DNA from: Patescibacteria group bacterium | GTDB lineage: Bacteria; Patescibacteriota; Patescibacteriia; UBA11705; DATKZF01 | Assembly: GCA_049319825.1 (NCBI GenBank) | Contig: JBMORT010000002.1 | Coordinates: 15,550-79,549, forward strand | Direction: 5' to 3' | Length of the DNA: 64,000 nt | Shown: positions 1-64,000 of the stretch, one piece after another | Position numbering within the stretch: position 1 is the stretch's first letter | Layout of the letters: each line of letters starts with the position of its first letter | The notes under the pieces: model-generated | What the model saw: the letters and a program-made list of their open reading frames with translations, nothing else | Told to the model about the DNA's origin: nothing | Databases searched by the model: none | Translations under genes and position numbers: made by a program

Positions 1-440
1 TGCGTAATTACGGCCAGCGAGGTGATTAATCCCAAATGAATGTCCACGGTGAAAGCGGCGGCGATCACCAAGCCGTCAATGAAATTATGAAATCCGTCGC
101 CGATCAAATTCATTTTCGATAGTATGCCTCGATGGGAAAATTGATCACATTGGCCCTTGCACTTATGGTTATGATGCCAGTGGAACACTCTCTCGATTAC
201 GAAAAATATGGTAAATCCGATCAGTACCCAAATAAAAACCTCAAAAGCGCCGCCTGCCTCCACGGCTTCCGGCACCAAATGAAGCAGGGCTCCTCCCAAA
301 AGCGAGCCGGCGGAAAAGCCAACCAGTAATAACAAAATTTTATCAAGCACTTTTTCTTTTACCATTAATCCAATTATGCCGATAAATGATACGACACTGA
401 CAAACAGTGTCGCGCCGATGGCCCAAAAATATGTAATCAT
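1..440 (-). CDS. ZIP-family zinc transporter (ZupT-like), partial; 3' end lies beyond window
   Basis: Reverse-strand ORF from ATG at 440 to the window edge translates to MITYFWAIGATLFVSVVSFIGIIGL...FHWHHNHKC...NLIGDGFHNFIDGLVIAAAF. The His-rich loop and DGxHNFxDG motif are typical of ZIP/ZupT transporters. Not in the ORF track because no stop falls inside the window. Confidence 0.6.
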   Translation of the reverse strand, partial: MITYFWAIGATLFVSVVSFIGIIGLMVKEKVLDKILLLLVGFSAGSLLGGALLHLVPEAVEAGGAFEVFIWVLIGFTIFFVIERVFHWHHNHKCKGQCDQFSHRGILSKMNLIGDGFHNFIDGLVIAAAFTVDIHLGLITSLAVIT

Positions 441-548
441 ATTGATAATATTCTATCAACTAAAAAATCAGCGGTCAACGCCATGTGAATTTTTAATGAC
501 TAAACAGGATTGAAAAATATTAAAATAATTGATAAAATTGCATTGCCT

Positions 549-623
549 GCGGGTGTCGTATATCGGTTATTACGCCGGCTTCCCAAGCCGGAAAGGGCGG
601 TTCGATTCCGCTCACCCGCTCCA
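549..623 (+). tRNA. tRNA-Gly (anticodon CCC), CCA encoded
   Basis: GCGGGTG acceptor stem pairs with CACCCGC. Anticodon stem CCGGC/GCCGG has loop TTCCCAA. GGTTCGATTCC T-loop, terminal CCA. Confidence 0.8.
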
Positions 624-708
624 TTAAAAACTCAATTAAAAATATAATATCAATCAAATTTATCAAAAAATAAAATCAACCATTATAAAAAACAGGTTTT
701 TAATTACT

Positions 709-2178
709 TTGTTTTTTATTTTTTTTGTTTCAACTGTATTTTTCAGCTCCCACTACCTGACCAATTGGGACGCGGGCCAATTCGCTCTGGGAACGAAAAA
801 TTTTGACATTGGCGCCCATCAGCCGCACCCGCCGGGATATTTTCTATATGTGTACGGCGCCAAGGCGCTTAATTTTATTTTTCCAAACATCAATACTTGC
901 TTTTTGATTATCAATTTCATTGCCGGAGCGCTGGCGATTTACTTCTTTTACAAATTGATTTTTTTAATTTCCGAAAACCAAAAAATTTCTTTTTTCATTG
1001 GATTGCTTTTAACCGCCAATCCGGCTTTTTGGTACTACCACAACATCGCCAATACTTATGTCTTTGAAATTTTAGCGGTCTGCCTGGCTGCTTTCTTTAC
1101 TTATAAAACAATTTTGGGCGATAAAAACGCTTTTCTTTTTAATGCGGGGGCCATCGCTTTAATAATGGGTTTCCGGCCGTCAATAATTTTATTGGCCGCG
1201 CCGCTGCTTTTGATTAACATCATTTTCAGCAAACAAAAATTGAAAAATTTGCTGCTCGGCGCGATGATTTTTGCGGCCGTATTCGCCGCCTGGTTTATTC
1301 CGTTCGCCAGTATTGCCGGATTTCACAACATTTTGTCCGCAACAAAGAGTCAGGCCAGCCTGAGCGCCGGCGCTTTTTCCAAAAAATCGCAATTGATATT
1401 CATGGCCAAAAGCCTGCTATTTTGCCTGAACGCCGCTGTCATATTTTTTCCGTTTTTGATCAAGCAAAACATCAAATTCATTGCTGAAAAAAAACTCTTT
1501 TACTTTTTAATTCCGCCGGCTTTTCTAATATTATTTTATTCGGTCGTTCATTTCGGCGAGGTCGGCTACGGCCTGGGAGTGATTCCCATATTTTTATTAT
1601 TTTCAATTCTGCCGATCAGCCGAATGATGGAAAAATTAAAAGACCGGCTGCTGATATACCTGGTGCTGGCCGCTCAGGTCTGCATTTTCATTTGGCCGCT
1701 GCCAGCATTTGATGATCAGAAAATTTTTAAAATAAATTATTCGTCGATCAAACAAACTGACAGCCGAATCGGCAACGAAGTCAGCCTGATCGCCGCGCAA
1801 AATCCAAGCTTATTGATTATTATTTTGCGCGGGCAATATCTGGACGCAGCGAATCAAGTCCGTTCTTATCCTAATGATGACATCAGAATCCTCGGATATT
1901 ACCTGCCGGGCGGCAAGCTCTATGACTTTGCCGGAGTCATTTTCGAATATTCCATAATTGAAAATTACACCTCGGAAAAATTCCACGCCAATTGCATCAG
2001 CATTCCGCCTGATACATCGAATATCTTAATTCTGGCCGATTATCTGAATCCGATCGATTATCCCGATGAATTCGAGCTGACCGAAAGCCGAATTCCCGAT
2101 TCCGGCCAGGTGTATTATACTGGAAGCATAGAAAATATTGACAAATTTGAATTTAAAGGGTTTTATTTTAATAAATGA
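709..2178 (+). CDS. DUF2723 (TMEM260-like) polytopic membrane protein, putative glycosyl/mannosyltransferase
   Basis: 489-aa ORF with about 11 TM helices. N-terminal TNWDAGQFALG...AHQPHPPGYFLY resembles the DUF2723 signature (WDxGEF...HPPGYPLY). Confidence 0.55.
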   Translation: MFFIFFVSTVFFSSHYLTNWDAGQFALGTKNFDIGAHQPHPPGYFLYVYGAKALNFIFPNINTCFLIINFIAGALAIYFFYKLIFLISENQKISFFIGLLLTANPAFWYYHNIANTYVFEILAVCLAAFFTYKTILGDKNAFLFNAGAIALIMGFRPSIILLAAPLLLINIIFSKQKLKNLLLGAMIFAAVFAAWFIPFASIAGFHNILSATKSQASLSAGAFSKKSQLIFMAKSLLFCLNAAVIFFPFLIKQNIKFIAEKKLFYFLIPPAFLILFYSVVHFGEVGYGLGVIPIFLLFSILPISRMMEKLKDRLLIYLVLAAQVCIFIWPLPAFDDQKIFKINYSSIKQTDSRIGNEVSLIAAQNPSLLIIILRGQYLDAANQVRSYPNDDIRILGYYLPGGKLYDFAGVIFEYSIIENYTSEKFHANCISIPPDTSNILILADYLNPIDYPDEFELTESRIPDSGQVYYTGSIENIDKFEFKGFYFNK

Positions 2179-3895
2179 TATGCTTGAGCTTTCCCTAAGC
2201 ACTCTCAATGTCATCGCCTGGTCAAAAATTATATTTTTTTTATTTTTGGCCGTTTTGATATTTTTAGTTTTCAAAAAAAACAAGCCGTGGCTTTATCTTT
2301 TGGCAATCACCGCGGCCGTCGCCGGATTCTACCTGATATTCAGCCGGCCGCTGGAAAAAATGTTTTGGGGCAATAACGGTGACGAGGTTTTCATATTTTC
2401 ATTTCTGACCAAGGTGATGGCCGGAGATTATTTCAAAGACTTTTACTATTCCGCCCTGCCGCCGTTTTATCCGCCGCTGTATTTTTGGATCATTGGCACC
2501 ATTTCAAAATTTTTCACCACCGGCGGCATTGCGGCCGCTAAAATCGGCAGCTTTTTCACTTTATCAATCTGGTTTGTCGGACCATACCTTTTCCAAAAGC
2601 TGTTTTGGAAAATTTCAAAAGAAAAAGAAGAAAAATCAATTGTTCAATCAAAATGGTTCTGGCTGATTTGCCCGATAATTTTTTTCATCAGCCTGGACTT
2701 TGATGCCGTTATTTTAAAGCCTTATGAAACTCTACCGGCACTTTTCGGCGTTTTGCTGATCGGCATGATTTCAATCAGCTTTGACTGGGAAAAATGGACC
2801 TGGAAAAATTATTTATTTTTGGGGATCAGTGGCGGACTGCTTTTCCTGACTTATTATTTCTGGTGGTTTATTTTAATCCCATCAATTTTTACATTGGCCT
2901 TAATTTCCAAACAGAAATCGAAAAACTTGCTTCGAATACTTTTGCTTGGCACTATTATTTTCGCTGTCGCGTCGCCCTATTTAATCCCCCTCGTTAAGTC
3001 TTATCTCGCGCATGGCATGGAAAACTGGCAGGCCGCGTTTTTCGTGCCGCAGGATTTCTCGACTTTTGCGCCCTGGACGCCGCTGAATCTGAAAACTGTC
3101 ATTGTAATTGCCGGGCTGATTGGTTTGATTTGGTTTCGAAGAGACAACTTCATTAAGGCCGGCCTGGTCACCTTCAGCTTCGCCTTTGTTTATCAATTGA
3201 TCAATATTATCGCTTATTTGGCCGGCGCCAAACCAGCTCAATCAGCAAAGCCGTTTTTATTCTTAGGCACTGCCTGCCTGGCGATCGGCGCAGCATATTT
3301 GCTGATCCACTTATTTCGAAAATTTGCCTCCAAGCTTGAACTCAAATTTCAAAAATCAGTCGTTTTGATATTAATTTTAATTTTCTTGCCCCTGATGCCT
3401 TTTGCCAAATTCATCGATGATCCGGTGGTACAGGCTCAGATTGAAAAAGATTTGTCTGAGCCGAGCATCAGGCCAATCGCTGATTTTATTAAAAACAATA
3501 TTCCCGATTATTCCCAGAGAATCTGGCTATCGAGCGGCGCGCCCGAAATCAATGCCTATATTCCAATGACTTATTATATCGCGCACAATCCGCATTTCAG
3601 CCATCAAGCCTCAAATTATTCGAAGCGGTTTGAGCAGGTCGAAAAAATGACTCGGACCGGCTCAGCTGAAGAATTTATCCGGATCATCGAAAGCCAGCCG
3701 GAAAAAATAGACAGCCTGCTGCTTTATTTTGATCGGTCCACGGATACTTATCCGTTATTTTTCTGGCAAGATAATTATCCCAATGGCGGCCAAGAACTCA
3801 GGCTCGATTTGCCGAAAAATTTAATTGATGAAAAATATTGGGAAAAAAGGTATAATGATGGTGAATGGTATATTTATATTAGAAATTGGAAATAA
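2138..3895 (+). CDS. large polytopic membrane protein with C-terminal soluble domain (putative glycosyltransferase-like)
   Basis: 585-aa ORF with many TM helices and a Pro/Tyr-rich loop YYSALPPFYPPLYFW. Its start overlaps the upstream gene. An alternative ATG at 2180 (MLELS...) lies just after the upstream stop. Confidence 0.5.
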   Translation: MTNLNLKGFILINDMLELSLSTLNVIAWSKIIFFLFLAVLIFLVFKKNKPWLYLLAITAAVAGFYLIFSRPLEKMFWGNNGDEVFIFSFLTKVMAGDYFKDFYYSALPPFYPPLYFWIIGTISKFFTTGGIAAAKIGSFFTLSIWFVGPYLFQKLFWKISKEKEEKSIVQSKWFWLICPIIFFISLDFDAVILKPYETLPALFGVLLIGMISISFDWEKWTWKNYLFLGISGGLLFLTYYFWWFILIPSIFTLALISKQKSKNLLRILLLGTIIFAVASPYLIPLVKSYLAHGMENWQAAFFVPQDFSTFAPWTPLNLKTVIVIAGLIGLIWFRRDNFIKAGLVTFSFAFVYQLINIIAYLAGAKPAQSAKPFLFLGTACLAIGAAYLLIHLFRKFASKLELKFQKSVVLILILIFLPLMPFAKFIDDPVVQAQIEKDLSEPSIRPIADFIKNNIPDYSQRIWLSSGAPEINAYIPMTYYIAHNPHFSHQASNYSKRFEQVEKMTRTGSAEEFIRIIESQPEKIDSLLLYFDRSTDTYPLFFWQDNYPNGGQELRLDLPKNLIDEKYWEKRYNDGEWYIYIRNWK

Positions 3896-3913
3896 GAAAT
3901 AGGAAATTGGGAA

Positions 3914-5344
3914 TTGGAAAGTAGAAAGTGGAAATTTAATATGGGAGATGAAAAACTTTTTGATCTGTTTCAGCGAGAACAAGAATATTTAAAAGAGCAG
4001 GAACAAAAAAATCCTGAACTTTTTATTCGAACCGAGTCAGTCGAGTCAGCCGAGACACTGGCAAAAGTCGGCATATCTTTCCCCTTCTCCCAGCTGCCGA
4101 TTGGTTATTTAAAGTATCATCCTTTCGATTTTATAGTCGAGGAAATTCAAACCGACGGCCGAATCAGCTCAGTGGGCATTGCCGAAGAAAACAGTTCAGG
4201 ATTGTCCGCTGAAGATCCGACCATCTATGCTGATTTGGTAAAAGTCGGCATTTCGACCATAGATGCCGTGGATGAGCTGGCCAAAATGCTCAGCATCGAT
4301 TCGAAAAATATCGGCACGGCCGGGATAAAAGACCAAAACGCGCTGACCAGCCAGCGCATCAGCATTCGCTCAGCCAGGCTGGACAAGGTCATTAATCTAA
4401 AGCCGAAAAACTTTTTGCTCCAAAATTTAGCCACCGGCAAAGGGGCGATACAGCTGGGCAGCCTGACCGGCAATCGATTCACCATATTTGTCCGCACGGA
4501 AAAACAAATACCTCAAAGCGCTGTCGAAGACCAGCTCAGCCGGGCTCGGAGTGCTGGATTTTGGAACTTTTACTGGCTGCAGCGGTTCGGCAACCGCCTG
4601 CTGTCTCATTACTGGGGCTTACTTTTATTCCGGGGGGATTATCAAGGAGCGGTCAGATCTTATTTTTGCCAGCCGGGCAATCAGGATAATCCTTTTTACC
4701 GGCAGCTAAGGCAGCAGGCAGCCGAGCGATTCGGCGACTGGCCGGCGCTGCGCGAGATGTTTGAAAAGCTTCCTTACAGTCTTCGCTATGAACTGACCAT
4801 GCTCGATCACCTGATCAAGCGGCCGGATGATTACACCGGCGCTCTAAACACCATCTCAGACCAGATCCGGCTGTGGGTTTACGCCTATGCCAGCTATCTA
4901 TTCAACGGCTTACTCTCACATTATGCCAATTCCGGCGAAAAATGTCCGAAAAATTTACCACTGGTTTTAAGCCTGGATCGAGCCGATCAGGCACCCTATC
5001 AGGCGTTTCTGGAAGCGGACGGCGTGCCCGCTAATTTTGGAAAAAACTTAAGGCCTTTTCCTTATATTCGGCTCTCTCACCGGGTCGTCAATTCCCAGTT
5101 TGAGCCGGAAATCCTGGGCGTCAAATCATTGCCCGAGGGCGTATTAATTGCTTTTAATCTGGACAAAGGTTCGTATGCCACCACTTTTCTCGCCCATCTT
5201 TTTACACTGACCGGCGGCCTGCCGGTGCCGCATTGGCTGAAACCTCAAAAATATGATTTTAAAAAACTGCTTGGACCGGGCAGCATTAAAAATACCTTTG
5301 AAATGTTTAAAGACTATATTGTGGAAAAAGAAAAGGCAGTATAA
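3914..5344 (+). CDS. truD: tRNA pseudouridine synthase TruD/Pus7-family-like
   Basis: GTAGIKDQNALTSQRISI matches the GxKD catalytic motif. FWNFYWLQRFGN matches the NYFGxQRFG motif of TruD. A start at 3944 (MGDEKLF) is also possible. Confidence 0.55.
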   Translation: MESRKWKFNMGDEKLFDLFQREQEYLKEQEQKNPELFIRTESVESAETLAKVGISFPFSQLPIGYLKYHPFDFIVEEIQTDGRISSVGIAEENSSGLSAEDPTIYADLVKVGISTIDAVDELAKMLSIDSKNIGTAGIKDQNALTSQRISIRSARLDKVINLKPKNFLLQNLATGKGAIQLGSLTGNRFTIFVRTEKQIPQSAVEDQLSRARSAGFWNFYWLQRFGNRLLSHYWGLLLFRGDYQGAVRSYFCQPGNQDNPFYRQLRQQAAERFGDWPALREMFEKLPYSLRYELTMLDHLIKRPDDYTGALNTISDQIRLWVYAYASYLFNGLLSHYANSGEKCPKNLPLVLSLDRADQAPYQAFLEADGVPANFGKNLRPFPYIRLSHRVVNSQFEPEILGVKSLPEGVLIAFNLDKGSYATTFLAHLFTLTGGLPVPHWLKPQKYDFKKLLGPGSIKNTFEMFKDYIVEKEKAV

Positions 5345-5433
5345 TGTAAAAAATGTCGGTCAACGGCCGGTCAGCCGCTGGTGAAAAAAATTAAAAAGCT
5401 GAAATCGCTTCGCGATTTGTATTCTCTATTACA

Positions 5434-5462
5434 GCTCGGCCCAAGGCCGAGTTGTTCTTTTT
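5434..5462 (+). terminator. rho-independent terminator after truD-like gene
   Basis: GCTCGGCC-caa-GGCCGAG hairpin followed by TTGTTCTTTTT. Confidence 0.55.
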
Positions 5463-5531
5463 GTAACCTTTCGATTACTCTCTTCGAGCCTGAGCGATGA
5501 GGCTCAGGTCTCAGCGTCGAAGACAGGGCCG

Positions 5532-5606
5532 GTCAAAAAGGAAGTCGCCGCCAGGCGAAATTGGAGAAATATGCGGTATAGATCTTCCGGCTGAAATTGA
5601 CGGCTT
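5532..5606. repeat. 75-bp direct repeat, copy 1 of 2
   Basis: Identical 75-mer gtcaaaaaggaagtcgccgccaggcgaaattggagaaatatgcggtatagatcttccggctgaaattgacggctt recurs at 5761..5835. Confidence 0.9.
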
Positions 5607-5760
5607 CTGTTTTACGAGGGATGAGTAAGTCTTATTGATGAACTCATCATTCGTAAATAGCATCGGGGTCTGGGGGGCCGATTGCCCATGGCGCGCTGTC
5701 TGAATCCAAATCGTCGCTTCGCATTTGAGGCCCCCCAGCGCTTTTTGCTTCCTTTTTGGC

Positions 5761-5835
5761 GTCAAAAAGGAAGTCGCCGCCAGGCGAAATTGGAGAAATA
5801 TGCGGTATAGATCTTCCGGCTGAAATTGACGGCTT
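5761..5835. repeat. 75-bp direct repeat, copy 2 of 2
   Basis: Exact copy of 5532..5606, separated from copy 1 by 154 bp that contain a CTGGGGGGCC(50 nt)GGCCCCCCAG hairpin. Confidence 0.9.
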
Positions 5836-5845
5836 TCACTTTAAT

Positions 5846-5884
5846 AAAAGACCCGCCAAGCAACTTGCTGCTAGCGGGTCTTTT
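5846..5884. terminator. bidirectional rho-independent terminator (serves the high-GC minus-strand gene)
   Basis: aaaAGACCCGCcaagcaacttgctgctaGCGGGTCTtttt. Perfect 8-bp stem flanked by an A-run and a T-run. Confidence 0.6.
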
Positions 5885-5912
5885 GGTAAGGCGCGGGAGT
5901 GGCCGAAAGCTC

Positions 5913-6551
5913 TTAGAGCTTGGCCATCTCCCAGCGCATGTTGGTGATTCGGAGCTCGGCGGCCGGTTTTTCGGTCTCCGGCCGCTGAGACGTGAGGTTG
6001 ACGGTGTAGGGGTTGCCCTGGTTCGCGTTGTTCCACACGAACAGGTTGCCCCAGGTCGAGTGGAACAGCCGGGCCAGAACGCCGCGCTGATCTCCGGTCA
6101 GCTCCAGCGCGTCGCCGGCCGGCATCAGGGTCAGCTGGACCCAGGTCTCGGTCTTGGTGACCTCGACCGGGCCCTTCTGCACCCGCCGGTTTTTTTCGAA
6201 CCAACCGGCGGAGACGAGCTTGAGTCCGGCCGCCAGCAGCTGGTCAACAATGACTGCGGCGCTGACTCGGCCATTCTTGACCTGCGCCGCCGGCATACCC
6301 ACATCCGCCACACCGTCGCGGTGCGCGTAGGGGTCGAGCCCGAGCTGGGCGGCCAGGACCTTGCGAGCCTGCTGACGCTTGGCCTCGTCCTCCTTGAAGT
6401 TGAAATAGCCGAGGCCGGCTGACTCCATGTCCACCATGAAGCTCCGGTCCACCCGGAACTTCACCAACACGCCCAGCGCCGGGTCGAACCGGCTGGCATC
6501 CTGCTGGTTCTCCCCGAACAACCCATCAAACACGGCCAATACTTCATTCAT
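5913..6551 (-). CDS. hypothetical protein, compositionally foreign (about 65% GC)
   Basis: ORF 5913..6608. The internal ATG at 6551 has a good SD (AGGAGA) and the ATG at 6608 has none. The protein has balanced composition (MNEVLAVFDGLFGENQQDASRFDPALG...). The plus-strand ORFs overlapping it look like antisense artefacts. I could not assign a family. Confidence 0.5.
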   Translation of the reverse strand: MNEVLAVFDGLFGENQQDASRFDPALGVLVKFRVDRSFMVDMESAGLGYFNFKEDEAKRQQARKVLAAQLGLDPYAHRDGVADVGMPAAQVKNGRVSAAVIVDQLLAAGLKLVSAGWFEKNRRVQKGPVEVTKTETWVQLTLMPAGDALELTGDQRGVLARLFHSTWGNLFVWNNANQGNPYTVNLTSQRPETEKPAAELRITNMRWEMAKL

Positions 6552-6714
6552 TGCTTTCTCCTGTTGTGTGAATGTCTTACCACCAAAATAAACCGCGCAA
6601 ACAATCATTGTATTATATCATATTATAATGAATTTGTCAAAGATTTTATTGTTTTTTTTACTAAAATAACAAAAAAAACCGAAATGTCCGGTTTTTAATT
6701 ATATCAAATATCAC

Positions 6715-9700
6715 TTATTTTTCCACCACTTTTTCGGCGTCTTTTAAATTAAGGGACAAAACTCGGGAAACACCGTCATCGCCCATTGATACCCCGTATA
6801 GCACGTCAGCGGCATGCATCACCACGCGGTTATGAGTAATCACCAAGAATTGAGTTTTATAAGACAGCTGCGTCAAAATGTTGGCGAACCGCTCTGAATT
6901 CGCTTCATCGAGCGCCGCGTCCACTTCGTCCATGACCACGAACGGCGATGGATTGCTGTCGATAATGGCGCAGAGCAAAGCGATGGAGGTCATGGTGCGC
7001 TCGCCGCCGGACAGCGCGGTGATGTTGGTAATTTTTTTATTGGGCGGAGAAACCATGATCTCAATCCCCTGACTGACGGTACGGAATAATTTTTTATATC
7101 GATCAGGCTGCTCGCTCGCTGCCGACGCCTCAGCGACATTCGCCTCGGCCGCCGCGGCCTCGGCTTCGGTTTTGGCCTCGAGCTCTACCCTCGGCGCCGT
7201 TTCTTCGGTCGATAATACCAGCTTAGCGCGGCCGCCCTGAAAAATCTGCACGAAATATCGCTCAAAGGATTTATTAATGTTTTTGAACGCTTGATGAAAT
7301 TGGCCATGAATCACTTTGTCCAACTCAATGATAATTTTTTCCAAATCTTCAATGGCTTTTTGCAAATCTTTTACTTGAGCGCTCAAAAATTCAAAACGCT
7401 GCTTGACCTCGTCGTATTCATTTACCGTTTCCGGATCAATGCCGCCGATCAAATCGAGACTCTGCTTGATCTTGCCGATCTCGTGCCAAAGAGAATCGAC
7501 ATTTTCAACAGCGCGGTCAAGTTTTAAGCTGTCCGGAGACACATTCGCCCCAAGCTCTTGTCCGATTTCCTTTTGCAGGTCCTCGGTTTTCGCTTCAAGC
7601 TTGGCCAGCATGATTTTCGATTGATTGACTCGATCGGTGATCTCATTGACTTCCATTTGTTTCTTTTGCATCCGATCTTGCAATTTAAAAACTTCGGCGG
7701 TCTTTTTTTCCTCTTCCAAATTGAATTTGTCTATCTTTTCCTTGCTGACCAGCGCTTTTTTTTCCAGCGCTTGTAAATTATCCTCCAATTCTTTCTTCTG
7801 ACGGTTTATTTCACCCAAATATTTAGATTGATCTTTGGGGGATAATTTTTTCTCTTCCAGTTCCATCACCAGCTTGCGTTTTTCCACCTGCAGGCCGCCC
7901 AAATCATTTTTCAGGCCTTTTTCTCTGGTGGCTTCGATCTCGATATTAACCTTTAATTCATTAATTTCCGTCGTCACACTTTCTTTTTCGTTATTCAGCT
8001 GGCGCAGTTTATTTTTTAATGTTTCGATTTCCTGCATTTTTTGCTCTTGAGTCACCTGCTCGAGCCCGGCTTTGGCGCCAAAAGAAAAGGCCGCTTCCCT
8101 GATTTTTTTAAATCCGCCGCGGATCGAGCCGACTTTTTCGACCAGCTCGCCGTCGAGCGTCACCATGCGCGCTCGGCCAAAGCCAATCGCTTTGGCCGAA
8201 TCCATGGTATCCACCACCACCGTGCCGCCAAGTGCGTATTCAAACACCTTGGCATACTTCGGGTCGAAGGAAATCAAATCAATGGCCATGGCGATTGCTC
8301 CCTTTTCTGCTAAAATATCTTTAAAATCATTTTTACCCGTGAACGGCCGCATTTTGGTCAGCGGTAAAAACGTCACCGCACCCAGTTTGCTTTCTTTTAA
8401 ATAATTAATGCACTTAATCGCCACGTCTTCATTTTGCACCACCACGCTACCCAGCCGGCCGCCGGCCGCTGTTTCCAGCGCGGTTAAATAACGATCGTCG
8501 ACTTTTCCCAGTTGGCTGACCGTGCCGAAAATTCCTTTGATGAAGTTTTGCTGACGCAGTATGGCCGCGACCGCTTCCTGACCGGCTGAATACCCCACCC
8601 CGGCCTGACCTTTAATCCTGGCCAAATCATTCACGGCCGCCTCTAAATTATTGGAAAGCAACGCTATATTCTTTTCAATATCTTCATACGCGGCCTTCTT
8701 TTCCTCTAACACATCCCGATGGTGGCCGAGCTTGGTCTCCAGCTGGCTTAAACTTTCGTTGATTTCATTGATCCTGCCGGTGGCTTGTTCGTTTTTATCT
8801 TCGAGCCAGGCCAAATTTTGCTTGCCCAGCTTCGAATATTCCAAGTTCGTCTTGCCCCGAACAATGGCTAAATCGGCCAGCAGCTGATTTTTTTCGGCCA
8901 TTAATTTATTGTGCTCTTTCTGCAAAGCATTGAAGATATCTTTTCGCGATTCTTGTCTGGCCAATTCAGCCAGCTTCGCCTGGATTTCCGCCAGCTCGGC
9001 GGCCGCTTGCTCGCGGACGCTGTCCTGAACCGCATATTCTTTTTCATATTTATCACGCTTGGTTTTTAAATCATGCCACAAAAATCCGTAATATTGATGC
9101 TGCAACTGAGCAAGATTCTTTTCTAATTCTTTTCTTTTTTCAAGCCTTTTTACCTGACGAGTCAACGATTTCAGCCGCGGCTCAAGCTCGGCCAGCACAT
9201 TGTTCGACTGCTCGAGATTATCCAGCGTCCTTTTCATTTTGTTAATCGATTGATCGCGTTTTATCTGATACTGCTTGATGCCGGTGGCTTCGTCAAAAAA
9301 CTCCTTGCGCTCCAGCGGTGATATGTTGATGATCTGGTCAACCATGCCTTGCCCGATGATCGAATAACTTTTTTGGCCGAAATTGGCTTTGGCCAGCAGC
9401 ATCAGAATGTCAAACAGACGAACTCGGTTTTTATTTATCAAATACTCGCCTTCGCCATCGCGATAAACGCGCCGCGTGATCACGACTTCCGAGTAGTCAA
9501 TGGGAATTTTTTTATCTTCATTGTTCAAATGCAATGAAACCTCGGCAAATCCTTGCCTGGCCATCGACGGCGACCCGGAAAAAATCACATCCTCCGCCTT
9601 TTTCCCGCGCAGCAACTTCAGACTTTGCTCGCCCAAGACCCAGCGAATCGCATCGGCCGTATTGGATTTGCCGGAGCCGTTCGGGCCGACAATGGCGCTG

Positions 9701-9804
9701 ACGCTTTTGGCTTTGGAATCGCGATGCGAGGCGTCCGGAAATTCCAAAACCGTCTTTCTGGCAAAAGACTTGAAGCCTTGGAGTTCGATCTTTGATAAAT
9801 ACAT
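6715..9804 (-). CDS. smc: chromosome segregation protein SMC
   Basis: N-terminus MYLSKIELQGFKSF...GPNGSGKSN (Walker A), long coiled coils with a hinge, C-terminal LSGGERTMTSIALLCAI signature and DEVDAALD Walker B. The ORF extends to 9945, but the SMC-like N-terminus starts at ATG 9804. Confidence 0.9.
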   Translation of the reverse strand: MYLSKIELQGFKSFARKTVLEFPDASHRDSKAKSVSAIVGPNGSGKSNTADAIRWVLGEQSLKLLRGKKAEDVIFSGSPSMARQGFAEVSLHLNNEDKKIPIDYSEVVITRRVYRDGEGEYLINKNRVRLFDILMLLAKANFGQKSYSIIGQGMVDQIINISPLERKEFFDEATGIKQYQIKRDQSINKMKRTLDNLEQSNNVLAELEPRLKSLTRQVKRLEKRKELEKNLAQLQHQYYGFLWHDLKTKRDKYEKEYAVQDSVREQAAAELAEIQAKLAELARQESRKDIFNALQKEHNKLMAEKNQLLADLAIVRGKTNLEYSKLGKQNLAWLEDKNEQATGRINEINESLSQLETKLGHHRDVLEEKKAAYEDIEKNIALLSNNLEAAVNDLARIKGQAGVGYSAGQEAVAAILRQQNFIKGIFGTVSQLGKVDDRYLTALETAAGGRLGSVVVQNEDVAIKCINYLKESKLGAVTFLPLTKMRPFTGKNDFKDILAEKGAIAMAIDLISFDPKYAKVFEYALGGTVVVDTMDSAKAIGFGRARMVTLDGELVEKVGSIRGGFKKIREAAFSFGAKAGLEQVTQEQKMQEIETLKNKLRQLNNEKESVTTEINELKVNIEIEATREKGLKNDLGGLQVEKRKLVMELEEKKLSPKDQSKYLGEINRQKKELEDNLQALEKKALVSKEKIDKFNLEEEKKTAEVFKLQDRMQKKQMEVNEITDRVNQSKIMLAKLEAKTEDLQKEIGQELGANVSPDSLKLDRAVENVDSLWHEIGKIKQSLDLIGGIDPETVNEYDEVKQRFEFLSAQVKDLQKAIEDLEKIIIELDKVIHGQFHQAFKNINKSFERYFVQIFQGGRAKLVLSTEETAPRVELEAKTEAEAAAAEANVAEASAASEQPDRYKKLFRTVSQGIEIMVSPPNKKITNITALSGGERTMTSIALLCAIIDSNPSPFVVMDEVDAALDEANSERFANILTQLSYKTQFLVITHNRVVMHAADVLYGVSMGDDGVSRVLSLNLKDAEKVVEK

Positions 9805-10123
9805 AGTCTGGATTGGTAGGCGGACTTGTCTTCCCAAGCCCGCAAATTGTTGTTTGGAAATTGGAAAATGGTAGTGGCGATTTGAAAGTCTGAATTTGTT
9901 TTTAATACTATTTTCTAATCTCGATTTTACAATATCCTTCGACATTCTCTGGGCAGGCTAATTTCTATTTTCGAAACAACGATTTTATTTGTCTTCACCC
10001 TCCAAATCAAGAATTACCATTAAAATTATACTCCTTTTCGCCATATCAAACAAGCTGCGGTCGGGATAATTTTATATAAAAAAACAGGGCAAGATTTCCC
10101 CGTTTTTTTAAAAAAATATTTCA

Positions 10124-12913
10124 TTATTCCAATTTTATTGTCGGACCGCTGATATTGGCTTCGACGCCGGCAAAATCGATGATCTTCGCGCTTAGTGCAT
10201 AACTGCCCGCACCCGGAAAAACACCCCAGGAGACAAACACAGTCGCCGAATCGGGATTGCCCACCGAGCCAATCTCATTATTATTGTAGTAAAATTTCAC
10301 TTCTTTGGTTTGTCCCAAATCGGTCAGCCGGCCCTTGACCACGATCGGAAAATTATCAGATTTGTAAGTCGATCCGCCAAGAGGAAACATCCAGGTCATC
10401 GACGGCGCCGGCCGCTCGACCACGAGGTTGATGTCGATGGCCGCTTCGCCGGAATTTTCCACATCGTCATAGGCGATCGCCTTTAAATTGTGATAGCCGT
10501 TGGCCACTCTGGAATCGATGGCATAACTTAGGCCGTAAGGATGATTAAATGAAGTCGAAATATAATTTCCGTCCAAATAGTATTCAACCTTGGTGATGCG
10601 CCGGAACGCGGAAACGGAAATTTGCGCCGTTAAATTCGTGTTCGTGACTGTCTGGCCGGCGGTCGGCGAAATAAATTTGACGACCGGCCTCGATTCCGGC
10701 TGATGCACGTCGTCCGGTTCGGTTGGCGGTTTAGCGATAACCAGTTCTTTGCCTTCTTCCTCGGCCTTTTTCACCTTGGCTTCAAGCCACGACTGAACCC
10801 CCGCTTCCCAAGCGCCGTAAGCCGGATCCAAATTGTCCTTGGTTGGCGCCGGACCGAGCGGGTCATTCGGATTGATGTAATGAAGCTCGCAATGGTAATC
10901 CATGTATGTCCGCTCCTCGATCGCCTGCGGCGGCGTATATTCGGTCGCCAACTTGCCGCTGTATTTATCGACTTTCACCATGACTTCGCCGGTGTAGCTG
11001 CCGTTTAAGATCGGTTTATCTGTTTTGGGTTTGACGTAAGAATTAAATCCTTCGGCCGGCAAATCAACGGTCGCCTCGGACATATATTCATGCCAAATCG
11101 GCGCGGCGCCAATGCTGCCGCCGGCGCGGTTCATCTCTGAATTATCGTTGTTTCCCACCCAGACGCCGGCTACCAAATTGGGAGTGTAGCCCATGGTCCA
11201 GCCGTCGCGGTAATCGTTGGTGGTGCCGGTTTTCGCCGCTACCGGTCGCGAGCCGAGGTTAAGATTATTCTGTGCGCCAAAAACGTACGCGCGGGCTTCA
11301 TTGTCCGATAAAATGCTATTGATCATTCGGGCGATGTTTTTATCCAGGACGTCTCGGGGGGTCGGCTGTTCAAATTCCTCGATCAGCTGGCCATGGCCAT
11401 CTTCGATTCTCAGAATCGGAGTGGACGGCACATACTGGCCTTCGTTGGCGAATACCGCGTAGGCAGTGGCATGATCGAGTAATTTCACTTCACCGCCGCC
11501 CAAAACCAGCGCCAAACCGAACCGACCACGATCAGCGAATGATTGATAGCCGAATTTTTCAAACAAATCAATGGCTCGATCTTTGCCGACAATATAAAGC
11601 GCCTTTACCGCCGGAATATTGAGCGAGCCGGCCAATGCCTTTCGGATGCTGACCGGGCCGCGGGCGGAATTGTCATAATTATGAGGAGTGTACGGCTGAG
11701 TGCCCTCGGTTTTAAAAGTCGTCACCGCGTCAAATAAAATGCTCTCGGGCGAGAAGCCTTTTTCAAACAGCGCGGCGTAAACCATCGGTTTGAGGGATGA
11801 CCCCGGCTGACGCAGCCGAGTCGCGACATTGACTTGACCATCGATTTCCGTGTCAAAAAAATCCTTTGATCCGACCATGGCTAAAATCTGCCCGGTTTTC
11901 GGATCGAGCGAGACCAGCGCGGCGTTGGAATAACCAAATTCCTTGCCGCGATTGTCAACGGCATTGCGAACCGCATCTTCGGCGATTTTTTGCTTATCCA
12001 AATCCAAGGTGGTGATCACCTTCAGCCCCTCTTCCAATTTTTTTTCTCCGTATTTTTCCGACAATACTTCTTTGACGTACATGACAAAATGAGGAGCGGT
12101 AATGCTTTCGGTTTTTTGCACAAATACTATTTCCTGCTGTTTGGCTTGTTCAGCCTCTTCTTTTGAAATGTATCCCTGCTCGGCCATTTTATCCAGCACC
12201 ATGTGCTGACGACCGTATAATTCGTCCAAATGACTGCCGTAAGGCGAATAAAAACTGGGGCGCTGAGGCAAAGAGGCCAGCAAAGCGCTCTCGGCCAAAT
12301 TCAGCTCGCGGACGTCTTTGCCCAAAAATGTTTGCGACGCCGAAGCAATGCCATAGGACACCGAGCCGTATGGTATTTCATTTAAATACATTTGCAGTAT
12401 TTGATCTTTGGTGAACTTTTTTTCCAGCTGATAAGCCAAAATCAATTCTTTGACTTTTCTGGTGAATGTTCGTTCCGAAGTTAAGATAGCGTTTTTTACA
12501 AACTGCTGAGTGATGGTCGAACCGCCGCCGCGAGAACCGCCAAACAGCACCGCTCGAAGCACACCGGTGTAACTGAATCCGTGATGCTGATAAAATTCTT
12601 TATCTTCGATGGCGATTGTCGCCCATTTAACGGTATTGGGAATCTCTTCGAGCGGCACCAGCGTTCTTTTTTCTTCACCGTGAACTTCATACAGCACTGT
12701 TTCGCCGGTGCGATCGTAAATCTGAGTGCTCTGGGCGATGTCGCGATCCATAATTTTATTGGGATCGGGCAGATCGCGAGAAAACCAAGCGAACGCCGCG
12801 ACGACAAATATCACGCCGATGACAAAAGCGAACAGGCCGAAAATAAACAATCGTCTGATCCAAAGCTTCCAGCGAAATTTTCCTGATTTGGCTTTCCTTG
12901 AATTTGATTTCAT
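10124..12913 (-). CDS. class A penicillin-binding protein (PBP1A-type transglycosylase/transpeptidase) with C-terminal Ig-like extension
   Basis: Glycosyltransferase motifs EDKEFYQHHGF and RGGSTITQQ. Transpeptidase motifs SSLKP (SxxK), SLN and KTGTT. N-terminal basic tail plus TM. The likely start is ATG 12913 (MKSNSRKAKS); the ORF runs to 12997. Confidence 0.85.
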   Translation of the reverse strand: MKSNSRKAKSGKFRWKLWIRRLFIFGLFAFVIGVIFVVAAFAWFSRDLPDPNKIMDRDIAQSTQIYDRTGETVLYEVHGEEKRTLVPLEEIPNTVKWATIAIEDKEFYQHHGFSYTGVLRAVLFGGSRGGGSTITQQFVKNAILTSERTFTRKVKELILAYQLEKKFTKDQILQMYLNEIPYGSVSYGIASASQTFLGKDVRELNLAESALLASLPQRPSFYSPYGSHLDELYGRQHMVLDKMAEQGYISKEEAEQAKQQEIVFVQKTESITAPHFVMYVKEVLSEKYGEKKLEEGLKVITTLDLDKQKIAEDAVRNAVDNRGKEFGYSNAALVSLDPKTGQILAMVGSKDFFDTEIDGQVNVATRLRQPGSSLKPMVYAALFEKGFSPESILFDAVTTFKTEGTQPYTPHNYDNSARGPVSIRKALAGSLNIPAVKALYIVGKDRAIDLFEKFGYQSFADRGRFGLALVLGGGEVKLLDHATAYAVFANEGQYVPSTPILRIEDGHGQLIEEFEQPTPRDVLDKNIARMINSILSDNEARAYVFGAQNNLNLGSRPVAAKTGTTNDYRDGWTMGYTPNLVAGVWVGNNDNSEMNRAGGSIGAAPIWHEYMSEATVDLPAEGFNSYVKPKTDKPILNGSYTGEVMVKVDKYSGKLATEYTPPQAIEERTYMDYHCELHYINPNDPLGPAPTKDNLDPAYGAWEAGVQSWLEAKVKKAEEEGKELVIAKPPTEPDDVHQPESRPVVKFISPTAGQTVTNTNLTAQISVSAFRRITKVEYYLDGNYISTSFNHPYGLSYAIDSRVANGYHNLKAIAYDDVENSGEAAIDINLVVERPAPSMTWMFPLGGSTYKSDNFPIVVKGRLTDLGQTKEVKFYYNNNEIGSVGNPDSATVFVSWGVFPGAGSYALSAKIIDFAGVEANISGPTIKLE

Positions 12914-13130
12914 TGTGGTTTGAAAATGCGGCAAGGGCATAAATAAAAGAAAAAAAGAAAAACGATATTTAGGCGGCAGGCAACGGGCAGCAGCCATAGC
13001 TTGTCGCGTTAGTCTTTGCCTGTGGCCTTTACCTTTTTTTACTTTTTAATTTCCTGTTTATCATCCGCTATATTTTAACGAAAATAGCGAAAAATGCAAG
13101 ATAAAAAATTAAATTCAATCGATTTATCAG

Positions 13131-14162
13131 TTATTTTCGGCGTTTTCTGACCGGCTTGGTTTCCGGGTAAAGCTGGTCGATGATCGCTCCGGCCACATCT
13201 CGCGGTCGACCGCTGTACGGCTGGTGATGAATGCTGATCATCGGGGAATCATTGACTTCGATAATGATATAATTTTTTTTATTGGGTTTGGCCGTCACAT
13301 CGGTGGTTAGGTAATCTATACCGCCAAAAGCTAGCCCGGGGATGGAACGAATCACTCTGACCGCCAGCTTTTTCACTTCCGGATGGATTTTATCGGTGAC
13401 GTCGTAGCTGTCCCCGCCGGTGGAGATATTGGAATTGGCGCGCAAAAAAACCTGCTCCCCGTTTTTGGGAATATAACTGGTGTCTTTATGCTGTTTTTGC
13501 AAATAAAGCTTAACGGCCTTATCGACTTTTATTTTTACCAGGCTTTTTTCATGGCTCAACCCGCGCCGGGGGTCTTGATTTTTTTCCTGAATGAGCTGTT
13601 TAATCGTTTTAACGCCATCACCGACCACGTTGGCCGGCACGCGCAGGGTCGCGGCCACGAATTTTTCTTTGAGCGCCAAAAGCCGGTATTCCTGTCCGAA
13701 AAACATCTTTTCCACCACGATTTTATGGAATCGGGTATCTTTGAATTCCTTGAGAACGTCTTTCACTTTTTTATCGGAATTCAAATCCACAAAGACCAAT
13801 TTGCCCTGAATGCCGCTCAGCGGCTTGATAACTACCGGATATTTTATCTGGTGGCAAAATTTCAAAACATCGCCGGTCTGATCATAGTTGAATATTTCAC
13901 CGGCAGCGACATTGATGCCGGCGCGCTTAAAAAAATACTTGGTCAACTGTTTGTTCTTCTGTATCCAATAAGCGATGCAATCGGTTTTGGAAGTCCGCTG
14001 TCCGACAATTATTTCCTGATGACCGCGATAATTCAATTCCAGCAAACTGGCTTTGGCCATCGGCCCGGTGGTAAAAATTTTTCTGACTTTAATGCCGCGA
14101 TCAAGCGCTTCTTTCGCCAGTAAATAAGTGCTCGATTGAAAAAATTGTTCCGGTTTGATCAT
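13131..14162 (-). CDS. ATP-grasp domain ligase (CphA/RimK-like)
   Basis: ATP-grasp signature including ANSNISTGG (cyanophycin synthetase/RimK-type) and VVIKPLSGIQG. Confidence 0.65.
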   Translation of the reverse strand: MIKPEQFFQSSTYLLAKEALDRGIKVRKIFTTGPMAKASLLELNYRGHQEIIVGQRTSKTDCIAYWIQKNKQLTKYFFKRAGINVAAGEIFNYDQTGDVLKFCHQIKYPVVIKPLSGIQGKLVFVDLNSDKKVKDVLKEFKDTRFHKIVVEKMFFGQEYRLLALKEKFVAATLRVPANVVGDGVKTIKQLIQEKNQDPRRGLSHEKSLVKIKVDKAVKLYLQKQHKDTSYIPKNGEQVFLRANSNISTGGDSYDVTDKIHPEVKKLAVRVIRSIPGLAFGGIDYLTTDVTAKPNKKNYIIIEVNDSPMISIHHQPYSGRPRDVAGAIIDQLYPETKPVRKRRK

Positions 14163-14163
14163 A

Positions 14164-15027
14164 TTATTTTGATTTTAACTTTTCTAAAAATTTAATGACG
14201 CGGGCGGCAATGTCAATGCCGGTGGCCCGCGTGAGCGCTCTGAATCCGGGACAGCGATTTACCTCCAGTATGTAAGGATGGCCATCTTGATCATACATTA
14301 AATCAACTCCGGCAATATCGGCATTTGACGCTTTCACCGCCTTAAGGGCCAGCGCTTTTTGCTTTGAGGTCAACACGTGCTTAGCGCTCCTGCCGGAAAG
14401 CGGCACTTGATGATGGCTCAGGTAGTCCAGAGAATACCGCTTGATTGAAGCCACGATTCGACCGTCAATGACAAAAATTCGATAATAATGATTTGATTTG
14501 ATGATCTTTTGGATAAAGAAATCATTGATATCGCGCTCAGTCAACAATTTAAGCAGCTGTGTTTTATTATCTTTTTTAAAAATATTTCGGCCATGCATCC
14601 CGCGCAGATCTTTGACCAAAACCGGAAAAGGCAGTTTAACGCCGCTTTTTTTAAATTCGCTCAAACTGGAGAAAAGCCAACTGTCGGCGCAGGGCAACCC
14701 GTGAAAGCTCAGCGCCGCGTAAGAGAACATTTTATCAACAACATACACTTTGCGGTAGAGCTCCCGATCGACGACTTCTTTTTTGCATCGTTTTAAGTAT
14801 TTGGCGATGGTGCGAGTTTTTTCCATGTGCGGATAAACGCCTCGGATCAGGGTGACGTCGAATTCGCGGATATCTTTTTTTCCCAACCTGACCGTAAATT
14901 TCTTATCCTTCAATACAAAATAAAAATTGATTATTGACGCCAGAGTGACCTGATGACGGCGAGCTTTGGCCGCCGCCACCAACCGGCGATTGGCGTAGGT
15001 GTTCGGTCCGATGATCAATATTTTCAT
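14164..15027 (-). CDS. RimK-family alpha-L-glutamate ligase-like ATP-grasp protein
   Basis: VLVKDLRGMHGRNIF, YRIFVIDGRIVASIKR and DIAGVDLMYDQDGHPYILEVNRCPGF are RimK-like ATP-grasp motifs. There is a 1-nt gap to the upstream gene. Confidence 0.7.
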   Translation of the reverse strand: MKILIIGPNTYANRRLVAAAKARRHQVTLASIINFYFVLKDKKFTVRLGKKDIREFDVTLIRGVYPHMEKTRTIAKYLKRCKKEVVDRELYRKVYVVDKMFSYAALSFHGLPCADSWLFSSLSEFKKSGVKLPFPVLVKDLRGMHGRNIFKKDNKTQLLKLLTERDINDFFIQKIIKSNHYYRIFVIDGRIVASIKRYSLDYLSHHQVPLSGRSAKHVLTSKQKALALKAVKASNADIAGVDLMYDQDGHPYILEVNRCPGFRALTRATGIDIAARVIKFLEKLKSK

Positions 15028-15057
15028 AATTGGGAAAGCAAATTTTAATTTATCCGC

Positions 15058-16452
15058 TCAACGCGACGGGTCAACTAAAAACTTCTTCAAATCTCTTCGT
15101 CCAATAATAATCGGATATTCCAATTCCTTGCGGCTAATGATCGACGCCCGGGAACTTATATCGACGCCGGACAACGTTATTTTAACCGGCACTTCAATGC
15201 GGTATGACGCGCCATGGCTGCTGTATGTTTTGGCGACGGCCACGATATCCGGATGTTTCTCCAATTCCTTCCATATTTTTTTTCGGCTTAATTCCTCGAC
15301 TTGCTCTCGAGTCAATTTTTCGGAAATATTGAATGTCTGAAAATAATCGATGGCGCTCTTAAATCCCAGCTCAATGGCCAATTCTTCATCGATTGAACTG
15401 ATGCCGGCGCCCGTGTCGATCTTGGCCTCGACTTCGATCGTTTTATCCTGGCCCTTTATTTTAACCGCTTCGATAATGCCGATCATCTGCTTGCCGGAAA
15501 TTTCCTCGATTTCCTGCTCCACTTCGCCGCCAAATAATTCTTTGCCGACTTTTATACCCCTGGCCATAGTTTTTATTTTCAAGCCTTGCAGTCGCTGCAG
15601 CCTCTCTTTGAGCGGCGATAGATTGGCGATCTGAATCGACAGTCCGGGATGGGCGTTTATTTCCAAAATTTGCGGCCCTTTTTCGCGATCAATGGCGACA
15701 TCGACGCCGATGTATCCCAAACCGCTGGCTTCTTGGGCGATAACCGCGTATTCCAAAATTTTATTCCAATAAGGAATTTTCAAGCCGCTCAGCGCAAACC
15801 GGGTTTCCGGCAAATATTCGATCAAACTGTTTTTTTGAATGGCGTGAGTGGTGATACCCGAAGCGATATCGATGCCCACTCCGATGCCGCCCATGTGCAG
15901 ATTGGCTTTGCCGCCGGAAACTTTGGTCGTCAGCCGCAACATGGCCATCACCGGCACTTTGTTGTAAACGATTACCCGAATATCGGGGATGCCTTTATAG
16001 GCGTAAAGTTTAAATGCCGGATGAATTTTAAGCCGCTCCTCAAAGAATGCCGAATCCGGGGCATGGCTCATGGAAAAATCTCCGTCCAAAATATTCAGCA
16101 CATGCTCTTTAATTTCCTCAAGGGTGATTTCTTTGTCGCGCGACATTATCCAGTTGCCGTTTCTTTTCCGGCCAAAAGTTACGATAATTCCTTCACCGCC
16201 CAAGCCGCGATTGGGTTTGAGCACGAAACTCTCCGGTAAAATATCCCAGTCGAAATTATAAAACTCCTGCCGGTCGCGAATAACGGCGATCAAATCGGCG
16301 GTCGGCAATCCGGCTTCGAACATCGCTTCTTTTGAGCGCAGCTTGTCATTGGCCAGTTTTATGGCCGAGCTGGGATTCGACGGTTTGACGAATTTCAAAT
16401 TTCGGGCGTTCATGCCCAAAATCCCTTTACTTTTTTTTAGAATCTGCAGCAT
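15058..16452 (-). CDS. ATP-grasp (alpha-L-glutamate ligase-related) protein fused to C-terminal retropepsin-like (DUF785) aspartyl protease domain
   Basis: N-terminal ATP-grasp region (GMNARNL...VLKPNRGLGGEGI). C-terminal domain has the KIDTGAGISSID (D-T-G-A) aspartic protease signature typical of the RimK-associated zinc-protease/retropepsin domain. Confidence 0.65.
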   Translation of the reverse strand: MLQILKKSKGILGMNARNLKFVKPSNPSSAIKLANDKLRSKEAMFEAGLPTADLIAVIRDRQEFYNFDWDILPESFVLKPNRGLGGEGIIVTFGRKRNGNWIMSRDKEITLEEIKEHVLNILDGDFSMSHAPDSAFFEERLKIHPAFKLYAYKGIPDIRVIVYNKVPVMAMLRLTTKVSGGKANLHMGGIGVGIDIASGITTHAIQKNSLIEYLPETRFALSGLKIPYWNKILEYAVIAQEASGLGYIGVDVAIDREKGPQILEINAHPGLSIQIANLSPLKERLQRLQGLKIKTMARGIKVGKELFGGEVEQEIEEISGKQMIGIIEAVKIKGQDKTIEVEAKIDTGAGISSIDEELAIELGFKSAIDYFQTFNISEKLTREQVEELSRKKIWKELEKHPDIVAVAKTYSSHGASYRIEVPVKITLSGVDISSRASIISRKELEYPIIIGRRDLKKFLVDPSR

Positions 16453-18010
16453 GCTTGATCACCTTTCTGAATCGAAAATATTCCGTCAGGCGGAGTCCGG
16501 CCCATTTTCCGAGGAATATATTGATCACAATACATAGTAAAATTATTTCCGGATACCCCAAAAGCAACGATTTCATTGTTTGCAAACTGGCCAGCCAATA
16601 ACAAAAACTGGATAAAATCAATGTCTCGATCGTCAATAAAATAGCGGGGCGCATCCCTCTCTCAATCTGAGCGGAAACGAACTTTTCAGATAACACGATC
16701 ATGATTAGAATGGGAAAAACGCTTAAGGTCATTAACGAAGTGTCTTTCATTAGGGCGCCGATGGCAAACAAAGTCATTGTCGCCAAACTGACGATGATTA
16801 AAATTAAGGCCATTCTCGGTAAATACAGCAAACCCAGTTTTCTGGCCAGTACCCGGCCGACACTGGCGATAATCAAAATCAGCGCGAAAATCAGCAGTCC
16901 ATAGACAATTCCGGTTCCCAAAAAAGACAAAGCGATAATTGTGGGCGTGTAAATGCCGAATGCTTTGATTCCGATAAACTGGCGGGTAAATGAAAGTATC
17001 GTGGCGATGATCGGCAGGATTAACAGAAGATAAATGCTGTTTAGCGGCACGCCGCGATTAACCATGTAGCTGATGCCGTAGGCCAAAAAATTCCACGGTT
17101 TCAGCTGACCGATTTCCCGCTGCGTATGAAGGCCGATCAATTGATATTGAACTCCTCCTTCTCCATAATTATTGAGGAGTGAATCCAAATTAATGAAGCT
17201 GACCGCCGAATTCAACCCTTCCTTTTCCGCCAGCAAAATAAATTGCGGTTCGATTAAATTGAACAAGCTCTGCGCCAGCCTGGCCGCGCCGGAGAATTTG
17301 TCATTGACGACGATGATGACTTTGTTGGAAAAACCGTAATCGGCCAGCGCGGTGCGACCGCCGGTAATGGTGGTGGCGCTGAGCGTCTGCGCGGCATTGA
17401 TCAAGGCGTTCAGCCCAATATTGCCTTCGGTCAGCACCACAATGTTTTTTGCCTGCTTGATATTTTCCTTGGATTCGATTATTTTCTGGCTGAGTTCATT
17501 TTCAACCACTATGTCCAAATCCTTTTTTTCATTTTTTATGTTAATGATTAAAATTCCTTGGCTTGAAGCTTGCCGGGCAAGCTCCTCAAGCCGCTGATTG
17601 TCCACCGAATAATCGGATATTAAAATGATCAAATCCTTATCGACGGACACGATGAATTCATCGGTTGATTGCTGGCCGCTCTGCCTATCCTGAACTGTCA
17701 AACTGGCTCGATAAATGCCGGGATTGCGGTAGGTATGAATAACCTCTTGGCCTGTTGCGCGGTTGCCGTCGCCGAAGTTCCAGATATATTCGACCGGGGC
17801 TCCTTTGGGAGCGCTCGAGCCGGCGGCGCTGAAAAAAATCTGGCGTTCGACCACGACGTTGCGGTCACCGCCGGAAACGGCGGTTAGCGGCACCTGCGGA
17901 ATTTCTTTTTGATCGGGTAGATTAGCCGCAATATTTTGCTGCGCGTTGGCGAAATTAAAAAATCCCAAACAAGCAATTGCGATTAGGATTAAAGCCGTGA
18001 CTTTTTTCAT
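16427..18010 (-). CDS. secreted PKD-domain protein fused to C-terminal 7-TM module (ATP-grasp-associated 7TM family)
   Basis: Signal peptide, then a PKD-like region (YIWNFGDGNRATGQEVIHTYRNPGIYRASLTVQD), then about 7 hydrophobic helices at the C-terminus. It overlaps the ATP-grasp gene by 26 nt. Confidence 0.65.
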   Translation of the reverse strand: MKKVTALILIAIACLGFFNFANAQQNIAANLPDQKEIPQVPLTAVSGGDRNVVVERQIFFSAAGSSAPKGAPVEYIWNFGDGNRATGQEVIHTYRNPGIYRASLTVQDRQSGQQSTDEFIVSVDKDLIILISDYSVDNQRLEELARQASSQGILIINIKNEKKDLDIVVENELSQKIIESKENIKQAKNIVVLTEGNIGLNALINAAQTLSATTITGGRTALADYGFSNKVIIVVNDKFSGAARLAQSLFNLIEPQFILLAEKEGLNSAVSFINLDSLLNNYGEGGVQYQLIGLHTQREIGQLKPWNFLAYGISYMVNRGVPLNSIYLLLILPIIATILSFTRQFIGIKAFGIYTPTIIALSFLGTGIVYGLLIFALILIIASVGRVLARKLGLLYLPRMALILIIVSLATMTLFAIGALMKDTSLMTLSVFPILIMIVLSEKFVSAQIERGMRPAILLTIETLILSSFCYWLASLQTMKSLLLGYPEIILLCIVINIFLGKWAGLRLTEYFRFRKVIKHAADSKKK

Positions 18011-18021
18011 AACGTTTATTT

Positions 18022-18537
18022 TTATTTTTGTTTATTTAAACACTCGCTGAGCTTGATCGAGCGCGAGGCGCAAATGGCTGCCGCCAGCGCGTCCGCGGCG
18101 TGATCGGGCTGGGGTATCTCTTTTAAATTAAGCAATATCCGCACCATTTTCTGCACCTGATCTTTGCCGGCGCGGCCATAGGCGGCCAGCGCCTGCTTGA
18201 TTTCCAGCGGAGTAAAAGTCAAAACGGGCAAACCGGCCAAACTGCCGGTTAGAGCGATAACGCCGCAAGCTTGACCGACTTTCAATGCGCTTTTGGCGTT
18301 TTTGGCGAAAAATAAATCTTCCACCGCCAAAAAATCGGGCTGATGTTCGGCAATGATGCTTCCAAGTCTTTGATGAATTTCCAAAAGACGACGGGCCAGC
18401 TCCGTTTTTTGGCTGGTTTCGATGCAGCCGTAATCGATCAGCTGTTCTTTTCCGGCCGAACAGCAGATCAAGCCGAATCCGGTTTTCGCCAGGCCGGGAT
18501 CTACCCCGAGAATAATAATATCTTTAGAGTTTCGCAT
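18022..18537 (-). CDS. ruvC: crossover junction endodeoxyribonuclease RuvC
   Basis: IILGVDPGLAKTGFGLI N-terminus and conserved acidic residues. Start taken at ATG 18537 (MRNSKDIIILGVDPG). Confidence 0.85.
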   Translation of the reverse strand: MRNSKDIIILGVDPGLAKTGFGLICCSAGKEQLIDYGCIETSQKTELARRLLEIHQRLGSIIAEHQPDFLAVEDLFFAKNAKSALKVGQACGVIALTGSLAGLPVLTFTPLEIKQALAAYGRAGKDQVQKMVRILLNLKEIPQPDHAADALAAAICASRSIKLSECLNKQK

Positions 18538-19249
18538 TTGAATAAACGCCATTGACGTCATCTTGCTCCTCCAGCGCCTCGGTCATTGAGTTTAATTTTT
18601 GAATGTCGGTTTCCGATAGCTGGACATTTTCTTTGGCGATCCACTCCAAGCCGGCGTAATCGATTTGATACCCGGCGTCTCTGATCTTTTGTTCCACGGG
18701 TTTGAGGCTTTCACGAGTGGTATAAACCGTCAGTCCGCCGTCTTCTTCTTTAACGTCCTCGGCTCCGAAATCAATCATCTCCAGCTGAACCGCGTCCAAA
18801 TTTTTTCCAACGTATGATTCCGACAGAATTCTGATCACCCCTTTTTGCTCAAACATCCATTTAACGGCGTTGGACCCGGCCAAACTGCCGCCAAGCTTTG
18901 ACAGCAACACTTTTATTTCCGAGGCGGTGCGATTTTTATTATCGGTGGCGCCTTCAATCAATAGCCCGATGCCGGCCGGGCCGAAAGCTTCATACAGCAC
19001 TTCCTCGATCACCGCGCCTTCGAGTTCGCCGGCACCTCTGGCGACCGCCCGCTCAATATTATCCTTGGGCATATTGGCGTCGCGCGCCGCGTCGATCGCC
19101 AACCGTAATTTAAAATTCATGTCAGGATCTTTTCCGTCTCTGGCGGCAACGATGATGTTTCTGGCGAGCTTGGTGAAAACGGAAGCCCTTTTTTTATCCG
19201 CGACTTCCTTGGCCCGATGAGTGGTTGCCCACTTTGAATGTCCCGACAT
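18524..19249 (-). CDS. yebC: YebC/PmpR family DNA-binding transcriptional regulator
   Basis: MSGHSKWATTHRAKEVADKKRASVFTKLARNI is the canonical YebC N-terminus. Start at ATG 19249. It overlaps ruvC by 14 nt (operon). Confidence 0.85.
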   Translation of the reverse strand: MSGHSKWATTHRAKEVADKKRASVFTKLARNIIVAARDGKDPDMNFKLRLAIDAARDANMPKDNIERAVARGAGELEGAVIEEVLYEAFGPAGIGLLIEGATDNKNRTASEIKVLLSKLGGSLAGSNAVKWMFEQKGVIRILSESYVGKNLDAVQLEMIDFGAEDVKEEDGGLTVYTTRESLKPVEQKIRDAGYQIDYAGLEWIAKENVQLSETDIQKLNSMTEALEEQDDVNGVYSNAKL

Positions 19250-19535
19250 ATCAATGAAATCAAAATTAAAAAACAAAAAGAAAAAACGCTTTTATATTTA
19301 TTGCTTTTCGTTTTATTTTTTCATTTTTAACGTAATTTCCGACTAACTCAAATATAGCAAACCGCGGAGTAAAAATCAATATCGCCAATCGCCGGCGGCC
19401 ACTTATGCACACGCGGCCGCTTGCGTTATTTGGAAAAAAAATGCAATATGTAAATAAATAATTACGGCTTCATTTGGAGGGACGAAAATTATTAAAAAAG
19501 GAGAGGTTTCTCCTTTAAAAATAAAAACGAAAAAA

Positions 19536-19573
19536 TCCCCGTATCCATGCTTGGCGGGGATTTTTTAAAATTA
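19536..19573. terminator. bidirectional rho-independent terminator
   Basis: aaaaATCCCCGtatccatgcttggCGGGGATtttttaaaa, downstream of the minus-strand gene ending at 19604. Confidence 0.55.
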
Positions 19574-19603
19574 AAAATTATAAAAACACTCAAAATTAAC
19601 AAG

Positions 19604-21343
19604 TCAGTTGGCGAATACCTCGGGTCCCAGTTCTCGGACGGCGCTCAGCCGGACTTCGGCGGTTTGTAATTTATTCAATTGCAGCTGTCCCGCCGCCTCA
19701 ACCGGAGTTAACGAGAAGTTAAGTCCGCCATCATTTTTAAAAAACATTTCATCTTCAAAAGCGACGACCAATTCTTCGCTTATTTTTTGATCGTTTTTAT
19801 ATTGGCGCAGTAAAAAATAATTGCCGAACCAGCTGGCGAAAGCGTCACTCAATCTAATATTGATTAAATCTTCACCGGCTTGCGCGCTATCGGCGTCAGT
19901 GGTATACAATAAAAATTTGCCTTGGCTGAATTTCAAGCGCAAATCGTTTGCCGCGATGAATTTCTTTATATTGGCCAATCCGGTCGCGGAAAAACCTTCG
20001 GCTTGATAAAACCGTTCATGCAAAAGCAGCGGCGCCAATTCAGACTGATCAATGATCAGAAAATCAACAGCCGGCGGCTCGTATTTTTTTTGGGAAAATT
20101 GCTGGTGACCATCATAAATTTTTTCGAGTGAATAAATTTGGCGGCCGGAAGAGAGCGGTGCGTATAGCGCCGATGGCGCAACGCCAATCTTCGATGATTC
20201 AATCAGGCCGCTGATCCGGCCGACGCTGTCGCGCGCGGTCTGCTCGGCCGATTTTATGCCCCAAAAAGGACCCATGACGATCTGCAAATATATTAAAAGA
20301 ATAATGATCGTCGGCACGGCGATTTGCCGAAACATTTCCGCCACGCGATTATGGGATTTTCGGCTTTCGAATTCAGCCAAGGTTTTGATAACGGCGATAA
20401 ACCCCGGAATTAGCAGCGGTGCGCCATAGTGGATGTTAATGACGCCCGAGCCAAACGCCGCGGCCAATAACAAATAATAAAACGCGCCCATCAGATAATG
20501 GCGCGGGTTAAATAATGGAATAAAACCAAGCGGTAAAAAAATCTGTAACAATAATTCCAGCTGCTTGAAATTGAAAAAATGTGCGATTGCTTGTTGCCAA
20601 TCATGGCGCCATTGAAAATAAATCAAGAATTTGTTCGATTCGTTGTTAAAGAAGCGTATCAGCATCCAAGCGGCGAGCATCCATACAAGGCCGGCGGCAA
20701 AACACCATATTACCTGTTTATCCTTGATCGCTTTTTTTATTCCGTTTGCTCTAAACTGTTCATAAAATATGTAGGCACCCATTCCCCAAATAAACAAACC
20801 CATGTCTTCACGAACAACCAAGCAGAGAATGGTGAAAACAATAAATAATAAATTTTTCCTTGTTTCATAAAAATAAAAAAGCCAAAACCCGAAAAAAAAT
20901 AAAAACGGCAACCAGTGAAATTCGAATAAATTCATGCCGATGATAAAAGGATTGAACAAATACAGCGCGGCCGCCAACAAACTTTTTTTCGCGCTTAAAC
21001 GCCGCCGAGCGATCAAGTAGAGCGGCCATGCTGCCAGCCCGATAATGATGGTTTGCAAAAACAACAAAAACACCGGTGATGGCCAAAGGTGAAAAATCGG
21101 ATAAAAAATGAAAAACATCAATGAAAAATGGTCGGCAAAATAGGTGGCGCCCTGAATCGGCACGAACAATAAATTGCCATGATCAAGGCTGTTTAAAGCT
21201 TGAAAAAAAATGGCTAAATCGACGCAATTGTAATGGTAATTGAAATACTTAAACAAACAAACGCCAAAGACCGCGATAATATACAGGACAATCATGGCGG
21301 CCAAATAAAATCGACTGCTCATAAATTTATCTTCGCTTATCAT
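19604..21343 (-). CDS. DUF2079-like polytopic membrane protein
   Basis: N-terminal CVDLAIFFQALNSLDHGN...ADHFSLMFFIFYPIFHLWPSP...LQTIIIGLAAWPLY matches the DUF2079 pattern (DLgiFdQ...GdHfspil...Psp). Alternative start at 21322. Confidence 0.55.
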   Translation of the reverse strand: MISEDKFMSSRFYLAAMIVLYIIAVFGVCLFKYFNYHYNCVDLAIFFQALNSLDHGNLLFVPIQGATYFADHFSLMFFIFYPIFHLWPSPVFLLFLQTIIIGLAAWPLYLIARRRLSAKKSLLAAALYLFNPFIIGMNLFEFHWLPFLFFFGFWLFYFYETRKNLLFIVFTILCLVVREDMGLFIWGMGAYIFYEQFRANGIKKAIKDKQVIWCFAAGLVWMLAAWMLIRFFNNESNKFLIYFQWRHDWQQAIAHFFNFKQLELLLQIFLPLGFIPLFNPRHYLMGAFYYLLLAAAFGSGVINIHYGAPLLIPGFIAVIKTLAEFESRKSHNRVAEMFRQIAVPTIIILLIYLQIVMGPFWGIKSAEQTARDSVGRISGLIESSKIGVAPSALYAPLSSGRQIYSLEKIYDGHQQFSQKKYEPPAVDFLIIDQSELAPLLLHERFYQAEGFSATGLANIKKFIAANDLRLKFSQGKFLLYTTDADSAQAGEDLINIRLSDAFASWFGNYFLLRQYKNDQKISEELVVAFEDEMFFKNDGGLNFSLTPVEAAGQLQLNKLQTAEVRLSAVRELGPEVFAN

Positions 21344-21421
21344 TATAGCAAACCCCCCGAAAATTAATATAAAAATCGTCTGAGAATAAGACGATTTTTA
21401 ACGTATTGATGACGAAAAACT

Positions 21422-21811
21422 TTATCCTTGAACGGCGGTCAGCAGTTCGCCAACCACGTAATTGGTAATGGCATACGCCAGCAAAATGATTATCAAGCCG
21501 ATAATGCCGTTGACAATCCAGCTTTTGGCCTTTTTCGTTTGATCCTCATCGCCACCGGCGGTCATCCACAACCAGCCTCCGTAAATGATTACGATTAAAA
21601 GCACGACTCCCAAAAATCCCAGCACGATTTTGATGATGGTCCCAATGGTTGCCGGCAATGATTTGGTGGTGGCGAATTCCCCCAATCCAGTGCCCACTTC
21701 CCCCAATTGCCCTTGAATCTGCGACTGCGCCAGCGCGGGTAGTCCCATGCTTAGAGACAAAATGGTGATCATGATCACCGGCAAAAAAGTTCTGATTAAT
21801 TTTTTGCTCAT
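21422..21811 (-). CDS. VirB2/TrbC-like pilin family small membrane protein (paralog 1 of 6)
   Basis: Signal/TM, then the conserved core IIKIVLGFLGVVLLIVIIYGGWLWMTAGGDEDQTKKAKSWIVNGIIGLIIILLAYAITNYV shared with five downstream paralogs. Start at ATG 21811; the ORF runs to 21871. Confidence 0.6.
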   Translation of the reverse strand: MSKKLIRTFLPVIMITILSLSMGLPALAQSQIQGQLGEVGTGLGEFATTKSLPATIGTIIKIVLGFLGVVLLIVIIYGGWLWMTAGGDEDQTKKAKSWIVNGIIGLIIILLAYAITNYVVGELLTAVQG

Positions 21812-21876
21812 AATTTCCAAGATGTTAATTATTGACAAGTATATTATAAACTTTTTTAAAACCTGATGCAAACGAT

Positions 21877-22251
21877 TTATCCCGCCGCCGTCGAAATTTG
21901 CTGGACCACGTAACTGGTTATGGCGTAGGCCATCAGCGTGATGGCCAATCCGATCATACCGTTAATTATTCTCGCTTTGGCTTTGCGCACCTGATCCTCG
22001 TCGCCGCCGGCCGTCATCCATAAAAATCCGGCATAAACCAAAATTATCAACAGTACCACGCCCAATGCGCTCAGAAAAAAATAAATGACCGTTCCGATTA
22101 TCACCGTCGGCTCCTGGGATTTCAGCCCGGCCCGTCCGGCGGTTTCATCCAGCCCGGTGCTGACGGCTTGACCGATCAGCGGCGCCGTCACCGCTGAAAT
22201 GATGACCGCCAACAGGGAAATAATCAATGTTTTTTTTAAAAATTTGCTCAT
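21877..22251 (-). CDS. VirB2/TrbC-like pilin family small membrane protein (paralog 2)
   Basis: Core GFLWMTAGGDEDQVRKAKARIINGMIGLAITLMAYAITSYV. Confidence 0.6.
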   Translation of the reverse strand: MSKFLKKTLIISLLAVIISAVTAPLIGQAVSTGLDETAGRAGLKSQEPTVIIGTVIYFFLSALGVVLLIILVYAGFLWMTAGGDEDQVRKAKARIINGMIGLAITLMAYAITSYVVQQISTAAG

Positions 22252-22256
22252 ATTTA

Positions 22257-22598
22257 TTACTGAAGAGGAATTAACACCCGGGTCATCACATAGGATAATA
22301 TCGCATATGACGACAAAATGATTGCCAGCCCGATAATGCCGTTAAATATATAATTTCGACCGCGCCGAACCTGTTCTTCTTCGCCGCCGGCCGTCATCCA
22401 CAAAAAACCTCCGTAAATGACCACGACCAGTAAAGCCACGCCGACAAAACCCAAAATATATTCCAAAATATTGCCGATCAGTACCGGTAAATTTTCTTGC
22501 CGGCCGACACCGGCTTCTTTGGCCGCGGTTTCCAACCCCTGTTCAACCTGAACCGCCGCCAATCGGGCCGAACCTAAAATATGTTTATATATGTCCAT
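22257..22598 (-). CDS. VirB2/TrbC-like pilin family small membrane protein (paralog 3)
   Basis: Core GGFLWMTAGGEEEQVRRGRNYIFNGIIGLAIILSSYAILSYV. Confidence 0.6.
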   Translation of the reverse strand: MDIYKHILGSARLAAVQVEQGLETAAKEAGVGRQENLPVLIGNILEYILGFVGVALLVVVIYGGFLWMTAGGEEEQVRRGRNYIFNGIIGLAIILSSYAILSYVMTRVLIPLQ

Positions 22599-22686
22599 AG
22601 TCGCTGAATGAAATCTCCCCGCGAAAAAATTTCACGGAGAAATTTCAAGGGCAGAGTACCCAGCTGGCATCACTCTGCCCAAAAAA

Positions 22687-23079
22687 TTAATCGTTACCGC
22701 CGCCTTCAACGGTAGCAGAAATCAGCGACTCGATGACAAATGTGGTAATGGCGTAAGCGGCCAAGATTATGGCCAATCCAATAATGCCGGAAATAAGCCA
22801 TTTTTTAGCTTCACCGACTTTTTCCTCGCTACCACCAGCGGTCATCCACTTGAATCCGCCGATCAGCATGATGATAATCGCCACCACGCCTAAAAATCCC
22901 AGAACGGTTTTGATGATCGAACCGATCACCGCTCTAAGATCGCGGGTTGAATATCCGACTTCAGACTGAATCGGCTCCAGCCCGACATCGATTTGAGCGG
23001 CGGCGATTAAAGGCATAACCGCCAAAAACAACGCGCCCAAAACCATCAACACCGGAATAAACTTTTGAATTTTGTTCAT
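22687..23079 (-). CDS. VirB2/TrbC-like pilin family small membrane protein (paralog 4)
   Basis: Core GGFKWMTAGGSEEKVGEAKKWLISGIIGLAIILAAYAITTFV. Confidence 0.6.
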   Translation of the reverse strand: MNKIQKFIPVLMVLGALFLAVMPLIAAAQIDVGLEPIQSEVGYSTRDLRAVIGSIIKTVLGFLGVVAIIIMLIGGFKWMTAGGSEEKVGEAKKWLISGIIGLAIILAAYAITTFVIESLISATVEGGGND

Positions 23080-23121
23080 AGTTTTTTTTTGTTTTATTAA
23101 TTATCGACCTTTTATAAATTA

Positions 23122-23958
23122 TTATTGAAAAGCTTCACGGCACAGAGCGCGGCAGGATCTCAGCCGGGACTGGGCCGCGGTTTCGCACTCGGCCACGGAT
23201 TTGTACCCGGCGCTTTCAGCCAGCGGCAGATTTTTGCAATCCAATTGTATTTTTTCATCGTACTTATTCTGACAATCAGCCAAACAAGCGGAAGTCTGCT
23301 GCTGCTGATCCTGAATGACTTGAGATCTATTGGTTATTCCCGAAATCACCGCGGAAACAATGGCGTAGCTGCTAAATATCACCACCAAGCCGAGCACCGC
23401 CCAAATCATCGTGCCTCTGGCTTTTTTCAATTTATCTTCGCTGCCGCCGGAAGTCAGCCACAGCACGCCGCCGTAGATGAATAATACCAGCGCCAATGAT
23501 CCGATAACTCCCAAAAATACCTTCAAGATATTACCGACCAGCGTGGGCATGCTGCTTTGGATCAATTGACCCTTGATTTCCGGATTCCCCAGAAATCGGT
23601 CAACCGCCGACTGCGCTTCACCAAGGCCGACTGCCTGTTCGACGGCCGGCGCCGCGGTCGTGGGCGCGGGTGGAGTGGCAGTACAAGTCAAATTGGCTCC
23701 GCCGGCGAGCGATTCCATACCAAGCAGATCCAAAATTTCAGCCTCGCTGCAAGACCCGACCGGCACGTTTCCTTTTAATTCGCAAACGCAATCAGTTCCA
23801 CTCCAGACGCAACCAACGGTTTGCGTTTGGTTGCACGCGGCCTCGGAAAGCTCAACCGTTCCAGAACAAGTGCACTCGACTTCTTGAGCCAACGAACTAA
23901 TTGGAAATATTAAAACGACAAATATCGCTGTAAAAATAAAAAGTATTTTCATACTCAC
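23122..23958 (-). CDS. VirB2/TrbC-like pilin family protein with Cys-rich N- and C-terminal extensions (paralog 5)
   Basis: Core GGVLWLTSGGSEDKLKKARGTMIWAVLGLVVIFSSYAIVSAV, flanked by a Cys-rich N-terminal region (CTCSGTVELSEAACNQTQTVGCVWSGTDCVC) and a Cys-rich C-terminal tail. Confidence 0.55.
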   Translation of the reverse strand: MSMKILFIFTAIFVVLIFPISSLAQEVECTCSGTVELSEAACNQTQTVGCVWSGTDCVCELKGNVPVGSCSEAEILDLLGMESLAGGANLTCTATPPAPTTAAPAVEQAVGLGEAQSAVDRFLGNPEIKGQLIQSSMPTLVGNILKVFLGVIGSLALVLFIYGGVLWLTSGGSEDKLKKARGTMIWAVLGLVVIFSSYAIVSAVISGITNRSQVIQDQQQQTSACLADCQNKYDEKIQLDCKNLPLAESAGYKSVAECETAAQSRLRSCRALCREAFQ

Positions 23959-24302
23959 CCCTGCAATGCCTGCAGGACGAATTTAATAATGACGCCGGCG
24001 CCAAGGATCAGCGCCAGGCCGATGGCCGAACTGGTTAGAATTTTGGTGGCCTGCTGAACCCGGCTTTCATTGCCGCCGGAAAATATGTATAAAAATCCTC
24101 CGATCACAAACATTAATAAAGCGATGGAGCCGCTGATGCCCAAAATAATGGCGGCGATATTGCCCAAAACCGTTTCAATCGAACTGAGCGAGCAGTCTTT
24201 CGCGTCGCCCTTGCATGCAGCCGGCACTAAGGTAGGCAACGCGGCGCTGGCCGGCAGAGCTATCAATAAGGATAATATCATCGCGTAAAGATATTTTCTC
24301 AT
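23955..24302 (-). CDS. VirB2/TrbC-like pilin family small membrane protein (paralog 6, divergent)
   Basis: GGFLYIFSGGNESRVQQATKILTSSAIGLALILGAGVII. The core is divergent but recognisable. It overlaps paralog 5 by 4 nt. Confidence 0.5.
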   Translation of the reverse strand: MRKYLYAMILSLLIALPASAALPTLVPAACKGDAKDCSLSSIETVLGNIAAIILGISGSIALLMFVIGGFLYIFSGGNESRVQQATKILTSSAIGLALILGAGVIIKFVLQALQG

Positions 24303-24307
24303 AAAAA

Positions 24308-25690
24308 TTATTGTCGCCAGGTTAACCTGATGCGCTGGACAGCCAGCTTGACGGCATCACTTAGCTTTGTCCCCTCCAGCACGGAATTCACCATGTCTTT
24401 AAATATTGATTCAGCCGCTTCGGAATCTTTGCCGCGATACCAGCTTTTAGCGGTTAATACCTGGTCGGCGAACACATCCAAGTCCGGATCCTGAAGCTGC
24501 TTATTGATCAAGGCGCGCAGGGCGGTCGGACGGTTGGCCGAGGCCAAATATTTTTCCGCTTCGGTCTGTGAGGTGGCAAAATATATAAAATTCCAGGCAT
24601 GAGAAACGTTCTTTGATTTTTTTGAAACCGTCTCCACCCAATAATTGGCGTAGTTGGTTCTATTTTTTTCATCAACCTGCGGCATGCTGGCGATCTCATA
24701 ATTCAGCTTTGGCGCTCTGGAATTTATCACCGGTATATGATAGGAATATCCGAAAAATATGGCTGCTTGGCCGGAAATGAACGCGTCCAGAGAATTAGAC
24801 GAATCCTGATTCCAGGTATAAACGCCTTTATCAATCATCGAGAAACTGGTATAAAAATCCAAGGCTTCCAATCCGGGGGCCGAGGTCAAGCCTGATCCGG
24901 CGGGAATTTCATCAAATGTGACATTGCCTGATTTTGTCGCCATGGCCGTGCCGTTTTGCATCATCAATAAAGACAAGATGTCGAAAAATCTGGTCACGTT
25001 ATCGGCCGCTCCCATCGCCGCGCCCGAAATCAAGATATTGCCGTCAGTGTCCTTGGTGGTTAATCTTTGAACAGCGGAAATAAAGTCATTCCAATTTCTC
25101 GGCGGCTGGGGAATGTTGGCATTATTGAACAAATCACGGTTATAAAACATCACCAGGCTGTCCAAGTATAGCGGCAAACCGAAAATCCGATCTTGTGTTG
25201 TCGTGTCGGAGCTGTCAGGCCACACCACGTCTTCAGCCACCACTTCTGGAAATATCGCGCTCACATCCTTTACCCCCAGCGGGACAATGTCTTCGGTGAC
25301 GGTGGTTTCTTTGCTTCTGAGGCCGGTTTCAACCACTTTCCTCGACAACCTCATACGATTCGGCAGCGGAGTGATTTTAGGTAAATATTCGTTCACCCAG
25401 GTATTGTGAATTTGAAAAATATCCGGGCCGCGATCCTCGGCAAAAGCTTCAAGCAGTTCTTTTTCATACTCCTCGAATCTGAATTTTCGATAATTAATGG
25501 TAACATTGGGATATTTCAGCCGATAATCGCTGATAATGGTCTGAATGTCGTCCGGTTCATGCCACACGCCCCAATATTCCAAAGTTACCGGCGCGACGCT
25601 CGCCTGCTGGCCGCCGCCGCAGGTCAGACCGGTCGTCAATAAAAACACCAGCATCAGAGCGGACGAAAATATTTTAATTATTTTTTTCAT
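24308..25690 (-). CDS. ABC transporter extracellular solute-binding lipoprotein (family 1, sugar-type)
   Basis: Lipoprotein signal MKKIIKIFSSALMLVFLLTTGLTCGGG and an SBP_bac_1-like body. Start at ATG 25690. Confidence 0.7.
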   Translation of the reverse strand: MKKIIKIFSSALMLVFLLTTGLTCGGGQQASVAPVTLEYWGVWHEPDDIQTIISDYRLKYPNVTINYRKFRFEEYEKELLEAFAEDRGPDIFQIHNTWVNEYLPKITPLPNRMRLSRKVVETGLRSKETTVTEDIVPLGVKDVSAIFPEVVAEDVVWPDSSDTTTQDRIFGLPLYLDSLVMFYNRDLFNNANIPQPPRNWNDFISAVQRLTTKDTDGNILISGAAMGAADNVTRFFDILSLLMMQNGTAMATKSGNVTFDEIPAGSGLTSAPGLEALDFYTSFSMIDKGVYTWNQDSSNSLDAFISGQAAIFFGYSYHIPVINSRAPKLNYEIASMPQVDEKNRTNYANYWVETVSKKSKNVSHAWNFIYFATSQTEAEKYLASANRPTALRALINKQLQDPDLDVFADQVLTAKSWYRGKDSEAAESIFKDMVNSVLEGTKLSDAVKLAVQRIRLTWRQ

Positions 25691-25742
25691 AAACCAATTT
25701 TTTTTAAATTTTATAATTATGCCGGGCACGCTGCCCTAGCGA

Positions 25743-26615
25743 TTAATCCACCACTGTTTTTAAATAATCCAAAAATTCTTCTCGCAAATTTTTATTCTTT
25801 AATCCAAAATGGACATTGGCTCTCAAATATCCGTGCTTATTGCCGCAGTCATAATATTCACCTTCAAATTCCTGAGCGAAGCCGGGCTCTTTTTTCAGCA
25901 ATTTATTAAAACCGTCAGTGAACCAAATTTCACCGGACTTGCCCATCTTTACCTTTTCCAATTCATCAAAAATTTCCGGAGAGAGAATATAGCGCATGCC
26001 TAAAATCGCCAAGTTCGACGGAGCCTTTTCAATATCGGGCTTTTCCACCAAACCTTTTATTTTGTGAATATTTCCTTCGGAAGAAATCGGGTCGGCGATG
26101 CCATAACGGTTGACTATGTCGCGCTCAACTTGTTTGACGCCTACGTAATTTCCCTTTCTTTTATAATAACTGTCGAGTAATTGCTTGGTCACCGGCACTT
26201 TACTTTCGATTATGCTGTCGCCATCCGATAAAACGAACGGCTCGTCGCCAATCACCTCCCTGGCCATCAGTACCGCATGGCCGTTGCCGAGGGGCTTATT
26301 CTGCCTGACATAAATAAATTTGGCCATGTTGGATATATTGCGCACCATTTTTAAAATATCTTCTTTTCCCTTACCTTCAAGCAAGTGTTCGAGTTCAAAA
26401 GATGGATCAAAATGATCCTCGATGGCGCGCTTGGTTCTGCCGGTCACAAAAACAATCTCTTTGATTCCCGAAGCGACCAATTCCTCCACGATGTATTGAA
26501 TCACCGGTTTATCGACCACCGTTAACATTTCCTTGGGTTGGGCAATGGTCGCCGGCAAAAAGCGCGTGCCAAAACCGGCCGCGATAATGACCGCCTTTTG
26601 TATTTCTTTCGGCAT
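25743..26615 (-). CDS. galU: UTP--glucose-1-phosphate uridylyltransferase
   Basis: AVIIAAGFGTRFLPATIAQPKEMLTVVDKPVIQYIVEE is the nucleotidyltransferase signature. Start at ATG 26615. Confidence 0.85.
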   Translation of the reverse strand: MPKEIQKAVIIAAGFGTRFLPATIAQPKEMLTVVDKPVIQYIVEELVASGIKEIVFVTGRTKRAIEDHFDPSFELEHLLEGKGKEDILKMVRNISNMAKFIYVRQNKPLGNGHAVLMAREVIGDEPFVLSDGDSIIESKVPVTKQLLDSYYKRKGNYVGVKQVERDIVNRYGIADPISSEGNIHKIKGLVEKPDIEKAPSNLAILGMRYILSPEIFDELEKVKMGKSGEIWFTDGFNKLLKKEPGFAQEFEGEYYDCGNKHGYLRANVHFGLKNKNLREEFLDYLKTVVD

Positions 26616-26829
26616 AAATATAAAAATGGCAATACGCTGTATTAAATTTATTTTACCATATTTTGACGCGCTGGTATAAAAAGTTATAAACATCAATAAA
26701 AATAAAAAGTGATATTGAAAAATAAAATAAAAAAAATAACAATAGCGCGCCCTTGAACGATAAAATTGTTATCTGGTGGTTATGATTTTTTCAATGCTTA
26801 AAAACTTGACATAAATTGATTTTTTTGTC

Positions 26830-27804
26830 ATGATATATTCATGGAATACGGCCAAACAGGAGGGAAAGATGCTGCCAGAAAAATATCATTATTTCAGGAT
26901 AATACTGAACCTGTGGCTCGATTCCCAGACCCCGAAGGAATTTCTTCAAGCGTTTCTTCGACAAATCGTCGGCCCTGATTTCAATGCGGATCGCATCGGC
27001 ATCTTTCAATTTTCCAACGGCGATATCGAATTCATTTTCGGCATCGGCGATCCTTTGCCAAATCAGCATGAATTGCTAAACATCAATGTCCAAGAATTGA
27101 CGGCGGTCGGCGAACTGTCTGTTCCCACCGCCGGCATCGGCTTCGATTATTATGTTCGCGCCGGCAAATTCATCTTCGGTTTTGATGATACGCTGACCAA
27201 TCGTGAATTTTCAGCGACCGAAAAGCTGGAGTTAAAGGAAATTTCCGTCTACTTGTCTCGGCTCTTAACCGCGAAAATAAAAGATGCGGGCATCAAGCAC
27301 GCGGCCATTTTCGATGAATTGACCGGGCTGGAAAGAAGAGGTCAAGGGTTGCTCCGGCTCCAGCAGCTGCTCAGGGAAATCAGAGAGGGCATTCGATCAA
27401 AACTGGTGGTGGCGATTTTGGATATCGATCATTTCAAACGGATCAATGACAAGCTCGGACACGCTGTCGGCGATCATGTCTTGATCCATGTCGCCTCGAT
27501 CACCAAAGAGATTGTCGAGGCCGGTGGCGGCCATGTCTCCCGAATCGGCGGCGAAGAATTTCTCATCTTGGTTGAACGCGAAGATTGTCTGGAAAAAGTC
27601 AGACAGACTATCGAATCCTCGCCCACGCGAGACAACGGATTCGCCCTTAATCCAACGGTCAGCATCGGCTACGTCTCGATCGATACGACGCTGGCCGGGC
27701 AAAAAGATATCGACCGACAGGTCCTGAAAGCCGCGGACAAAGCCTTGTACGCGGTTAAGGAATCCGGGAAAAACCGAACAATGAACGGCAACCAATTTCT
27801 ATAA
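26830..27804 (+). CDS. GGDEF-domain diguanylate cyclase with N-terminal sensory (GAF-like) region
   Basis: RIGGEEFLIL active-site motif, upstream DIDHFKRINDKLGH, downstream KALYAVKESGKNR. Confidence 0.75.
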   Translation: MIYSWNTAKQEGKMLPEKYHYFRIILNLWLDSQTPKEFLQAFLRQIVGPDFNADRIGIFQFSNGDIEFIFGIGDPLPNQHELLNINVQELTAVGELSVPTAGIGFDYYVRAGKFIFGFDDTLTNREFSATEKLELKEISVYLSRLLTAKIKDAGIKHAAIFDELTGLERRGQGLLRLQQLLREIREGIRSKLVVAILDIDHFKRINDKLGHAVGDHVLIHVASITKEIVEAGGGHVSRIGGEEFLILVEREDCLEKVRQTIESSPTRDNGFALNPTVSIGYVSIDTTLAGQKDIDRQVLKAADKALYAVKESGKNRTMNGNQFL

Positions 27805-27872
27805 AAGATATTTACGCAATTGCCCTCGGGCCAGTCAAATCGGCCAGAGGGTATTATCCTGAATATCTTTAT

Positions 27873-28298
27873 ATGCACCGATTTTTAGAAAAGCTAAAAT
27901 CGACGGATAAAATCAAGCTTACCAAATCGGCCTTTTTGGAAATTATCGGTTTTATTCTTTCACCATTCAGCTGGTGGAACGATCTGCTGATAAACGTACC
28001 GCTGGCGTATTTGCTAACCTGGCCGATCGCCAAACTGGTTCATCTTTTTTTGCCGGTCAGTTTCGAATTATATTTAGGTATTTTCATTTTTAACTACTGG
28101 GTCACGAATTTAGCCGGACTCTTGATGATGCACTACGGGGTGCTCTGCCTTCGCGGAAAAAAGTTGAGCAAAAAAGAAATGGCGATTTCCTTCGGCGTGG
28201 CGTTGATTTATACGATAATCATTGCCGTTGTCGCCAGCCGCACTGATCTTAAAAATATTTTGATCGCTAATCATATTTTCCCGTCCTGGCTTGATTGA
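27873..28298 (+). CDS. hypothetical small membrane protein
   Basis: 141-aa ORF with 3 or 4 predicted TM helices and consistent AT-rich codon usage. Confidence 0.45.
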   Translation: MHRFLEKLKSTDKIKLTKSAFLEIIGFILSPFSWWNDLLINVPLAYLLTWPIAKLVHLFLPVSFELYLGIFIFNYWVTNLAGLLMMHYGVLCLRGKKLSKKEMAISFGVALIYTIIIAVVASRTDLKNILIANHIFPSWLD

Positions 28299-28448
28299 AC
28301 AGCTTTCGCTCGCGCCGCGCTTTTTTTATTTTTAAATGAATTGCCAGTTGGCGAAGATTGTGATAAATATATATAAAAGTTGAATTTTTGTCAGGTAAGT
28401 CGGTGGTGATGCGAAATACAATTTTCCAATTAAAACCAAATTCCAAAC

Positions 28449-28519
28449 GGAGAGGCGGCCGAGTGGCTTTCGGCGCGGCTCTCGAAAAGCCGTAGGGCCG
28501 AAAGGTCCTCGTGAGTTCG
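28449..28519 (+). pseudogene. degenerate 5' fragment of a tRNA-Ser(CGA)-like gene
   Basis: GGAGAGGCGGCCGAGTGGCTTTCGGCGCGGCTCTCGAAAAGCCGTAGGGCCGAAAGGTCCTC reproduces the acceptor 5' half, D-arm, CGA anticodon arm and long variable arm. The T-arm is disrupted and there is no 3' acceptor strand. Confidence 0.6.
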
Positions 28520-28591
28520 CACCGAACCGGACTTCGCGCGGCGAAGACGTTTCGGGGCGCCCTGCACCGTGCTCTATAAATCTTTTATTGC

Positions 28592-28681
28592 GGAGGGATG
28601 GCCGAGTGGTTGAAGGCGCAGCTCTCGAAAAGCTGTAGGGGCGCAAGCTCCTCGTGGGTTCGAATCCCACTTCCTCCGCCA
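28592..28681 (+). tRNA. tRNA-Ser (anticodon CGA), CCA encoded
   Basis: GGAGGGATGGCCGAGTGG D-arm, anticodon loop CTCGAAA, long variable arm, GGTTCGAATCC T-loop, terminal CCA. Confidence 0.85.
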
Positions 28682-28816
28682 ATAGAGCACTGGTGCAGGG
28701 CGCCTGCCCGGCGGCGGATTGGAAAAAGTCGAATCATCCCAAAATACGACAGTGGTATAAAACGAGGCGGATTTAAAAAACCTAGCCGTTTTAACTTAAA
28801 AAGATGAAATGAAGAC

Positions 28817-29128
28817 ATGATCCAATTAATAACCTTAAAAATTATGGATAAAGAGAAAAATAATCATTCGGCTGATAACTCCGCGAAAGAAGGAAAATGG
28901 GAAATGAAATTCGAAAAAGAATGCCAAGACTGGGAAAAAAGAGGCAGACAACATAAATGTAATAGCCATTTTTTTGGCGGTGGATTTTACTTTTTCGGCA
29001 TCATTGCCTCTGCCGTATATTACATCCAGCAAGTTGACGGTTTTGGGCCGATAATTCTGGCGCTGCTGAAAGCGCTCGTCTGGCCGGTGCTGCTGATTTA
29101 TAAAATCTTTCAGCTTATCAACATGTAA
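28817..29128 (+). CDS. hypothetical small membrane protein
   Basis: 103-aa ORF with a charged N-terminal half and two hydrophobic helices at the C-terminus. Confidence 0.4.
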   Translation: MIQLITLKIMDKEKNNHSADNSAKEGKWEMKFEKECQDWEKRGRQHKCNSHFFGGGFYFFGIIASAVYYIQQVDGFGPIILALLKALVWPVLLIYKIFQLINM

Positions 29129-29302
29129 TTTTTTAAAAACGGACCATTTGATAAACAATCAATACCGCGAGCCTGTCGCGGTATTTTTAATACATAAAAA
29201 ATGTTATAATAAATATGACAATATTTTCAACCTTATTGCAAGGTTGAGTTTGCATTATAAAATATATAAATGCCGCCAAACTAAAAAATTAATTTCGATC
29301 TT

Positions 29303-32300
29303 ATGATAAAAATAAAAATCTTCATATCAATCCTGGCAATATTTCTATTGTCGGCCTTAGGTTTTTCCAACAGCATTCCCGTCGCCTCGGCAATATCCGG
29401 CACCAATGTCCAGCCAGGCAATCTGGTGCAGTCGAATGTCACCTCGGTAACAGTGACTTTCACCAGCGCCGTCACCTTACCGGCTGATGGAAAAGTGAAA
29501 GTCGTTTTCCCTGCCGGCTTTAATGTCAGCGGCGCCACTACCGGCCGTTGCACCAGTATGAATGGCGGTTTCTCCACCTCTATATCCGCTCAAACCGTTA
29601 CGATTACGCGTGACAACACCGGCTCTGCCAGACTGGCCGGGGCCCAATCTTGTACTATTGATAATATCGCCAACCCTTCACTGGCCGGCTCCACCGGAAC
29701 GTACGCCATCGGTCTTTATCAAAATAACGATACTTTGCTCGAGCAAGACTTGGCCGTATCTGCGGATACGATAATCGCTCCGGGCGCTTTGGCTGCCACT
29801 AATGTCGAACCTGAAAATCTGATTGAACTGACTCGATCACGATACGCCGTTTCTTTCACTACCGCGAACCCTGTCACCGCCGACGGCCAGATTAGCGTGA
29901 CTTTCCCTGCGGGATTCAATGTTTCAGCGGCGAACGGAGGTACTTGCGCTTCAATGAACGGCGGTTTTTCCACTTCGGTCAACGGCCAGACCGTCACTTT
30001 GATCCGAGACGGCTTGGGCACGGTTCAAACACCGGCGGCAGAAACATGCGTCATCGATGGCATTGCCGCCCCGGCCGCCGGATTGTCCGGCACATACACT
30101 ATCAGAACGAAAGATCGATCCGGCAACAGTACCGATAGCGATCCGGCGGTGTCGAGCGACATGTATATTGCCGCGCCGGCCTTGGTCGTCACCAATGTCC
30201 AGCCGGCCTCCCTTGTCGCCGGCGCCACGTCGACAGTCACGATTTCCTTCACGACAGTAGTTTCCACTCCGATCAGCGCCAAGGTGCGAGTGACATTTCC
30301 GGCAGGTTTCGACCTCTCTGCCGCGGGTACGGCGAGCTGCTCTTCCATGCCCGGCACAGAATCTTCGGCCATTGCCGGACAAGTGTTGACGATTACCAGG
30401 GCGGCCACCGCCACCGAACCAGCCGCCGCGGAAACTTGCATCATACCCACCGTTAAAAACCCTCCTGTTTCCGGATCAACCGGGACATATTCCATTGAAA
30501 TAATAGACGATCAAGCTTCGCCGGCTGTCGTTTCCTCGGATACGGCCGTTTCCGCCGACACGATCACTCCCGGCACACTGACCGCCACCAATGTCCAGCC
30601 TGAAAATCTGGTGGTCGGCATCACCAGCGAACAAACTGTCACTTTTAACACGACCAATCCGATTCCGGCCAATGGGAAAATTTCAGTGGATTTTCCGGCA
30701 GGATTTAATGTCAGCGCCGCCAATGCTGGCACGTGCGCGGTCATGGACGGAACTTTTTCTACTTCTGTTGCCGGTCAAACCGTGACCATCAGCAGAAACG
30801 GCTCACTCGCGGTATCTTCGACCAGCGCCATTACCTGCATCATCAAAGACATTACGGCTCCGGCAGTTCCCGGAGCGGGCGGCGTCTATGCGATCAGAAC
30901 CGAAGACTCTCTGGGAAACACCATTGATTCGGCCGCGCCGACCAGCGATACTTTTATTGCCAGTCCGTCATTGGGTGGCACAAACGTACAACCAACGAGT
31001 CTCGTTGCTTCCATCACCAGTGACAATGCGATTTCATTCAACACCTCTCAATATATTCCGGCAGAGGGCAAAATAAAAATAACCTTTGGGGCCGGGTTTA
31101 ATGTTTCCGGCGCTTATGGCGGTGAATGCAGCGGCTTCGATGGCACGCTCATCACTTCTGTCGCGGGGCAAACAGTTATTCTTTCTCGCGGAGGGACTTC
31201 AACTACCGTCGTCTCCGGTGCCAAAACATGTCGCCTTTATGGAATAAAAAATCAGTCGATAACTGGATCCACCGGCACTTATTCGATTTTTATCACTGAT
31301 AAAACGGATGCGACCGTTGCCTCAAATTCTTCAGTCGCTGCCGATACGATCATCAATTCCGGAACTTTGACCGCTGCCGATGTCCAGCCGGGATCTCTTG
31401 TCGCTGGGCATGTGGGAACTAATTTGATAACTTTTTCCGCGGTTGGTGGCATTCCGACCGGCGGGAAAATAAAAATCACTTTCCCGTCCGGCTTCGATGT
31501 CAGCGCCGCCGCTGACAGCTCCTGCGTCGGGCTGACGGGAACCGTCTCGACCAGCGTGTCGGGGCAAACCGTAACGCTCAGCCGAGACGCGTCGAGTGCC
31601 GGACAAGCCAGCGGCACCGTGTCTTGCTCTATCGACAATATTAAAAATCCCACCGTATCCGGATCCACCGGAACATATCTGATCACAACCGCCGATCCGA
31701 CTGACACGACTATTTCCACCGCCTCACCGACCGCGGACACCATCACCGCTGGTGCGCTTAGCTCGGCGGATGTCCAGCCGGATACGACGCTGATATCAGC
31801 CGCCAATACCGTTTCGGTCAATTTTAACGGCACCAATCCGTTGCCCGGAGACGGTAAAATCGTCATCGTCTTTCCCGCCGGGTATGATCTGACGGGAGTC
31901 GGCACCGCCGATATGTCTTGCACCGGCTTAGCCGGCACTCTCAGCGCATCGACAGCCGGCAATACCCTCACCGCGGCACGATCCGGCGGTTCGGCGACAA
32001 GCGGCGGCGATGCTTTTTCCTGTGCCATAGCCAATATCATCAATCCGACAACGGCCGGATCTGCCGGCACATATACGCTGCGTACCACCAATTCTGTCGA
32101 TGCGATAATCGATGAAAATAGTTCTGTTGCCGCCGATACTTTCGGCGCGGCCGGAACGCTGACCAATACCAATGTCGAGCCGGAAAGCACAATCATTAAA
32201 CGAACGGGAACCGCGACAATTTCCTTTACCTCTGCTTTGGGTTTGCCGCGAGACGGTAAAATAAGAATTACTTTTCCGGCCGGATTCCTGATCACCGGCG

Positions 32301-33460
32301 CCAATGGCGCCGGTTGTGGAAACATGGACGGATCATTTGCCACATCGGTCTCCGGACAAAGCGTAACCATCACCAGAAGCGGCGGCACCGGTGAACCGGC
32401 CGGGACCAGCCATTGCCAAATAGCAGGAGTCAGAAATCCTTCAATCATCGGATCCGGGGGCACGTATTCCATTGAGTTGTTCACCGCCAGTGATCAACCC
32501 ATCGAATCCGATTTGGCGGTGGCTGCTGATAATTTTGTGCCGGCCAGCTCGGGTGGCGGCGGCGGCGGTGGCGGTAATGCAAAAAATAATGGCGATCAAA
32601 TCGTTTTGGAAAAAATTCTCACGGAAAGGCAAGAAAGGGTTTCGAGACTGCCGGCGCCGGTTCACAGTTTGGTCAAATTACCAAGCGATAATGATCCAAC
32701 GACTCAATACGATACCACCGTTTACTATTTGGGCGCGGACGGTTATCGCCACGCGTTTCCGAATGATCGCGTCTTTTTCAGCTGGTTTTGCGATTTTTCA
32801 TCGGTAATAACCATCAGCGCGCAGCAACTGGCTTCGATTCCGCTAGCCGAAAATATCACCTATCGGCCCGGTTATAAAATGATAAAATTCACTTCGATTC
32901 CTAAAGTCTATGCCGTTGATTTAAACGGTCAGCTTCGCTGGTTAACCACGGAAGCCCTGGCCTCAACTCTTTACGGAGACGATTGGACCAAACAAGTCGA
33001 TGATGTTTCAGACGCATTCTTTTATAATTATTATTTTGGAAACGATATTGCCTCGATTGACGATTTCAATCCCGGCGCGATATCGCAATCTTTTAAATAT
33101 CCCAGCGATAATTTAAATCTGCCAGGATATTCCTCGGAGACACTCGGGCATCCTTTCCTGTGTGAACCGTCAAAGACGGCAAAAAAAAATCCGTATATCT
33201 TTCAGGAAGATTGGCGTTTTTTGAAAAATATATCAACCGGATCGACAGCTGATCCTGATGTCAAGCATCTCCAAGACTTCTTAAGAGCTCAAGGCAAAGA
33301 TATTTATCCAGAAGGTTTGGTCACCGGTTATTTCGGACCGGCCACGTCAGCGGCGGTAAAAAAATTTCAATCAGCCAATAAAATTAAGCAGACCGGGATT
33401 TGCGACGATTTGACCAAAAAAATCATCAATGATATTTTAGACAGCCAGCTTGGACAATAA
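29303..33460 (+). CDS. giant cell-surface protein: 8 tandem ~128-aa Ig-like repeats, poly-Gly linker, C-terminal domain with peptidoglycan-binding (PG_binding_1-like) module
   Basis: Signal peptide. Eight repeats each begin TNVQP/TNVEP and contain VTFxT..P..GKIxVxFPAGFNVS...TC.I..I.NP...GSTGTY. A GGGGGGGG linker follows. The C-terminal motif DVKHLQDFLRAQGKDIYPEGLVTGYFGPATSAAVKKFQ is typical of PG-binding domains. The region is GC-enriched, so the long minus-strand ORF 31279..32484 is a shadow. Confidence 0.8.
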   Translation: MIKIKIFISILAIFLLSALGFSNSIPVASAISGTNVQPGNLVQSNVTSVTVTFTSAVTLPADGKVKVVFPAGFNVSGATTGRCTSMNGGFSTSISAQTVTITRDNTGSARLAGAQSCTIDNIANPSLAGSTGTYAIGLYQNNDTLLEQDLAVSADTIIAPGALAATNVEPENLIELTRSRYAVSFTTANPVTADGQISVTFPAGFNVSAANGGTCASMNGGFSTSVNGQTVTLIRDGLGTVQTPAAETCVIDGIAAPAAGLSGTYTIRTKDRSGNSTDSDPAVSSDMYIAAPALVVTNVQPASLVAGATSTVTISFTTVVSTPISAKVRVTFPAGFDLSAAGTASCSSMPGTESSAIAGQVLTITRAATATEPAAAETCIIPTVKNPPVSGSTGTYSIEIIDDQASPAVVSSDTAVSADTITPGTLTATNVQPENLVVGITSEQTVTFNTTNPIPANGKISVDFPAGFNVSAANAGTCAVMDGTFSTSVAGQTVTISRNGSLAVSSTSAITCIIKDITAPAVPGAGGVYAIRTEDSLGNTIDSAAPTSDTFIASPSLGGTNVQPTSLVASITSDNAISFNTSQYIPAEGKIKITFGAGFNVSGAYGGECSGFDGTLITSVAGQTVILSRGGTSTTVVSGAKTCRLYGIKNQSITGSTGTYSIFITDKTDATVASNSSVAADTIINSGTLTAADVQPGSLVAGHVGTNLITFSAVGGIPTGGKIKITFPSGFDVSAAADSSCVGLTGTVSTSVSGQTVTLSRDASSAGQASGTVSCSIDNIKNPTVSGSTGTYLITTADPTDTTISTASPTADTITAGALSSADVQPDTTLISAANTVSVNFNGTNPLPGDGKIVIVFPAGYDLTGVGTADMSCTGLAGTLSASTAGNTLTAARSGGSATSGGDAFSCAIANIINPTTAGSAGTYTLRTTNSVDAIIDENSSVAADTFGAAGTLTNTNVEPESTIIKRTGTATISFTSALGLPRDGKIRITFPAGFLITGANGAGCGNMDGSFATSVSGQSVTITRSGGTGEPAGTSHCQIAGVRNPSIIGSGGTYSIELFTASDQPIESDLAVAADNFVPASSGGGGGGGGNAKNNGDQIVLEKILTERQERVSRLPAPVHSLVKLPSDNDPTTQYDTTVYYLGADGYRHAFPNDRVFFSWFCDFSSVITISAQQLASIPLAENITYRPGYKMIKFTSIPKVYAVDLNGQLRWLTTEALASTLYGDDWTKQVDDVSDAFFYNYYFGNDIASIDDFNPGAISQSFKYPSDNLNLPGYSSETLGHPFLCEPSKTAKKNPYIFQEDWRFLKNISTGSTADPDVKHLQDFLRAQGKDIYPEGLVTGYFGPATSAAVKKFQSANKIKQTGICDDLTKKIINDILDSQLGQ

Positions 33461-33473
33461 ATTATCTGAATAA

Positions 33474-33501
33474 AAACCGCGAATTAATTGCGGTTTTTTT
33501 A
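33474..33501 (+). terminator. rho-independent terminator
   Basis: aaaaACCGCgaattaattGCGGTttttttatt. Confidence 0.6.
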
Positions 33502-33559
33502 TTATATTAATTGTCATAATAAAATAAAGATGATAAGCTTCTCTTATATTTATCAAGCT

Positions 33560-34744
33560 ATGAATCAAATTGAAAAGCTGACAATTTTTAATAAGCGCGT
33601 CGGGCCCATTTTAGGCCGGCACCCGTGGGTATTCTCTCGCGCCATTATAAAAATTCCCGAAGGCCTGGAAAGCGGAATGCCGGTTTTGCTTTACGGCGAG
33701 CAAAATAATTTTTTAGCGCAGGGATATTTCAATTCATATTCGCAAATCGCTGTCAGAATTTGGGGCTATGACGAAAAGGAAAAAGTGGATGATGAATTTT
33801 TTGAAAAAAGAATCAGCCAGGCTCTGGCAATCAGGAAAAATTTCATTGACAATAAAAAAACCAATGCCTACCGCGTCATCAATAGCGAAAACGATTTTTT
33901 GCCCGGCCTGATCGCGGATAAATACGGCGATTACCTTGTCCTGCAGTTTCACACCAAAGGCATTGAAGCCTGGAAAGATCAAATTATCTGCGCATTTAAA
34001 AAAATCCTTAAGCCAAAAGGAATTTATGAGCGCTCTGACATCCGCGTCAGAGATATTGAGGAAGCGGATAAAAAAACCGGGTTGCTTTGCGGCAAAGTGC
34101 CGGAAAAAATCAAAATTTCAGAAAACGGATTTAAATTTTGGGTCAATGTCATCAGCGGCCAAAAGACCGGCTTTTTCCTCGACCAAAGAGACAAGCGAGC
34201 CGCGCTGATGAAGTATTGCCGGGGCAAAACGGTTTTAAATTGCTTTTCCTACACCGGCGGATTCTCAGTTTACGCGCTGGCCGCTGGCGCGAAAAAGGTG
34301 GTCAGTCTCGATTCTTCCCGGCCCGCGCTCGAGGTGGCCAAAGAAAATATTGAGCTCAATAAGCTTGACCTGAAAAAATGCGAATTCATCTGCGATGATG
34401 CGAAAAAATATTTGCGGGAGACCAGGGAAAAATTCGATGTCATCGTCCTCGACCCGCCGGCATTTGTTAAAGACAGAAAAAAACTGAAAGAAGGAATCGC
34501 CGGCTATAAAAATATCAATGAAGCGGCGATGCGGCTGCTCGGGCCTGGCGGAATACTGGCCACCTGCTCTTGTTCAGCTCATCTTTCCTTGCGTGACTTT
34601 AGATTCGCCTTGACTGAAGCAGCTGGCCGGTCAAAAAAGTCTGTTCAAATTTTGGAAACATATACTCATGGCATTGATCATGTGCAGCTCTGCTCCTTTT
34701 CCGAAAGCGAATACTTAAAATGCGTTTTCGCCATAATTATTTAA
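33560..34744 (+). CDS. rlmI: class I SAM-dependent rRNA methyltransferase (RlmI/RlmK-like, PUA + MTase)
   Basis: GRHPWVF N-terminus, FLDQRDKRAAL, VLNCFSYTGGFSVYA and VIVLDPPAF are RlmI-family motifs. The track ORF begins at TTG 33488; the chosen ATG is at 33560. Confidence 0.8.
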   Translation: MNQIEKLTIFNKRVGPILGRHPWVFSRAIIKIPEGLESGMPVLLYGEQNNFLAQGYFNSYSQIAVRIWGYDEKEKVDDEFFEKRISQALAIRKNFIDNKKTNAYRVINSENDFLPGLIADKYGDYLVLQFHTKGIEAWKDQIICAFKKILKPKGIYERSDIRVRDIEEADKKTGLLCGKVPEKIKISENGFKFWVNVISGQKTGFFLDQRDKRAALMKYCRGKTVLNCFSYTGGFSVYALAAGAKKVVSLDSSRPALEVAKENIELNKLDLKKCEFICDDAKKYLRETREKFDVIVLDPPAFVKDRKKLKEGIAGYKNINEAAMRLLGPGGILATCSCSAHLSLRDFRFALTEAAGRSKKSVQILETYTHGIDHVQLCSFSESEYLKCVFAIII

Positions 34745-34771
34745 TGGCGACTCTTAACCAATCAATAAAAC

Positions 34772-34806
34772 CCCGGCAACGCGAATTGCCGGGATTATTG
34801 TTTTTG
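34772..34806. terminator. bidirectional rho-independent terminator
   Basis: aaaaCCCCGGCAacgcgaaTTGCCGGGattattgttttt, between convergent genes. Confidence 0.6.
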
Positions 34807-34821
34807 AAAGTAAAAAATTTT

Positions 34822-35166
34822 TTAGGCCGCCTTAGCCATGGATTCGCTGAGCACTTCCACGATATCAATATTATTTTTTTTCATGTCTTCGGTTACGGTC
34901 GGCAATATTTTTTTAAATACTAAGCTGTCTACTTCTGGATTTATAACTAATGAATACTTTTTGCTTCCAAACGATGGCACAAGCATGCCGAGGCTTACCT
35001 CACCGAATGTTTCTTTTTGACTATGATAACCAATTAGAAGCTGATCGTCTTTTATCTCCCAGTAATTGAATTTTTCTGCCAGGGTCCTTTTGGGAATGAC
35101 TATCTCTTTGAATTTATGAATTCGCATCTCAAAGGGCAGTGGGCGTTTTTCGGGATTAGATTCCAT
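34822..35166 (-). CDS. hypothetical protein
   Basis: 114-aa ORF with native-like composition. No recognisable motif. Confidence 0.45.
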   Translation of the reverse strand: MESNPEKRPLPFEMRIHKFKEIVIPKRTLAEKFNYWEIKDDQLLIGYHSQKETFGEVSLGMLVPSFGSKKYSLVINPEVDSLVFKKILPTVTEDMKKNNIDIVEVLSESMAKAA

Positions 35167-35177
35167 AAAATTTCTTA

Positions 35178-36716
35178 TTATTTATCAATCCACTGCTTAT
35201 CATACCATTTTTTATTTTTGAAATCAAATTCGCTGATTTTCCATTTTTGACTAATAATCATCCCCACCACCATCCACCAAAAAACCGAAAGGTCATTCTT
35301 AAAATACGGCACGTCAACCAAACCATGAATCAAAATAACCAATATTACCATTATAATAATAAAATAATCCGTTCCACTGCCTGCTGCCTGCTGCCTTTTG
35401 CCTTCATAATAACCGGTTTTAGCTTGTAGCTTGTAGCTTGTGTCTTGTAACTCTGTACCACTACTGCCTACTGCCTTCTGCCTATTGCCTTTTCCGTCTT
35501 TCATTTTCCAATAATCAATAACAACCCTACCAATAATAATCCACCATACCACCAATCCAAGCAAACCGAGCTCCGACCAAAAATTCAAAAATATATTATG
35601 CGGGTAAAGATAAATTTCAATGTAAGACTTGGTGTGAAAAGGCTCCACTCTTTGCTGATACCCGGCCAGGCCCGCGCCTTCGATCGGCCGCTCAGTGAGC
35701 ATGTCCCAGGTTTCCGACCACATCTCTCGCCTGATTTGTCCTGAAGTGTCGCGAAGCAAAAGTTTATCAGTTAAAACATTGCCGCTGGCCGGCATGGCAA
35801 GGATTAAAATGATTCCAATGGCAATGGCAGCCACTGCAAACCAGCGAATTTTTTTATTTTTCAAAAAAATTATGGCAGCGACAACAGCCATGGCCACTAT
35901 CGCGCCCTCAGTTTTCGCCCAGAATATTGCCAAGCTTGATAAAATGATTACCACTGCGTAAAAAATTCGCAGCAGCCATAAATCAAGAGGTTTTGGCGGA
36001 ACTCCGGTTCCGCCACTATTTTCGGACCACTTTAAAACCAGCTCGCCCAAATACCAAATCACCATCGGCGCCAAGAAAAGTCCTATCGCATTGGGATAGC
36101 CGTAAACCGAGGTGACGCGCCTGGTTTCCTCAGCTCGCCAAAACTCATTGGGAATCCAGCTGCCGGTAAACTTTTGGTAAATGGCTACCAAAGAAATCAA
36201 AACGGCGCTGGCGCCAAAGGCGTAAAACAATTTTTTAAAATCTTTTCGCTCTTTAAAAGTATTAAGCAGGACAATCAGCAAAAGTATCGGCTCAATAAAA
36301 TACGCTTTCCAAATTCCCAAGGCTGCAATTCTATCAGGTGACACAATGACGCCAATAGTCGCAGCAACTAAAAACAACAAAATTAGCCACTGATATTTTC
36401 CCAAAGGTTTCGACCACCCCCCCGGCCCCCCTCCTTCAAGGAGGGGGGTGGTGTGCGCTGGCGCGCGGCCAGCCTCATCGCCTCGCTGGCGCTCGGCTCT
36501 TCGGCCTTTTTTATATGAAGCAAGATATTTAATCAGCCAAACAATAAAAACAACCAAAATCATTACTTCAAGCACAGTCATTGGCACAAAGCCGATTTTA
36601 AACCTCAGAAGATAACTGGGCAGGCCGAAGGCGATTAAAATAATGGCCCAGTCGAGTTTTTTCCAGGACAGTATCGCGAATAGAATTGTGAAAATAATTA
36701 TTGCGATGCTAACCAT
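35178..36716 (-). CDS. O-antigen ligase/polymerase-like (Wzy_C) membrane protein with internal low-complexity insertions
   Basis: Multiple TM helices and GYPHNIFLNFWSELGLLGL (Wzy_C-type motif). The ORF reads through a GC-rich palindrome (36425..36455) and simple-sequence repeats (35380..35470) in frame. Confidence 0.65.
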   Translation of the reverse strand: MVSIAIIIFTILFAILSWKKLDWAIILIAFGLPSYLLRFKIGFVPMTVLEVMILVVFIVWLIKYLASYKKGRRAERQRGDEAGRAPAHTTPLLEGGGPGGWSKPLGKYQWLILLFLVAATIGVIVSPDRIAALGIWKAYFIEPILLLIVLLNTFKERKDFKKLFYAFGASAVLISLVAIYQKFTGSWIPNEFWRAEETRRVTSVYGYPNAIGLFLAPMVIWYLGELVLKWSENSGGTGVPPKPLDLWLLRIFYAVVIILSSLAIFWAKTEGAIVAMAVVAAIIFLKNKKIRWFAVAAIAIGIILILAMPASGNVLTDKLLLRDTSGQIRREMWSETWDMLTERPIEGAGLAGYQQRVEPFHTKSYIEIYLYPHNIFLNFWSELGLLGLVVWWIIIGRVVIDYWKMKDGKGNRQKAVGSSGTELQDTSYKLQAKTGYYEGKRQQAAGSGTDYFIIIMVILVILIHGLVDVPYFKNDLSVFWWMVVGMIISQKWKISEFDFKNKKWYDKQWIDK

Positions 36717-36739
36717 ATAATATTTGCGTTGTTTCTAAT

Positions 36740-36960
36740 CTTCAAATCGGCTCAGGCCGAGGCCGAGCCGCGCGAGGCCCCCGTTCGGTCATTTCGACCC
36801 TTCGGCTACGCTCAGGGCAGGCTGAGGCCGAGCTGTGCGAGCGGAATGGAGAAATCCCTTCCGGATTTCCAAAAGCGATTTCTCCACGCGGGCATTCGTT
36901 CCTCTCATGCCCTTGGTCGAAATGACCGGTTGGGTTGACGGGCATCCTTTCTGCCCGCGT
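36740..36960. repeat. GC-rich intergenic element with nested inverted repeats
   Basis: GGTCATTTCGACC at 36789 pairs with GGTCGAAATGACC at 36916. An internal hairpin GGAGAAATC...GATTTCTCC lies between them. GC content is far above the flanking genes. Confidence 0.6.
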
Positions 36961-36984
36961 TAAAAAAGTTTATTATTTTAAAAA

Positions 36985-38319
36985 TTACTTGCTCTGCCGG
37001 CACATCTTCAAACATGCTATCGCCAGTCCCACTGTAATCCAAACATACGGCAAATAAATCACGGAAAAGGTATTATATTGAATCAAAATTCCCAAAATCA
37101 CCAGAAAAAAACCTTCGTATAATATTTTGAGCAGTTTATCCTCAGTGTGTTTCCATGACTTAAAAATCAAAAATAATAAATAGACAAAAAACGCGGCCAT
37201 TGCCAAAAACCCGAAAATTCCGGATTCAGCCAGTAATTCCAAATATAAATTATTCACGATTTTCCAATTCTCCCTGACCTCCCACTGCTTGAGCGGCGCC
37301 AGAACGCCGAAACTGCCCGGCCCATAGCCGAATAGCGGCTTTTCCTTAAACATCTGCCAGGCAAAGGCAAAAGTTTCCTTTCTTTCGGAAAAAGCCGAGC
37401 CCTCGAACGGGTGGGTCGCGTGATACACAAAATTGCCTATCGGACTTTGCGGCGCGGCAAAATAGAATAAAGAGCCGGCAATGACTATTAAAAGTAAAAC
37501 GCTGATTGCCGAGTAATAAAATTCTTTGGAAAACTTTTTAATGTTGGCAATAAAAAGAATCAGTAAAATTATTGCCAAAGCGATAAAGGCGCCGCGCGCG
37601 TTGGCCAGAATGAAATTAACGGAGCTCAGGGCCAAGGTCAGCCATAAAAAAACTTTTAGCTTTCGGCTCTTAATTTTGTTCATTAACAATAGTATGCAAA
37701 AAATTATGGGAAATATTAAAAAATTGGCAAAGTACAAAGGTTCGACGAAAAATCCCTGCACGCGCGTGAAGCCCAGGATGCTTTTCGTATATTTATCAGT
37801 CAATAAAGTCCAGCTGATGGGCGCGCCGGCCATATCAGCTATAAACTGATACAACCCGAAAACGCAAAAGGCCAAGCTGCCGGCCAGAAAAACTTTGACT
37901 GCTAAAGCCAGGTCTTTTGCCTTGTGGAAAAATTGTGGAATAAAAAATACTGAACCGACCACAAATAAAATATATATAAAAACACTGAACATTCGGTCAA
38001 AGGCCTCGGGTCTTAGAAATGAAAAGCCCAAAATTAAAAAATAAATCACGACTAATTTATATAAATTGGATATCTGGGAAAAATTCCGGGAAAAATTTTT
38101 CAGCTCAGCTGATACTTTCTTTTTTTCCGCCTTTATTTCAGTGAATTTTTCCCAGAGCCACACAAGTATTGAAATCAATAGAAATAAATGCGTCAGCCTC
38201 ACATTGGAATTGCCAAGCTTTAAAACGAGCACGCGCTCGAGGGGCAAGAAAAAAATGGCTAAGTACAAATAAGTCTTAGCGCTGCGCAGAGCTTGTATAA
38301 TGGTCTCAAAACGAATCAT
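36985..38319 (-). CDS. O-antigen ligase family membrane protein
   Basis: About 12 TM helices, a loop with FGYGPGSFGV and hydrophobic repeats typical of O-antigen ligase/polymerase. Confidence 0.6.
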   Translation of the reverse strand: MIRFETIIQALRSAKTYLYLAIFFLPLERVLVLKLGNSNVRLTHLFLLISILVWLWEKFTEIKAEKKKVSAELKNFSRNFSQISNLYKLVVIYFLILGFSFLRPEAFDRMFSVFIYILFVVGSVFFIPQFFHKAKDLALAVKVFLAGSLAFCVFGLYQFIADMAGAPISWTLLTDKYTKSILGFTRVQGFFVEPLYFANFLIFPIIFCILLLMNKIKSRKLKVFLWLTLALSSVNFILANARGAFIALAIILLILFIANIKKFSKEFYYSAISVLLLIVIAGSLFYFAAPQSPIGNFVYHATHPFEGSAFSERKETFAFAWQMFKEKPLFGYGPGSFGVLAPLKQWEVRENWKIVNNLYLELLAESGIFGFLAMAAFFVYLLFLIFKSWKHTEDKLLKILYEGFFLVILGILIQYNTFSVIYLPYVWITVGLAIACLKMCRQSK

Positions 38320-38365
38320 ATTTCAAATAGAAATAATTTCTTTCCATGACTTCATTCGAGAAATC

Positions 38366-38971
38366 TTACTGCTTGATAATTTTCTTGGTCAAAAAATCTT
38401 TTATCAGCAAGAACATTTTCTCGTGTCCAGCAGAATCGGGATGCAGGCCGTCAGGCAAATCCGCCTTGCTTAACGCATCTTTAATTTCCAAAAATGGGAT
38501 TTCTTTTTCCAGACAAACGTCTTTAATTACCTTGTCATATTTTTCAATCATTTCATTGGAATAATGAAAATCCCATTCGGCTGACATGGTTTTTGACTCA
38601 TCAACTTCGGTCAAACCGATAAAAATAATTTTTTCAGAAAACTTGCCTGCTTTTTTAATCAAATGAATGATGTTTTTCGTGAAATCTTGAAGCGGCATTT
38701 CCGGCTTATCTTTTGAATCGGAAAACCTGGCGTCATTGATGCCGATCGCGAAAATTATTATATCCGGTTTTCGAGCCTCTGCTTCATTATCAAATCGTGC
38801 TAATAAATCCTTTGTCGAATCCCCGCAAATTCCCAAATTATACAATTCATAGTCCAAACCTTTTTCCCAATTTTCCCAAAAAAAACTCTGCAGCCTGGCC
38901 GCCCAGCCGCCTTTCGGGTCATCCGCACCCCAAGCAATACTGTCTCCAAATACGCAAATTCTTTTTGACAT
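38366..38971 (-). CDS. SGNH/GDSL hydrolase family protein
   Basis: ICVFGDSIAWG (GDSxxxG block I) and downstream DGLHP (block V). Confidence 0.75.
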   Translation of the reverse strand: MSKRICVFGDSIAWGADDPKGGWAARLQSFFWENWEKGLDYELYNLGICGDSTKDLLARFDNEAEARKPDIIIFAIGINDARFSDSKDKPEMPLQDFTKNIIHLIKKAGKFSEKIIFIGLTEVDESKTMSAEWDFHYSNEMIEKYDKVIKDVCLEKEIPFLEIKDALSKADLPDGLHPDSAGHEKMFLLIKDFLTKKIIKQ

Positions 38972-38972
38972 A

Positions 38973-39494
38973 TTATTTATAAACTTTCACAAATTTACTG
39001 CCTGTTTTCCAATGTGATAATTTTGTTTTAGATCCTTTTTTCCAATACCCGGGCAATACTTTCCCTGTCCAGGGACCCATATAAATCGCAAAATGAAGAT
39101 GGGCTTCCTTCCACCAGCCATTCTGAGGCGTGCTTGCTTTTCCCACTGTGCCAATTTTTTGCCCGGCTTTCACTCTGTCTCCCTTTTTTACCAAGCGATT
39201 TTGCAAATGCGCGCAGAGAGAATAAAAAGCTTTTTTCGTTTTCGGGTTTTTGTGGGCAATAATAATGATATTGCCCCAATTTCCTTTTTCTTTGCTACCC
39301 GGATGAAGCGCAGAATAAACAACCTTGCCCCGGCCAATGCTTTTTACAGCCGTACCGGCTTTTATATTGATATCTTCGCCTAAATGAATTCCCCAATAAA
39401 CCTTGTCATAAGTGCACTTCTGGCCGAATTTATAACTATTAACTTTATATTTTTCAAGCGGCAATATTAATTTTGGTGTATATGGATAGGCCAT
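38973..39494 (-). CDS. M23 family metallopeptidase
   Basis: HLGEDI...AGTAV and HLHFAIY motifs (HxxxD and HxH of the LytM/M23 fold). There is a 1-nt gap to the downstream gene. Confidence 0.6.
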   Translation of the reverse strand: MAYPYTPKLILPLEKYKVNSYKFGQKCTYDKVYWGIHLGEDINIKAGTAVKSIGRGKVVYSALHPGSKEKGNWGNIIIIAHKNPKTKKAFYSLCAHLQNRLVKKGDRVKAGQKIGTVGKASTPQNGWWKEAHLHFAIYMGPWTGKVLPGYWKKGSKTKLSHWKTGSKFVKVYK

Positions 39495-39539
39495 AAGGTT
39501 AAAATGCTTTCTTTAGATTTTTCGACTCCGCTCGAAATG

Positions 39540-39660
39540 ACAACGATGCTTGAGCCGCCCAGCCCGGACTGTCATCTCGACCGGAGTCGTCCGAAGCTTT
39601 AACTGCCTGGCCCAAATTGTCATCTCGACCGGAGTCGTCCGTAGCTTTAGCGAAGGACGA
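39540..39660. repeat. tandem GC-rich hairpin repeat (GTCATCTCGACCGGAGTCGTCCG x2)
   Basis: tgtcatctcgaccggagtcgtccg[a/t]agcttta occurs at 39567 and 39617. A related gtcatYtcgacc motif appears at 36789 and 36916. Confidence 0.7.
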
Positions 39661-39729
39661 CGGAGTGGAGAGATCTTTTTAAACTGGCCGGGCAAATTAG
39701 CCGATGTTCCATGATCCATGTTACATGCT

Positions 39730-41151
39730 TCATGACTTGAGCGACATCAACTCCCTCACCGTCTCCTTTTTCACCGCCTTAAACAGTATCAGCAGGCCAA
39801 AGTATATTACCATGGCAATCAACATCAGCAAAATTACATTTAAGCTTCTCAATAAATATAAAACTCCCGCCATTATAGCTGCGGCAGACAAAGCTCTCAA
39901 AAATATATTAAGCGAGGGGAAAAATTTCACTGTTCTGCTGACAATAATCGAAGTGATAATGGCAATCAAAAGCTCTGACAGCACTGTTAAAATCGCGGCT
40001 GCCCAATACCCGTATATCGGAATGAAAATCACGTATAAAATTAAAGAAACAATGGCCACGCTCAGATAGCCCCAAATCATCTGCTTTTGCTTATTCACTC
40101 CGACGATCAGATAGCCGAAAAGAACTCCCATGAAAATCGCCGCCACTGCCCAGATTAAAATTATTAAAATGTCTCCGGAAGCGGCGAACTCCTGGCCGGC
40201 GATCAATATCATCAGCTTTCCGCCGATAACTGAAGTCCCTAAAACTATCGGCAGGGCCACGATAACCATGGCGTCAAACGCCTTTTGCATCAGGCTCCGC
40301 AGCTCATACCAGTTTTTCTGCACGAAATAGGTGGTAAAAACGGGCAGCACCAGGCCCATGAAAAGCGACGGCAACATTGTTAAAATATCAACCACCCGAT
40401 ATGACGCGCCGTATAAACCGACGTCCGCTTCGGGCCTGACCAGGGATAAAATTATTGTGTCTGTTTTTAAATATAATAAATTGCAGGAAATGGAAATGGC
40501 GATCGGCCAGCTTTTCCTAAAAATGGCCAGCCAGTATTTCATATCAAAAGCAAATTTGAATTTTACATATTTCCGAGCAGCCAGATACGAAATGACCATG
40601 TGAGTAAAACTGCCCAAAGTGATCATTAGAAAAATAAAATAAATGCTCAGTTGAAAATACATGGCCAGGGCAATGCCTGCTAAAAGGACGATCCGGCCGG
40701 CCACTTCGGCGATCGAGTAAATGAACATTTTAATTTCCTTTTGAAAAACACTGGCCAAAATATTATTAATGGAAATAAAGAAAAACGACCAGGTGACAAT
40801 CAACACGCCGAGTTTAACTTCGATCGCATAAGGGAAAAACCACACAACCAGCGGGGCCAATCCCATGAAAACAAATGATGACAAAATTCTGATAGTCATC
40901 ATGTTGCTTAAAAATTTATTGATATCAATATCCGGTTTGCCCACGGTCCTGGTGGCGGTTAAAGAAAGGCCGAAGTCAACAATTATTCCAAAAAACGACA
41001 GGAAGGCGGTGACTGTAATATATTGGCCAAATCCATTTTTGCCCAAATATCTGGTCATCAATGCCACGACAAAAATACCCAATATGGTAGTGGCGACTTT
41101 GCCGATGTATTGGATGATGGTGTTGTGAGCTATTTTTTTTGTAAGTGACAT
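39730..41151 (-). CDS. polysaccharide biosynthesis protein / oligosaccharide flippase (Wzx/MOP superfamily)
   Basis: 473 aa, about 14 TM helices. N-terminus KIAHNTIIQYIGKVATTILGIFVVALMTRYLGKNGFGQY is typical of the Polysacc_synt family. Confidence 0.75.
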   Translation of the reverse strand: MSLTKKIAHNTIIQYIGKVATTILGIFVVALMTRYLGKNGFGQYITVTAFLSFFGIIVDFGLSLTATRTVGKPDIDINKFLSNMMTIRILSSFVFMGLAPLVVWFFPYAIEVKLGVLIVTWSFFFISINNILASVFQKEIKMFIYSIAEVAGRIVLLAGIALAMYFQLSIYFIFLMITLGSFTHMVISYLAARKYVKFKFAFDMKYWLAIFRKSWPIAISISCNLLYLKTDTIILSLVRPEADVGLYGASYRVVDILTMLPSLFMGLVLPVFTTYFVQKNWYELRSLMQKAFDAMVIVALPIVLGTSVIGGKLMILIAGQEFAASGDILIILIWAVAAIFMGVLFGYLIVGVNKQKQMIWGYLSVAIVSLILYVIFIPIYGYWAAAILTVLSELLIAIITSIIVSRTVKFFPSLNIFLRALSAAAIMAGVLYLLRSLNVILLMLIAMVIYFGLLILFKAVKKETVRELMSLKS

Positions 41152-41199
41152 ATGATTCTACGAGATTACATGATGAGCATACAAGATATTACCAGATAA

Positions 41200-41600
41200 C
41201 TATTCTGGCTTCTTTTGATAATTCGGGTCATTAACAACTCGCCTGATAAAAACTTCTTCTTTATTAAATAAACCAATCAAACCCAGTCGTAAATCAGTCG
41301 CCAGAAGATATTCGTATAACTGATCAAAATGCTTTTTAGTTATTTTTTTCCCGACCTTCAACTCTACAAACATTTTATTTTCGATTAAAAAATCTGTTCT
41401 TCTTTTTATTGGATATTTCCCTTTGTGTAATAAATATATTAAATATTGCCTTTCAACTTTTATTCCTTTCTCAATCATCATTTGATAAGCAATGTCTTCG
41501 TAATATCTTTCCCTATATCCAAAATCGTTTTCATTATAAACCTAAAAAAATATTCCAATTACTTGTTCAGTTAATTCCTCATAATAAAACTCGGTCATAA
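41200..41600 (-). pseudogene. GxxExxY family protein gene interrupted by in-frame TAG
   Basis: Frame from ATG 41600 reads MTEFYYEELTEQVIGIFF-TAG-VYNENDFGYRERYYEDIAYQMMIEKGIKVERQ... It contains the GYRERYYE (GxxExxY) motif. The TAG at about 41543..41545 splits the gene. The track shows only the C-terminal 93 aa (41200..41481). Confidence 0.6.
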
Positions 41601-41685
41601 TTTGAAAATGATAATTTTATCATCTTGTACAATCTCGTATCTTGATCTTGTCACAAAGTGACCACTTCGTGGTAATCTAGTAGAC

Positions 41686-41946
41686 TCACTTAACAGGATC
41701 GTTCCCTCCCTTCGACCACGGATTACACCTCATTATCCGCCAAACTCCTTTGGCTCCGCCTTTGATCAAGCCGTATTTGGAAATGGCTTCATAAGTGTAT
41801 TGGGAACAGGTGGGATTATAGCGACAAAAACCTCCGGGGAAAAGGCCTTTGAGCGGGCCATGGTCAAATGAAAGAGTCTTTTGATAAATCTTTATCAATT
41901 TTAAAATAAAAATTTTGGGATAATCCAATATTATTCTCGCGCTCAT
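41686..41946 (-). CDS. yidD: membrane protein insertion efficiency factor YidD
   Basis: [48 protein letters not shown] is the YidD/haemolytic-domain signature. Confidence 0.8.
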
Positions 41947-41947
41947 A

Positions 41948-42307
41948 TTATTCGAGCATTCTCATTCTCTTTAATAAATATTCGACCTGTCGATCCAAAT
42001 CCTGATAATCTTTATCGACAATTCCTTTCTGGGCAATAAAGAGCAGGTCAAAGCCGGGCTTAATCTTTTTCAGGCGCAGCCTAATTATTTCACGCAGCCG
42101 GCGCTTAATTAAATTTCTTTTAGTGGCTCGCTTATCAACTTTTGTGGAAATCACAAAAGCAAACCGGCTGATATCGGAATTGTTTCGCAAACTTTTAACT
42201 ATTACATTGTCGCTATTGGCCGAATAACCCCGATTTTTTCTAAAAGCCGGACCGAAGAATTTGTCAAAATCCCGCTTCTGGGTTATGCGGTGGAGTTTTT
42301 TTAGCAT
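41948..42307 (-). CDS. rnpA: ribonuclease P protein component
   Basis: Basic protein with RnpA motif [26 protein letters not shown]. Sits immediately downstream of rpmH. Confidence 0.8.
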
Positions 42308-42477
42308 ATTTGAAAGGAGGCTTAAGGGGGCATTAGAAGGCTTTAGGTGTATAGAAGTAAATGGGTAAAGAAGGCAATTTAAATCTTTTATTTCGCCCTC
42401 TCGACCCCTGTCAGCCTTCTTAAGCCTTTTTGAGCCTTCTTAATATTATATTAAACCATATCCGCGAAAAGAAAAAG

Positions 42478-42500
42478 GCCACTTTCGTGGTCTCTTTTAA
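42478..42500 (-). terminator. attenuator/terminator hairpin between rpmH and rnpA
   Basis: On the minus strand, GACCACgaaaGTGGCC followed by a T-run. Confidence 0.35.
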
Positions 42501-42526
42501 ACTGATATCTTTTTTCTGGTTCTTTT

Positions 42527-42664
42527 TTAAACGGATAACTTTTTCCTTCCCCGAGTTCTCCTTCTCTTTAGCACCTTTTTTCCATTTTTGGTGCTCATTC
42601 TCTTTCTAAATCCATGAGTTCGGCTTCTTTTTCTCTTCTTTGGCTGATATGTTCTTTTGGGCAT
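42527..42664 (-). CDS. rpmH: 50S ribosomal protein L34
   Basis: 45-aa ORF below the track cutoff: [45 protein letters not shown], the canonical L34 sequence. Confidence 0.8.
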
Positions 42665-42839
42665 ATGTTTTTCAAAATATTTAATTATAGAATTACTCTA
42701 CCAAAAGCCGGGGGATTTGTCAATGAGTTGGGCGTAAAGCATGAAGCATGGAAAATGAAACAAGCGATACTAATATTAAAACCTAAATCGTATCCGGGGC
42801 ATCCGGGGTATCTGGATTAGACATACGTAGAATCCGGAT

Positions 42840-43147
42840 TATAAATTTCGTAGTATTAATAAACAGCCGCAGTTTCCTCATTAAAAAGTCATCTGTACAA
42901 TCTGTACGCTCATCTGTAATCTTGTATACTCAAATCCGTAACCATTGCAATATTTATTATTTTCTATACAATGAATTTGAGATATTCACATCCAATCCAC
43001 ATGTTAACAACCAAATTCGCTGGTGAAAAAATTTTATCCACAAAAGAATTATGATATAATGATCTCGACAAAAATTTCCCTATATTTCCACCCTCTTTTA
43101 TCATTACATTAAAAAAATAAAAATAAATAATTCCTCACTTTTCCCCT
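42840..43147. promoter_or_regulatory. candidate oriC segment / dnaA promoter region with DnaA-box cluster
   Basis: Perfect DnaA box TTATCCACA at 43032..43040. Near-boxes ATATTCACA (42982) and CAATCCACA (42993). Four (A)TCTGTA repeats at 42895..42935. AT-rich. Lies between divergent rpmH and dnaA. Confidence 0.5.
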
Positions 43148-44545
43148 ATGACCCACACCAATGAGCAGCTTTGGCAAGCTGTACTCGGAGAATTAGAGCT
43201 CACTTTAAGCAAGGCCAGCTTTACCACTTGGTTTAAGAATACTTTTATTATAGATAATCAAAATGGAAAAGTTATCGTCGGCGTACCCAATACTTTTTCC
43301 CAAGCTTGGCTCAGACAAAAATATCACAATGAAATTTTTAAAAGCATTCAGGACATTACCGGTCAACGAATTAAAGAAATAATTTATAAAGTTCAAAATA
43401 AAAAAGATTTTAAACCGGTTGAGAATGTACCGATTCAAATAGTCCAGCCAACTCCAGCCCCGCAAACAAATGCTGCTTTCCAAGCGCATCAAACCGTTTC
43501 ATCCGAAATGCGCGGCGGGTATCAAAATCTGAACCAGGGTTACGTCTTTAATACTTTTATTGTCGGAAAAAACAATGAATTGGCTCATGCCGCATCAAAG
43601 GCCGTGTCCGAAAATCCGGGGTTTACTTATAATCCCCTTTTTATTTATGGCGGAGTTGGATTGGGGAAAACTCACTTGCTTCAAGCGATCGGCAACAGCA
43701 TTCTATCCTCAAATTCCGAAAAAAAGATACTCTATGTTACTTGCGAGCAATTCACCAATGACTTCATTAATTCCATTTCCGGAGGAATGACTGAAAAATT
43801 TCAAAATTTTTACAGAAATACCGATGTTTTATTGATAGATGATATTCAATTTTTAACTGGAAAAGAAGGGACCCAAGAAGCTTTTTTCCATACCTTTAAT
43901 GACTTGCACCAAAGAAACAAACAAATAGTGATCACCAGTGATCGTCCGCCAAAAGCTATCGCCACGCTGGAAGACAGACTACTATCCAGATTCGAATGGG
44001 GAATGATCGCAGATATTTCTTTGCCTGATATTGAAACCAGAACAGCCATTTTGGAAAAGAAATGTCAGGAAAAGAATTGCAGCTTGGAGAAAGAAGTGAT
44101 CGAGTATATCACTCAAAACATTCAAAACAACGTTCGAGAATTGGAAGGGGCGCTAAATAAAATTATCGCCTATCACCAACTCAATAATTCAAAGCCTTCA
44201 ATCGATAACATTAAAAAAATATTATTTTCACTCAGTAATGCGGGAGCTCAAAAAAATGCCATCACCACAAAGCTGGTTATTGAAACCGTCGGAAAATTTT
44301 ACGGAATCGGAACCGAGGATGTGGTTGGCAAATGCCGACAAAAAAGACTGGCTTTTCCCAGACAAATAATTATGTATTTGATGAGAGAAGAATTAAGGTC
44401 TTCGTATCCGTCAATCGGTCAAGAATTGGGAGGCAGGGATCATACGACGGCCATGCACGCTTATTCAAAGATACGCGAACTCTTGGAAAACGATGAAAAA
44501 CTACGTCAAGAAATAAACTTAATAAAACAATTGCTGTATCAATAA
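43148..44545 (+). CDS. dnaA: chromosomal replication initiator protein DnaA
   Basis: N-terminal LWQAVLGELE, AAA+ Walker A GGVGLGKTHLL, Walker B LLIDDIQF, C-terminal DNA-binding signature. Confidence 0.95.
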   Translation: MTHTNEQLWQAVLGELELTLSKASFTTWFKNTFIIDNQNGKVIVGVPNTFSQAWLRQKYHNEIFKSIQDITGQRIKEIIYKVQNKKDFKPVENVPIQIVQPTPAPQTNAAFQAHQTVSSEMRGGYQNLNQGYVFNTFIVGKNNELAHAASKAVSENPGFTYNPLFIYGGVGLGKTHLLQAIGNSILSSNSEKKILYVTCEQFTNDFINSISGGMTEKFQNFYRNTDVLLIDDIQFLTGKEGTQEAFFHTFNDLHQRNKQIVITSDRPPKAIATLEDRLLSRFEWGMIADISLPDIETRTAILEKKCQEKNCSLEKEVIEYITQNIQNNVRELEGALNKIIAYHQLNNSKPSIDNIKKILFSLSNAGAQKNAITTKLVIETVGKFYGIGTEDVVGKCRQKRLAFPRQIIMYLMREELRSSYPSIGQELGGRDHTTAMHAYSKIRELLENDEKLRQEINLIKQLLYQ

Positions 44546-44823
44546 ACTGTTGGTAAGTGGCATAATGACTTGTGAAAATATTGAGTGGAACAGATAAAAA
44601 AACGTGTATAATTTCGATGAAAAATAAATTGATATAAAATTGGTATTTTAATGCACCGCTTCCCTCACATTATTCACTCATTCAAAGCACCGCTTATTAA
44701 CAATCGTTTTTTTTCAAACAGGTTATAAAATAAAGATCAAAAACATTTTTCCACATAATCCACATCTATATTATTAATTATTATTAAATTTTTTAAATAT
44801 ATATTTTAAATAAATTAGAAAAT
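44546..44823. promoter_or_regulatory. dnaA-dnaN intergenic region with DnaA-box-like repeats and AT-rich unwinding-element candidate
   Basis: TTTTCCACA and AATCCACAT at about 44749..44768, TTATTCACT at about 44690, then a tract of more than 50 nt that is over 90% A+T. Confidence 0.45.
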
Positions 44824-45954
44824 ATGAAATTCATCTGCACGCAAGAAAATTTGAACAAAGGATTATTCATCACCGGACATTTATCAAACAAAAACGTTAA
44901 TCTGCCAATTTTAAATAATGTCCTGATGAAAGTGCAGGAGGGAATATTGATATTATCTTCAACCAATTTGGAAATCGGGATCAGTTGCCAAGTGCGAGGA
45001 AAAGTTGACACGGCAGGAGAATTTACCGTCGAATCCAAATTATTTTCAGACTTTGTTAATTTATTGCCCAATGAAAAAGTTGAGCTTCATTTGGAAAAAG
45101 ACGATTTTCTAAAGGTCAGCACGGCTAACACCAAAACTAAAATCAAGGGCATGCCCTCCACCGATTTTCCGGTGATACCGCAGATTGAAAAAAAAGATCC
45201 GTACATTATAAACATCAAGGATTTACAAAAAGCCATTTCTCAGGTTATTTTTGCCGTTTCCACGAATGAGTCGCGTCCGGAAATAAATGGAATTTTTTTG
45301 AGTTTTAATCAGGAAACGGGAAAATTAACTTTGGCGGCCACTGATTCATATCGCTTGGCCGAGAAGAAAATAGAGATTGCCGGCAATAAGAATAAAAGCG
45401 AACTGATCGTGCCGCTGAAAACATTCCAGGAGCTTTTGAGAATATTGACCGTGATCAAAGACGAGCCGGAAGCATCTGAAAACATTGAGGTTTATTTGTC
45501 TGAAAATCAAATTTTATTTTCCATTAATAGCAGTATTGAAATAATTTCCAGAACATCAGAAGGACAATATCCTGATTATAAACAGATTATCCCCAATCAA
45601 AATAAAACCAAGATTACGCTGGAAACCCCGCGATTATTAAAAACAATTAAGACCACCAGTTTATTTTCCAAAACAGGGATATTTGATATAAATTTGGAAT
45701 TTTTGGATGATAAAAAAAGCTTGGTAGTGTCTTCCATGAACAATCAGCTGGGTGAGAGCGTTTCAGAAATTGAAGTTGACTTTCATGGAGAGAAAAATCA
45801 GACCGTTATTAATTATCGTTACTTACTGGATGGCTTAAACAATCTGGATAGCGAGCGGGTGTCTCTCGAATTAATCGACGGCAACGTGCCGCTGGTGATC
45901 AAGCCGGCCGAGGATACGAGTTATTTGTATATTGTGATGCCGATTAAGCAGTAG
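44824..45954 (+). CDS. dnaN: DNA polymerase III subunit beta
   Basis: MKFICTQENLNKGL start, 376 aa, three-domain sliding-clamp pattern. Directly downstream of dnaA. Confidence 0.9.
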   Translation: MKFICTQENLNKGLFITGHLSNKNVNLPILNNVLMKVQEGILILSSTNLEIGISCQVRGKVDTAGEFTVESKLFSDFVNLLPNEKVELHLEKDDFLKVSTANTKTKIKGMPSTDFPVIPQIEKKDPYIINIKDLQKAISQVIFAVSTNESRPEINGIFLSFNQETGKLTLAATDSYRLAEKKIEIAGNKNKSELIVPLKTFQELLRILTVIKDEPEASENIEVYLSENQILFSINSSIEIISRTSEGQYPDYKQIIPNQNKTKITLETPRLLKTIKTTSLFSKTGIFDINLEFLDDKKSLVVSSMNNQLGESVSEIEVDFHGEKNQTVINYRYLLDGLNNLDSERVSLELIDGNVPLVIKPAEDTSYLYIVMPIKQ

Positions 45955-45956
45955 GG

Positions 45957-46110
45957 ATTGAGTCATGGATCATGGAGCATAGAACACGTAGCACATAGCA
46001 TGGAGCACATAGCAGAGATACGAGACACGAAATACGAATTCGTTTCTCGTTTTTCGTTTATCGTCTTTCGTTTTTCGCTTCTCGCCTCTCGCTTTTCTCC
46101 TCTCAACAAA
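45957..46110. repeat. heptamer-repeat hairpin element, copy A: (GAGAYAC)n arm then (TTTTTCG)n arm
   Basis: catggatcatggagcatagaacacgtagcacatagcatggagca, then gagatacgagacacgaaatacgaa, then ttcgtttctcgtttttcgtttatcgtctttcgtttttcgcttctcgcctctcg. Related copies lie at 49700..49800 and 50110..50345. Confidence 0.75.
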
Positions 46111-46126
46111 TTTTAAACATAAAAAC

Positions 46127-46165
46127 GCGCCTCGGTTTTTTACCTTGGCGCGGTTATTTTTTTAC
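46127..46165 (+). terminator. rho-independent terminator downstream of dnaN
   Basis: aaaaaCGCGCCtcggttttttaccttGGCGCGgttattttttt. Confidence 0.55.
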
Positions 46166-46174
46166 TGGCGTAGG

Positions 46175-47500
46175 CTATGCAGCCTTGGCCAGCTTCTTCT
46201 CCTCGGCCGTCAGAGCGTCGAAGAGGTATTCGGCGAATTTGGTCGCCGTCCGCCACAGAGCCATCTTGTGGATATGGCCGTCTCCGTAGCGCTGCTTGCC
46301 GTTAACCTTGATCGGCTCCGGATGGGCGGCCCGGAGCTTCACCTTGTACTCGCGGAGCTTTTGGCCCCAGACCGAGTCGGGCCGCTTGACGCACTGATCC
46401 ATGAACAGGTACAGCGCCTGTCGGCCGTCCGGATGCCAGTTGGCCACGAGGCCGCCACGACGCCGCGGGAACTGCTTTTCCGGCGGCACGTCAGTGAATT
46501 TTCCTCCAGCCAAGACATGCACCCCAAGGAACGCCTTCAGTTTTGCCTCGCTGGCAAATCTCCGAATGTCCTTGATGGCCACGATCAGCCGGGCGGCGAT
46601 CAGCGGCCCCATGCCTTCGACCGGCTCAAAGACGCGCTGGAAGATGTCGAGCGACTCGACCAGCCTCTTGAGCTCGGATTCTCTGGCCGATTCTTCTTTC
46701 GTGAGGGCCAGATAGACCGCGTCGTTGGCCTTCTCCTGATCGTAGAGGAGCTCGATCTCCCCTTCCGGGTACTTGCCATCGATGCTGCAAAAGATCCGGC
46801 CGATGAACAGCTGCCTGAGTCGCTGCTCGCACCCGATACGCGCCTTCATGGCGTCGATTCGGGCGCGGTAGGCCTCGACCAGCTCGATCAGCCGGCGGTC
46901 GCGCGGCGTCACTTCATAGAAGTCGGACGTATCCTCCCTGGTCAGCTCGGCCAAAGAGAGATCATCATCGTCCTTTCCGCGCTTGAAGTAATCCTCGCGC
47001 CAGCCCTTGAACTTGGCGGCGGGAATTCTCATCACGCGGCCGCCGATCTCGTCGGCGCGGCGGGACAGGGCGTACGCCAGCCGATCGCCGGATCCGCCGA
47101 GGATCATGGCGACCGTGTCGCCTTCGCGAAGGCCGTCGTAGTCGGTGGGGACCTCGAGGACGAACACGCCCTGCTTGGTCTCCTTGACCTGATGGTTTTC
47201 GGAAAGCGACGCGAGATCCGTGCCCTTTCGAACCTTTTTCCAGACCTTATGCCGGCTCATGAAGCCGGACAAATTCTCATCCTTTCCGGCCAGCCGCCAG
47301 CTGGTCGGGAATTTGCCCAGCACCCAGTCGAGCTCGGCCGTGTCGTCCGGCAGCTCGTAGCGAACGGGCTTTTTTCCGTCGAGGACGCAGACCTGAGTGG
47401 GTCTGGCCTCATCATCAGCTGTCCTTTTGACGCGATGACGAATACCGATGAATCTTTCCCGGCTGATTCTCATCATCCCCCTCCTCGTCCTTTCGGACAT
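46175..47500 (-). CDS. IS110-family-like recombinase/transposase (Transposase_20-like C-terminal domain)
   Basis: 441-aa ORF with balanced composition. C-terminal VEGMGPLIAARLIVAIKDIRRFASEAKLKAFLGV...RRRGG matches the IS110 Transposase_20 motif (iPGiGpitAa.llaeigd..rF.s...laay.Gl.P). KRGKDDDDLSLAEL resembles the KTDxxDA block. The N-terminal catalytic residues could not be assigned confidently. The overlapping plus-strand ORF 46145..47512 is an antisense artefact of high GC. Confidence 0.6.
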   Translation of the reverse strand: MSERTRRGMMRISRERFIGIRHRVKRTADDEARPTQVCVLDGKKPVRYELPDDTAELDWVLGKFPTSWRLAGKDENLSGFMSRHKVWKKVRKGTDLASLSENHQVKETKQGVFVLEVPTDYDGLREGDTVAMILGGSGDRLAYALSRRADEIGGRVMRIPAAKFKGWREDYFKRGKDDDDLSLAELTREDTSDFYEVTPRDRRLIELVEAYRARIDAMKARIGCEQRLRQLFIGRIFCSIDGKYPEGEIELLYDQEKANDAVYLALTKEESARESELKRLVESLDIFQRVFEPVEGMGPLIAARLIVAIKDIRRFASEAKLKAFLGVHVLAGGKFTDVPPEKQFPRRRGGLVANWHPDGRQALYLFMDQCVKRPDSVWGQKLREYKVKLRAAHPEPIKVNGKQRYGDGHIHKMALWRTATKFAEYLFDALTAEEKKLAKAA

Positions 47501-47544
47501 TTTTTGGGATAGAAGGAATTTCCTTCCCTTTAATGCTCAAATTA

Positions 47545-54328: not shown

Positions 54329-55969
54329 TTACCACATTTTTTCGAGTGAAATACCGGTATAGTAATGTTTTAAAATTTCATCATATGCCGCGCCTCCTTT
54401 GTCAGCGCGATGATACGCGTCAGACGCGTCAATACCCACTCCATGACCCCACAATTCCTTGCCTTGGCTGTACGGACACGGCACTGAAACCAGATAAGGC
54501 ACGTCATTGCCCCAGACTTCTTTGAAGCTGCGCGTGCGACCATCGCTTCTGGAAAAATAGGCAGCGACAATGGGACGCCCCTCGTAGGTGGCGATGATGC
54601 CGTTTGTTTGTTCGACGGCGATCTTCAAATCTTTCCAGATGATAGTGGCGGTGTAGCCTTTGTAAACCTGATCGTATTTGGAATCGACATCAAAGTATTC
54701 GTCGGCGTGCTTAGTGCCTTTGTTGTAGTGATAGTAGGCGTAAGTTCTGGCGGCAATAGTCATTGTTTTCAAATATTCGAGAGGCGAGCCGTTGCTTGTT
54801 TCGGAAATGCCTTTAAGATAATCTTCCATGGCAATGGTTTCAATCAGCCATGTTCGATCTTTCGACGAATTGTATCTGACCTCAAGATCGCCGGTAAAAT
54901 CATTGTAGTTTATTTTCGGATTCCACGATGGGCTATCTGTATAATTGGTAACAATAAATAAGCCCTCATTGGTATCTTTTAATTTTAAATAATTTTTGGT
55001 GGTATTGCGTTTGGCGCCTATTTTATAAATGTAATACCCGGTTGTTTCATCGTAATCCAAGGAAACAACCTGCCCGGGCGCGATAGTGGCCAATAAATTA
55101 TCGCTGCCATCAAAGAGCTGCCAAGCTTTTTCATTTTTAATTTCATAGGGATCGGGATTGTTCATCAACCCAACCCGGATCAATGGCCCTTTTGATTCGG
55201 TCGCCGGCAGGCATTCGGGGGAAGATGATTTTGATGCCGCGGCCGATAGGGTATAAGGGCAATATGCGGGGACGTTTTGGGTCACCGGTTTCTGCGTATT
55301 GTTCTGAGTGGTGGGCGGCTGAAGGACGGTCGGGGCAGCCGGCGCTTTCGGCGTTTCTACCGGTTTGTTCGGGTCTGCGCAAACATCCATTTTAATTTTG
55401 ACTCGTCCGTTTTTAATCATTACGTTATCATCGGCCAGCACAAATTCGCCTTCAAATTCTCCAAAAGACGGCGGCGCCTGAACAGCGAACACGAATGTCG
55501 CTTCGCCGCCCGGTGGGACAGAACCTTCTTTAATCGCACCCGGAAGAAACGGATCCGGCCAGTATTCATGTCTGAATTTCAGCCCTGTCGTCAATGATTT
55601 GAGATAAACATGATTTTTATACCATGTTTTATTGCCGGTATTTTTGAATTTAACTGTAAAAGTAAAACCTTTATTGGGCACAATGCGCACTGAAGAGTGT
55701 GATTGAGCGATATAAGTCGCCTCATTGTTGATTTCCGCCGCCGAGGCGACTGTTAAATGAAATGGATTAAGTTTATGCGGCAAATTTGAGCTTTTATGAA
55801 TTATACCGTCTTCCACGAAGCGCATGCCTAGAGAAGCAATGCTCACAATAATAAAAGCAAACAGCAAATTGATAAATAAAGGAGTTTGATTATTTTTGTT
55901 TTCCGGCAATTCATCTCTTTCGTAAGTGGTTTTTATGCCTGGCCAATATTTTTTATTTTGATTTATCAT
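54329..55969 (-). CDS. SpoIID/LytB domain-containing cell-wall protein
   Basis: N-terminal TM. C-terminal AARTYAYYHY...SRSDGRTRSFKEVWGNDVPYLVSVPCPY matches the SpoIID/LytB amidase-enhancer domain. Pro/Thr/Gln-rich linker in the middle. Confidence 0.75.
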   Translation of the reverse strand: MINQNKKYWPGIKTTYERDELPENKNNQTPLFINLLFAFIIVSIASLGMRFVEDGIIHKSSNLPHKLNPFHLTVASAAEINNEATYIAQSHSSVRIVPNKGFTFTVKFKNTGNKTWYKNHVYLKSLTTGLKFRHEYWPDPFLPGAIKEGSVPPGGEATFVFAVQAPPSFGEFEGEFVLADDNVMIKNGRVKIKMDVCADPNKPVETPKAPAAPTVLQPPTTQNNTQKPVTQNVPAYCPYTLSAAASKSSSPECLPATESKGPLIRVGLMNNPDPYEIKNEKAWQLFDGSDNLLATIAPGQVVSLDYDETTGYYIYKIGAKRNTTKNYLKLKDTNEGLFIVTNYTDSPSWNPKINYNDFTGDLEVRYNSSKDRTWLIETIAMEDYLKGISETSNGSPLEYLKTMTIAARTYAYYHYNKGTKHADEYFDVDSKYDQVYKGYTATIIWKDLKIAVEQTNGIIATYEGRPIVAAYFSRSDGRTRSFKEVWGNDVPYLVSVPCPYSQGKELWGHGVGIDASDAYHRADKGGAAYDEILKHYYTGISLEKMW

Positions 55970-56175
55970 AGAGCATTGATTGATATTACTATTTTAGCAT
56001 TTTACATAAAATCTGTCAATGGATTTTTGACTAAATTTAGTGAAAAAAACAAAATGATGTGTTGACAAAAGTAAATAAAATTGTAAAATCAATTATTTTT
56101 AGAGAAATTTAAGTGTTTTTATGAACAGAATATGATTGATAAAAAAAATTCCGCAATAATTGCGGAGTTAAATTT

Positions 56176-56424
56176 CTATTGGCCTAATTTAACCAAATTT
56201 TCCTTTTTTATTTTTGGCCAGCGTTTTATTTGCGCTTCTCTTTTTCTGGCTTCAGCCGGCGTATCAAACTGCTCAAAATAAATGATTTTTACGGGTATTC
56301 TGGATCGGGTGTATTTTGCGCCCTTGCCTTGGTTATGCTTTTTTTCTCTTGAGGCAATATCAACGCAAAATCCGGTATATAGCGAATAATCACAACAACG
56401 TGCCAGATAAGTGAAATACTTCAT
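56176..56424 (-). CDS. GIY-YIG nuclease family protein (small YhbQ-like), second copy
   Basis: YTGFCVDIASREKKHNQGKGAKYTRSRIPVKIIYFEQFDTPAEARKREAQIKRWPK. Paralog of the gene at 49126..49380. Confidence 0.7.
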   Translation of the reverse strand: MKYFTYLARCCDYSLYTGFCVDIASREKKHNQGKGAKYTRSRIPVKIIYFEQFDTPAEARKREAQIKRWPKIKKENLVKLGQ

Positions 56425-56492
56425 GGATTATCGGATTATTTATAATCTTGGATTCGATTTGTTCTATACTATCGATTTGCTACGAGATTGAT

Positions 56493-56570
56493 TGGTGGAC
56501 CCTAAGGGATTTGAACCCTTGGCCTCTTCCATGCCATGGAAGCGCTCTAGCCAGCTGAGCTAAGGGCCCA
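56493..56570 (-). tRNA. tRNA-Ala (anticodon GGC), CCA encoded
   Basis: Reverse complement GGGCCCTTAGCTCAGCTGGCTAGAGCGCTTCCATGGCATGGAAGAGGCCAAGGGTTCAAATCCCTTAGGGTCCACCA. Anticodon loop ATGGCAT. Confidence 0.8.
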
Positions 56571-56658
56571 GGAATGATTTTACATGTTGAAGGTAAAAAT
56601 AAAGTATCGCTGTCCCGCTGTCGCGGTACGATAATCAAAAGTGATAGACGACTACACG

Positions 56659-57552
56659 CTAGTCGTAAATATCGTTTTCAATGTCCGTGATCATTTTTTC
56701 CAAACTTTTTCTGGCCAACACGTTCACTTTATCATCAGGCAAAGCCAGTCGGGTCTCGCACGCCAAAATAAACAAGCTTTTCAGTTCATCATACTGGTCA
56801 GGTTCCAATTTATCTTTATACTTAAAAGCTTTTGCCAATTGTCTGTACGCTCCGCCGATATCATCATGAGCGAGCTGCCTTTCAAATAATTCAGGAATCG
56901 CTTTGATTTCCGTGGTTTTCATTTTTTTGGAAAAATCATGCATCTCTTTTTCCGAAACCCCCTTGGCTGCGGAAATTATATCAGGGCCATTGATAAAGTC
57001 AAACGAATCTGATTCCGCGTTGAATTTTAACACCTGAATCTCTAATCTGTGCTCAGCCGATATATCAGGCTTTGCCAGGTTTTTTTCCAAATTATCGATG
57101 TATTCTTGCTTCATTTTATGATATTCCGGCAAATTCATTTTAAAAGCTCTTTCCAAATGCCCGGCGCAAGTGGCCAACATTCCTTCGTTTAAGGCTTTGG
57201 CGAAAAGGTCAAAGGTAACTTCGGCTAAGACTTTATTGTAATGAGCCCTTGAAGTTATTTCAGTGCGGTCGGCATCTTCGAATTCATTGCTTTTCGAAGC
57301 TGCGGTTTCCTTATTTTTTGCGCCGATTCTCTCGACCACCGTGTCTCTGCCGGCTTTTGCTTTTTTCTTTTTTTCCATTATCGCGCCTCTGGCGACTTCC
57401 GTTTTGGCTGTGCCGATCGCCGGATAAACACCGGTTTCCGCCGTTTCAATTTTTTCTTTGGCCAATTCTCGATAAGCTTCCTCGGCGGCGGCCGCTTGCT
57501 CATCAGAAGCTTGAGTTGGCAGTTGAGAAAATTTTTCAGCTGGGAAGGCCAT
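56659..57552 (-). CDS. hypothetical protein (charged, coiled-coil-like)
   Basis: The ORF extends to 57684 through the tRNA genes, which is unlikely to be real. ATG 57552 (MAFPAEKFSQLPTQ...) is the first start clear of tRNA-Lys. No family recognised. Confidence 0.45.
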   Translation of the reverse strand: MAFPAEKFSQLPTQASDEQAAAAEEAYRELAKEKIETAETGVYPAIGTAKTEVARGAIMEKKKKAKAGRDTVVERIGAKNKETAASKSNEFEDADRTEITSRAHYNKVLAEVTFDLFAKALNEGMLATCAGHLERAFKMNLPEYHKMKQEYIDNLEKNLAKPDISAEHRLEIQVLKFNAESDSFDFINGPDIISAAKGVSEKEMHDFSKKMKTTEIKAIPELFERQLAHDDIGGAYRQLAKAFKYKDKLEPDQYDELKSLFILACETRLALPDDKVNVLARKSLEKMITDIENDIYD

Positions 57553-57578
57553 ATAAAAAATTAAAATGAAAAAAGAAA

Positions 57579-57653
57579 TGGTGGGCGCAGAAGGACTCGA
57601 ACCTTCAACCAATGGCTTAAGAGGCCACTGCTCTACCATTGAGCTATGCGCCC
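57579..57653 (-). tRNA. tRNA-Lys (anticodon CTT), CCA encoded
   Basis: Reverse complement GGGCGCATAGCTCAATGGTAGAGCAGTGGCCTCTTAAGCCATTGGTTGAAGGTTCGAGTCCTTCTGCGCCCACCA. Anticodon loop CTCTTAA. Confidence 0.8.
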
Positions 57654-57654
57654 G

Positions 57655-57730
57655 TGGCGCAGCCTGAGGGATTCGAACCCCCAACCCTCTGGTCCGAAGC
57701 CAGATGCTCTATCCATTGAGCTAAGGCTGC
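57655..57730 (-). tRNA. tRNA-Arg (anticodon TCG), CCA encoded
   Basis: Reverse complement GCAGCCTTAGCTCAATGGATAGAGCATCTGGCTTCGGACCAGAGGGTTGGGGGTTCGAATCCCTCAGGCTGCGCCA. Anticodon loop CTTCGGA. Separated from tRNA-Lys by 1 nt. Confidence 0.8.
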
Positions 57731-57759
57731 ATGAAAATATATATAATGAAAATTGATTA

Positions 57760-57905
57760 AGCTTAATCCCGCCTGGTCCGAAGCCAGATGTCCCGATTTT
57801 TAGAGCCGCGGATGCGGCCTAAAAATCGAGGATCCTCGAAATTTCACGAAATCAAAGATTTCGGAAATTTCGGGACTCTATCCTACCGCCTGTGCTCCGA
57901 AGCCT
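57760..57905. repeat. tRNA-Arg-derived fragment plus nested palindromes and CGAAAT-motif palindrome
   Basis: cctggtccgaagccagatg at 57763 copies the tRNA-Arg anticodon arm. Nested inverted repeat CGATTTTTAG-GCCGCggatGCGGC-CTAAAAATCG. Palindrome cgaaatttcacgaaatcaaagatttcggaaatttcg. A further gctccgaagcc echo at about 57893. Confidence 0.6.
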
Positions 57906-58047
57906 TGGCGAAGGAGCAAGCTGCGGCTGTGCGGAAAGTCAAAAGGAAAAATTAAATTGAATCTGTCCGACTTTTAATCTTTCACTTTTTCACTTCTAAC
58001 TTATTCGCAATAAAAACTTAAGCTCCCCGCCTAAGTTTTATTTTTAT

Positions 58048-58740
58048 TTAATCCCATTTTTTCTTTTTCAATCCTTTTATCGCCGCTTCTTCCTGAGCCT
58101 CTTGTTTGCTCGATCCTTTGCCCTTGGCTATTTTTTCACTGCCGATAAAGACTCCGACTTCGAACACTTTCGCGTGATCGGGCCCGCTTTCTTTCAATAC
58201 TTTATATGTCGGCGTCACCCCTTCTTTTTCCTGAGCGGCTTCTTGGAATTTACTTTTTGGGTCAAGGTAAAGCTTATGTTTTAAAATATGAGGCAGTTCC
58301 GGCAGCAGAATTCTATTGATAAAGTCTTTGGCGCTATCCCAGCCTTGATCTAAATAAATCGAGCCGATCAGCGCTTCGAAGGCGTTGGCTAAAATATATT
58401 GACGAGCTTTGCCCACATCTTTGGTTTCGCCGCGGCTTAAGTACAGATAGCTTTCAATCCCAATTTGACTGGCCAGTTTAGATAACATTTTACTATTAAC
58501 TAGACTCGCCCGCCAATTGGTCAATTCGCCTTCCGGATTTTCATAGTTAATGTACAGATACTCGGTGACGATTAACTCCAGCACCGCATCACCCAAAAAT
58601 TCAAGGCGTTCGTTGTGATCGAGTTCAAATCGGGGATGCTCATTAAGATAGGAGCGGTGAACCACCGATTGTTTGAGCAGATCCAAGTTGTTAAATTTCA
58701 AATTCAGTTTTTTTTCCAGTTGCTTAAAATCTTTGTCCAT
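58048..58740 (-). CDS. rnc: ribonuclease III
   Basis: ERLEFLGDAVLELIVTEYLY (RNase III signature) plus a C-terminal dsRBD (KVLKESGPDHAKVFEVGVFIG). Confidence 0.9.
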   Translation of the reverse strand: MDKDFKQLEKKLNLKFNNLDLLKQSVVHRSYLNEHPRFELDHNERLEFLGDAVLELIVTEYLYINYENPEGELTNWRASLVNSKMLSKLASQIGIESYLYLSRGETKDVGKARQYILANAFEALIGSIYLDQGWDSAKDFINRILLPELPHILKHKLYLDPKSKFQEAAQEKEGVTPTYKVLKESGPDHAKVFEVGVFIGSEKIAKGKGSSKQEAQEEAAIKGLKKKKWD

Positions 58741-58817
58741 AGGGATACGGCTCTACGGATCAGCCAAAGATGCGTATCGCGCGCATCCGTGAAGATCCGT
58801 AGATCCGTAAATTATTA

Positions 58818-59285
58818 TTATTTTGCCAGATCCTTTTGGGAAAGCTGTTCTTTATCTTCCGATTTCAGCATTTGTCCGACGCTTTTGTAAATCGAACCCA
58901 GCACGCCATTGACGAATTTGCCCGATGACTCGCCGCCGAAGGTCTTGGCGATTTCAATAGCTTCGTTAATGGCCACTTTGGCCGGGACATCTTTATCAAA
59001 TACCAATTCGTATATGCCGATACGCAATATGTTTCTGTCAATGGTGGTAATTTGTTCAATCGGCCATTGCGGGGCGAATTTTTTAATATAATCATCGATC
59101 GCGTCCAAATGCTTGATAACGCCTGCCGCGATTTTTTCCGAAAAGCCTTTGTCCTTTGCTTTTGAGGCGAATTCCTGATAATTGTAGTCCATGATTTGCG
59201 GGATGATATTATTTTTTTTCCCTAAAAAGTCCCATTCAAAGAGGGATTGCATCGCGATGGTTCTCGCAAGATGTCTATTGGCCAT
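58818..59285 (-). CDS. nusB: transcription antitermination factor NusB
   Basis: [15 protein letters not shown]-terminus and the NusB fold pattern, 155 aa. Confidence 0.85.
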
Positions 59286-59480
59286 AGCTTATAAATTTTT
59301 AAGATCAATTTATGAGTCAGCTAAAGATATTCTACTATAATTTTTGGATTTTGGCAAGTGTCGGGAATAATTGTTTGCTTGGGGCGCGCTTGGCGCCGCT
59401 GGCCGATGCGTGTTTATTTTATATCATTAAAACCGCTTAAAAAAGCCCCCGCGCCAGCGGTGGCTTTTCCCTGAGTTCGA

Positions 59481-60113
59481 TTATTGCTTATAATACCCAA
59501 TCATGAATTGAGTCTGGTCGTCTTCCTCGAAAATTATCACCGTCGCCGAATCAGAGCCCTTGGTGAAGCTGAGTGATAAATTATCATCGATTTCATATTG
59601 TGCCTGTTTTTTCCAGTCTTGCTGAGGCATTTCTTTTAAGTAAAACGATAAGATCTCATCTTTTGATTTGTCGGTCGTAAACGTGCCGGTGACCCCCATT
59701 GCTTGTAAGTCGTTTAAGGCGATCATTTTCGAAGGAGTAAAAATGGGTAAAGCGTTTTTTAACGAATCCGGGACGTCAATTCCTTTTTCATCCGAGCGAA
59801 AGATCATGTTACCCTCTTGGCCGTCGCCGCTGAATTTCATGTTGACCGAGCCTTCTTCATCATAGGCGTATTCGAGCTGCTCACCTTCATCGGTAGTTAT
59901 TTTTAATGTTTGGCCGTCGCGGTCGATATCAACTTTCTGGCCGCTTTGAGATTCAATTAATTTTTCAATGCTCACCTCGGCGATTTTATTGGCTACCGCT
60001 CGATAGACGAAGTAGCCGCCCACGCCGATAAGTAATACCGCGGCGATCACCACGACGAGAATGATGATGTTTTTGTTCGAACCGGGGTTGGTCGATGATG
60101 TTTGATTTTCCAT
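59481..60113 (-). CDS. hypothetical membrane-anchored protein
   Basis: Start at ATG 60113 (MENQTSSTNPGSNKNIIILVVVIAAVLLIGVGGYF), a single TM anchor, an extracytoplasmic domain of unknown family. The ORF runs to 60173. Confidence 0.45.
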   Translation of the reverse strand: MENQTSSTNPGSNKNIIILVVVIAAVLLIGVGGYFVYRAVANKIAEVSIEKLIESQSGQKVDIDRDGQTLKITTDEGEQLEYAYDEEGSVNMKFSGDGQEGNMIFRSDEKGIDVPDSLKNALPIFTPSKMIALNDLQAMGVTGTFTTDKSKDEILSFYLKEMPQQDWKKQAQYEIDDNLSLSFTKGSDSATVIIFEEDDQTQFMIGYYKQ

Positions 60114-60202
60114 AAATTTTTGAACGGTTGGCTTGTCGAGACGTAGGGTTGTCCGAATGCGCGATCGCGCCAACAGCCCTACCGAACTACCCGCCGACCG
60201 AT

Positions 60203-60928
60203 CTAACGATTAGATGTATTATTTGACATGGCTTGCTTCTTCATTTTAGCAGGCATTTTCTCAATTGCATAGCGCAGGGCTGTTCTGGGCATTATGTTTT
60301 TTCTTTTCATGATAAAATCAAAGACCATCTTTTGATCGTGCTCGGAAGCTACTTTCAGCATCCAGCCATAACCTTTTTGCGCCAAGTCGTCCGGATCCAG
60401 CAATAACGCATCGGCAATTTTAGGAATTTCGCCGATATATTTTTTATCATGTCTGATCAGCGGGATCATGATCACCGCCGAGGCGCGACGCAGCCAGCGA
60501 TTTTTGGAAGTCAGCCAGAATTTTGTGGATTTAAGCAACCGAGGGTATTTGATTATTAACAAACCGAAAGCATGAGCGCAAAAGTCATCGTCCATCGCCC
60601 AATTGGTAACATAACTATTCAGCCATTTTTCAAAAATTTTAAAATCCGATACCGCGTATAGTTTATTTATTCTTCTGGCCCAGTCAAACGCAATTATGGC
60701 TTCTTCGTGATAATTTGATTTTAGCAAATCTTCGCACCGCTTGAATATTTCTTCTTTTCGGAGATGTTTAACGGCCGCAAAATTTGCGGCGCAAATTTTG
60801 CGGACGACCGGAGTTCTCACGCCGTAAAGCTTGATCGGCTCTTTAAAAAAATTAACGCCGCCTTTTTTATATTCAGGGTCTGCGTTGCTACTCAACTGGC
60901 GTCTGATTGTGACTAGCATGTCGGACAT
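60203..60928 (-). CDS. DNA alkylation repair protein (AlkD/AlkC-like HEAT-repeat glycosylase family)
   Basis: 241-aa all-helical protein. KYPRLLKSTKFWLTSKNRWLRRASAV and DDLAQKGYGWMLK resemble the DNA_alkylation family pattern. Confidence 0.6.
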   Translation of the reverse strand: MSDMLVTIRRQLSSNADPEYKKGGVNFFKEPIKLYGVRTPVVRKICAANFAAVKHLRKEEIFKRCEDLLKSNYHEEAIIAFDWARRINKLYAVSDFKIFEKWLNSYVTNWAMDDDFCAHAFGLLIIKYPRLLKSTKFWLTSKNRWLRRASAVIMIPLIRHDKKYIGEIPKIADALLLDPDDLAQKGYGWMLKVASEHDQKMVFDFIMKRKNIMPRTALRYAIEKMPAKMKKQAMSNNTSNR

Positions 60929-61119
60929 GATAGTGAAAATAGTATGGTTTCATTTTAAATCAAAGTGATGTTTTGCTCAAGTGGCGGAGATATTTTGACA
61001 AAAAACACCGATGGTGGTAAATTGTAAAATACAATTAAATAATAAAATATATAGCATCAATAACTATAAAAAAACACATAGTTAAGCTATTTATCGGGCT
61101 GTGCGATCAGCTGGCGGTT

Positions 61120-62412
61120 TTGGGCCGATACCTTAAAAAGGGGTTATCATACATCGCTAAACCGTTGATCGCCATTTTTAAGCCCATACTGAAGTTTGTG
61201 CTGATTGCCAGCTACAAGCTTTATTTATTTTTAAATAAGCAGCTGGAAGTTTTTTACGCGCCGGCGAAAAGTCGCCTGTACTCTTTTTTTTCCAAAAAAT
61301 ATTTGATTCATTTGGCCGTGATCATCATTTCTTTTTTCGTGGTGGTTAACAGCATCAGCGCTCAAGAGATCAGAACCGATAATTTCGGTGAGAAGACGAT
61401 TATTTATTCAATTTATAATGAGCAAGATCTTGGTTATATCGTTGAGCAAGTGGAAAATGTGCCGCAGACTAAAATTTTAAGTTATCTCGATAAGCAGAGC
61501 TTGTCCAATAAGCCGAAAATGGTGGCCGATACCGATCAAGCGGTTAATGAGGATCAACTGGCCGATAGTTTGACCACCGTCACTCAGGGCGGTTCGGCTT
61601 TAGTAAAACCGAATATCACCGAAACGGTCATTGCCGAGCGGCCTCGAGAAGGCACCATCAGCTATACCGTTCAGACCGGCGACACTTTAAGCACCATTGC
61701 CGAACAATTTAAAATTTCCACCGCGACTATTCTCTGGGCGAATAATTTGACTGAAAAAAGTACCATTAAACAGGGACAGCAGCTGTCTATCTTACCCGTC
61801 ACCGGTGTGGAGCATACAGTTAAATCCGGGGAGACGATCAGCAAACTGGCCACCAAATATGGAGTTGACGAGGATAAAATCATTGAATTTAATAAATTAG
61901 CGGATGCTGCCGACATCCAAGTGGGGCAGGAGCTGATTGTTCCCGGCGGCACCATGCCGGTCAGCGCGCCTCAGTATGCTGTTCGGACCCCGCGCGTTGA
62001 TGTCGCGCCGATTAAAAATTTGATCGTGCCGCCCGGCGCACCTTCCATTCCCACCGGTAAAATGGTTTGGCCCACCAGTTGGCGGGTGATTACGCAGTAT
62101 TACAGCTGGCGGCATAAAGGGTTGGACATCGATGGCGATTACAATTCACCGATTTACGCGGCCGAAGCCGGAAAAATCGTCAAATGCGGCTGGGGCACCG
62201 GCTACGGCAATGTTATTTATATCGATCATGGTAATGGCGTTCAGACTCGGTACGCGCACCTGAGCAAATTTTTCGTGTCCAACGGACAGTATGTTGAAAA
62301 GGGGCAGACGCTGGGCATGATGGGTACGACTGGCTGGTCAACCGGAACTCATCTTCATTTTGAGGTCAGGATAAACAATAATCCGCTTAATCCTCTCAGC
62401 TACATTCAATAA
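61120..62412 (+). CDS. LysM-domain M23 family peptidoglycan DD-metalloendopeptidase
   Basis: TM anchor, two LysM repeats (YTVQTGDTLSTIAEQF and HTVKSGETISKLATKYGV), then M23 motifs HKGLDIDGD...YGNVIYIDHGNG...GTHLHFEV. Confidence 0.8.
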   Translation: MGRYLKKGLSYIAKPLIAIFKPILKFVLIASYKLYLFLNKQLEVFYAPAKSRLYSFFSKKYLIHLAVIIISFFVVVNSISAQEIRTDNFGEKTIIYSIYNEQDLGYIVEQVENVPQTKILSYLDKQSLSNKPKMVADTDQAVNEDQLADSLTTVTQGGSALVKPNITETVIAERPREGTISYTVQTGDTLSTIAEQFKISTATILWANNLTEKSTIKQGQQLSILPVTGVEHTVKSGETISKLATKYGVDEDKIIEFNKLADAADIQVGQELIVPGGTMPVSAPQYAVRTPRVDVAPIKNLIVPPGAPSIPTGKMVWPTSWRVITQYYSWRHKGLDIDGDYNSPIYAAEAGKIVKCGWGTGYGNVIYIDHGNGVQTRYAHLSKFFVSNGQYVEKGQTLGMMGTTGWSTGTHLHFEVRINNNPLNPLSYIQ

Positions 62413-62437
62413 TTTACAAGTTAAAAAACTAAAAGAT

Positions 62438-62472
62438 AAAAAATAAAAAGTCCTGCCGCGCGGGACTTTTTA
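62438..62472 (+). terminator. rho-independent terminator
   Basis: aaaaaGTCCTGCCGCGCGGGACttttt. Confidence 0.55.
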
Positions 62473-62551
62473 ATGTTGTATACTTGATTTTCCAAATTTA
62501 TAGACTAATCCAAATCACCACCGCTCAGCCAATTTTTCGATATGGCTTTAA

Positions 62552-64000
62552 TTATACTTTCGGCCGATACTGAAGCGCCTCGGCGATATGTCCGACAGCT
62601 AATTTTTCTTTTTTGTCCAAATCGGCGATGGTTCGCGCCAACTTTAATACCCGATGATACGATCTGGGCGATAAATGCATTTGTTTCACCGCCGACTTCA
62701 TCAGCTCCAATCCCTGGCCATCCAATTGGCAGAAATCCTTAATTTCCTGAGCGCGCATTTCACTGTTATATTTAATGGATGATTTGTTAAATCGGCTGGT
62801 TTGAAGCGCGACCGCCGCCTCGACGCGTTCCCTGATATTTTTTGAAGGTTCACCGCAAATTTCTTCCTGCAATTTTTCGAATTTTAAGCGCGGCACTTCG
62901 AGGTGAATGTCGATTCGGTCCATCAGCGGGCCTGAAATTTTCTTTTGATAGTGGATGATTTGAGCGGCGCCGCAGGTGCAAGGTTTATCAGGATCATTAT
63001 AATAGCCGCACGGGCAGGGATTAAGGCTGGCGACCAGCATGAATCTGGCGGGAAAAGCGATTGTTCCTTGAGCTCTGGAAACGGAAACAATTCCGTCCTC
63101 CAACGGCTGTCTAAGATTTTCCAGCACGCTGCGCGGAAATTCAGGGAATTCATCCAAAAATAAAACACCGCGATGCGCCAAGCTGATTTCTCCGGGTTTG
63201 GGAAATTTTCCGCCGCCAACCAAAGCCACGCCGGAAGCGGTGTGGTGGGGTGAGCGGAAAGGGCGGTTGGTGATTAGCGGAAATTTTTCGTTTAAACCGC
63301 CGGCAATCGAATAAATTTTAGTGACCTCCAATATTTCTTCCCGAGTCATGGCCGGCAGAATTGTCGGCAAGGTTCGCGCCAAAAGAGTTTTGCCGGAACC
63401 GGGCGGTCCGCTCATCAGGATGTTATGTGATCCGGCAGCGGCGATTTCCATTGCCCGTTTGGCGTGCTCCTGTCCTTTGATAAACGACATGTCCGATTCC
63501 AATTCCTGCAGCGTGGATAATTCCTCAAGCTGAATTGGTTTAATCGGTTCAATTCGCTCCGTCCCCCGCAGGTGATTGATGATTTGATTGAGATTCCCGA
63601 CCGGGTAAACTTCGATATCGGAAATCAGGCTGGCTTCTCGGGCGTTGATCACCGGCACGAATAATTTTTTAAAATTATTTTGTTTGGCGAATATGGCGAT
63701 CGGTAAAATGCCGCGGGTGTGGCGAAGCTGGCCGTCGAGCGATAATTCTCCGATAAATAAACTATCGTCGAGAGTCGCCGGAATCAGGCCTTCGGCTTTA
63801 TAAATGCTGATGGCCATGGGCAGATCATAAGACGGGCCTTCCTTTTTAATATCCGCCGGAGCCAAATTAACCGTCACCTTTCTTTTGGGAAACTCAAGCC
63901 CGCAATTTCGAAAAGCCAAATACACTCTTTCCCGGGCCTCTTGAACGGCCGCGTCGGGCAGCCCGACGATGACAAATTTTCGGACTTGGCTGGAGATGGC
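62552..64000 (-). CDS. comM: YifB/ComM family Mg-chelatase-like AAA+ ATPase, partial (N-terminus beyond window)
   Basis: VNLAPADIKKEGPSYDLPMAI, Walker A LMSGPPGSGKTLLARTLP, Walker B VLFLDEFPEF, C-terminal Mg_chelatase_C region. The frame stays open to the window edge (…AISSQVRKFVIVGLPDAAVQEARERVYLAFRNCG). Confidence 0.85.
   Translation of the reverse strand, partial: AISSQVRKFVIVGLPDAAVQEARERVYLAFRNCGLEFPKRKVTVNLAPADIKKEGPSYDLPMAISIYKAEGLIPATLDDSLFIGELSLDGQLRHTRGILPIAIFAKQNNFKKLFVPVINAREASLISDIEVYPVGNLNQIINHLRGTERIEPIKPIQLEELSTLQELESDMSFIKGQEHAKRAMEIAAAGSHNILMSGPPGSGKTLLARTLPTILPAMTREEILEVTKIYSIAGGLNEKFPLITNRPFRSPHHTASGVALVGGGKFPKPGEISLAHRGVLFLDEFPEFPRSVLENLRQPLEDGIVSVSRAQGTIAFPARFMLVASLNPCPCGYYNDPDKPCTCGAAQIIHYQKKISGPLMDRIDIHLEVPRLKFEKLQEEICGEPSKNIRERVEAAVALQTSRFNKSSIKYNSEMRAQEIKDFCQLDGQGLELMKSAVKQMHLSPRSYHRVLKLARTIADLDKKEKLAVGHIAEALQYRPKV

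Follow-up and report, generated by a model that had tools for sequence, protein, structure and literature searches.

A patescibacterial (CPR) version of the bacterial Rlo/Rim ligase and protease system

Which system is encoded by four closely packed genes of a patescibacterial (CPR) genome, and what might it make? The genes lie on the minus strand, as do all features given below, at positions 13131-18010 of the window, the 64-kb stretch of DNA analysed here. An ORF check recovered all four where they had been predicted. G1 (16427..18010; 527 aa; ORF, Pfam and NCBIfam) is an RloB-like membrane protein in which a signal peptide is followed by PKD, alpha/beta and 7TM_transglut domains; G2 (15058..16452; 464 aa; ORF and profiles) joins an ATP-grasp ligase of the RloC type to a retropepsin of the RimB/RloA type. 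The two accessory genes encode a RimK/LysX-family ATP-grasp ligase (G3, 14164..15027; 287 aa; profiles) and a protein homologous to the G (ATP-grasp) domain of cyanophycin synthetase but standing alone (G4, 13131..14162; 343 aa). The tight packing originally claimed also agrees with the ORFs: G1 and G2 overlap by 26 nt, and gaps of 30 nt and 1 nt separate G2 from G3 and G3 from G4.

Iyer, Aravind and co-workers (Mol Biosyst 2009) reportedly predicted that ATP-grasp ligases, inactive-transglutaminase-7TM proteins and DUF785 peptidases cooperate in peptide synthesis or modification. The original prediction assigned the module to this ATP-grasp, retropepsin and 7TM_transglut neighbourhood, correctly, as both the retropepsin and the 7TM assignments pass profile searches. 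It also called the neighbourhood functionally unsolved, which is outdated: the system was named RloABC in Pseudomonas aeruginosa, with genetics, RloA structures, poly-Glu cleavage and a relation to RimK/RimB (Lormand et al., mBio 2025; PMC12239564), and RimB-RimK hybrids are known (PMC11957791). Deletion of rloB or rloC suppresses the Pseudomonas rloA1-3 triple mutant (PMC12239564), so that the protease removes a product of the ligase and the 7TM protein. The rlo mutants have cell-shape, beta-lactam and hypo-osmotic defects, and 96% of RloB matches fall in Proteobacteria (PMC12239564). In the Rim system, RimB trims the poly-alpha-Glu made by RimK and stimulates its synthesis; a natural hybrid of RimB and RimK is also active (Little et al., JBC 2025, PMC11957791). 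The kind of system is already known and the G1-G4 module is a variant, not a new kind: the four genes are a CPR version, undescribed before, of the recently named bacterial Rlo/Rim system.

The ATP-grasp domain of G2 (residues 17-290; 15583..16404) matches PF14397 (ATPgrasp_ST; E 3e-67) and scores 288 bits against TIGR02291, slightly below the cutoff of 314, compared to 51 bits against the RimK family model TIGR00768. Its best Foldseek matches in the PDB are RimK, LysX and CphA1 (E 1e-9), and the motif E264-x-N266 is invariant among the aligned homologues. An acidic linker, LFGGEVEQEIEEISGK (residues 306-321; 15490..15537), is invariant in alignment A1, in which the longer N-terminus of G2 is conserved as well; although residues 309-327 have a pLDDT below 50, the linker motif and its 41-residue distance to the DTG are conserved across CPR classes. 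The predicted structure as a whole is of moderate confidence (pLDDT 74.9). More than 6,400 homologues of G2 were found, the best 120 of which are all of ∼450–503 aa.

The C-terminal half is a retropepsin-like domain with a helical insert at ∼365–397 (residues 323-464; 15061..15486), matched by PF05618 (Zn_protease/RimB-like; 29.6 bits, cutoff 27) and by the NCBIfam models RloA3, RloA2 and RloA1 (E 1e-8, 7e-5 and 1e-4); the A1 profile matches the RloA crystal structures 9g58 (E 0.002) and 9g59 (E 0.02). The catalytic motif DTGA (residues 346-349; 15406..15417; translation checked) is invariant in 19 homologues, and the DTG is retained in nearly all of 78 CPR loci, which upholds the predicted fusion of an ATP-grasp to a retropepsin-like domain with an intact DTGA. 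By homology, G2 is shown to combine an RloC-type ligase (TIGR02291) with a RimB/RloA-type retropepsin whose catalytic DTG is intact. In RloA, K46, D48, R114 and R137 contact octa-Glu, and mutation of R114 or R137 abolishes function (PMC12239564). HMMER aligned K344, D346, R418 and R441 of G2 to positions 26, 28, 94 and 117 of the 9g58 chain, exactly 20 below these four RloA residues; the homologue alignment shows R418 and R441 without exception and only K or R at position 344. By these alignments, the fused protease conserves the poly-Glu-contacting residues K46, R114 and R137 of RloA.

Because the ligase carries it at its C-terminus, the G2 protease is cytoplasmic and without a signal peptide. 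A cytoplasmic protease with the poly-Glu-binding residues of RimB/RloA would also suit a RimK/RimB-like regulation of protein tails, in which Glu/Asp tails are added to S6 or another protein and removed by the fused protease, the 7TM protein acting as anchor or regulator; that an active RimB-RimK hybrid is known (PMC11957791) fits such a scheme. We nevertheless consider it unlikely. The G2 ligase is of the RloC type, as its scores against TIGR02291 and TIGR00768 indicate, and a 7TM partner that is nearly universal and often encoded by an overlapping gene answers no evident need of a soluble ribosome modifier. As weak evidence, no candidate ORF with an acidic tail was found in the 64-kb window.

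Homology shows G3 and G4 to be two further peptide-bond-forming ATP-grasp ligases. G3 matches PF08443 (E 7e-23) and Rimk_N and has Pseudomonas RimK as its best solved match (E 4e-15); it scores 122 bits against TIGR00768 (RimK family, cutoff 143) and 64 bits against the RimK equivalog PRK10446 (cutoff 331). Its membership in the RimK family speaks for protein-tail regulation, whereas its failure against the equivalog and its absence from many loci speak against it. G4 aligns to residues 159-477 of cyanophycin synthetase (TIGR02068; E 1e-93) and, in the profile search, also matches the C-terminal domain of GshAB; its solved matches are CphA1 (7lgn, the best, E 5e-58) and GshAB (3ln7, E 2e-42), and it carries the motif ANSNISTGG. 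The two stand-alone ligases with ANxSTGG and RimK motifs had thus been recognised properly. Calling the ligase triplicated was misleading, however, since the G2, G3 and G4 ligases come from three distinct ATP-grasp subfamilies, G2 and G3 sharing 32% identity over just 80 residues. We infer the amino-acid specificity of the three ligases from family membership only.

Because G4 is the closest relative of the CphA G domain and graspetide clusters occur in CPR (PMC8939145), production of a cyanophycin-like storage polymer or of a graspetide/RiPP was also considered, and appears highly improbable. Of the CphA domains, N and M (Mur-ligase-like) are missing from G4, and no partner of the Mur type is encoded next to it; the intergenic gaps of the module, at most 30 nt, leave no room for an ORF encoding a precursor; among solved structures G3 matches RimK and LysX rather than the macrocyclases MdnC or PsnB; and both G3 and G4 are dispensable across lineages.

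G1 is identical to an NCBI protein annotated as a 7TM domain-containing protein of a Patescibacteria group bacterium (P0121). From its KK n-region, hydrophobic core and A-x-A site we infer an N-terminal signal peptide (residues 1-23; 17942..18010), with predicted cleavage at MKKVTALILIAIACLGFFNFANA/QQ. The extracytoplasmic PKD domain (residues 44-122; 17645..17881; translation checked) matches PKD_4 (PF18911, E 1e-20) and PF00801 (E 2e-12), and is followed by a middle alpha/beta (flavodoxin/Rossmann-like) domain of ∼200 residues without family assignment (∼residues 125-300; 17111..17638). Nothing resembling a transglutaminase is present in the G1 head. The 7TM_transglut domain (residues 323-527; 16430..17044) gave 97 bits against PF14402 over residues 328-517 (cutoff 25) and aligns to positions 313-507, the 7TM part, of the NCBIfam RloB model (E 2e-20), confirming the 7TM assignment made for this PKD protein. 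The further claim that PKD replaces the inactive-transglutaminase head stands in part: PKD is there and transglutaminase is not, but the alpha/beta domain had been missed, and most CPR homologues of G1 have no folded head, being ∼215–230 aa long or carrying a Pro/Thr-rich linker only. The PKD head itself was found in only 9 of 80 CPR loci.

In the predicted topology, G1 has a signal peptide, an N-terminus outside, seven helices and a C-terminus inside. Among 73 CPR homologues, the motif G501..G505-x-R507-x-x-E510-x-x-R513-F514, on the predicted cytoplasmic side, is conserved, with R507, E510, R513, F514, E442 and the basic positions 343, 390, 399 and 451 standing out; the conserved charged residues of the 7TM domain are predicted to map to the cytoplasmic side. 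No solved structural relative of the 7TM domain was found and an export role for G1 is therefore a guess; for the domain to serve in anchoring, in regulation or as an acceptor would be just as plausible. Conserved residues predicted to face the compartment in which the enzyme sits would also be expected of a 7TM receptor that detects a ligand or surface with its PKD and alpha/beta head and thereby switches on the ligase and protease inside. We regard this as quite improbable: no signalling output domain is present and, since most CPR homologues are headless, head-based sensing cannot be the core function of the family. Of the two functions first proposed, poly-Glu-like peptide tailing is still the best reading, whereas small-peptide signalling, read as sensing through the head, does not agree with the headless homologues.

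How much of the module is shared was assessed in a set of 80 CPR loci, 78 of them with an intact fusion ORF. The 7TM gene is located directly upstream of the fusion gene in 73 of these 78 loci, with a gap of at most 60 nt in 67 of the 73 and overlapping genes in 32. Further ATP-grasp genes lie directly downstream in at least 54 of the 78, but the extra ligases number from 0 to 4 per locus and change type between lineages. The predicted conservation of the four-gene order holds for close relatives (the order is identical in GCA_035528115.1), and the genes are co-conserved; across CPR, however, the conserved core consists of the 7TM gene and the fusion gene only. In some CPR lineages a MATCAP-type carboxypeptidase is fused to, or adjoins, the module, suggesting an add/remove cycle at protein C-termini, a further point for protein-tail regulation, as it is, together with the downstream ATP-grasp genes, for the peptide machine favoured below; the window itself has no MATCAP gene.

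The neighbours, given for context, are a class A penicillin-binding protein gene downstream (PBP1A, 10124..12997; Transgly and Transpeptidase domains on the orthologue of locus L081) and ruvC upstream, 11 nt from G1 (18022..18561; PF02075 on the orthologue). PBP1A is encoded on the same strand at most 6 kb downstream in 25 of 50 CPR loci with enough sequence, and in 35 of 72 loci RuvC is encoded upstream in the same orientation. Both adjacencies are missing from Shapiro-, Levy- and Dojkabacteria-type loci, and they may be inherited gene order that is functionally meaningless. Genes for GT4 and GT5 glycosyltransferases, PMT_2, FemAB, YdjC and GH18 recur downstream in relatives.

In enterococci, peptidoglycan cross-bridges are made by ATP-grasp D-Asp ligases. 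The CPR ligases might likewise attach amino acids to the stem peptides or cross-bridges of peptidoglycan, or else to a surface polymer through its carboxylated sugars, with the 7TM protein handling a lipid-linked intermediate. PBP1A, the recurrent downstream genes and the envelope-type defects of the Pseudomonas rlo mutants are in line with this proposal. Pfam names PF14397 "sugar-transfer associated", a further point in its favour; this tie of ATPgrasp_ST to sugar transfer, like the nearby recurrence of glycosyltransferases, counts against the peptide machine favoured below. We still judge wall or glycopolymer decoration improbable, as a fused endopeptidase with poly-Glu-binding residues, together with some fused carboxypeptidases, points to a peptide chain rather than a single amidation, the 7TM/fusion pair persists in loci without PBP1A, and none of the G2, G3 and G4 ligases matches a Ddl, MurT or Fem-type model at curated cutoffs.

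The explanation we favour, by a modest margin over disbelief, is that G1-G4 form a CPR Rlo/Rim-type, membrane-docked machine of non-ribosomal amino-acid ligases and a protease that synthesises and trims an acidic peptide. At the expense of ATP, the G2 ligase would extend a carboxylate end by acidic residues, most likely L-Glu, and so build up an alpha-linked acidic chain that is free or attached to an acceptor. The fused retropepsin would dimerise and cut this chain, setting its length or releasing the product, as RimB does for RimK. G1, translationally coupled to G2, would bind the enzyme or the anionic product through its Arg/Glu-rich cytoplasmic face, and may then hand or present the product to the outside; its PKD and alpha/beta head would be a dispensable, lineage-specific outer attachment. 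G3 and G4 would add more residues, diversifying the product between lineages. Physiologically, the machine probably serves the cell envelope, by analogy with the Pseudomonas mutant defects and because the position beside PBP1A is conserved.

Compared to known systems, the module resembles Pseudomonas RloABC in its operon-like cluster of 7TM_transglut (RloB), TIGR02291/ATPgrasp_ST ligase (RloC) and PF05618 retropepsin (RloA), and the G2 protease resembles RloA in the conserved catalytic Asp and poly-Glu-contacting K/R residues. In contrast to RloABC, the CPR protease is fused to the ligase C-terminus and cytoplasmic, with no signal peptide, whereas the Pseudomonas protease is secreted, so a scheme of export followed by cleavage outside cannot be transferred unchanged. 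The inactive transglutaminase head of RloB is also missing, its place being taken by PKD and alpha/beta domains in G1 and left empty in most CPR; the G1-G4 locus has two additional ligases, from other subfamilies, and the host belongs to the Patescibacteria. With RimK-RimB the module shares the pairing of a cytoplasmic ATP-grasp ligase, for Glu in RimK and probably in G2, with a retropepsin-like endopeptidase; the Rim pair, too, occurs as a natural single-polypeptide hybrid, RimBK, which is proteolytically active (PMC11957791). RimBK carries its protease N-terminal to a RimK-type ligase and G2 C-terminal to an RloC-type ligase, and this opposite domain order and different ligase type imply independent fusion; unlike the G1-G4 module, Rim works without a 7TM partner, and ribosomal protein S6 is the substrate known for it. 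G4 covers the whole ATP-grasp G domain of CphA1 (7lgn, 7wac, 7lg5; E 5e-58), which extends the peptide backbone C-terminally, but stands alone, lacking both the N and the Mur-ligase-like M domains on which the synthesis of Asp-Arg cyanophycin depends. Finally, the related CPR ligase-retropepsins that carry or adjoin MATCAP (PF08014) recall the eukaryotic tubulin tyrosine ligase/MATCAP pair, in that an ATP-grasp "writer" is matched by a C-terminal "eraser"; the analogy is merely one of logic and concerns those related loci.

The module consists of four genes on the minus strand, at exactly the coordinates originally predicted: G1 (16427-18010, 527 aa) encodes a seven-helix membrane protein, G2 (15058-16452, 464 aa) a ligase-retropepsin fusion, and G3 (14164-15027, 287 aa) and G4 (13131-14162, 343 aa) two accessory ATP-grasp ligases. 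G1 shares 26 nt with G2, and the gaps are 30 nt between G2 and G3 and 1 nt between G3 and G4. An N-terminus conserved among G2 homologues supports the long start of G2. The RuvC gene, itself overlapped by that of YebC, ends 11 nt upstream of G1. A class A PBP gene (PBP1A) lies 133 nt downstream of G4, with no recognisable terminator in between in our scan, and no promoter or terminator signal exceeded shuffled expectation. The module leaves no space for a small substrate-peptide ORF, no ORF of the window other than spurious ones ends in an acidic tail or contains at least 6 consecutive Glu/Asp, and no paralogues of the module genes were found in the rest of the 64-kb window.

Several other features of the window were recorded. 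dnaA (43148-44545, plus strand) lies within the region of lowest GC (0.36-0.40, ∼38-46 kb), with a sign reversal of the GC skew near 44 kb, and this region is likely the chromosomal replication origin. A GC-rich island (46145-47512, GC 0.56) carries on the minus strand a 441-aa ORF with a weak IS110-family transposase match (PF02371, E 6e-6), fully overlapped on the plus strand by a 455-aa ORF without a match; this island probably represents a compositionally foreign insertion sequence. A 1385-aa ORF (29303-33460, plus strand), around which GC reaches 0.56 (30-32 kb), has a C-terminal peptidoglycan-binding domain (PG_binding_1) as its sole Pfam match, which leaves the greater part of the protein unassigned. 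On the minus strand, two tRNA-Leu(UAA) genes (49571-49657 and 50388-50471) lie ∼800 nt apart with tRNA-Gly(GCC) between them, a duplication unusual in a small genome. Also on the minus strand, four small membrane-protein genes (113-149 aa) form a run at 21422-23079; the one gene tested matches T4SS_pilin (PF18895, E 9e-11), and a similar array is found near the module in a Kuenenbacteria locus (L083).

The N-terminal domain of G2 (residues 17-290) is an ATP-grasp ligase that matches ATPgrasp_ST (PF14397, E 3e-67) well over the cutoff; against TIGR02291, the alpha-L-glutamate ligase-like family of RloC, G2 scores 288.3 bits over model positions 8-291 (of 317), slightly short of the curated cutoff of 314.2. 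The C-terminal domain (residues 323-464) matches the Zn_protease/RimB-like family PF05618 (29.6 bits, cutoff 27). On the equivalog models for RloA1, RloA2 and RloA3, G2 scores 35, 22 and 22 bits, far under the cutoffs of 210-280, so this domain is a member of the RloA family and not an orthologue of RloA, the secreted retropepsin with which Pseudomonas aeruginosa cleaves stretches of 8 or more Glu (Lormand et al. 2025, PMC12239564). A single-sequence phmmer search of G2 against the PDB gave no match; a profile of 19 G2 homologues matched the RloA crystal structures 9G58 (E 0.002) and 9G59 (E 0.02). In the alignment to the RloA structure, K344, D346, R418 and R441 of G2 fall on chain positions 26, 28, 94 and 117, each exactly 20 less than RloA K46, D48, R114 and R137, which comprise the catalytic Asp and the octa-Glu-binding residues; mutation of R114 or R137 abolishes RloA function (PMC12239564). 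Among the 19 homologues, DTGA, R418 and R441 do not vary and K or R always occupies position 344, and DTG is present in nearly all the surveyed loci, the exceptions being IETG (L067) and IDQG (L054). G2 therefore combines the catalytic DTG with the basic channel residues of RloA retropepsins, and it is mainly because these poly-Glu-contact equivalents are conserved that an acidic, Glu-rich substrate is expected.

In the predicted model of G2 (pLDDT 74.9), the protease shows the expected strand pattern and a helical insert. The ligase half is nearest to RimK, LysX and CphA1 in a Foldseek search of the PDB, whose match list was taken up by ATP-grasp proteins and thus gave no structural confirmation of the retropepsin domain; this domain is predicted from profiles, motif conservation and secondary structure. 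The protease is the C-terminal part of an ATP-dependent ligase protein and has no signal peptide or separate secretion of the RloA type. The two domains are joined by a linker, LFGGEVEQEIEEISGK (residues 306-321; 15490-15537, minus strand), which is predicted to be disordered yet is among the most conserved stretches in classes of the Patescibacteria (CPR), with a fixed spacing of 41 residues to the DTG. As this linker is not contiguous poly-Glu, its cleavage is not expected under the rules established for RloA and for RimB, which cleaves only where 6 or more Glu are contiguous (Little et al. 2025, PMC11957791). Possible roles of the linker are those of pseudo-substrate, autoprocessing site or docking strand.

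G1 begins with a predicted signal peptide (A-x-A site), followed by seven hydrophobic helices with positive charges clustered on alternate loops, a pattern that would place the N-terminus outside and the C-terminus inside. Profile searches identified PKD_4 (residues 44-122, E 1e-20) and 7TM_transglut (PF14402, residues 328-517, 97.4 bits, cutoff 25), the C-terminal feature of RloB. The NCBIfam RloB model NF052267 was matched over positions 313-507 of 508 (E 2e-20), that is, over its 7TM part only. A transglutaminase head on G1 was rejected, the N-terminal periplasmic inactive transglutaminase domain of RloB being absent. Residues 120-527, modelled with 38 homologues (pLDDT 85.6), form a confident alpha/beta domain of five to six strands (∼residues 125-300) and a helical bundle, the 7TM domain having seven helices; the head therefore comprises a PKD and an alpha/beta domain without family assignment. 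The suggestion that a PKD domain replaces the transglutaminase head thus proved right as to the PKD domain and incomplete in taking it to stand alone. No solved structural relative of the 7TM bundle was found. In an alignment of the window protein with 72 homologues from related loci (73 sequences), the best-conserved 7TM positions lie just past TM7 (G501, G505, R507, E510, R513 and F514), together with E442 and the basic residues 343, 390, 399 and 451. All these residues are predicted on the cytoplasmic side, the same side as the ATP-dependent fusion enzyme, and the R-x-x-E-x-x-R-F motif points to a candidate interaction site.

G3 is a RimK/LysX-family ligase short of equivalog level (PRK10446, 64 bits against a cutoff of 331; TIGR00768, 122 against 143), and its sequence suggests kinship to RimK at the family level only. 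G4 is an ATP-grasp G domain alone, covering positions 159-477 of the 862 of the cyanophycin synthetase model (E 1e-93, 315 bits against a cutoff of 850), with CphA1 7lgn as best solved match (E 5e-58); the N-G-M three-domain architecture of cyanophycin synthetase is absent. The ligase half of G2, G3 and G4 belong to different subfamilies and are not recent duplicates, and the ligase can no longer be called triplicated. That the module makes cyanophycin or a graspetide was rejected as barely credible, since the CphA N and M domains are missing and there is no precursor ORF.

Homologues of the G2 fusion number more than 6,400; the best 120 all fall at ∼450-503 aa, and most of those with a name are from Patescibacteria. 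A survey with one genome per species found the locus in at least 593 species-level genomes of this phylum, and 80 loci from Falkow-, Moran-, Kerfeld-, Dojka-, Sacchari-, Shapiro- and Levybacteria were analysed. The retropepsin domain was detected by tblastn in 74 of 78 intact fusion ORFs and was visible by eye in the remainder unless the contig ended. In 73/78 loci the fusion is immediately preceded by the 7TM gene (gap of at most 60 nt in 67, overlap in 32), and at least 54 of the 78 carry, immediately downstream, 1-4 further ATP-grasp genes in shifting mixes of CphA-G-like, RimK-like and other types. A close relative (GCA_035528115.1, 77% identity) has the same order as the window, YebC-RuvC-PKD7TM-fusion-RimK-like-CphA-like-PBP1A-SMC, and the three functions co-located in RloABC are found together both in those 73 loci and, in identical order, in this relative; a Kuenenbacteria relative has the 7TM and fusion pair only. 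The conserved unit is therefore two genes and the four-gene form a lineage state: the proposed conservation across CPR genomes holds for the pair, while the four-gene order is confined to close relatives and the ligases vary elsewhere.

The PKD and middle-domain head is present in only 9 loci. Most 7TM proteins are headless (211-240 aa), and in the Shapiro- and Levybacteria types a signal peptide with a Pro/Thr-rich linker is all that replaces the head. The PKD-headed form is common in its own right, with at least 120 clusters whose sources include Kuenen-, Kerfeld- and Andersenbacteria. As most 7TM homologues lack a head, a sensor role for that of G1 is very unlikely. Assemblies titled 'uncultured Bdellovibrionales' or 'Gammaproteobacteria' (L005, L006, L009, L014, L044, L052 and L064, among others) contain loci whose gene order is typical of CPR and whose fusion is 40-56% identical to that of the window, and the database protein P0004 is labelled Bipolaricaulota; these labels look like mislabelled taxonomy and not occurrence beyond CPR.

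Combining this analysis with Pseudomonas genetics and RimB/RimK biochemistry, we consider the odds slightly in favour of an Rlo/Rim-like mechanism for G1-G4 as a whole. The G2 ligase would assemble an acidic alpha-peptide, which its retropepsin domain would trim or release; the translationally coupled 7TM protein would dock G2 and handle the anionic product at the membrane, and G3 and G4 would lengthen or diversify it. The homologies are direct results; substrate identity, export and envelope role are inferred. A bolder proposal, which we hold to be improbable, is that the 7TM and ligase-protease pair is a CPR-wide polymerase/exporter of an anionic Glu/Asp-rich envelope peptide polymer with a function like that of teichoic acids or of a poly-glutamate capsule, with the protease setting chain length and 0-4 interchangeable accessory ligases giving lineage-specific chemistry. 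If true, CPR loci would reveal the Rlo product in Pseudomonas and Vibrio.

Variant loci were also observed. In some CPR lineages the ligase-retropepsin is ∼800 aa long (L046 3474-5876, L049 8001-10403, L067 7992-10346) and carries a third, C-terminal domain of the MATCAP metallocarboxypeptidase family (PF08014, E 4e-43, HExxH present), the retropepsin motif of the L067 fusion being IETG, not DTG. A single protein thus unites three domains: the ATP-grasp 'writer', the endopeptidase and the carboxypeptidase 'eraser'. A separate MATCAP gene adjoins the module in L048, L051, L056, L057, L060 and L066 (on the opposite strand in the last four), and none is present in the window. In L004, a second, stand-alone retropepsin gene (4332-4805, 157 aa, KIDTGA) directly follows the fusion gene; its product has no signal peptide and is therefore also cytoplasmic. 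The cytoplasmic protease and the MATCAP neighbours would suit RimK-style tailing of cytoplasmic proteins, an alternative that we nonetheless think unlikely given the near-universal 7TM partner.

In Dojka-/Saccharibacteria-type loci (L045, L055, L056, L057, L060 and L066), the fusion is followed by a CphA-G-like, a longer CphA-G-like and a RimK-like gene; the longer protein (562-571 aa) has ∼170 extra N-terminal residues without a Pfam match. Moranbacteria loci (L007 9420-11401, L017, L025, L033, L040 and L053) have a divergent ∼320-aa ATP-grasp gene (RimK/YheCD/ATPgrasp_ST-like) and then a ∼340-aa gene, which in L007, the one locus scanned with Pfam, encodes a GT4 glycosyltransferase and in the other five matches by gene size; the L007 pairing fits the Pfam label 'sugar-transfer associated' of the ligase family. 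Such recurrent glycosyltransferases, and the presence of PBP1A downstream in 25/50 loci, would accord with decoration of peptidoglycan or a glycopolymer, but a fused endopeptidase bearing poly-Glu-binding residues fits it poorly and makes it a doubtful alternative to the Rlo/Rim-like mechanism.

The neighbourhood had been described as functionally unsolved, which is out of date because Rlo genetics and RimB/RimK biochemistry have been published, and NCBIfam names match it to Rlo (PMC12239564). In P. aeruginosa, RloB is an inactive-transglutaminase-7TM protein and RloC an ATP-grasp protein, and the defects that the rloA1-3 triple mutant shows in osmotic, biofilm, antibiotic and shape traits are suppressed when either rloB or rloC is deleted; Rlo controls osmotic tolerance, biofilm formation, antibiotic sensitivity and cell shape, and Lormand et al. 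link it to RimK/RimB (PMC12239564). RimB stimulates poly-alpha-Glu synthesis by RimK, and a natural RimB-RimK hybrid with an N-terminal protease is active (PMC11957791). The window proteins are already in public databases under generic names, and our literature searches found no published description of the CPR variant.

Although the Rlo assignment itself is unsurprising, the CPR loci represent a stripped-down natural Rlo, in which tiny genomes retain the 7TM domain and the ligase-protease fusion, mostly headless. This two-gene form suggests that the 7TM domain and the cytoplasmic enzyme make up the functional core, does not require extracellular action of the protease, and would be a minimal system well suited to identifying the product. 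The RloB family was reported as 96% proteobacterial (PMC12239564); its wide occurrence in Patescibacteria, often adjoining PBP1A, broadens this range and independently hints at a role in the envelope.

Four features set the CPR form apart: (i) an independent, reversed ligase-protease fusion, (ii) a swapped or missing head, (iii) variable extra ligases and (iv) a new phylum-level host range. G1 has the 7TM domain in common with RloB but lacks the transglutaminase head. G2 shares its retropepsin chemistry with RloA but not the secretion, and a cytoplasmic protease is a real difference from Pseudomonas Rlo. In the RimB-RimK hybrid the RimB domain is N-terminal to a RimK-type ligase, whereas in G2 the order is reversed and the ligase, with 51 bits on TIGR00768 (cutoff 143), is not RimK-type. 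The CPR variant thus resembles Rim in its enzyme logic and Rlo in its membership.

Follow-up and report, generated by a model that had tools for sequence, protein, structure and literature searches.

VirB2-like arrays of two to 11 genes were reported in 383 Patescibacteria assemblies, with an identity between the members of an array that averages 25% and reaches 54% at most (PMC12102498, Quinonero-Coronel et al. 2025). These arrays are chromosomal and often near the replication origin. In the same study, virB4 was located near the pilin genes in 1,135 out of 1,948 assemblies, and away from them in about 40% of the assemblies with both. The T4SS locus of Ca. Southlakia epibionticum ML1 contains a six-pilin array, which is essential (PMC10633639, Wang et al. 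2023). In enrichment cultures of Patescibacteria, PF18895 genes are among the most highly expressed genes of unknown function. Elsewhere, antigenic variation or a broader host range was proposed for the tandem virB2 paralogs of Bartonella and Anaplasma, an analogy also drawn in PMC12102498.

The 64-kb stretch of DNA analysed here (the window), from the chromosome of an ultra-small Patescibacteria (CPR) bacterium, carries an array of this kind. In the sense of PMC12102498, such an array consists of at least two PF18895 or PF04956 genes of low identity in a Patescibacteria genome, adjacent or with a single gene between them. This applies to the six consecutive minus-strand ORFs of the window (21422-24302), called here pilins A to F. 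The array resembles the published ones by its phylum, its Pfam families (PF18895/PF04956), a tandem of two to 11 genes and a low identity (30-52% here), as well as by its chromosomal place near the origin (19-22 kb from dnaA) and the frequent separation from virB4. It departs from them in other respects: the Southlakia array lies in a T4SS cluster, whereas the array of the window and about 80 related loci have no T4SS gene within 10 kb, and it is headed by a gene encoding a substrate-binding (SBP) lipoprotein with a dedicated A-type pilin. Pilin arrays in Patescibacteria are already published and these genes are already named 'pilin' by NCBI; what this analysis adds is the heterogeneity of the array (A, B and C-F) and its strict pairing with the SBP gene.

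With the VirB2, TrbC and TraA pilins of diderms, the six proteins share a signal or leader sequence, two hydrophobic helices, a charged loop and a small size, and B, C and D show sub-threshold matches to PF04956. They differ in their monoderm host, the absence of adjacent VirB3-B11 genes, and the presence of six co-operonic paralogs instead of one major pilin. The NF045849 family (Mbov_0395/MMCAP2_0565, Mycoplasma ICEs) is alike in its monoderm-type T4SS context; pilin F matches positions 9-78 of 80 in this model (42.0 bits), whereas the other five pilins reach only 19-37 bits. In Mycoplasma, this protein is encoded by a single gene, within an ICE that also carries VirB4 and a coupling protein, while the array of the window has housekeeping neighbours and no mobile-element context. 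The tandem virB2-like genes of Bartonella and Anaplasma are likewise several and diverged; unlike them, the paralogs of the window are anciently diverged, positionally orthologous with those of a related locus (L002) and under purifying selection, and present no recombination tracts. Finally, extracytoplasmic SBPs are tied to T4SS or pilin-type assembly in other systems. PrgZ of pCF10 (an Opp-type peptide binder) and ChvE of Agrobacterium feed signals to T4SS regulation, ChvE being unlinked to virB2, and the SBPs of the archaeal bindosome, with signals of the type IV pilin class, are assembled by a pilin-like machinery. None of these systems is known to have a VirB2-like gene directly paired with the gene of a CUT1 sugar SBP.

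Family membership and layout of the array

All six proteins exceed the gathering score of PF18895 (T4SS_pilin; 26.6 bits, 71 model positions) with 39.1-46.0 bits (E from 6e-12 to 8e-10), i.e. 12-19 bits above the curated cut-off, each independently, and their matches run from model position 2, 3 or 7 to position 71. The earlier note on this DNA had described six minus-strand genes of one VirB2/TrbC-like family, which PF18895 upholds for each of them. NF045849 (curated cut-off of 40 bits) agrees for F, but C (37.3 bits), E (31.1), D (30.1), B (27.6) and A (19.3) stay below, and PF04956 (TrbC/VirB2; gathering threshold of 27.9 bits) gives none above threshold, with C just short of it (26.4 bits), B at 18.8 and D at 17.5 bits, and A, E and F without any match. 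Precomputed Pfam matches on many homologs include PF04956. By these profiles, the six genes encode VirB2-superfamily pilin-like proteins. NCBI applies the NF045849 name to F and a plain 'pilin' to B. The window itself matches a 384,691-bp Patescibacteria MAG contig at NCBI, in line with the resemblance to a family of CPR bacteria that had been noted from the letters alone.

Pilins A, B, C, E and F have the propilin architecture, with a cleavable Sec signal peptide, two long hydrophobic helices and a short charged loop. The WMTAGG motif first quoted for the whole array is true for C-F, approximate in B (WLTSGG) and missing from A (YIFSGG); its coding pattern occurs five times in the window for 0.2 expected by chance, and an HMM of the core, run on all six frames of the 64 kb, matches these six ORFs only. 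Neither fold searches nor a PDB sequence search recovers a solved VirB2 or TraA. The fold searches return generic helical hairpins only, and weak side matches to DUF898 and DctQ reflect hydrophobicity, two results that would suit generic transmembrane hairpins misassigned to the pilin family. The margin over the PF18895 cut-off in all six proteins and the conservation of the loop motif and glycines across 96 homologs speak against this explanation, which has, together with that of an assembly duplication artefact, a very small chance of being right. For the latter, the pairwise protein identity of 30-52%, the homologous DNA cores (63-73% identical) and the longest exact repeat of 14 nt indicate that the six genes are not assembly duplicates, and array copies are also present in an independent Logan assembly and in other metagenomes. 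Identical copies, suggested beforehand as a reason to discard the array, were not found.

The array falls into three classes, i.e. A (SBP-linked subfamily), B (long and Cys-rich) and C-F (canonical). Pilin A (23955-24302, 115 aa, or 108 aa when called from M8 in databases; PF18895, 46.0 bits) has a signal peptide, an exposed N-segment with two Cys (C30 and C37) and a two-helix hairpin, the core of which is 79-85% identical to its orthologs. Pilin B (23122-23958, 278 aa, or 276 aa from the NCBI start at 23952; 40.8 bits) presents, in order, a signal peptide, a CxC motif, a Cys-rich and beta-rich ectodomain, a Pro/Thr/Ala linker, the hairpin and a C-terminal tail. The eight N-terminal Cys and six C-terminal Cys counted earlier in this long member are indeed there, but the eight spread over residues 27 to 90 (about 64 residues) and not over 40; the tail (223-271) contains C-x3-C twice plus two further Cys. 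Its AF2 model has a pLDDT of 74 overall and of 85-95 in the hairpin and C-tail helices. The canonical short pilin C (22687-23079, 130 aa, 39.1 bits) is the most conserved member, its hairpin core being 91% identical to the orthologs of both L002 and L008. Pilin D (22257-22598, 113 aa, 39.7 bits), a canonical hairpin, has two hydrophobic segments only and, like its L002 ortholog, no N-terminal signal peptide. Pilin E (21877-22251, 124 aa, 40.9 bits), canonical and short, follows 5 nt after D. Pilin F (21422-21871; 42.2 bits) counts 149 aa from a TTG at 21871, or 129 aa from the ATG at 21811 that NCBI and Logan use (21422-21811, identical to MFZ5364641.1); in its AF2 model, the hairpin helices (52-84 and 89-128) have a pLDDT >90.

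Judging from its layout, the region is one chromosomal operon headed by the SBP lipoprotein gene. All the genes are on the minus strand, in the order (GalU-like)-SBP-A-B-C-hairpin-D-E-F-terminator, with successive intergenic gaps, from the SBP gene to F, of 5, 2, 42, 88, 5 and 65 nt. Transcription may begin with the GalU-like nucleotidyl-transferase gene (25743-26696; PF00483, E = 2e-27), which precedes the SBP gene by 52 nt. Between C and D, the gap of 88 nt contains, on the same strand, an inverted repeat forming a stem-loop (22641-22688; GGGCAGAGT...ACTCTGCCC), which may be an attenuator or an RNA-processing site. The operon probably ends directly after pilin F, at a consensus match to an intrinsic terminator (21370-21400, minus strand; 12-bp stem and T-run). 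The next gene encodes a polytopic membrane protein of the DUF2079 family (19604-21343, minus strand; PF09852, E = 4e-41), a family also found after the arrays of L002, L074 and L088 and nearby in L004 and L007.

Pairing of the A-type pilin with a sugar-binding lipoprotein gene

The SBP_bac_1 gene (24308-25690, minus strand, 460 aa; PF01547, E = 6e-27) encodes a CUT1-type sugar-binding lipoprotein, and only 5 nt separate its stop codon from the ATG where pilin A starts. In the PDB, the protein is related to binding proteins for maltose, trehalose and oligosaccharides (E down to 4e-17). In the alignment of homologs the protein is strongly conserved, with an invariant lipobox Cys24 and many invariant aromatic residues. 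NCBI names it 'ABC transporter substrate-binding protein' (MFZ5364647.1).

In 73 of the 73 informative species-representative related loci, all the named ones belonging to class ABY1, the SBP gene is immediately followed by an A-type pilin gene, the same-strand pilin ORF lying at most 300 nt from the SBP stop (median gap about 10 nt). Moreover, the best out-of-locus match of a first-position pilin is itself a first-position pilin in 79 cases out of 79, against none of the 245 other pilins; by this measure, the A-type pilins are a distinct subfamily. This linkage is not mentioned in PMC12102498 or in the other literature searched.

Pfam scans detected no ABC permease or ATPase (BPD_transp, ABC_tran) in the 64-kb window. 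In about 80 related loci, too, none was found within 10 kb or among the gene families that recur as neighbours. The SBP itself is a clear CUT1-type homolog; the canonical importer layout, with the SBP gene beside two permease genes, with or without an ATPase gene, is not found. The pairing is moreover constant amid changing neighbours. Upstream of the SBP-pilin A module are found genes for ComM (34), GalU (28, directly upstream of the SBP gene, as also in L004, L006, L007 and L088), SMC (8) or others (9), and downstream RodZ-like (44), pilin (24) or methyltransferase (3) genes. Among the loci with at least 8 kb downstream, 15 out of 43 have a single SBP-linked pilin only.

These observations would agree with a module centred on the SBP and independent of any T4SS, where the A-type hairpin, and by extension the array, would be a membrane partner of the SBP, such as an oligomeric anchor, a channel or a signal transducer, replacing the absent ABC permease for the uptake or sensing of host glycans. 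The invariant adjacency, the strong conservation of the SBP with its aromatic residues, the solitary pilins, and the lack of ABC permease, ATPase or VirB4, in the window as well as within 10 kb in some 80 loci, all point this way. On the other side, the Pfam family is defined on T4SS pilin-like proteins, the homologous array of Saccharibacteria is essential within a T4SS locus, and VirB4 is present in all seven module-carrying genomes that could be checked. We know of no precedent for a two-helix hairpin as the partner of an SBP, and we consider this explanation unlikely. More broadly, and as a tentative proposal that we hold as doubtful, the SBP and the A-type pilin may form an undescribed obligatory two-gene module of ABY1, in which a VirB2-like subunit would physically link a sugar receptor either to a pilus or conduit of the T4SS type or, with no T4SS involved, to the membrane. 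If so, these two genes would be the core, to which the B-F array would be an optional addition, and the recognition or capture of host oligosaccharides would be built into the apparatus by which these host-dependent bacteria attach to their hosts or obtain material from them.

Age and orthology of the paralogs

The earlier note had taken the copy number and diversification of these genes as signs of antigenic or cell-surface variation. Under this explanation, the paralogs would be alternative surface variants, expressed singly or shuffled by gene conversion. The copies are indeed several and diverged, their exposed N-segments diverge more than their cores, and the ectodomain of B is hypervariable in length, as the long Cys-rich pilins in second position count 244-551 aa in L002, L004, L006, L007, L008 and L088; the Bartonella and Anaplasma analogy of PMC12102498 goes in the same direction. 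Among the relatives compared, strong variation in length and sequence is confined to the exposed Cys-rich ectodomain of B.

However, L002/L003 and L088 have six pilin genes whose order and lengths correspond to those of the window, and L008 also has six. Orthology was computed position by position for L002, where the best match of each pilin of the window is the gene in the same position, with 79% identity for A, 43% for B, 80% for C, 55% for D, 57% for E and 70% for F, compared with 30-52% between the paralogs themselves. The hairpin cores are 56-91% conserved. Synonymous sites are saturated (pS of 0.73-0.86), while pN is 0.12-0.39, which indicates that the duplications are ancient and the copies under purifying selection. 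All classifiable syntenic relatives belong to the GTDB class ABY1. As read from these comparisons, the six genes are ancient paralogs kept in a fixed order in relatives under purifying selection. In addition, all copies are complete genes, and neither silent or truncated cassettes, nor invertible elements, nor shared DNA tracts of more than 14 nt were found in the array, so that the features of cassette switching or gene conversion are absent from it; the tight packing in one operon with a single terminator also argues against this explanation. The reading in terms of antigenic or phase variation is largely refuted and seems to us very improbable.

Secretion machinery and putative role of the subunits

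Neither VirB4, VirD4, VirB6, VirB11 nor a relaxase was detected by Pfam scans of essentially every ORF of at least 110 aa in the 64-kb window. The absence of T4SS machinery within 10 kb, noticed at first sight of the sequence, is thereby confirmed and extended to the whole window, and VirB4 and other T4SS genes are equally missing within 10 kb in the about 80 related loci (the named ones of class ABY1). The neighbours of the array in the window are housekeeping genes. Since the window contains no T4SS gene, a partner machine has to be assumed. In Table S1 of PMC12102498, the ABY1 genomes carrying the module are all VirB4-positive (7/7), which is weak evidence because the background is about 80%.

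Our preferred reading, to which we give a probability of roughly 0.6, is that the six proteins leave the cytoplasm through Sec and are the two-helix subunits of a pilus or conduit, built by a T4SS whose genes lie elsewhere in the genome. The exported hairpins would sit in the membrane with both termini outside, as suggested by the Cys-rich and presumably disulfide-bonded domains at the two ends of pilin B. A T4SS of monoderm type (MPF-FATA-like) would then extract the subunits and polymerise them into a heteromeric pilus or an envelope-spanning conduit. C-F would provide the structure, and B would be a minor or adhesive subunit decorating the surface. A would have a specialised role: produced together with the surface sugar-binding lipoprotein, it would couple the capture or sensing of a host-derived oligosaccharide to the apparatus. 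These roles of A, B and C-F are suggested by conservation patterns only. Pilin D, devoid of signal peptide, is a point against Sec-exported pilus subunits, as are the PF04956 scores below threshold and the fold and PDB searches that recover no solved VirB2 or TraA. Nor did the literature searched contain a demonstration of filament formation by a Patescibacteria VirB2-like protein.

The hairpins could also remain embedded in the cytoplasmic membrane and act there as small channel or assembly subunits of a monoderm T4SS that forms no extracellular filament, which we regard as decidedly unlikely. In favour of this, NF045849, the closest NCBIfam family, describes a small ICE protein of the wall-less Mycoplasma, monoderm conjugative T4SSs are generally without pili, and the helices combine strong hydrophobicity with a great length, of 33 and 40 residues in the AF2 model. 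Nevertheless, five of the six proteins have cleavable signal peptides, as VirB2 and TraA propilins do, the large extracytoplasmic Cys-rich domains of B fit surface exposure, and the retention of six diverged paralogs would be easier to explain for a heteromeric polymer than for one channel site.

The T4SS of Patescibacteria is essential in the one species tested. To the existence of pilin arrays, already published, this locus adds little. It adds that arrays are systematically unlinked from T4SS genes in the related genomes examined (ABY1 for the named ones), that their members appear, from sequence comparison, to form stable and functionally distinct subunit classes rather than variable copies, and that one pilin class is invariably encoded beside a sugar-binding lipoprotein. 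Should this linkage mean that the two are coupled physically or functionally, the SBP ligand would be a concrete starting point for experiments on what is recognised or transported by the apparatus.

The pilin-like genes and their operon

The six consecutive pilin-like genes announced in the earlier note are all present, and their ORFs fill the region 21422-24302 of the minus strand; we lettered them A to F in order of transcription. Pilin A (23955-24302) has 115 aa, a form absent from the database records, where the gene call begins at M8, and pilin B (23122-23958) has 278 aa, or 276 aa from the NCBI start at 23952. Pilins C (22687-23079), D (22257-22598) and E (21877-22251) have 130, 113 and 124 aa, respectively. 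Pilin F (21422-21871) has 149 aa from a TTG and 129 aa from the ATG at 21811, which is almost certainly the true start (the form in NCBI and Logan records). The ATG of pilin D comes 36 nt after an in-frame stop; its ortholog in the closest species-representative genome (L008) is longer, with 133 aa.

The relationship to VirB2/TrbC pilins proposed from the sequence was borne out by profile HMMs. All six proteins exceed the Pfam curated cut-off of T4SS_pilin (PF18895; 39.1-46.0 bits vs. 26.6), while TrbC/VirB2 (PF04956) stays slightly under threshold (best for pilin C, 26.4 vs. 27.9 bits). Pilin F is also above the cut-off of NCBIfam NF045849, the "Mbov_0395 family pilin-like conjugal transfer protein" of Mycoplasma ICEs (42.0 vs. 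40), the other five being sub-threshold. The NCBI names of MFZ5364641 to MFZ5364647 are "pilin", "Mbov_0395 family pilin-like conjugal transfer protein" and "ABC transporter substrate-binding protein". Searching PDB sequences with the profile of the pilins returned only chance matches (TolR, ATP synthase b; E >0.5), and comparison with solved structures, by sequence or by fold, gave no discrimination for the pilins. Since any coiled-coil hairpin will match a two-helix hairpin, the family assignment depends on the profile HMMs. The WMTAGG coding pattern of the motif first quoted for these genes occurs five times in the window, for 0.2 expected; it is not found in pilin A, which has YIFSGG. Moreover, a core HMM run on the six-frame translation of the 64 kb matched the A-F ORFs only.

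We considered whether six neighbouring paralogs in a metagenome-assembled genome might be an artefact or a misassignment. The proteins are 30-52% identical to each other, their DNA cores are 63-73% identical and the longest exact repeat is 14 nt, so assembly duplication was rejected. In addition, the window belongs to a contig of 384,691 bp from an NCBI "Patescibacteria group bacterium" MAG, and an identical sequence was found in an independent Logan assembly with pilins F and B as queries. The array is a genuine, well-delimited feature; an artefact or misassignment is largely excluded and is the least probable of the explanations weighed here.

The six genes are tightly packed with the gene of a lipoprotein with an SBP_bac_1 domain (hereafter SBP; 24308-25690, minus strand). 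The gaps are 52 nt between a GalU-like nucleotidyl-transferase gene (25743-26696, minus strand) and SBP, 5 nt from SBP to A, 2 nt from A to B and 42 nt from B to C, followed by 88 nt (C-D), 5 nt (D-E), 65 nt (E-F) and 78 nt between F and a DUF2079 gene (19604-21343, minus strand). This spacing strongly suggests that the genes from SBP through F are co-transcribed. The C-D gap contains a stem-loop (GGGCAGAGT-N13-ACTCTGCCC, 22641-22688), which could make the expression level of A-C differ from that of D-F, and the gap after F contains a terminator-like hairpin with a 12-bp stem and a T-tail (21400-21370, minus strand). As these hairpins are consensus matches, the transcription unit is a predicted one. 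Overall, it is very probable that this is a conserved operon encoding pilin-like subunits of the VirB2 superfamily.

Architecture and age of the six subunits

Pilins A, B, C, E and F have a propilin-like architecture, with an N-terminal signal peptide (AxA-type cleavage site), an exposed segment of 17-110 residues and two long hydrophobic helices linked via a short charged loop (e.g. TAGGDEDQxKKAK). Pilin D has no N-terminal signal peptide, nor does its ortholog in the related metagenome contig L002. The AlphaFold2 model of pilin F (96-sequence alignment) is a confident hairpin, with helices 52-84 and 89-128 at pLDDT >90. After the hairpin, the tail is short or absent in A, C, E and F and is a helical, Cys-bearing C-tail in B. 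The array has three subunit classes: A, beside the SBP gene; B, long and with Cys-rich extensions; and the canonical C-F.

Pilin B successively comprises the signal peptide, a CxC motif, a Cys-rich and beta-rich ectodomain (pLDDT 57-73 in the predicted model), a Pro/Thr/Ala linker, the hairpin and the C-tail, which folds back as a helix pair in the model. The eight N-terminal Cys described earlier were all found, over about 64 residues and not 40; those of the C-tail are C223-x3-C227, C239, C256 and C267-x3-C271. Because both ends are Cys-rich, both termini of B are most likely outside the cell and the loop in the cytoplasm, which is the topology of VirB2/TraA propilins. The linker (residues ~91-106) reads TATPPAPTTAAPAVEQ. 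The DUF2079 gene encodes a polytopic membrane protein and follows the array in the window, L002, L074 and L088; GT2, Wzy_C and flippase genes are near the array in several loci. Speculatively, the pilins may be O-glycosylated, with these neighbours and the linker of B as hints.

We then compared the array with its relatives. In the metagenome contigs L002/L003 and L088, the array again consists of six pilin genes, unchanged in order, of matching length and with the same SBP and DUF2079 flanks; L008 also has six. Between the window and L002, identity is always highest for the gene at the same position (A 79%, B 43%, C 80%, D 55%, E 57%, F 70%). As synonymous sites are saturated (pS 0.73-0.86; pN 0.12-0.39), which precludes a dN/dS hot-spot map, pN/pS and region-wise identity were used. 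The hairpin cores are the best-conserved region (C 91%, A 79-85%, F 65-86%, B 59-64%, D and E 56-65%). Conservation is lower in the exposed N-segments, and the ectodomain of B is highly variable in length (B orthologs of 244-551 aa). The positional orthology is thus ancient and under purifying selection, and this points to six subunits with distinct, maintained roles.

Arrays of this kind are already known in Patescibacteria. From PF04956 and PF18895 searches of 3,035 Patescibacteria genomes, Quinonero-Coronel et al. (PMC12102498) found VirB2-like pilins in 1,948 VirB4-positive assemblies, near virB4 in only 1,135, as well as 441 arrays, each of 2-11 genes, from 383 assemblies (within-array identity: mean 25%, maximum 54%). 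By analogy with Bartonella and Anaplasma, they proposed antigenic variation or adaptation to different hosts. In Southlakia epibionticum, a predicted pilin series within the T4SS locus is essential (Wang et al., PMC10633639); a 2025 review describes this array as six VirB2-like pilins, structurally conserved and divergent in sequence, and speculates on a pilus or conduit. PF18895 genes were also among the most highly expressed genes of unknown function in Patescibacteria enrichment cultures, and this domain dominates freshwater-specific structure clusters. Antigenic or cell-surface variation had been suggested for the present array as well, from its copy number and diversification. The paralogs share no DNA tracts and no partial cassettes were found among them; together with positional orthology to L002 and pN far below pS, this excludes both a recent amplification and antigenic variation of the gene-conversion type. 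Antigenic variation is therefore very improbable here and is largely excluded.

Pairing of the first pilin gene with a sugar-binding lipoprotein gene

The SBP protein has 460 aa and an invariant lipobox Cys, and its solved relatives are the maltose-, trehalose- and oligosaccharide-binding proteins of CUT1 ABC importers. In distant Patescibacteria (L004, L006 and L007), the order NTP-transferase, SBP and six to seven pilins is retained, with SBPs 43-47% identical to that of the window and a gap of 2-35 nt before the first pilin. To extend this comparison, we used the SBP alignment for a profile search of genome contigs and took the best 80 of 507 relatives with 10-kb flanks. These include Falkowbacteria, Uhrbacteria, Buchananbacteria and other Patescibacteria (best match to the window SBP among species-representative genomes: 67%). 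Among them, all 73 informative loci (450 nt or more available beyond the stop of SBP; the classifiable ones belong to class ABY1) have a same-strand pilin ORF within 300 nt of this stop, the median gap being about 10 nt. Furthermore, the best match outside its own locus is a first-position pilin for 79 out of 79 first-position pilins and for none of the 245 other pilins. First-position pilins form, at sequence level, a separate orthologous subfamily.

The genes flanking this pair vary among the same 80 loci: upstream of SBP are ComM (34), GalU (28), SMC (8) or other genes (9), and the first pilin is followed by a RodZ-like HTH protein (44), another pilin (24) or a methyltransferase (3). The SBP-pilin pairing therefore exceeds general synteny. 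In 43 of these loci, 8 kb or more of downstream sequence is available: a contiguous array of 4-11 pilins is present in 16 of them, a single SBP-linked pilin with an array 2-7 kb beyond it in 12, and a single pilin only in 15. No mention of an SBP beside such pilin genes was found in the literature searched, which does not span all journals.

Several loci differ in organization. In L090 (7972-15848), a six-pilin array has the GalU-SBP pair about 3.2 kb downstream on the opposite strand, an apparent inversion that would have broken the adjacency and retained the neighbourhood. L089, from the Parcubacteria group, has a lone pilin without SBP. Four conserved minus-strand genes (~200, 300, 505 and 535 aa) lie between the array and DUF2079 in L004 (13219-18137) and L007 (12993-17897), whereas L088 (13013-16122) has just the two large ones, of 533 and 500 aa, after DUF2079; none of them has a Pfam match in these three loci and none is present in the window. 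Many of the species-representative MAGs (L008-L087) are titled "uncultured Gammaproteobacteria bacterium" (binchicken assemblies) and one "Candidatus Nanoarchaeia archaeon", with a locus clearly of Patescibacteria type, and NCBI names P0044 "Candidatus Bipolaricaulota"; such names are probably placeholders or wrong assignments.

Genomic surroundings and the putative apparatus

Pfam scans covered nearly every ORF of at least 110 aa in the window. They identified genes for DNA and chromosome maintenance (SMC, YebC, RuvC, RuvB, and DnaA/DnaN at 43.1-46.0 kb), RNA processing (RNase P protein, RNase J, RNase III, NusB) and the envelope (PBP1A, Wzy_C paralogs, flippase, M23 peptidases), and an ATP-grasp/7TM-transglutaminase cluster. 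This cluster (13131-18010, minus strand) has four genes (a 7TM-transglutaminase/PKD membrane protein, an ATPgrasp_ST and Zn-protease-like fusion, a RimK-like ligase and a further ATP-grasp) and looks like a peptide-ligase or modification system; its first two genes are also downstream of the array in L088, and L001 has an identical sequence from an independent assembly. As the pilins have housekeeping genes for neighbours, a mobile-element or ICE context was rejected. The genes rnpA (minus strand), dnaA and dnaN (plus strand) cluster at 41948-45954, probably the replication origin. The cumulative GC skew has its minimum near 44 kb, which places the pilin operon 19-22 kb to the left of the likely origin and co-oriented with the replication fork. 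Directly after dnaN is a GC-rich (0.56) island with an IS110-family transposase ORF (46175-47500, minus strand), overlapped by a plus-strand ORF of 455 aa without a match in the Pfam scan. At 49571-50471, a tRNA-Gly(gcc) between two tRNA-Leu(taa) genes resembles a local tRNA duplication. Another GC-rich stretch (0.56) holds a 1,385-aa ORF (29303-33460, plus strand) with a C-terminal PG_binding_1 as its sole recognisable domain, which may be a large cell-wall-associated surface protein.

The earlier note saw no T4SS machinery within 10 kb of the array, and this extends to the entire window: no VirB4, VirD4, VirB6, VirB11 or relaxase was found among the Pfam-scanned ORFs of at least 110 aa. Across the best 80 of 507 loci, the large P-loop ORFs within 10 kb are all SMC, ComM, FtsK, UvrA or FtsH; there is therefore no VirB4 or coupling protein within this distance. 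ABC permeases and ATPases are also absent from the recurrent neighbour families in these flanks, so a canonical ABC sugar importer was rejected. For the genomes with the SBP-pilin module that are entered in Table S1 of PMC12102498 (GCA_004297205.1 and the sources of L019, L022, L028, L056, L076 and L084), all seven are given as class ABY1 and VirB4-positive. This fits a distal T4SS, weakly, as VirB4 is found in ~80% of all genomes in that study.

We favour, with a probability of about 0.6, subunits of a heteromeric pilus or conduit assembled by a T4SS encoded elsewhere. The pilins would be exported via Sec and inserted in the membrane with both termini outside; a monoderm-type T4SS would then extract and polymerise them into a heteromeric pilus or an envelope-spanning conduit. 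A membrane module centred on SBP and independent of any T4SS would fit the constant SBP-pilin linkage and the lack of nearby T4SS genes, and would have to accommodate proteins of a T4SS pilin family in VirB4-positive relatives; we consider it unlikely. Slightly less likely still, the pilins would be membrane-resident accessory subunits of a T4SS that never form a filament. In the pilus or conduit that we favour, C-F would be structural subunits, especially C with its 91%-conserved core, and B a disulfide-rich, surface-decorated minor or adhesive subunit. Pilin A would be produced along with the sugar-binding lipoprotein, possibly tying the recognition or capture of host glycans to the apparatus. 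The main value of these results lies in this pairing: in every informative locus from Patescibacteria species representatives, the gene of a CUT1-type binding lipoprotein is paired with one of a dedicated VirB2-like subfamily, away from T4SS genes.

Follow-up and report, generated by a model that had tools for sequence, protein, structure and literature searches.

What are a GC-rich palindrome and short tandem repeats doing inside the reading frame of an O-antigen-ligase-like gene of a Patescibacterium? An earlier note on the window, i.e. the whole 64-kb stretch of DNA analysed here, had described both and suggested that they could mediate phase or length variation, or that they may be a MITE-like insertion tolerated in a loop.

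A Wzy_C-family gene with three in-frame inserts

The gene, for which the note had proposed a Wzy_C-type product, is the following:

35178..36716, minus strand: Wzy_C-family (O-antigen ligase/polymerase-like) multi-TM membrane protein, intact ORF of 512 aa (ORF list, Pfam)

According to Pfam, PF04932 (Wzy_C) matches residues 256-391 with a score of 76.8 bits, above the cut-off of 31.7 (E = 2e-21), which agrees with that proposal. The 512-aa protein is 100% identical to a database entry named O-antigen ligase family protein from a Patescibacteria group bacterium. It has 2,970 homologues, and PF04932 is present in all among the matches listed. The closest relatives share 60-71% identity and are 400-428 aa long, compared with 512 aa here; no relative above 71% identity was found in genome and metagenome scans of two public collections.

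By hydropathy the protein has about 13 hydrophobic segments, and a conserved 65-aa loop is located at residues 312-376. It thus has the layout of Wzy_C membrane proteins, 10-14 TM helices and a large extracytoplasmic loop with conserved residues. The AF2 model is a helical bundle (pTM 0.77), and the conserved motifs of the family are all intact in the alignment. A Foldseek search of the model against the PDB gave nothing significant (best E = 0.44) and phmmer found no match among the PDB sequences, so that the topology is taken solely from hydropathy and the positive-inside rule, and the fold is not confirmed against WaaL. The best reading of the sequence is that the gene encodes a functional Wzy_C-family membrane enzyme, with a predicted glycan ligase or polymerase activity on an undecaprenyl-linked substrate. 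The organism is uncultured, and Patescibacteria have no LPS. At the Rfam gathering thresholds only tRNAs are detected within the 64-kb window.

In the codon alignment, the excess length over the relatives consists of three in-frame inserts and a C-terminal tail (orthologues are referred to by L numbers):

36417..36497, minus strand: insert A, 81 nt (27 codons), encodes AERQRGDEAGRAPAHTTPLLEGGGPGG, loop after TM3 (codon alignment with L001 and L002)
35982..36017, minus strand: insert B, 36 nt (12 codons, SGGTGVPPKPLD), loop after TM7 (codon alignment)
35403..35504, minus strand: insert C, 102 nt (34 codons), degenerate heptamer blocks, loop after TM11 (codon alignment, Tandem Repeats Finder)
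35181..35237, minus strand: C-terminal extension, lineage-specific, 19 aa, K/D-rich, predicted to be cytoplasmic (ISEFDFKNKKWYDKQWIDK; alignments, hydropathy, charge)

The insert lengths of 81, 36 and 102 nt are all multiples of three, and the inserts are free of stop codons. They are lineage-specific and missing in the closest orthologues. Each insert directly follows a TM segment, and the three coincide with the regions of the AF2 model where pLDDT is below 50 (residues 86-102, 235-238 and 410-446). They are located in loops between helices, and the alternation of the 13 hydrophobic segments, together with the K/R-rich flanks, places all three on the predicted cytoplasmic side. Insert B, the C-terminal extension and a 45-nt module of insert A described below had been overlooked by the earlier note. 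An example of an insert-junction peptide predicted from the ORF is ...APAHTTPLLEGGGPGGWSK...

Could the inserts be a mis-assembly, chimeric junk or part of a decaying pseudogene? The sequence comes from a metagenome-assembled genome, its GC-rich segments stand out from the AT-rich gene, and a close relative with the same inserts was not found in the two public collections. However, a separate Logan assembly (SRR32167788) agrees with it over 5,539 nt without a single difference (100% identity), so the inserts are not an assembly artefact. The preserved frame and family motifs, the presence of one module of insert A in a different genome (L001), and the occurrence of the same phenomenon in more than 100 independent assemblies also speak against it. 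This explanation is largely refuted and extremely improbable.

Insert A and its palindrome

Insert A is composed of a GC-rich module and a hairpin element; its GC content reaches 0.77 compared with about 0.44 for the gene, and orthologue L002 has 6 nt at the same site.

36453..36497, minus strand: module A1, 45-nt GC-rich segment GCCGAGCGCCAGCGAGGCGATGAGGCTGGCCGCGCGCCAGCGCAC, common to L001 only (alignment)
36409..36455, minus strand: module A2, member of the dispersed family CCCCTCCTT-N3-AAGGAGGGG-N2-GGGGGTGGT (covariance model R1)

Module A1 is 95.6% identical to L001:5160-5204 and is missing in the clade orthologues L002, L086, L087 and L088. No 45-nt windows of the gene are better conserved than those from the module region and its 5' flank, which reach 97.8% where the mean is 77%. 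With the module about 96% identical to L001, the genes 77% identical and the other clade members lacking it, neutral drift is no explanation.

The palindrome was found a few bases away from the position given in the earlier note (36425-36455): the string ccccccggcccccctccttcaaggaggggggtggtg is present at 36418-36453, and the minus-strand translation across it, ...TTPLLEGGGPGGWSKP..., is as claimed. Its perfect core at 36426-36448, CCCCCCTCCTT-C-AAGGAGGGGGG, can be paired as a 10-bp stem with a 3-nt loop or as 11 bp with a 1-nt loop. The DNA fold has a z-score of -3.2 for the hairpin region (36420-36455) and of -3.3 for the whole of insert A. Allowing up to 3 mismatches, the hairpin 21-mer occurs on both strands of the window at this site only, where 0 are expected (100 shuffles). 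The R1 covariance model also finds one copy, with 29.3 bits and E = 6e-07. The element is thus single-copy in the 64-kb window, and so it is not shown as a repeat inside this particular genome.

Insert B and the heptamer arrays of insert C

Insert B contains a perfect hairpin with a 9-bp stem, TGGCGGAAC-CGGA-GTTCCGCCA, at 35994-36015. Its DNA fold has a z-score of -4.76, none of 200 shuffles being equally stable, and the insert is missing from all five clade orthologues (5/5).

Insert C has no stable DNA fold (z = +1.6). On the coding strand it reads as (AGGCAnn)x4-5 followed by (ACAAGnn)x4-5, and it adjoins a resident array:

35376..35402, minus strand: resident loop C heptamer array, AAGGCAA AAGGCAG CAGGCAG CAGGCAG (alignment, Tandem Repeats Finder)

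The simple repeats that the note had reported are confirmed by Tandem Repeats Finder, with CTGCCTG x2.9 at 35377-35396 (100% matches), TAGCTTG x4.3 at 35420-35449 and CTACTGC x4.3 at 35461-35490; the arrays of the window gene thus have 2.9-4.3 copies with 86-100% matches. The simple repeats of the loop C region encode KDGKGNRQKAVGSSGTELQDTSYKLQAKTGYYEGKRQQAAGSG. A 29-nt direct repeat, 90% identical, links 35376-35404 with 35463-35491. A plain 87-nt tandem duplication was considered as the origin of insert C and rejected, as the copies match over the first 29 nt only.

The resident array is positionally homologous to orthologue arrays with other units. Among six clade members compared, the loop C unit is AGGCAGC in the window, AGGCAAA in L087, AAAGTCA in L001, ATTTCGA in L086 and GCGAGAA in L002. 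The arrays differ and are yet related in their units, which points to turnover in place.

The window as a whole is rich in the same kinds of DNA. It contains 19 period-7 arrays, compared with a mean of 1.3 and a maximum of 6 in 30 local shuffles, and eight period-14 arrays compared with 0.33 in shuffles. Three loci of the window have composite CATGGAG / GAGAYAC / TTCGTTT arrays. The 64 kb also contain 5-6 perfect GC-rich hairpins with a stem of at least 8 bp, two of them inside the window gene, where shuffles give about 0.4. Further copies of inserts A, B and C were not found in the window beyond the self-matches and a 15-nt match of AAGGCAGCAGGCAGC at 4708-4722. The idea that the hairpins are a high-copy repeat of this genome was rejected, since there are no other copies in the 64 kb examined.

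A dispersed family of small hairpins

The palindrome of module A2 belongs to a dispersed family of about 35 nt with related copies in about 12 other genomes. The R1 model gives 32 matches at E < 0.1 in 81 loci, both genic and flanking, and in L028, L071, L023, L029 and L059 the copies form adjacent inverted doublets. The orthologues that host R1 copies share no more than 39-41% identity with the window protein. The palindrome TTCCGCCAGAGGCGGATCCGCCTCTGGCGGAA is found in two hosts whose proteins are 33% identical, in loop A in L017 and in loop B in L033, and its 28-nt core recurs in a flank of L014. The A2-type element is read in different frames depending on the host, as TPLLEGGGPGGW in the window and as LPSFQRRGWGW in L050. 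In the commonest hairpin family, CCTCCTT pairs with AAGGAGG, which is the core Shine-Dalgarno motif.

Two other roles were rejected after sequence inspection. Intragenic terminators would need a T-run after the hairpins, and internal translation starts an in-frame start codon after the SD-like arm; neither is present.

Repeats cluster in the same three loops of orthologues

When 137 orthologues from across the Patescibacteria are compared, it is again loops A, B and C in which period-7 arrays and perfect GC-rich hairpins are concentrated. In 80 GTDB loci, 27 of the 30 in-gene period-7 arrays are located at query residues 62-110, 226-255 or 399-453. Strong lag periodicity at period 7 was found in 11, 7 and 13 cases in loops A, B and C of 138 orthologues, while the six other periods tested gave 0-1 case in each loop. 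In the four control loops of the same set there is no period-7 case and one case overall, at period 10. The orthologue ORFs hold 37 perfect GC-rich hairpins, most of them in loops A, B and C and in low-occupancy alignment columns, and in L090 and L017 a hairpin directly adjoins an array. As both kinds of repeat DNA occur in the same three loops of dozens of related bacteria, these loops look like a tolerated landing zone.

The density of heptamer arrays is 0.418/kb in the gene, 0.022/kb in other ORFs and 0.386/kb in non-ORF DNA, i.e. the gene is about 19-fold denser than the other long ORFs of the same neighbourhoods. For hairpins the corresponding values are 0.193/kb, 0.057/kb and 0.194/kb. 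The 19-fold excess is beyond what passive tolerance alone would lead one to expect and hints at something specific to the gene. A neighbouring paralogous Wzy_C gene would be the natural control; it is present in four loci only, too few for a comparison.

The lengths of in-gene arrays peak at 29-33 nt, about 1+3 units, and outside the gene at about three units. The median in-gene array of the orthologues has about four copies with 87.5% matches. Among 152 arrays there are 98 distinct unit classes, with sharing mainly among AT-rich units, and we therefore rejected a small set of heptamer families common to all genomes.

A function of the nucleic acid itself, specific to this gene, might account for this enrichment. 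A hairpin resembling an SD/anti-SD pair (CCUCCUU...AAGGAGG) would pause translation after a TM pair and thereby aid co-translational membrane insertion, or the elements would be sites for protein binding or recombination, with the peptides being incidental. This would fit the gene-specific enrichment to non-coding density, the position of all inserts directly after TM segments, the AAGGAGG/CCTCCTT pair of the commonest family, and the conservation of module A1 DNA beyond the rest of the gene. The stems are also perfect despite sequences that differ between copies, but newly arisen palindromes have perfect stems whatever their function. Further, only 7-11 of the 138 orthologues have a hairpin in any one loop and the closest relatives have none, so that the hairpin is not required. 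The families are heterogeneous and intergenic as well, and insert C is unstructured. We consider such a function unlikely.

Variation and frame integrity among orthologues

The note's suggestion of phase variation amounts to a contingency locus, in which the arrays would mediate slipped-strand ON/OFF switching or a stepwise tuning of loop length, and having arrays at three positions would make switching more frequent. The model for this is neuO of E. coli K1, a capsule O-acetyltransferase gene with (AAGACTC)n in 3-53 perfect copies, which is OFF in 65.6% of genomes (PMC13001214). Its repeat is located in the 5' region and slippage is measurable in culture (PMC13001214). The window gene is similar in that it has a 7-nt coding repeat in a surface-polysaccharide gene, and frame-keeping copy numbers give a full-length protein, three units corresponding to 7 aa. 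With a 7-nt unit every one-unit slip gives a frameshift, and surface-glycan enzymes are a classic target of phase variation. The high array density, the enrichment of period 7 alone, and the homogenisation of the units within lineages could also be explained in this way, and the quantisation at about 1+3 units implies out-of-frame intermediates or multi-unit bursts.

However, several observations speak against it. The arrays of the window gene are short and degenerate, 2.9-4.3 copies compared with 3-53 perfect ones in neuO, and they occupy predicted cytoplasmic loops in the central and 3' parts of the gene, away from the 5' end. Full-length single ORFs are found in 131 of 137 orthologues, the remaining six being cut by contig ends, and these orthologues contain 76 in-gene heptamer arrays with no OFF allele caused by an array. 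One further orthologue, L074, is frameshifted and was rejected as an OFF allele because the shift is not at a repeat. Near-identical pairs (94-99.9% identity), including array carriers such as L024/L115, show no change of array copy number, and the only indel in the gene among pairs in this range is one hairpin insert; an identical protein (P0003) is encoded by 13 contigs. A long near-perfect array as in neuO is thus absent, and among the orthologues examined there were no alleles with a changed array copy number or with a frameshift at an array. A fast ON/OFF phase switch is not supported, and a contingency locus is distinctly unlikely.

Length variation, which the note had also suggested, is seen on the evolutionary scale, the lengths of loops A, B and C ranging over 0-84, 0-47 and 0-63 aa. 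Among close sequences it is limited to the presence or absence of a hairpin and a single small indel. Between L090 and L091, which are 98.7% identical, the one difference in the gene is a 42-nt GC-rich hairpin inserted into loop B. In a 90% protein cluster, three members have this 14-aa insert and two lack it, and the only other variant there is a 3-aa (9-nt) indel. A hairpin that is present or absent among sequences at least 90% identical must have been inserted recently. No obvious target-site duplication is found at the borders of the clean L090/L091 insertion.

Comparison with known repeat systems

Cyanobacterial STRRs are reportedly heptanucleotide arrays, and Vioque is said to have found them in 1997 inside the gene for RNase P RNA, at a position both variable and tolerant. 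Small dispersed repeats (SDR) of 21-27 nt were reportedly described from cyanobacteria by Elhai et al. in 2008. The likeness is considerable: 7-nt-period arrays occur genome-wide, mostly in non-coding DNA, and also inside a functional gene at a tolerant position, and very small hairpins co-occur with them (here in L090 and L017). The window has an excess of period 7, and in the loci the arrays are mainly in non-coding DNA. STRRs form a few families that are reused throughout a genome; the units here appear mostly unique across genomes (98 classes for 152 arrays), with composite arrays common to three loci of the window. The arrays mostly have about 3-4 units, they lie in protein-coding sequence under a frame constraint, and the phylum is another one.

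Yeast mitochondrial GC clusters and the 'byp' elements of Magnusiomyces, which derive from such clusters, are short GC-rich palindromic mobile elements of AT-rich genomes. They too may land in coding regions, and strains differ in whether they have them. They are organellar, however, and a byp breaks the frame and is skipped by the ribosome, while the inserts here are in frame and free of stops, which indicates ordinary translation.

Rickettsia palindromic elements (RPEs) are small palindromic repeats found in frame within protein-coding genes (PMC10969869). As in RPEs, we see palindromic DNA in the ORFs of a reduced genome, with the frame kept and an extra peptide at permissive sites, and the elements are lineage-specific and both genic and intergenic. 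RPEs, in contrast, are about 100-150 bp long, encode a conserved peptide and are found in many unrelated genes, whereas the hairpins of the window are 20-45 nt, are read in variable frames and occur in three loops of one family, together with heptamer arrays, in Patescibacteria. The insertion in frame is shared, and the length and the conserved peptide are not.

REP/REPIN palindromes are mobilised by RAYT transposases (PMC3116915), and palindromes tagged with GTAG/CGTC are reported among them (PMC3733652). Like these, R1 is a family of 20-40-nt palindromes, often in adjacent inverted doublets, and some hairpins begin with GTAG (L060, L104). REPs are extragenic and of high copy; the window element has no GTAG/CGTC, occurs once in 64 kb and is inside coding sequence. 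The analyses made here linked neither a transposase nor a RAYT gene to the hairpins.

MITEs are 50-500 bp long, have terminal inverted repeats and a target-site duplication, and are present in many copies per genome. Here the elements are 20-45 nt, far below the size of MITEs, terminal inverted repeats with a target-site duplication were not seen, and the 64 kb examined contain a single R1 match and single copies of A1 and B. By size, structure and copy number they resemble REP- or SDR-like mini-hairpins rather than MITEs. Of the suggested MITE-like insertion tolerated in a loop, the loop part is supported, as the inserts are lineage-specific, lie in low-confidence loops and include a member of a dispersed family, and the MITE part is not.

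Proposed explanation

We favour the reading that the inserts are small repeats tolerated in permissive loops of a functional Wzy_C enzyme, much like Rickettsia RPEs and cyanobacterial STRRs, and this is probably correct. The three least constrained loops would gather the two kinds of small repeats of which Patescibacteria non-coding DNA is full. Perfect GC-rich hairpins that belong to dispersed families would arrive as discrete insertions of 20-45 nt, as in inserts A and B. The heptanucleotide arrays, as in insert C, would be born and turned over in place, presumably by slipped-strand mispairing. Selection on the enzyme would then purge versions that shift the frame or contain a stop, so that the survivors are multiples of 3 nt and the in-gene arrays are quantised at about 1+3 units. 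The inserts are likely translated as disordered, hydrophilic linker peptides. Under this explanation they would be tolerated and perhaps neutral passengers that drive the variation of loop length in evolution.

This reading does not account for the exclusive 7-nt period, where coding DNA usually has periods of 3, 6 or 9 nt, or for the choice of this gene. A more specific model is tentative and rather doubtful as a whole: Patescibacteria might have a heptamer-specific generation of repeats and families of mini-hairpins, in parallel to the STRRs and SDRs of cyanobacteria, the three predicted cytoplasmic loops might be preferred sites of landing and expansion, and the repeat content might tune or switch the enzyme over evolutionary time, by steps of three units and by gain or loss of hairpins. 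The literature that we searched does not link heptamer repeats or palindromic in-frame insertions to Patescibacteria/CPR.

Implications

Annotation of Patescibacteria membrane proteins has to reckon with genuine in-frame repeat insertions: an additional low-complexity or GC-rich segment need not be an assembly error or a new domain. The strict 7-nt period, the density in the gene equal to that of non-coding DNA, and the mini-hairpin families common to orthologues of 33-41% identity together point to a mutational or mobile-DNA process not yet characterised. Such 'junk' is unexpected in this phylum, whose genomes are tiny and streamlined. The approximately 140 orthologues with independent inserts at three fixed sites are a natural system for the birth, movement and selective filtering of repeats in coding sequence. 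Should this gene alone turn out to be enriched, that would also bear on how an envelope glycan enzyme is varied in episymbiotic bacteria.

Inserts in the Wzy_C protein

The repeat-carrying gene matches the Pfam family Wzy_C (O-antigen ligase) with E = 2e-21, far over the curated threshold, and its product is identical to an annotated protein of a Patescibacteria MAG. The nearest homologues (60-71% identity) are just 400-428 amino acids long. Protein and codon alignment against the orthologue DNA of two related contigs delimits three inserts, A, B and C, each of a length divisible by three. All conserved motifs of the family are intact in the protein and codon alignments.

Features of the Wzy_C gene
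35178-36716, minus strand: Wzy_C-family ORF, 512 aa
36417-36497: insert A, 81 nt, a 45-nt GC-rich module (module A1) followed by a hairpin element
36426-36448: perfect hairpin core of the palindrome, CCCCCCTCCTT-C-AAGGAGGGGGG, read from the sequence
35982-36017: insert B, 36 nt, perfect hairpin TGGCGGAAC-CGGA-GTTCCGCCA
35403-35504: insert C, 102 nt, heptamer blocks adjoining the resident heptamer array
35376-35402: resident heptamer array of loop C
C-terminal end of the protein: extension of 19 aa

An earlier note had described a palindrome and simple repeats in this gene, overlooking insert B. Both are present: the quoted palindrome lies at 36418-36453, a few bases from where it had been placed, and TRF finds CTGCCTG x2.9, TAGCTTG x4.3 and CTACTGC x4.3, all within 35377-35490. 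The palindrome occurs once in the window, where zero matches are expected by chance, and folds much better than shuffled versions. The inserts are lineage-specific in the protein and codon alignments, and they are low-confidence segments between helices according to AlphaFold2. The model (pTM 0.77) has such segments at residues 86-102, 235-238 and 410-446, corresponding to inserts A, B and C, and hydropathy analysis gives about 13 hydrophobic segments. With sides alternating outward from the K/R-rich short loops and from the large conserved loop (residues 312-376), the inserts and the C-terminal tail are predicted to be cytoplasmic; a PDB search by structure and sequence found no solved homologue for checking this topology. 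Mis-assembly is very unlikely, because a second, independent assembly of run SRR32167788 shows 0 differences over 5.5 kb around the gene.

Repeats recur in the same loops of orthologues throughout the phylum

Orthologous loci were retrieved from GTDB species genomes (80) and from metagenomes (80); together they yield 137 distinct ORF sequences, which belong to 114 genome groups. Of the 30 period-7 arrays inside the gene in the GTDB set, 27 fall at query residues 62-110, 226-255 or 399-453, where the window gene has inserts A, B and C. Strong periodicity in the loops holding these inserts (loops A, B and C) is essentially of period 7 only. In a lag test on 138 orthologues, period 7 is strong in 11, 7 and 13 cases, respectively, and periods 5, 6 and 8-11 in 0-1 case per loop; four control loops have no case at period 7 and one overall, at period 10. 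Heptamer arrays have a density of 0.418/kb in the gene and 0.386/kb in non-ORF DNA, against 0.022/kb in the other long ORFs of these loci.

Perfect GC-rich hairpins with a stem of at least 8 bp behave similarly. The orthologue ORFs hold 37, the majority in sparsely occupied alignment columns of loops A, B and C. Their density is 0.193/kb in the gene and 0.194/kb in non-ORF DNA, against 0.057/kb in other ORFs. Loop lengths range over 0-84 (A), 0-47 (B) and 0-63 (C) amino acids across orthologues, and the window gene is toward the long extreme in all three.

The hairpins are dispersed elements

Together with its 3' G-run, the window palindrome fits a conserved element about 35 nt long, CCCCTCCTT-N3-AAGGAGGGG-N2-GGGGGTGGT, with a variant CTCCCCCTT-N3-AAGGGGGAG. 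Searched with a covariance model of 13 copies, the window yields this copy alone, and 81 other loci yield 32 matches (E < 0.1), both in genes and in flanks, often as adjacent inverted doublets reminiscent of REPINs. The orthologues hosting copies are just 39-41% identical to the window protein. Other families recur likewise: one 32-nt palindrome is found in loop A of the orthologue at locus L017 and loop B of that at L033, which are 33% identical, and its 28-nt core also in the flank of L014. In the L037 orthologue one and the same stem, ATTCCCGC...GCGGGAAT, occupies all three loops (3175, 3593, 4092) with a different tetraloop each time, which suggests that one element inserted several times or was copied within the gene.

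At least one insertion is recent. The metagenome contigs Ga0066637_10051975 (L090) and Ga0210049_1010545 (L091) are 98.7% identical, and their sole difference in the gene is a GC-rich hairpin of 42 nt, GCTGTGCCCCGCATCTCCCGACGAAGTCGGGGCGGTGCTGGG (L090:722-763 vs L091:1315), inserted in loop B and directly adjoining a short tandem array, (TTTTTCAG)x3. Their 90%-identity protein cluster has five members, three with the matching 14 amino acids and two without. The hairpins are thus small dispersed elements, and probably mobile ones. No target-site duplication was seen at the hairpin inserts, nor was any transposase linked to them.

Between the two Wzy_C paralogues, at 36729-36950, lies an intergenic element about 220 nt long with a high GC content (0.6-0.72). 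The arms of its perfect 14-nt inverted repeat, CGGTCATTTCGACC / GGTCGAAATGACCG, are separated by 115 nt; it also contains an inner inverted repeat of 19 nt and a direct repeat of 24 nt, CAGGCYGAGGCCGAGCYGYGCGAG (spacing 65). One motif of the element, CTTCGGCTACGCTCAGGGCAGGC, has a 100% identical copy just upstream of the L016 orthologue (2852-2874), and no Rfam match was found. The element looks like another dispersed repeat family.

The heptamer arrays appear to arise in place

Heptamer arrays are a genome-wide feature in the window, where 19 period-7 arrays are observed against 1.3 expected; all those outside the Wzy_C gene are intergenic. In loop C of six clade members the arrays are alike in length and position and differ in unit (AGGCAGC in the window, AGGCAAA in L087, AAAGTCA in L001, ATTTCGA in L086, GCGAGAA in L002). 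Some units are 1-2 bases apart after rotation, a pattern as would be expected from mutation followed by homogenisation through slippage. The 152 arrays of all loci fall into 98 largely idiosyncratic unit classes, which speaks for arrays that originate where they stand rather than ready-made ones that disperse. Inside the gene, lengths cluster at 29-33 nt, i.e. one unit plus three more (21 nt, 7 codons), while arrays outside the gene peak at about 3 units; frame-preserving selection would produce this difference.

A 19-mer of the window loop C array, GGCAAAAGGCAGCAGGCAG, is 100% identical at another place in the protein, the C-terminal tail of P0003, the L002 orthologue (L002:6241-6259); in this clade, AGGCAGC-type arrays thus also occur outside loop C. 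The 15-mer AAGGCAGCAGGCAGC, a heptamer motif of insert C, has an exact copy at 4708-4722 inside ORF 3914-5344, encoding ...RQLRQQAAERF...; this could be a chance match (E about 0.01) or another small array within a gene.

Possible phase variation

The earlier note had named phase variation through the repeats as one possibility. This is not supported, given short and degenerate arrays, full-length orthologues and stable near-identical pairs. In neuO, the perfect heptamers (3-53 copies) are close to the 5' end, and the gene is out of frame in 65.6% of sequenced genomes (PMC13001214); compared with this, the arrays of the window gene are short and degenerate. Full-length ORFs make up 131 of the 137 orthologues, and the other six are truncated by contig ends. 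The only frameshifted orthologue (L074:3001-4220, Candidatus Uhrbacteria MAG) is shifted between residues 63 and 75, in the loop A region, at a site with no repeat; either a sequencing error or a true pseudogene could account for it. Pairs 94-99.9% identical, array carriers included, show no in-gene indel except the hairpin insert, and thirteen contigs encode an identical P0003. Internal length variants within 90% clusters occur in loops A and B only, as the hairpin insert and a 9-nt duplication, with no heptamer steps. A slow, evolutionary-scale switch is possible.

Other features of the window

Composite intergenic repeats, in which heptamer blocks follow one another, lie beside tRNA genes and after dnaN, at 45964-46104, 49700-49860 and 50130-50307. 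The blocks are (CATGGAG/CACATAG)n, (GAGAYAC)n and (TTCGTTT/TCGCTTC)n, with up to 13.7 copies of the last. Around a GAATTC centre, the GAGAYAC blocks are roughly the reverse complement of the TTCGTTT blocks. Directly downstream of dnaN, a GC-rich block (up to 0.8; 46175-47500, minus strand) encodes an IS110-family (DEDD) transposase (Pfam Transposase_20, DEDD_Tnp_IS110). Heptamer arrays on both sides (45964-46104, 47716-47852) suggest insertion into a repeat, and the upstream non-coding 47500-47900 could hold a putative guide (bridge) RNA of this element.

At about 28449-28520, 143 nt upstream of the intact tRNA-Ser(CGA) gene (28592-28681), lies a decayed second copy that comprises the 5' two-thirds. 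An inverted repeat of 23 nt encloses the intact gene (GGGGCGCCCTGCACCGTGCTCTAT at 28555-28578, ATAGAGCACTGGTGCAGGGCGCC at 28683-28705). The region 28449-28705 resembles a tRNA cassette that was replaced or inserted, or else an integration-site scar. Two tRNA-Leu(UAA) copies (49571-49657, 50388-50471) lie about 800 nt apart with tRNA-Gly(GCC) between, the first flanked by perfect GC-rich hairpins, CAGCCTTCGCTGGCGCGAAGGCTG and TTCGGCCGGCAAGCCGGCCGAA (49549-49572, 49681-49702). An ORF of 1,385 amino acids (29303-33460, plus strand), presumably for a cell-surface protein, has about ten tandem domains of roughly 110 amino acids (recurring ...VTFPAGF[ND]VS...GTY...), then a Gly run (SSGGGGGGGN) and, according to the gene table, a PG_binding_1 domain at the C-terminus; one perfect GC hairpin (32294-32314) lies within the ORF.

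Discussion

The best-supported account is that small repeats are tolerated in permissive loops. Three unconstrained, predicted cytoplasmic loops of an otherwise conserved membrane enzyme would accumulate the small repeats that populate non-coding DNA, selection would let through only frame-preserving, stop-free versions, and the survivors would be translated as disordered linkers.

Four observations do not follow from this account. The array excess over other ORFs is roughly 19-fold, a large figure if passive tolerance were the only cause. The period is exclusively 7 nt, whereas periods of 3, 6 or 9 nt are the rule for repeats in coding DNA. Module A1 is 96% identical between the window and L001, whose whole genes are 77% identical, and absent from sister orthologues. 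The commonest hairpin family carries an SD/anti-SD-like sequence. Together these leave room for a gene-specific role, such as that of a contingency locus, or for one at the level of the nucleic acid.

In-frame repeat insertions and heptanucleotide arrays are already known kinds. The tolerance account shares its logic with Rickettsia palindromic elements (PMC10969869). It has a further parallel in STRR heptamers, which reportedly lie inside the cyanobacterial RNase P RNA gene. The inserts described here belong to a different phylum and consist of much smaller elements. A literature search gave no description of such repeats returning in three fixed loops of a single conserved Patescibacteria gene, of the strict 7-nt periodicity or of the dispersed mini-hairpin families. 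The finding would be of greater interest if the enrichment proved gene-specific or a heptamer-generating mechanism were identified.
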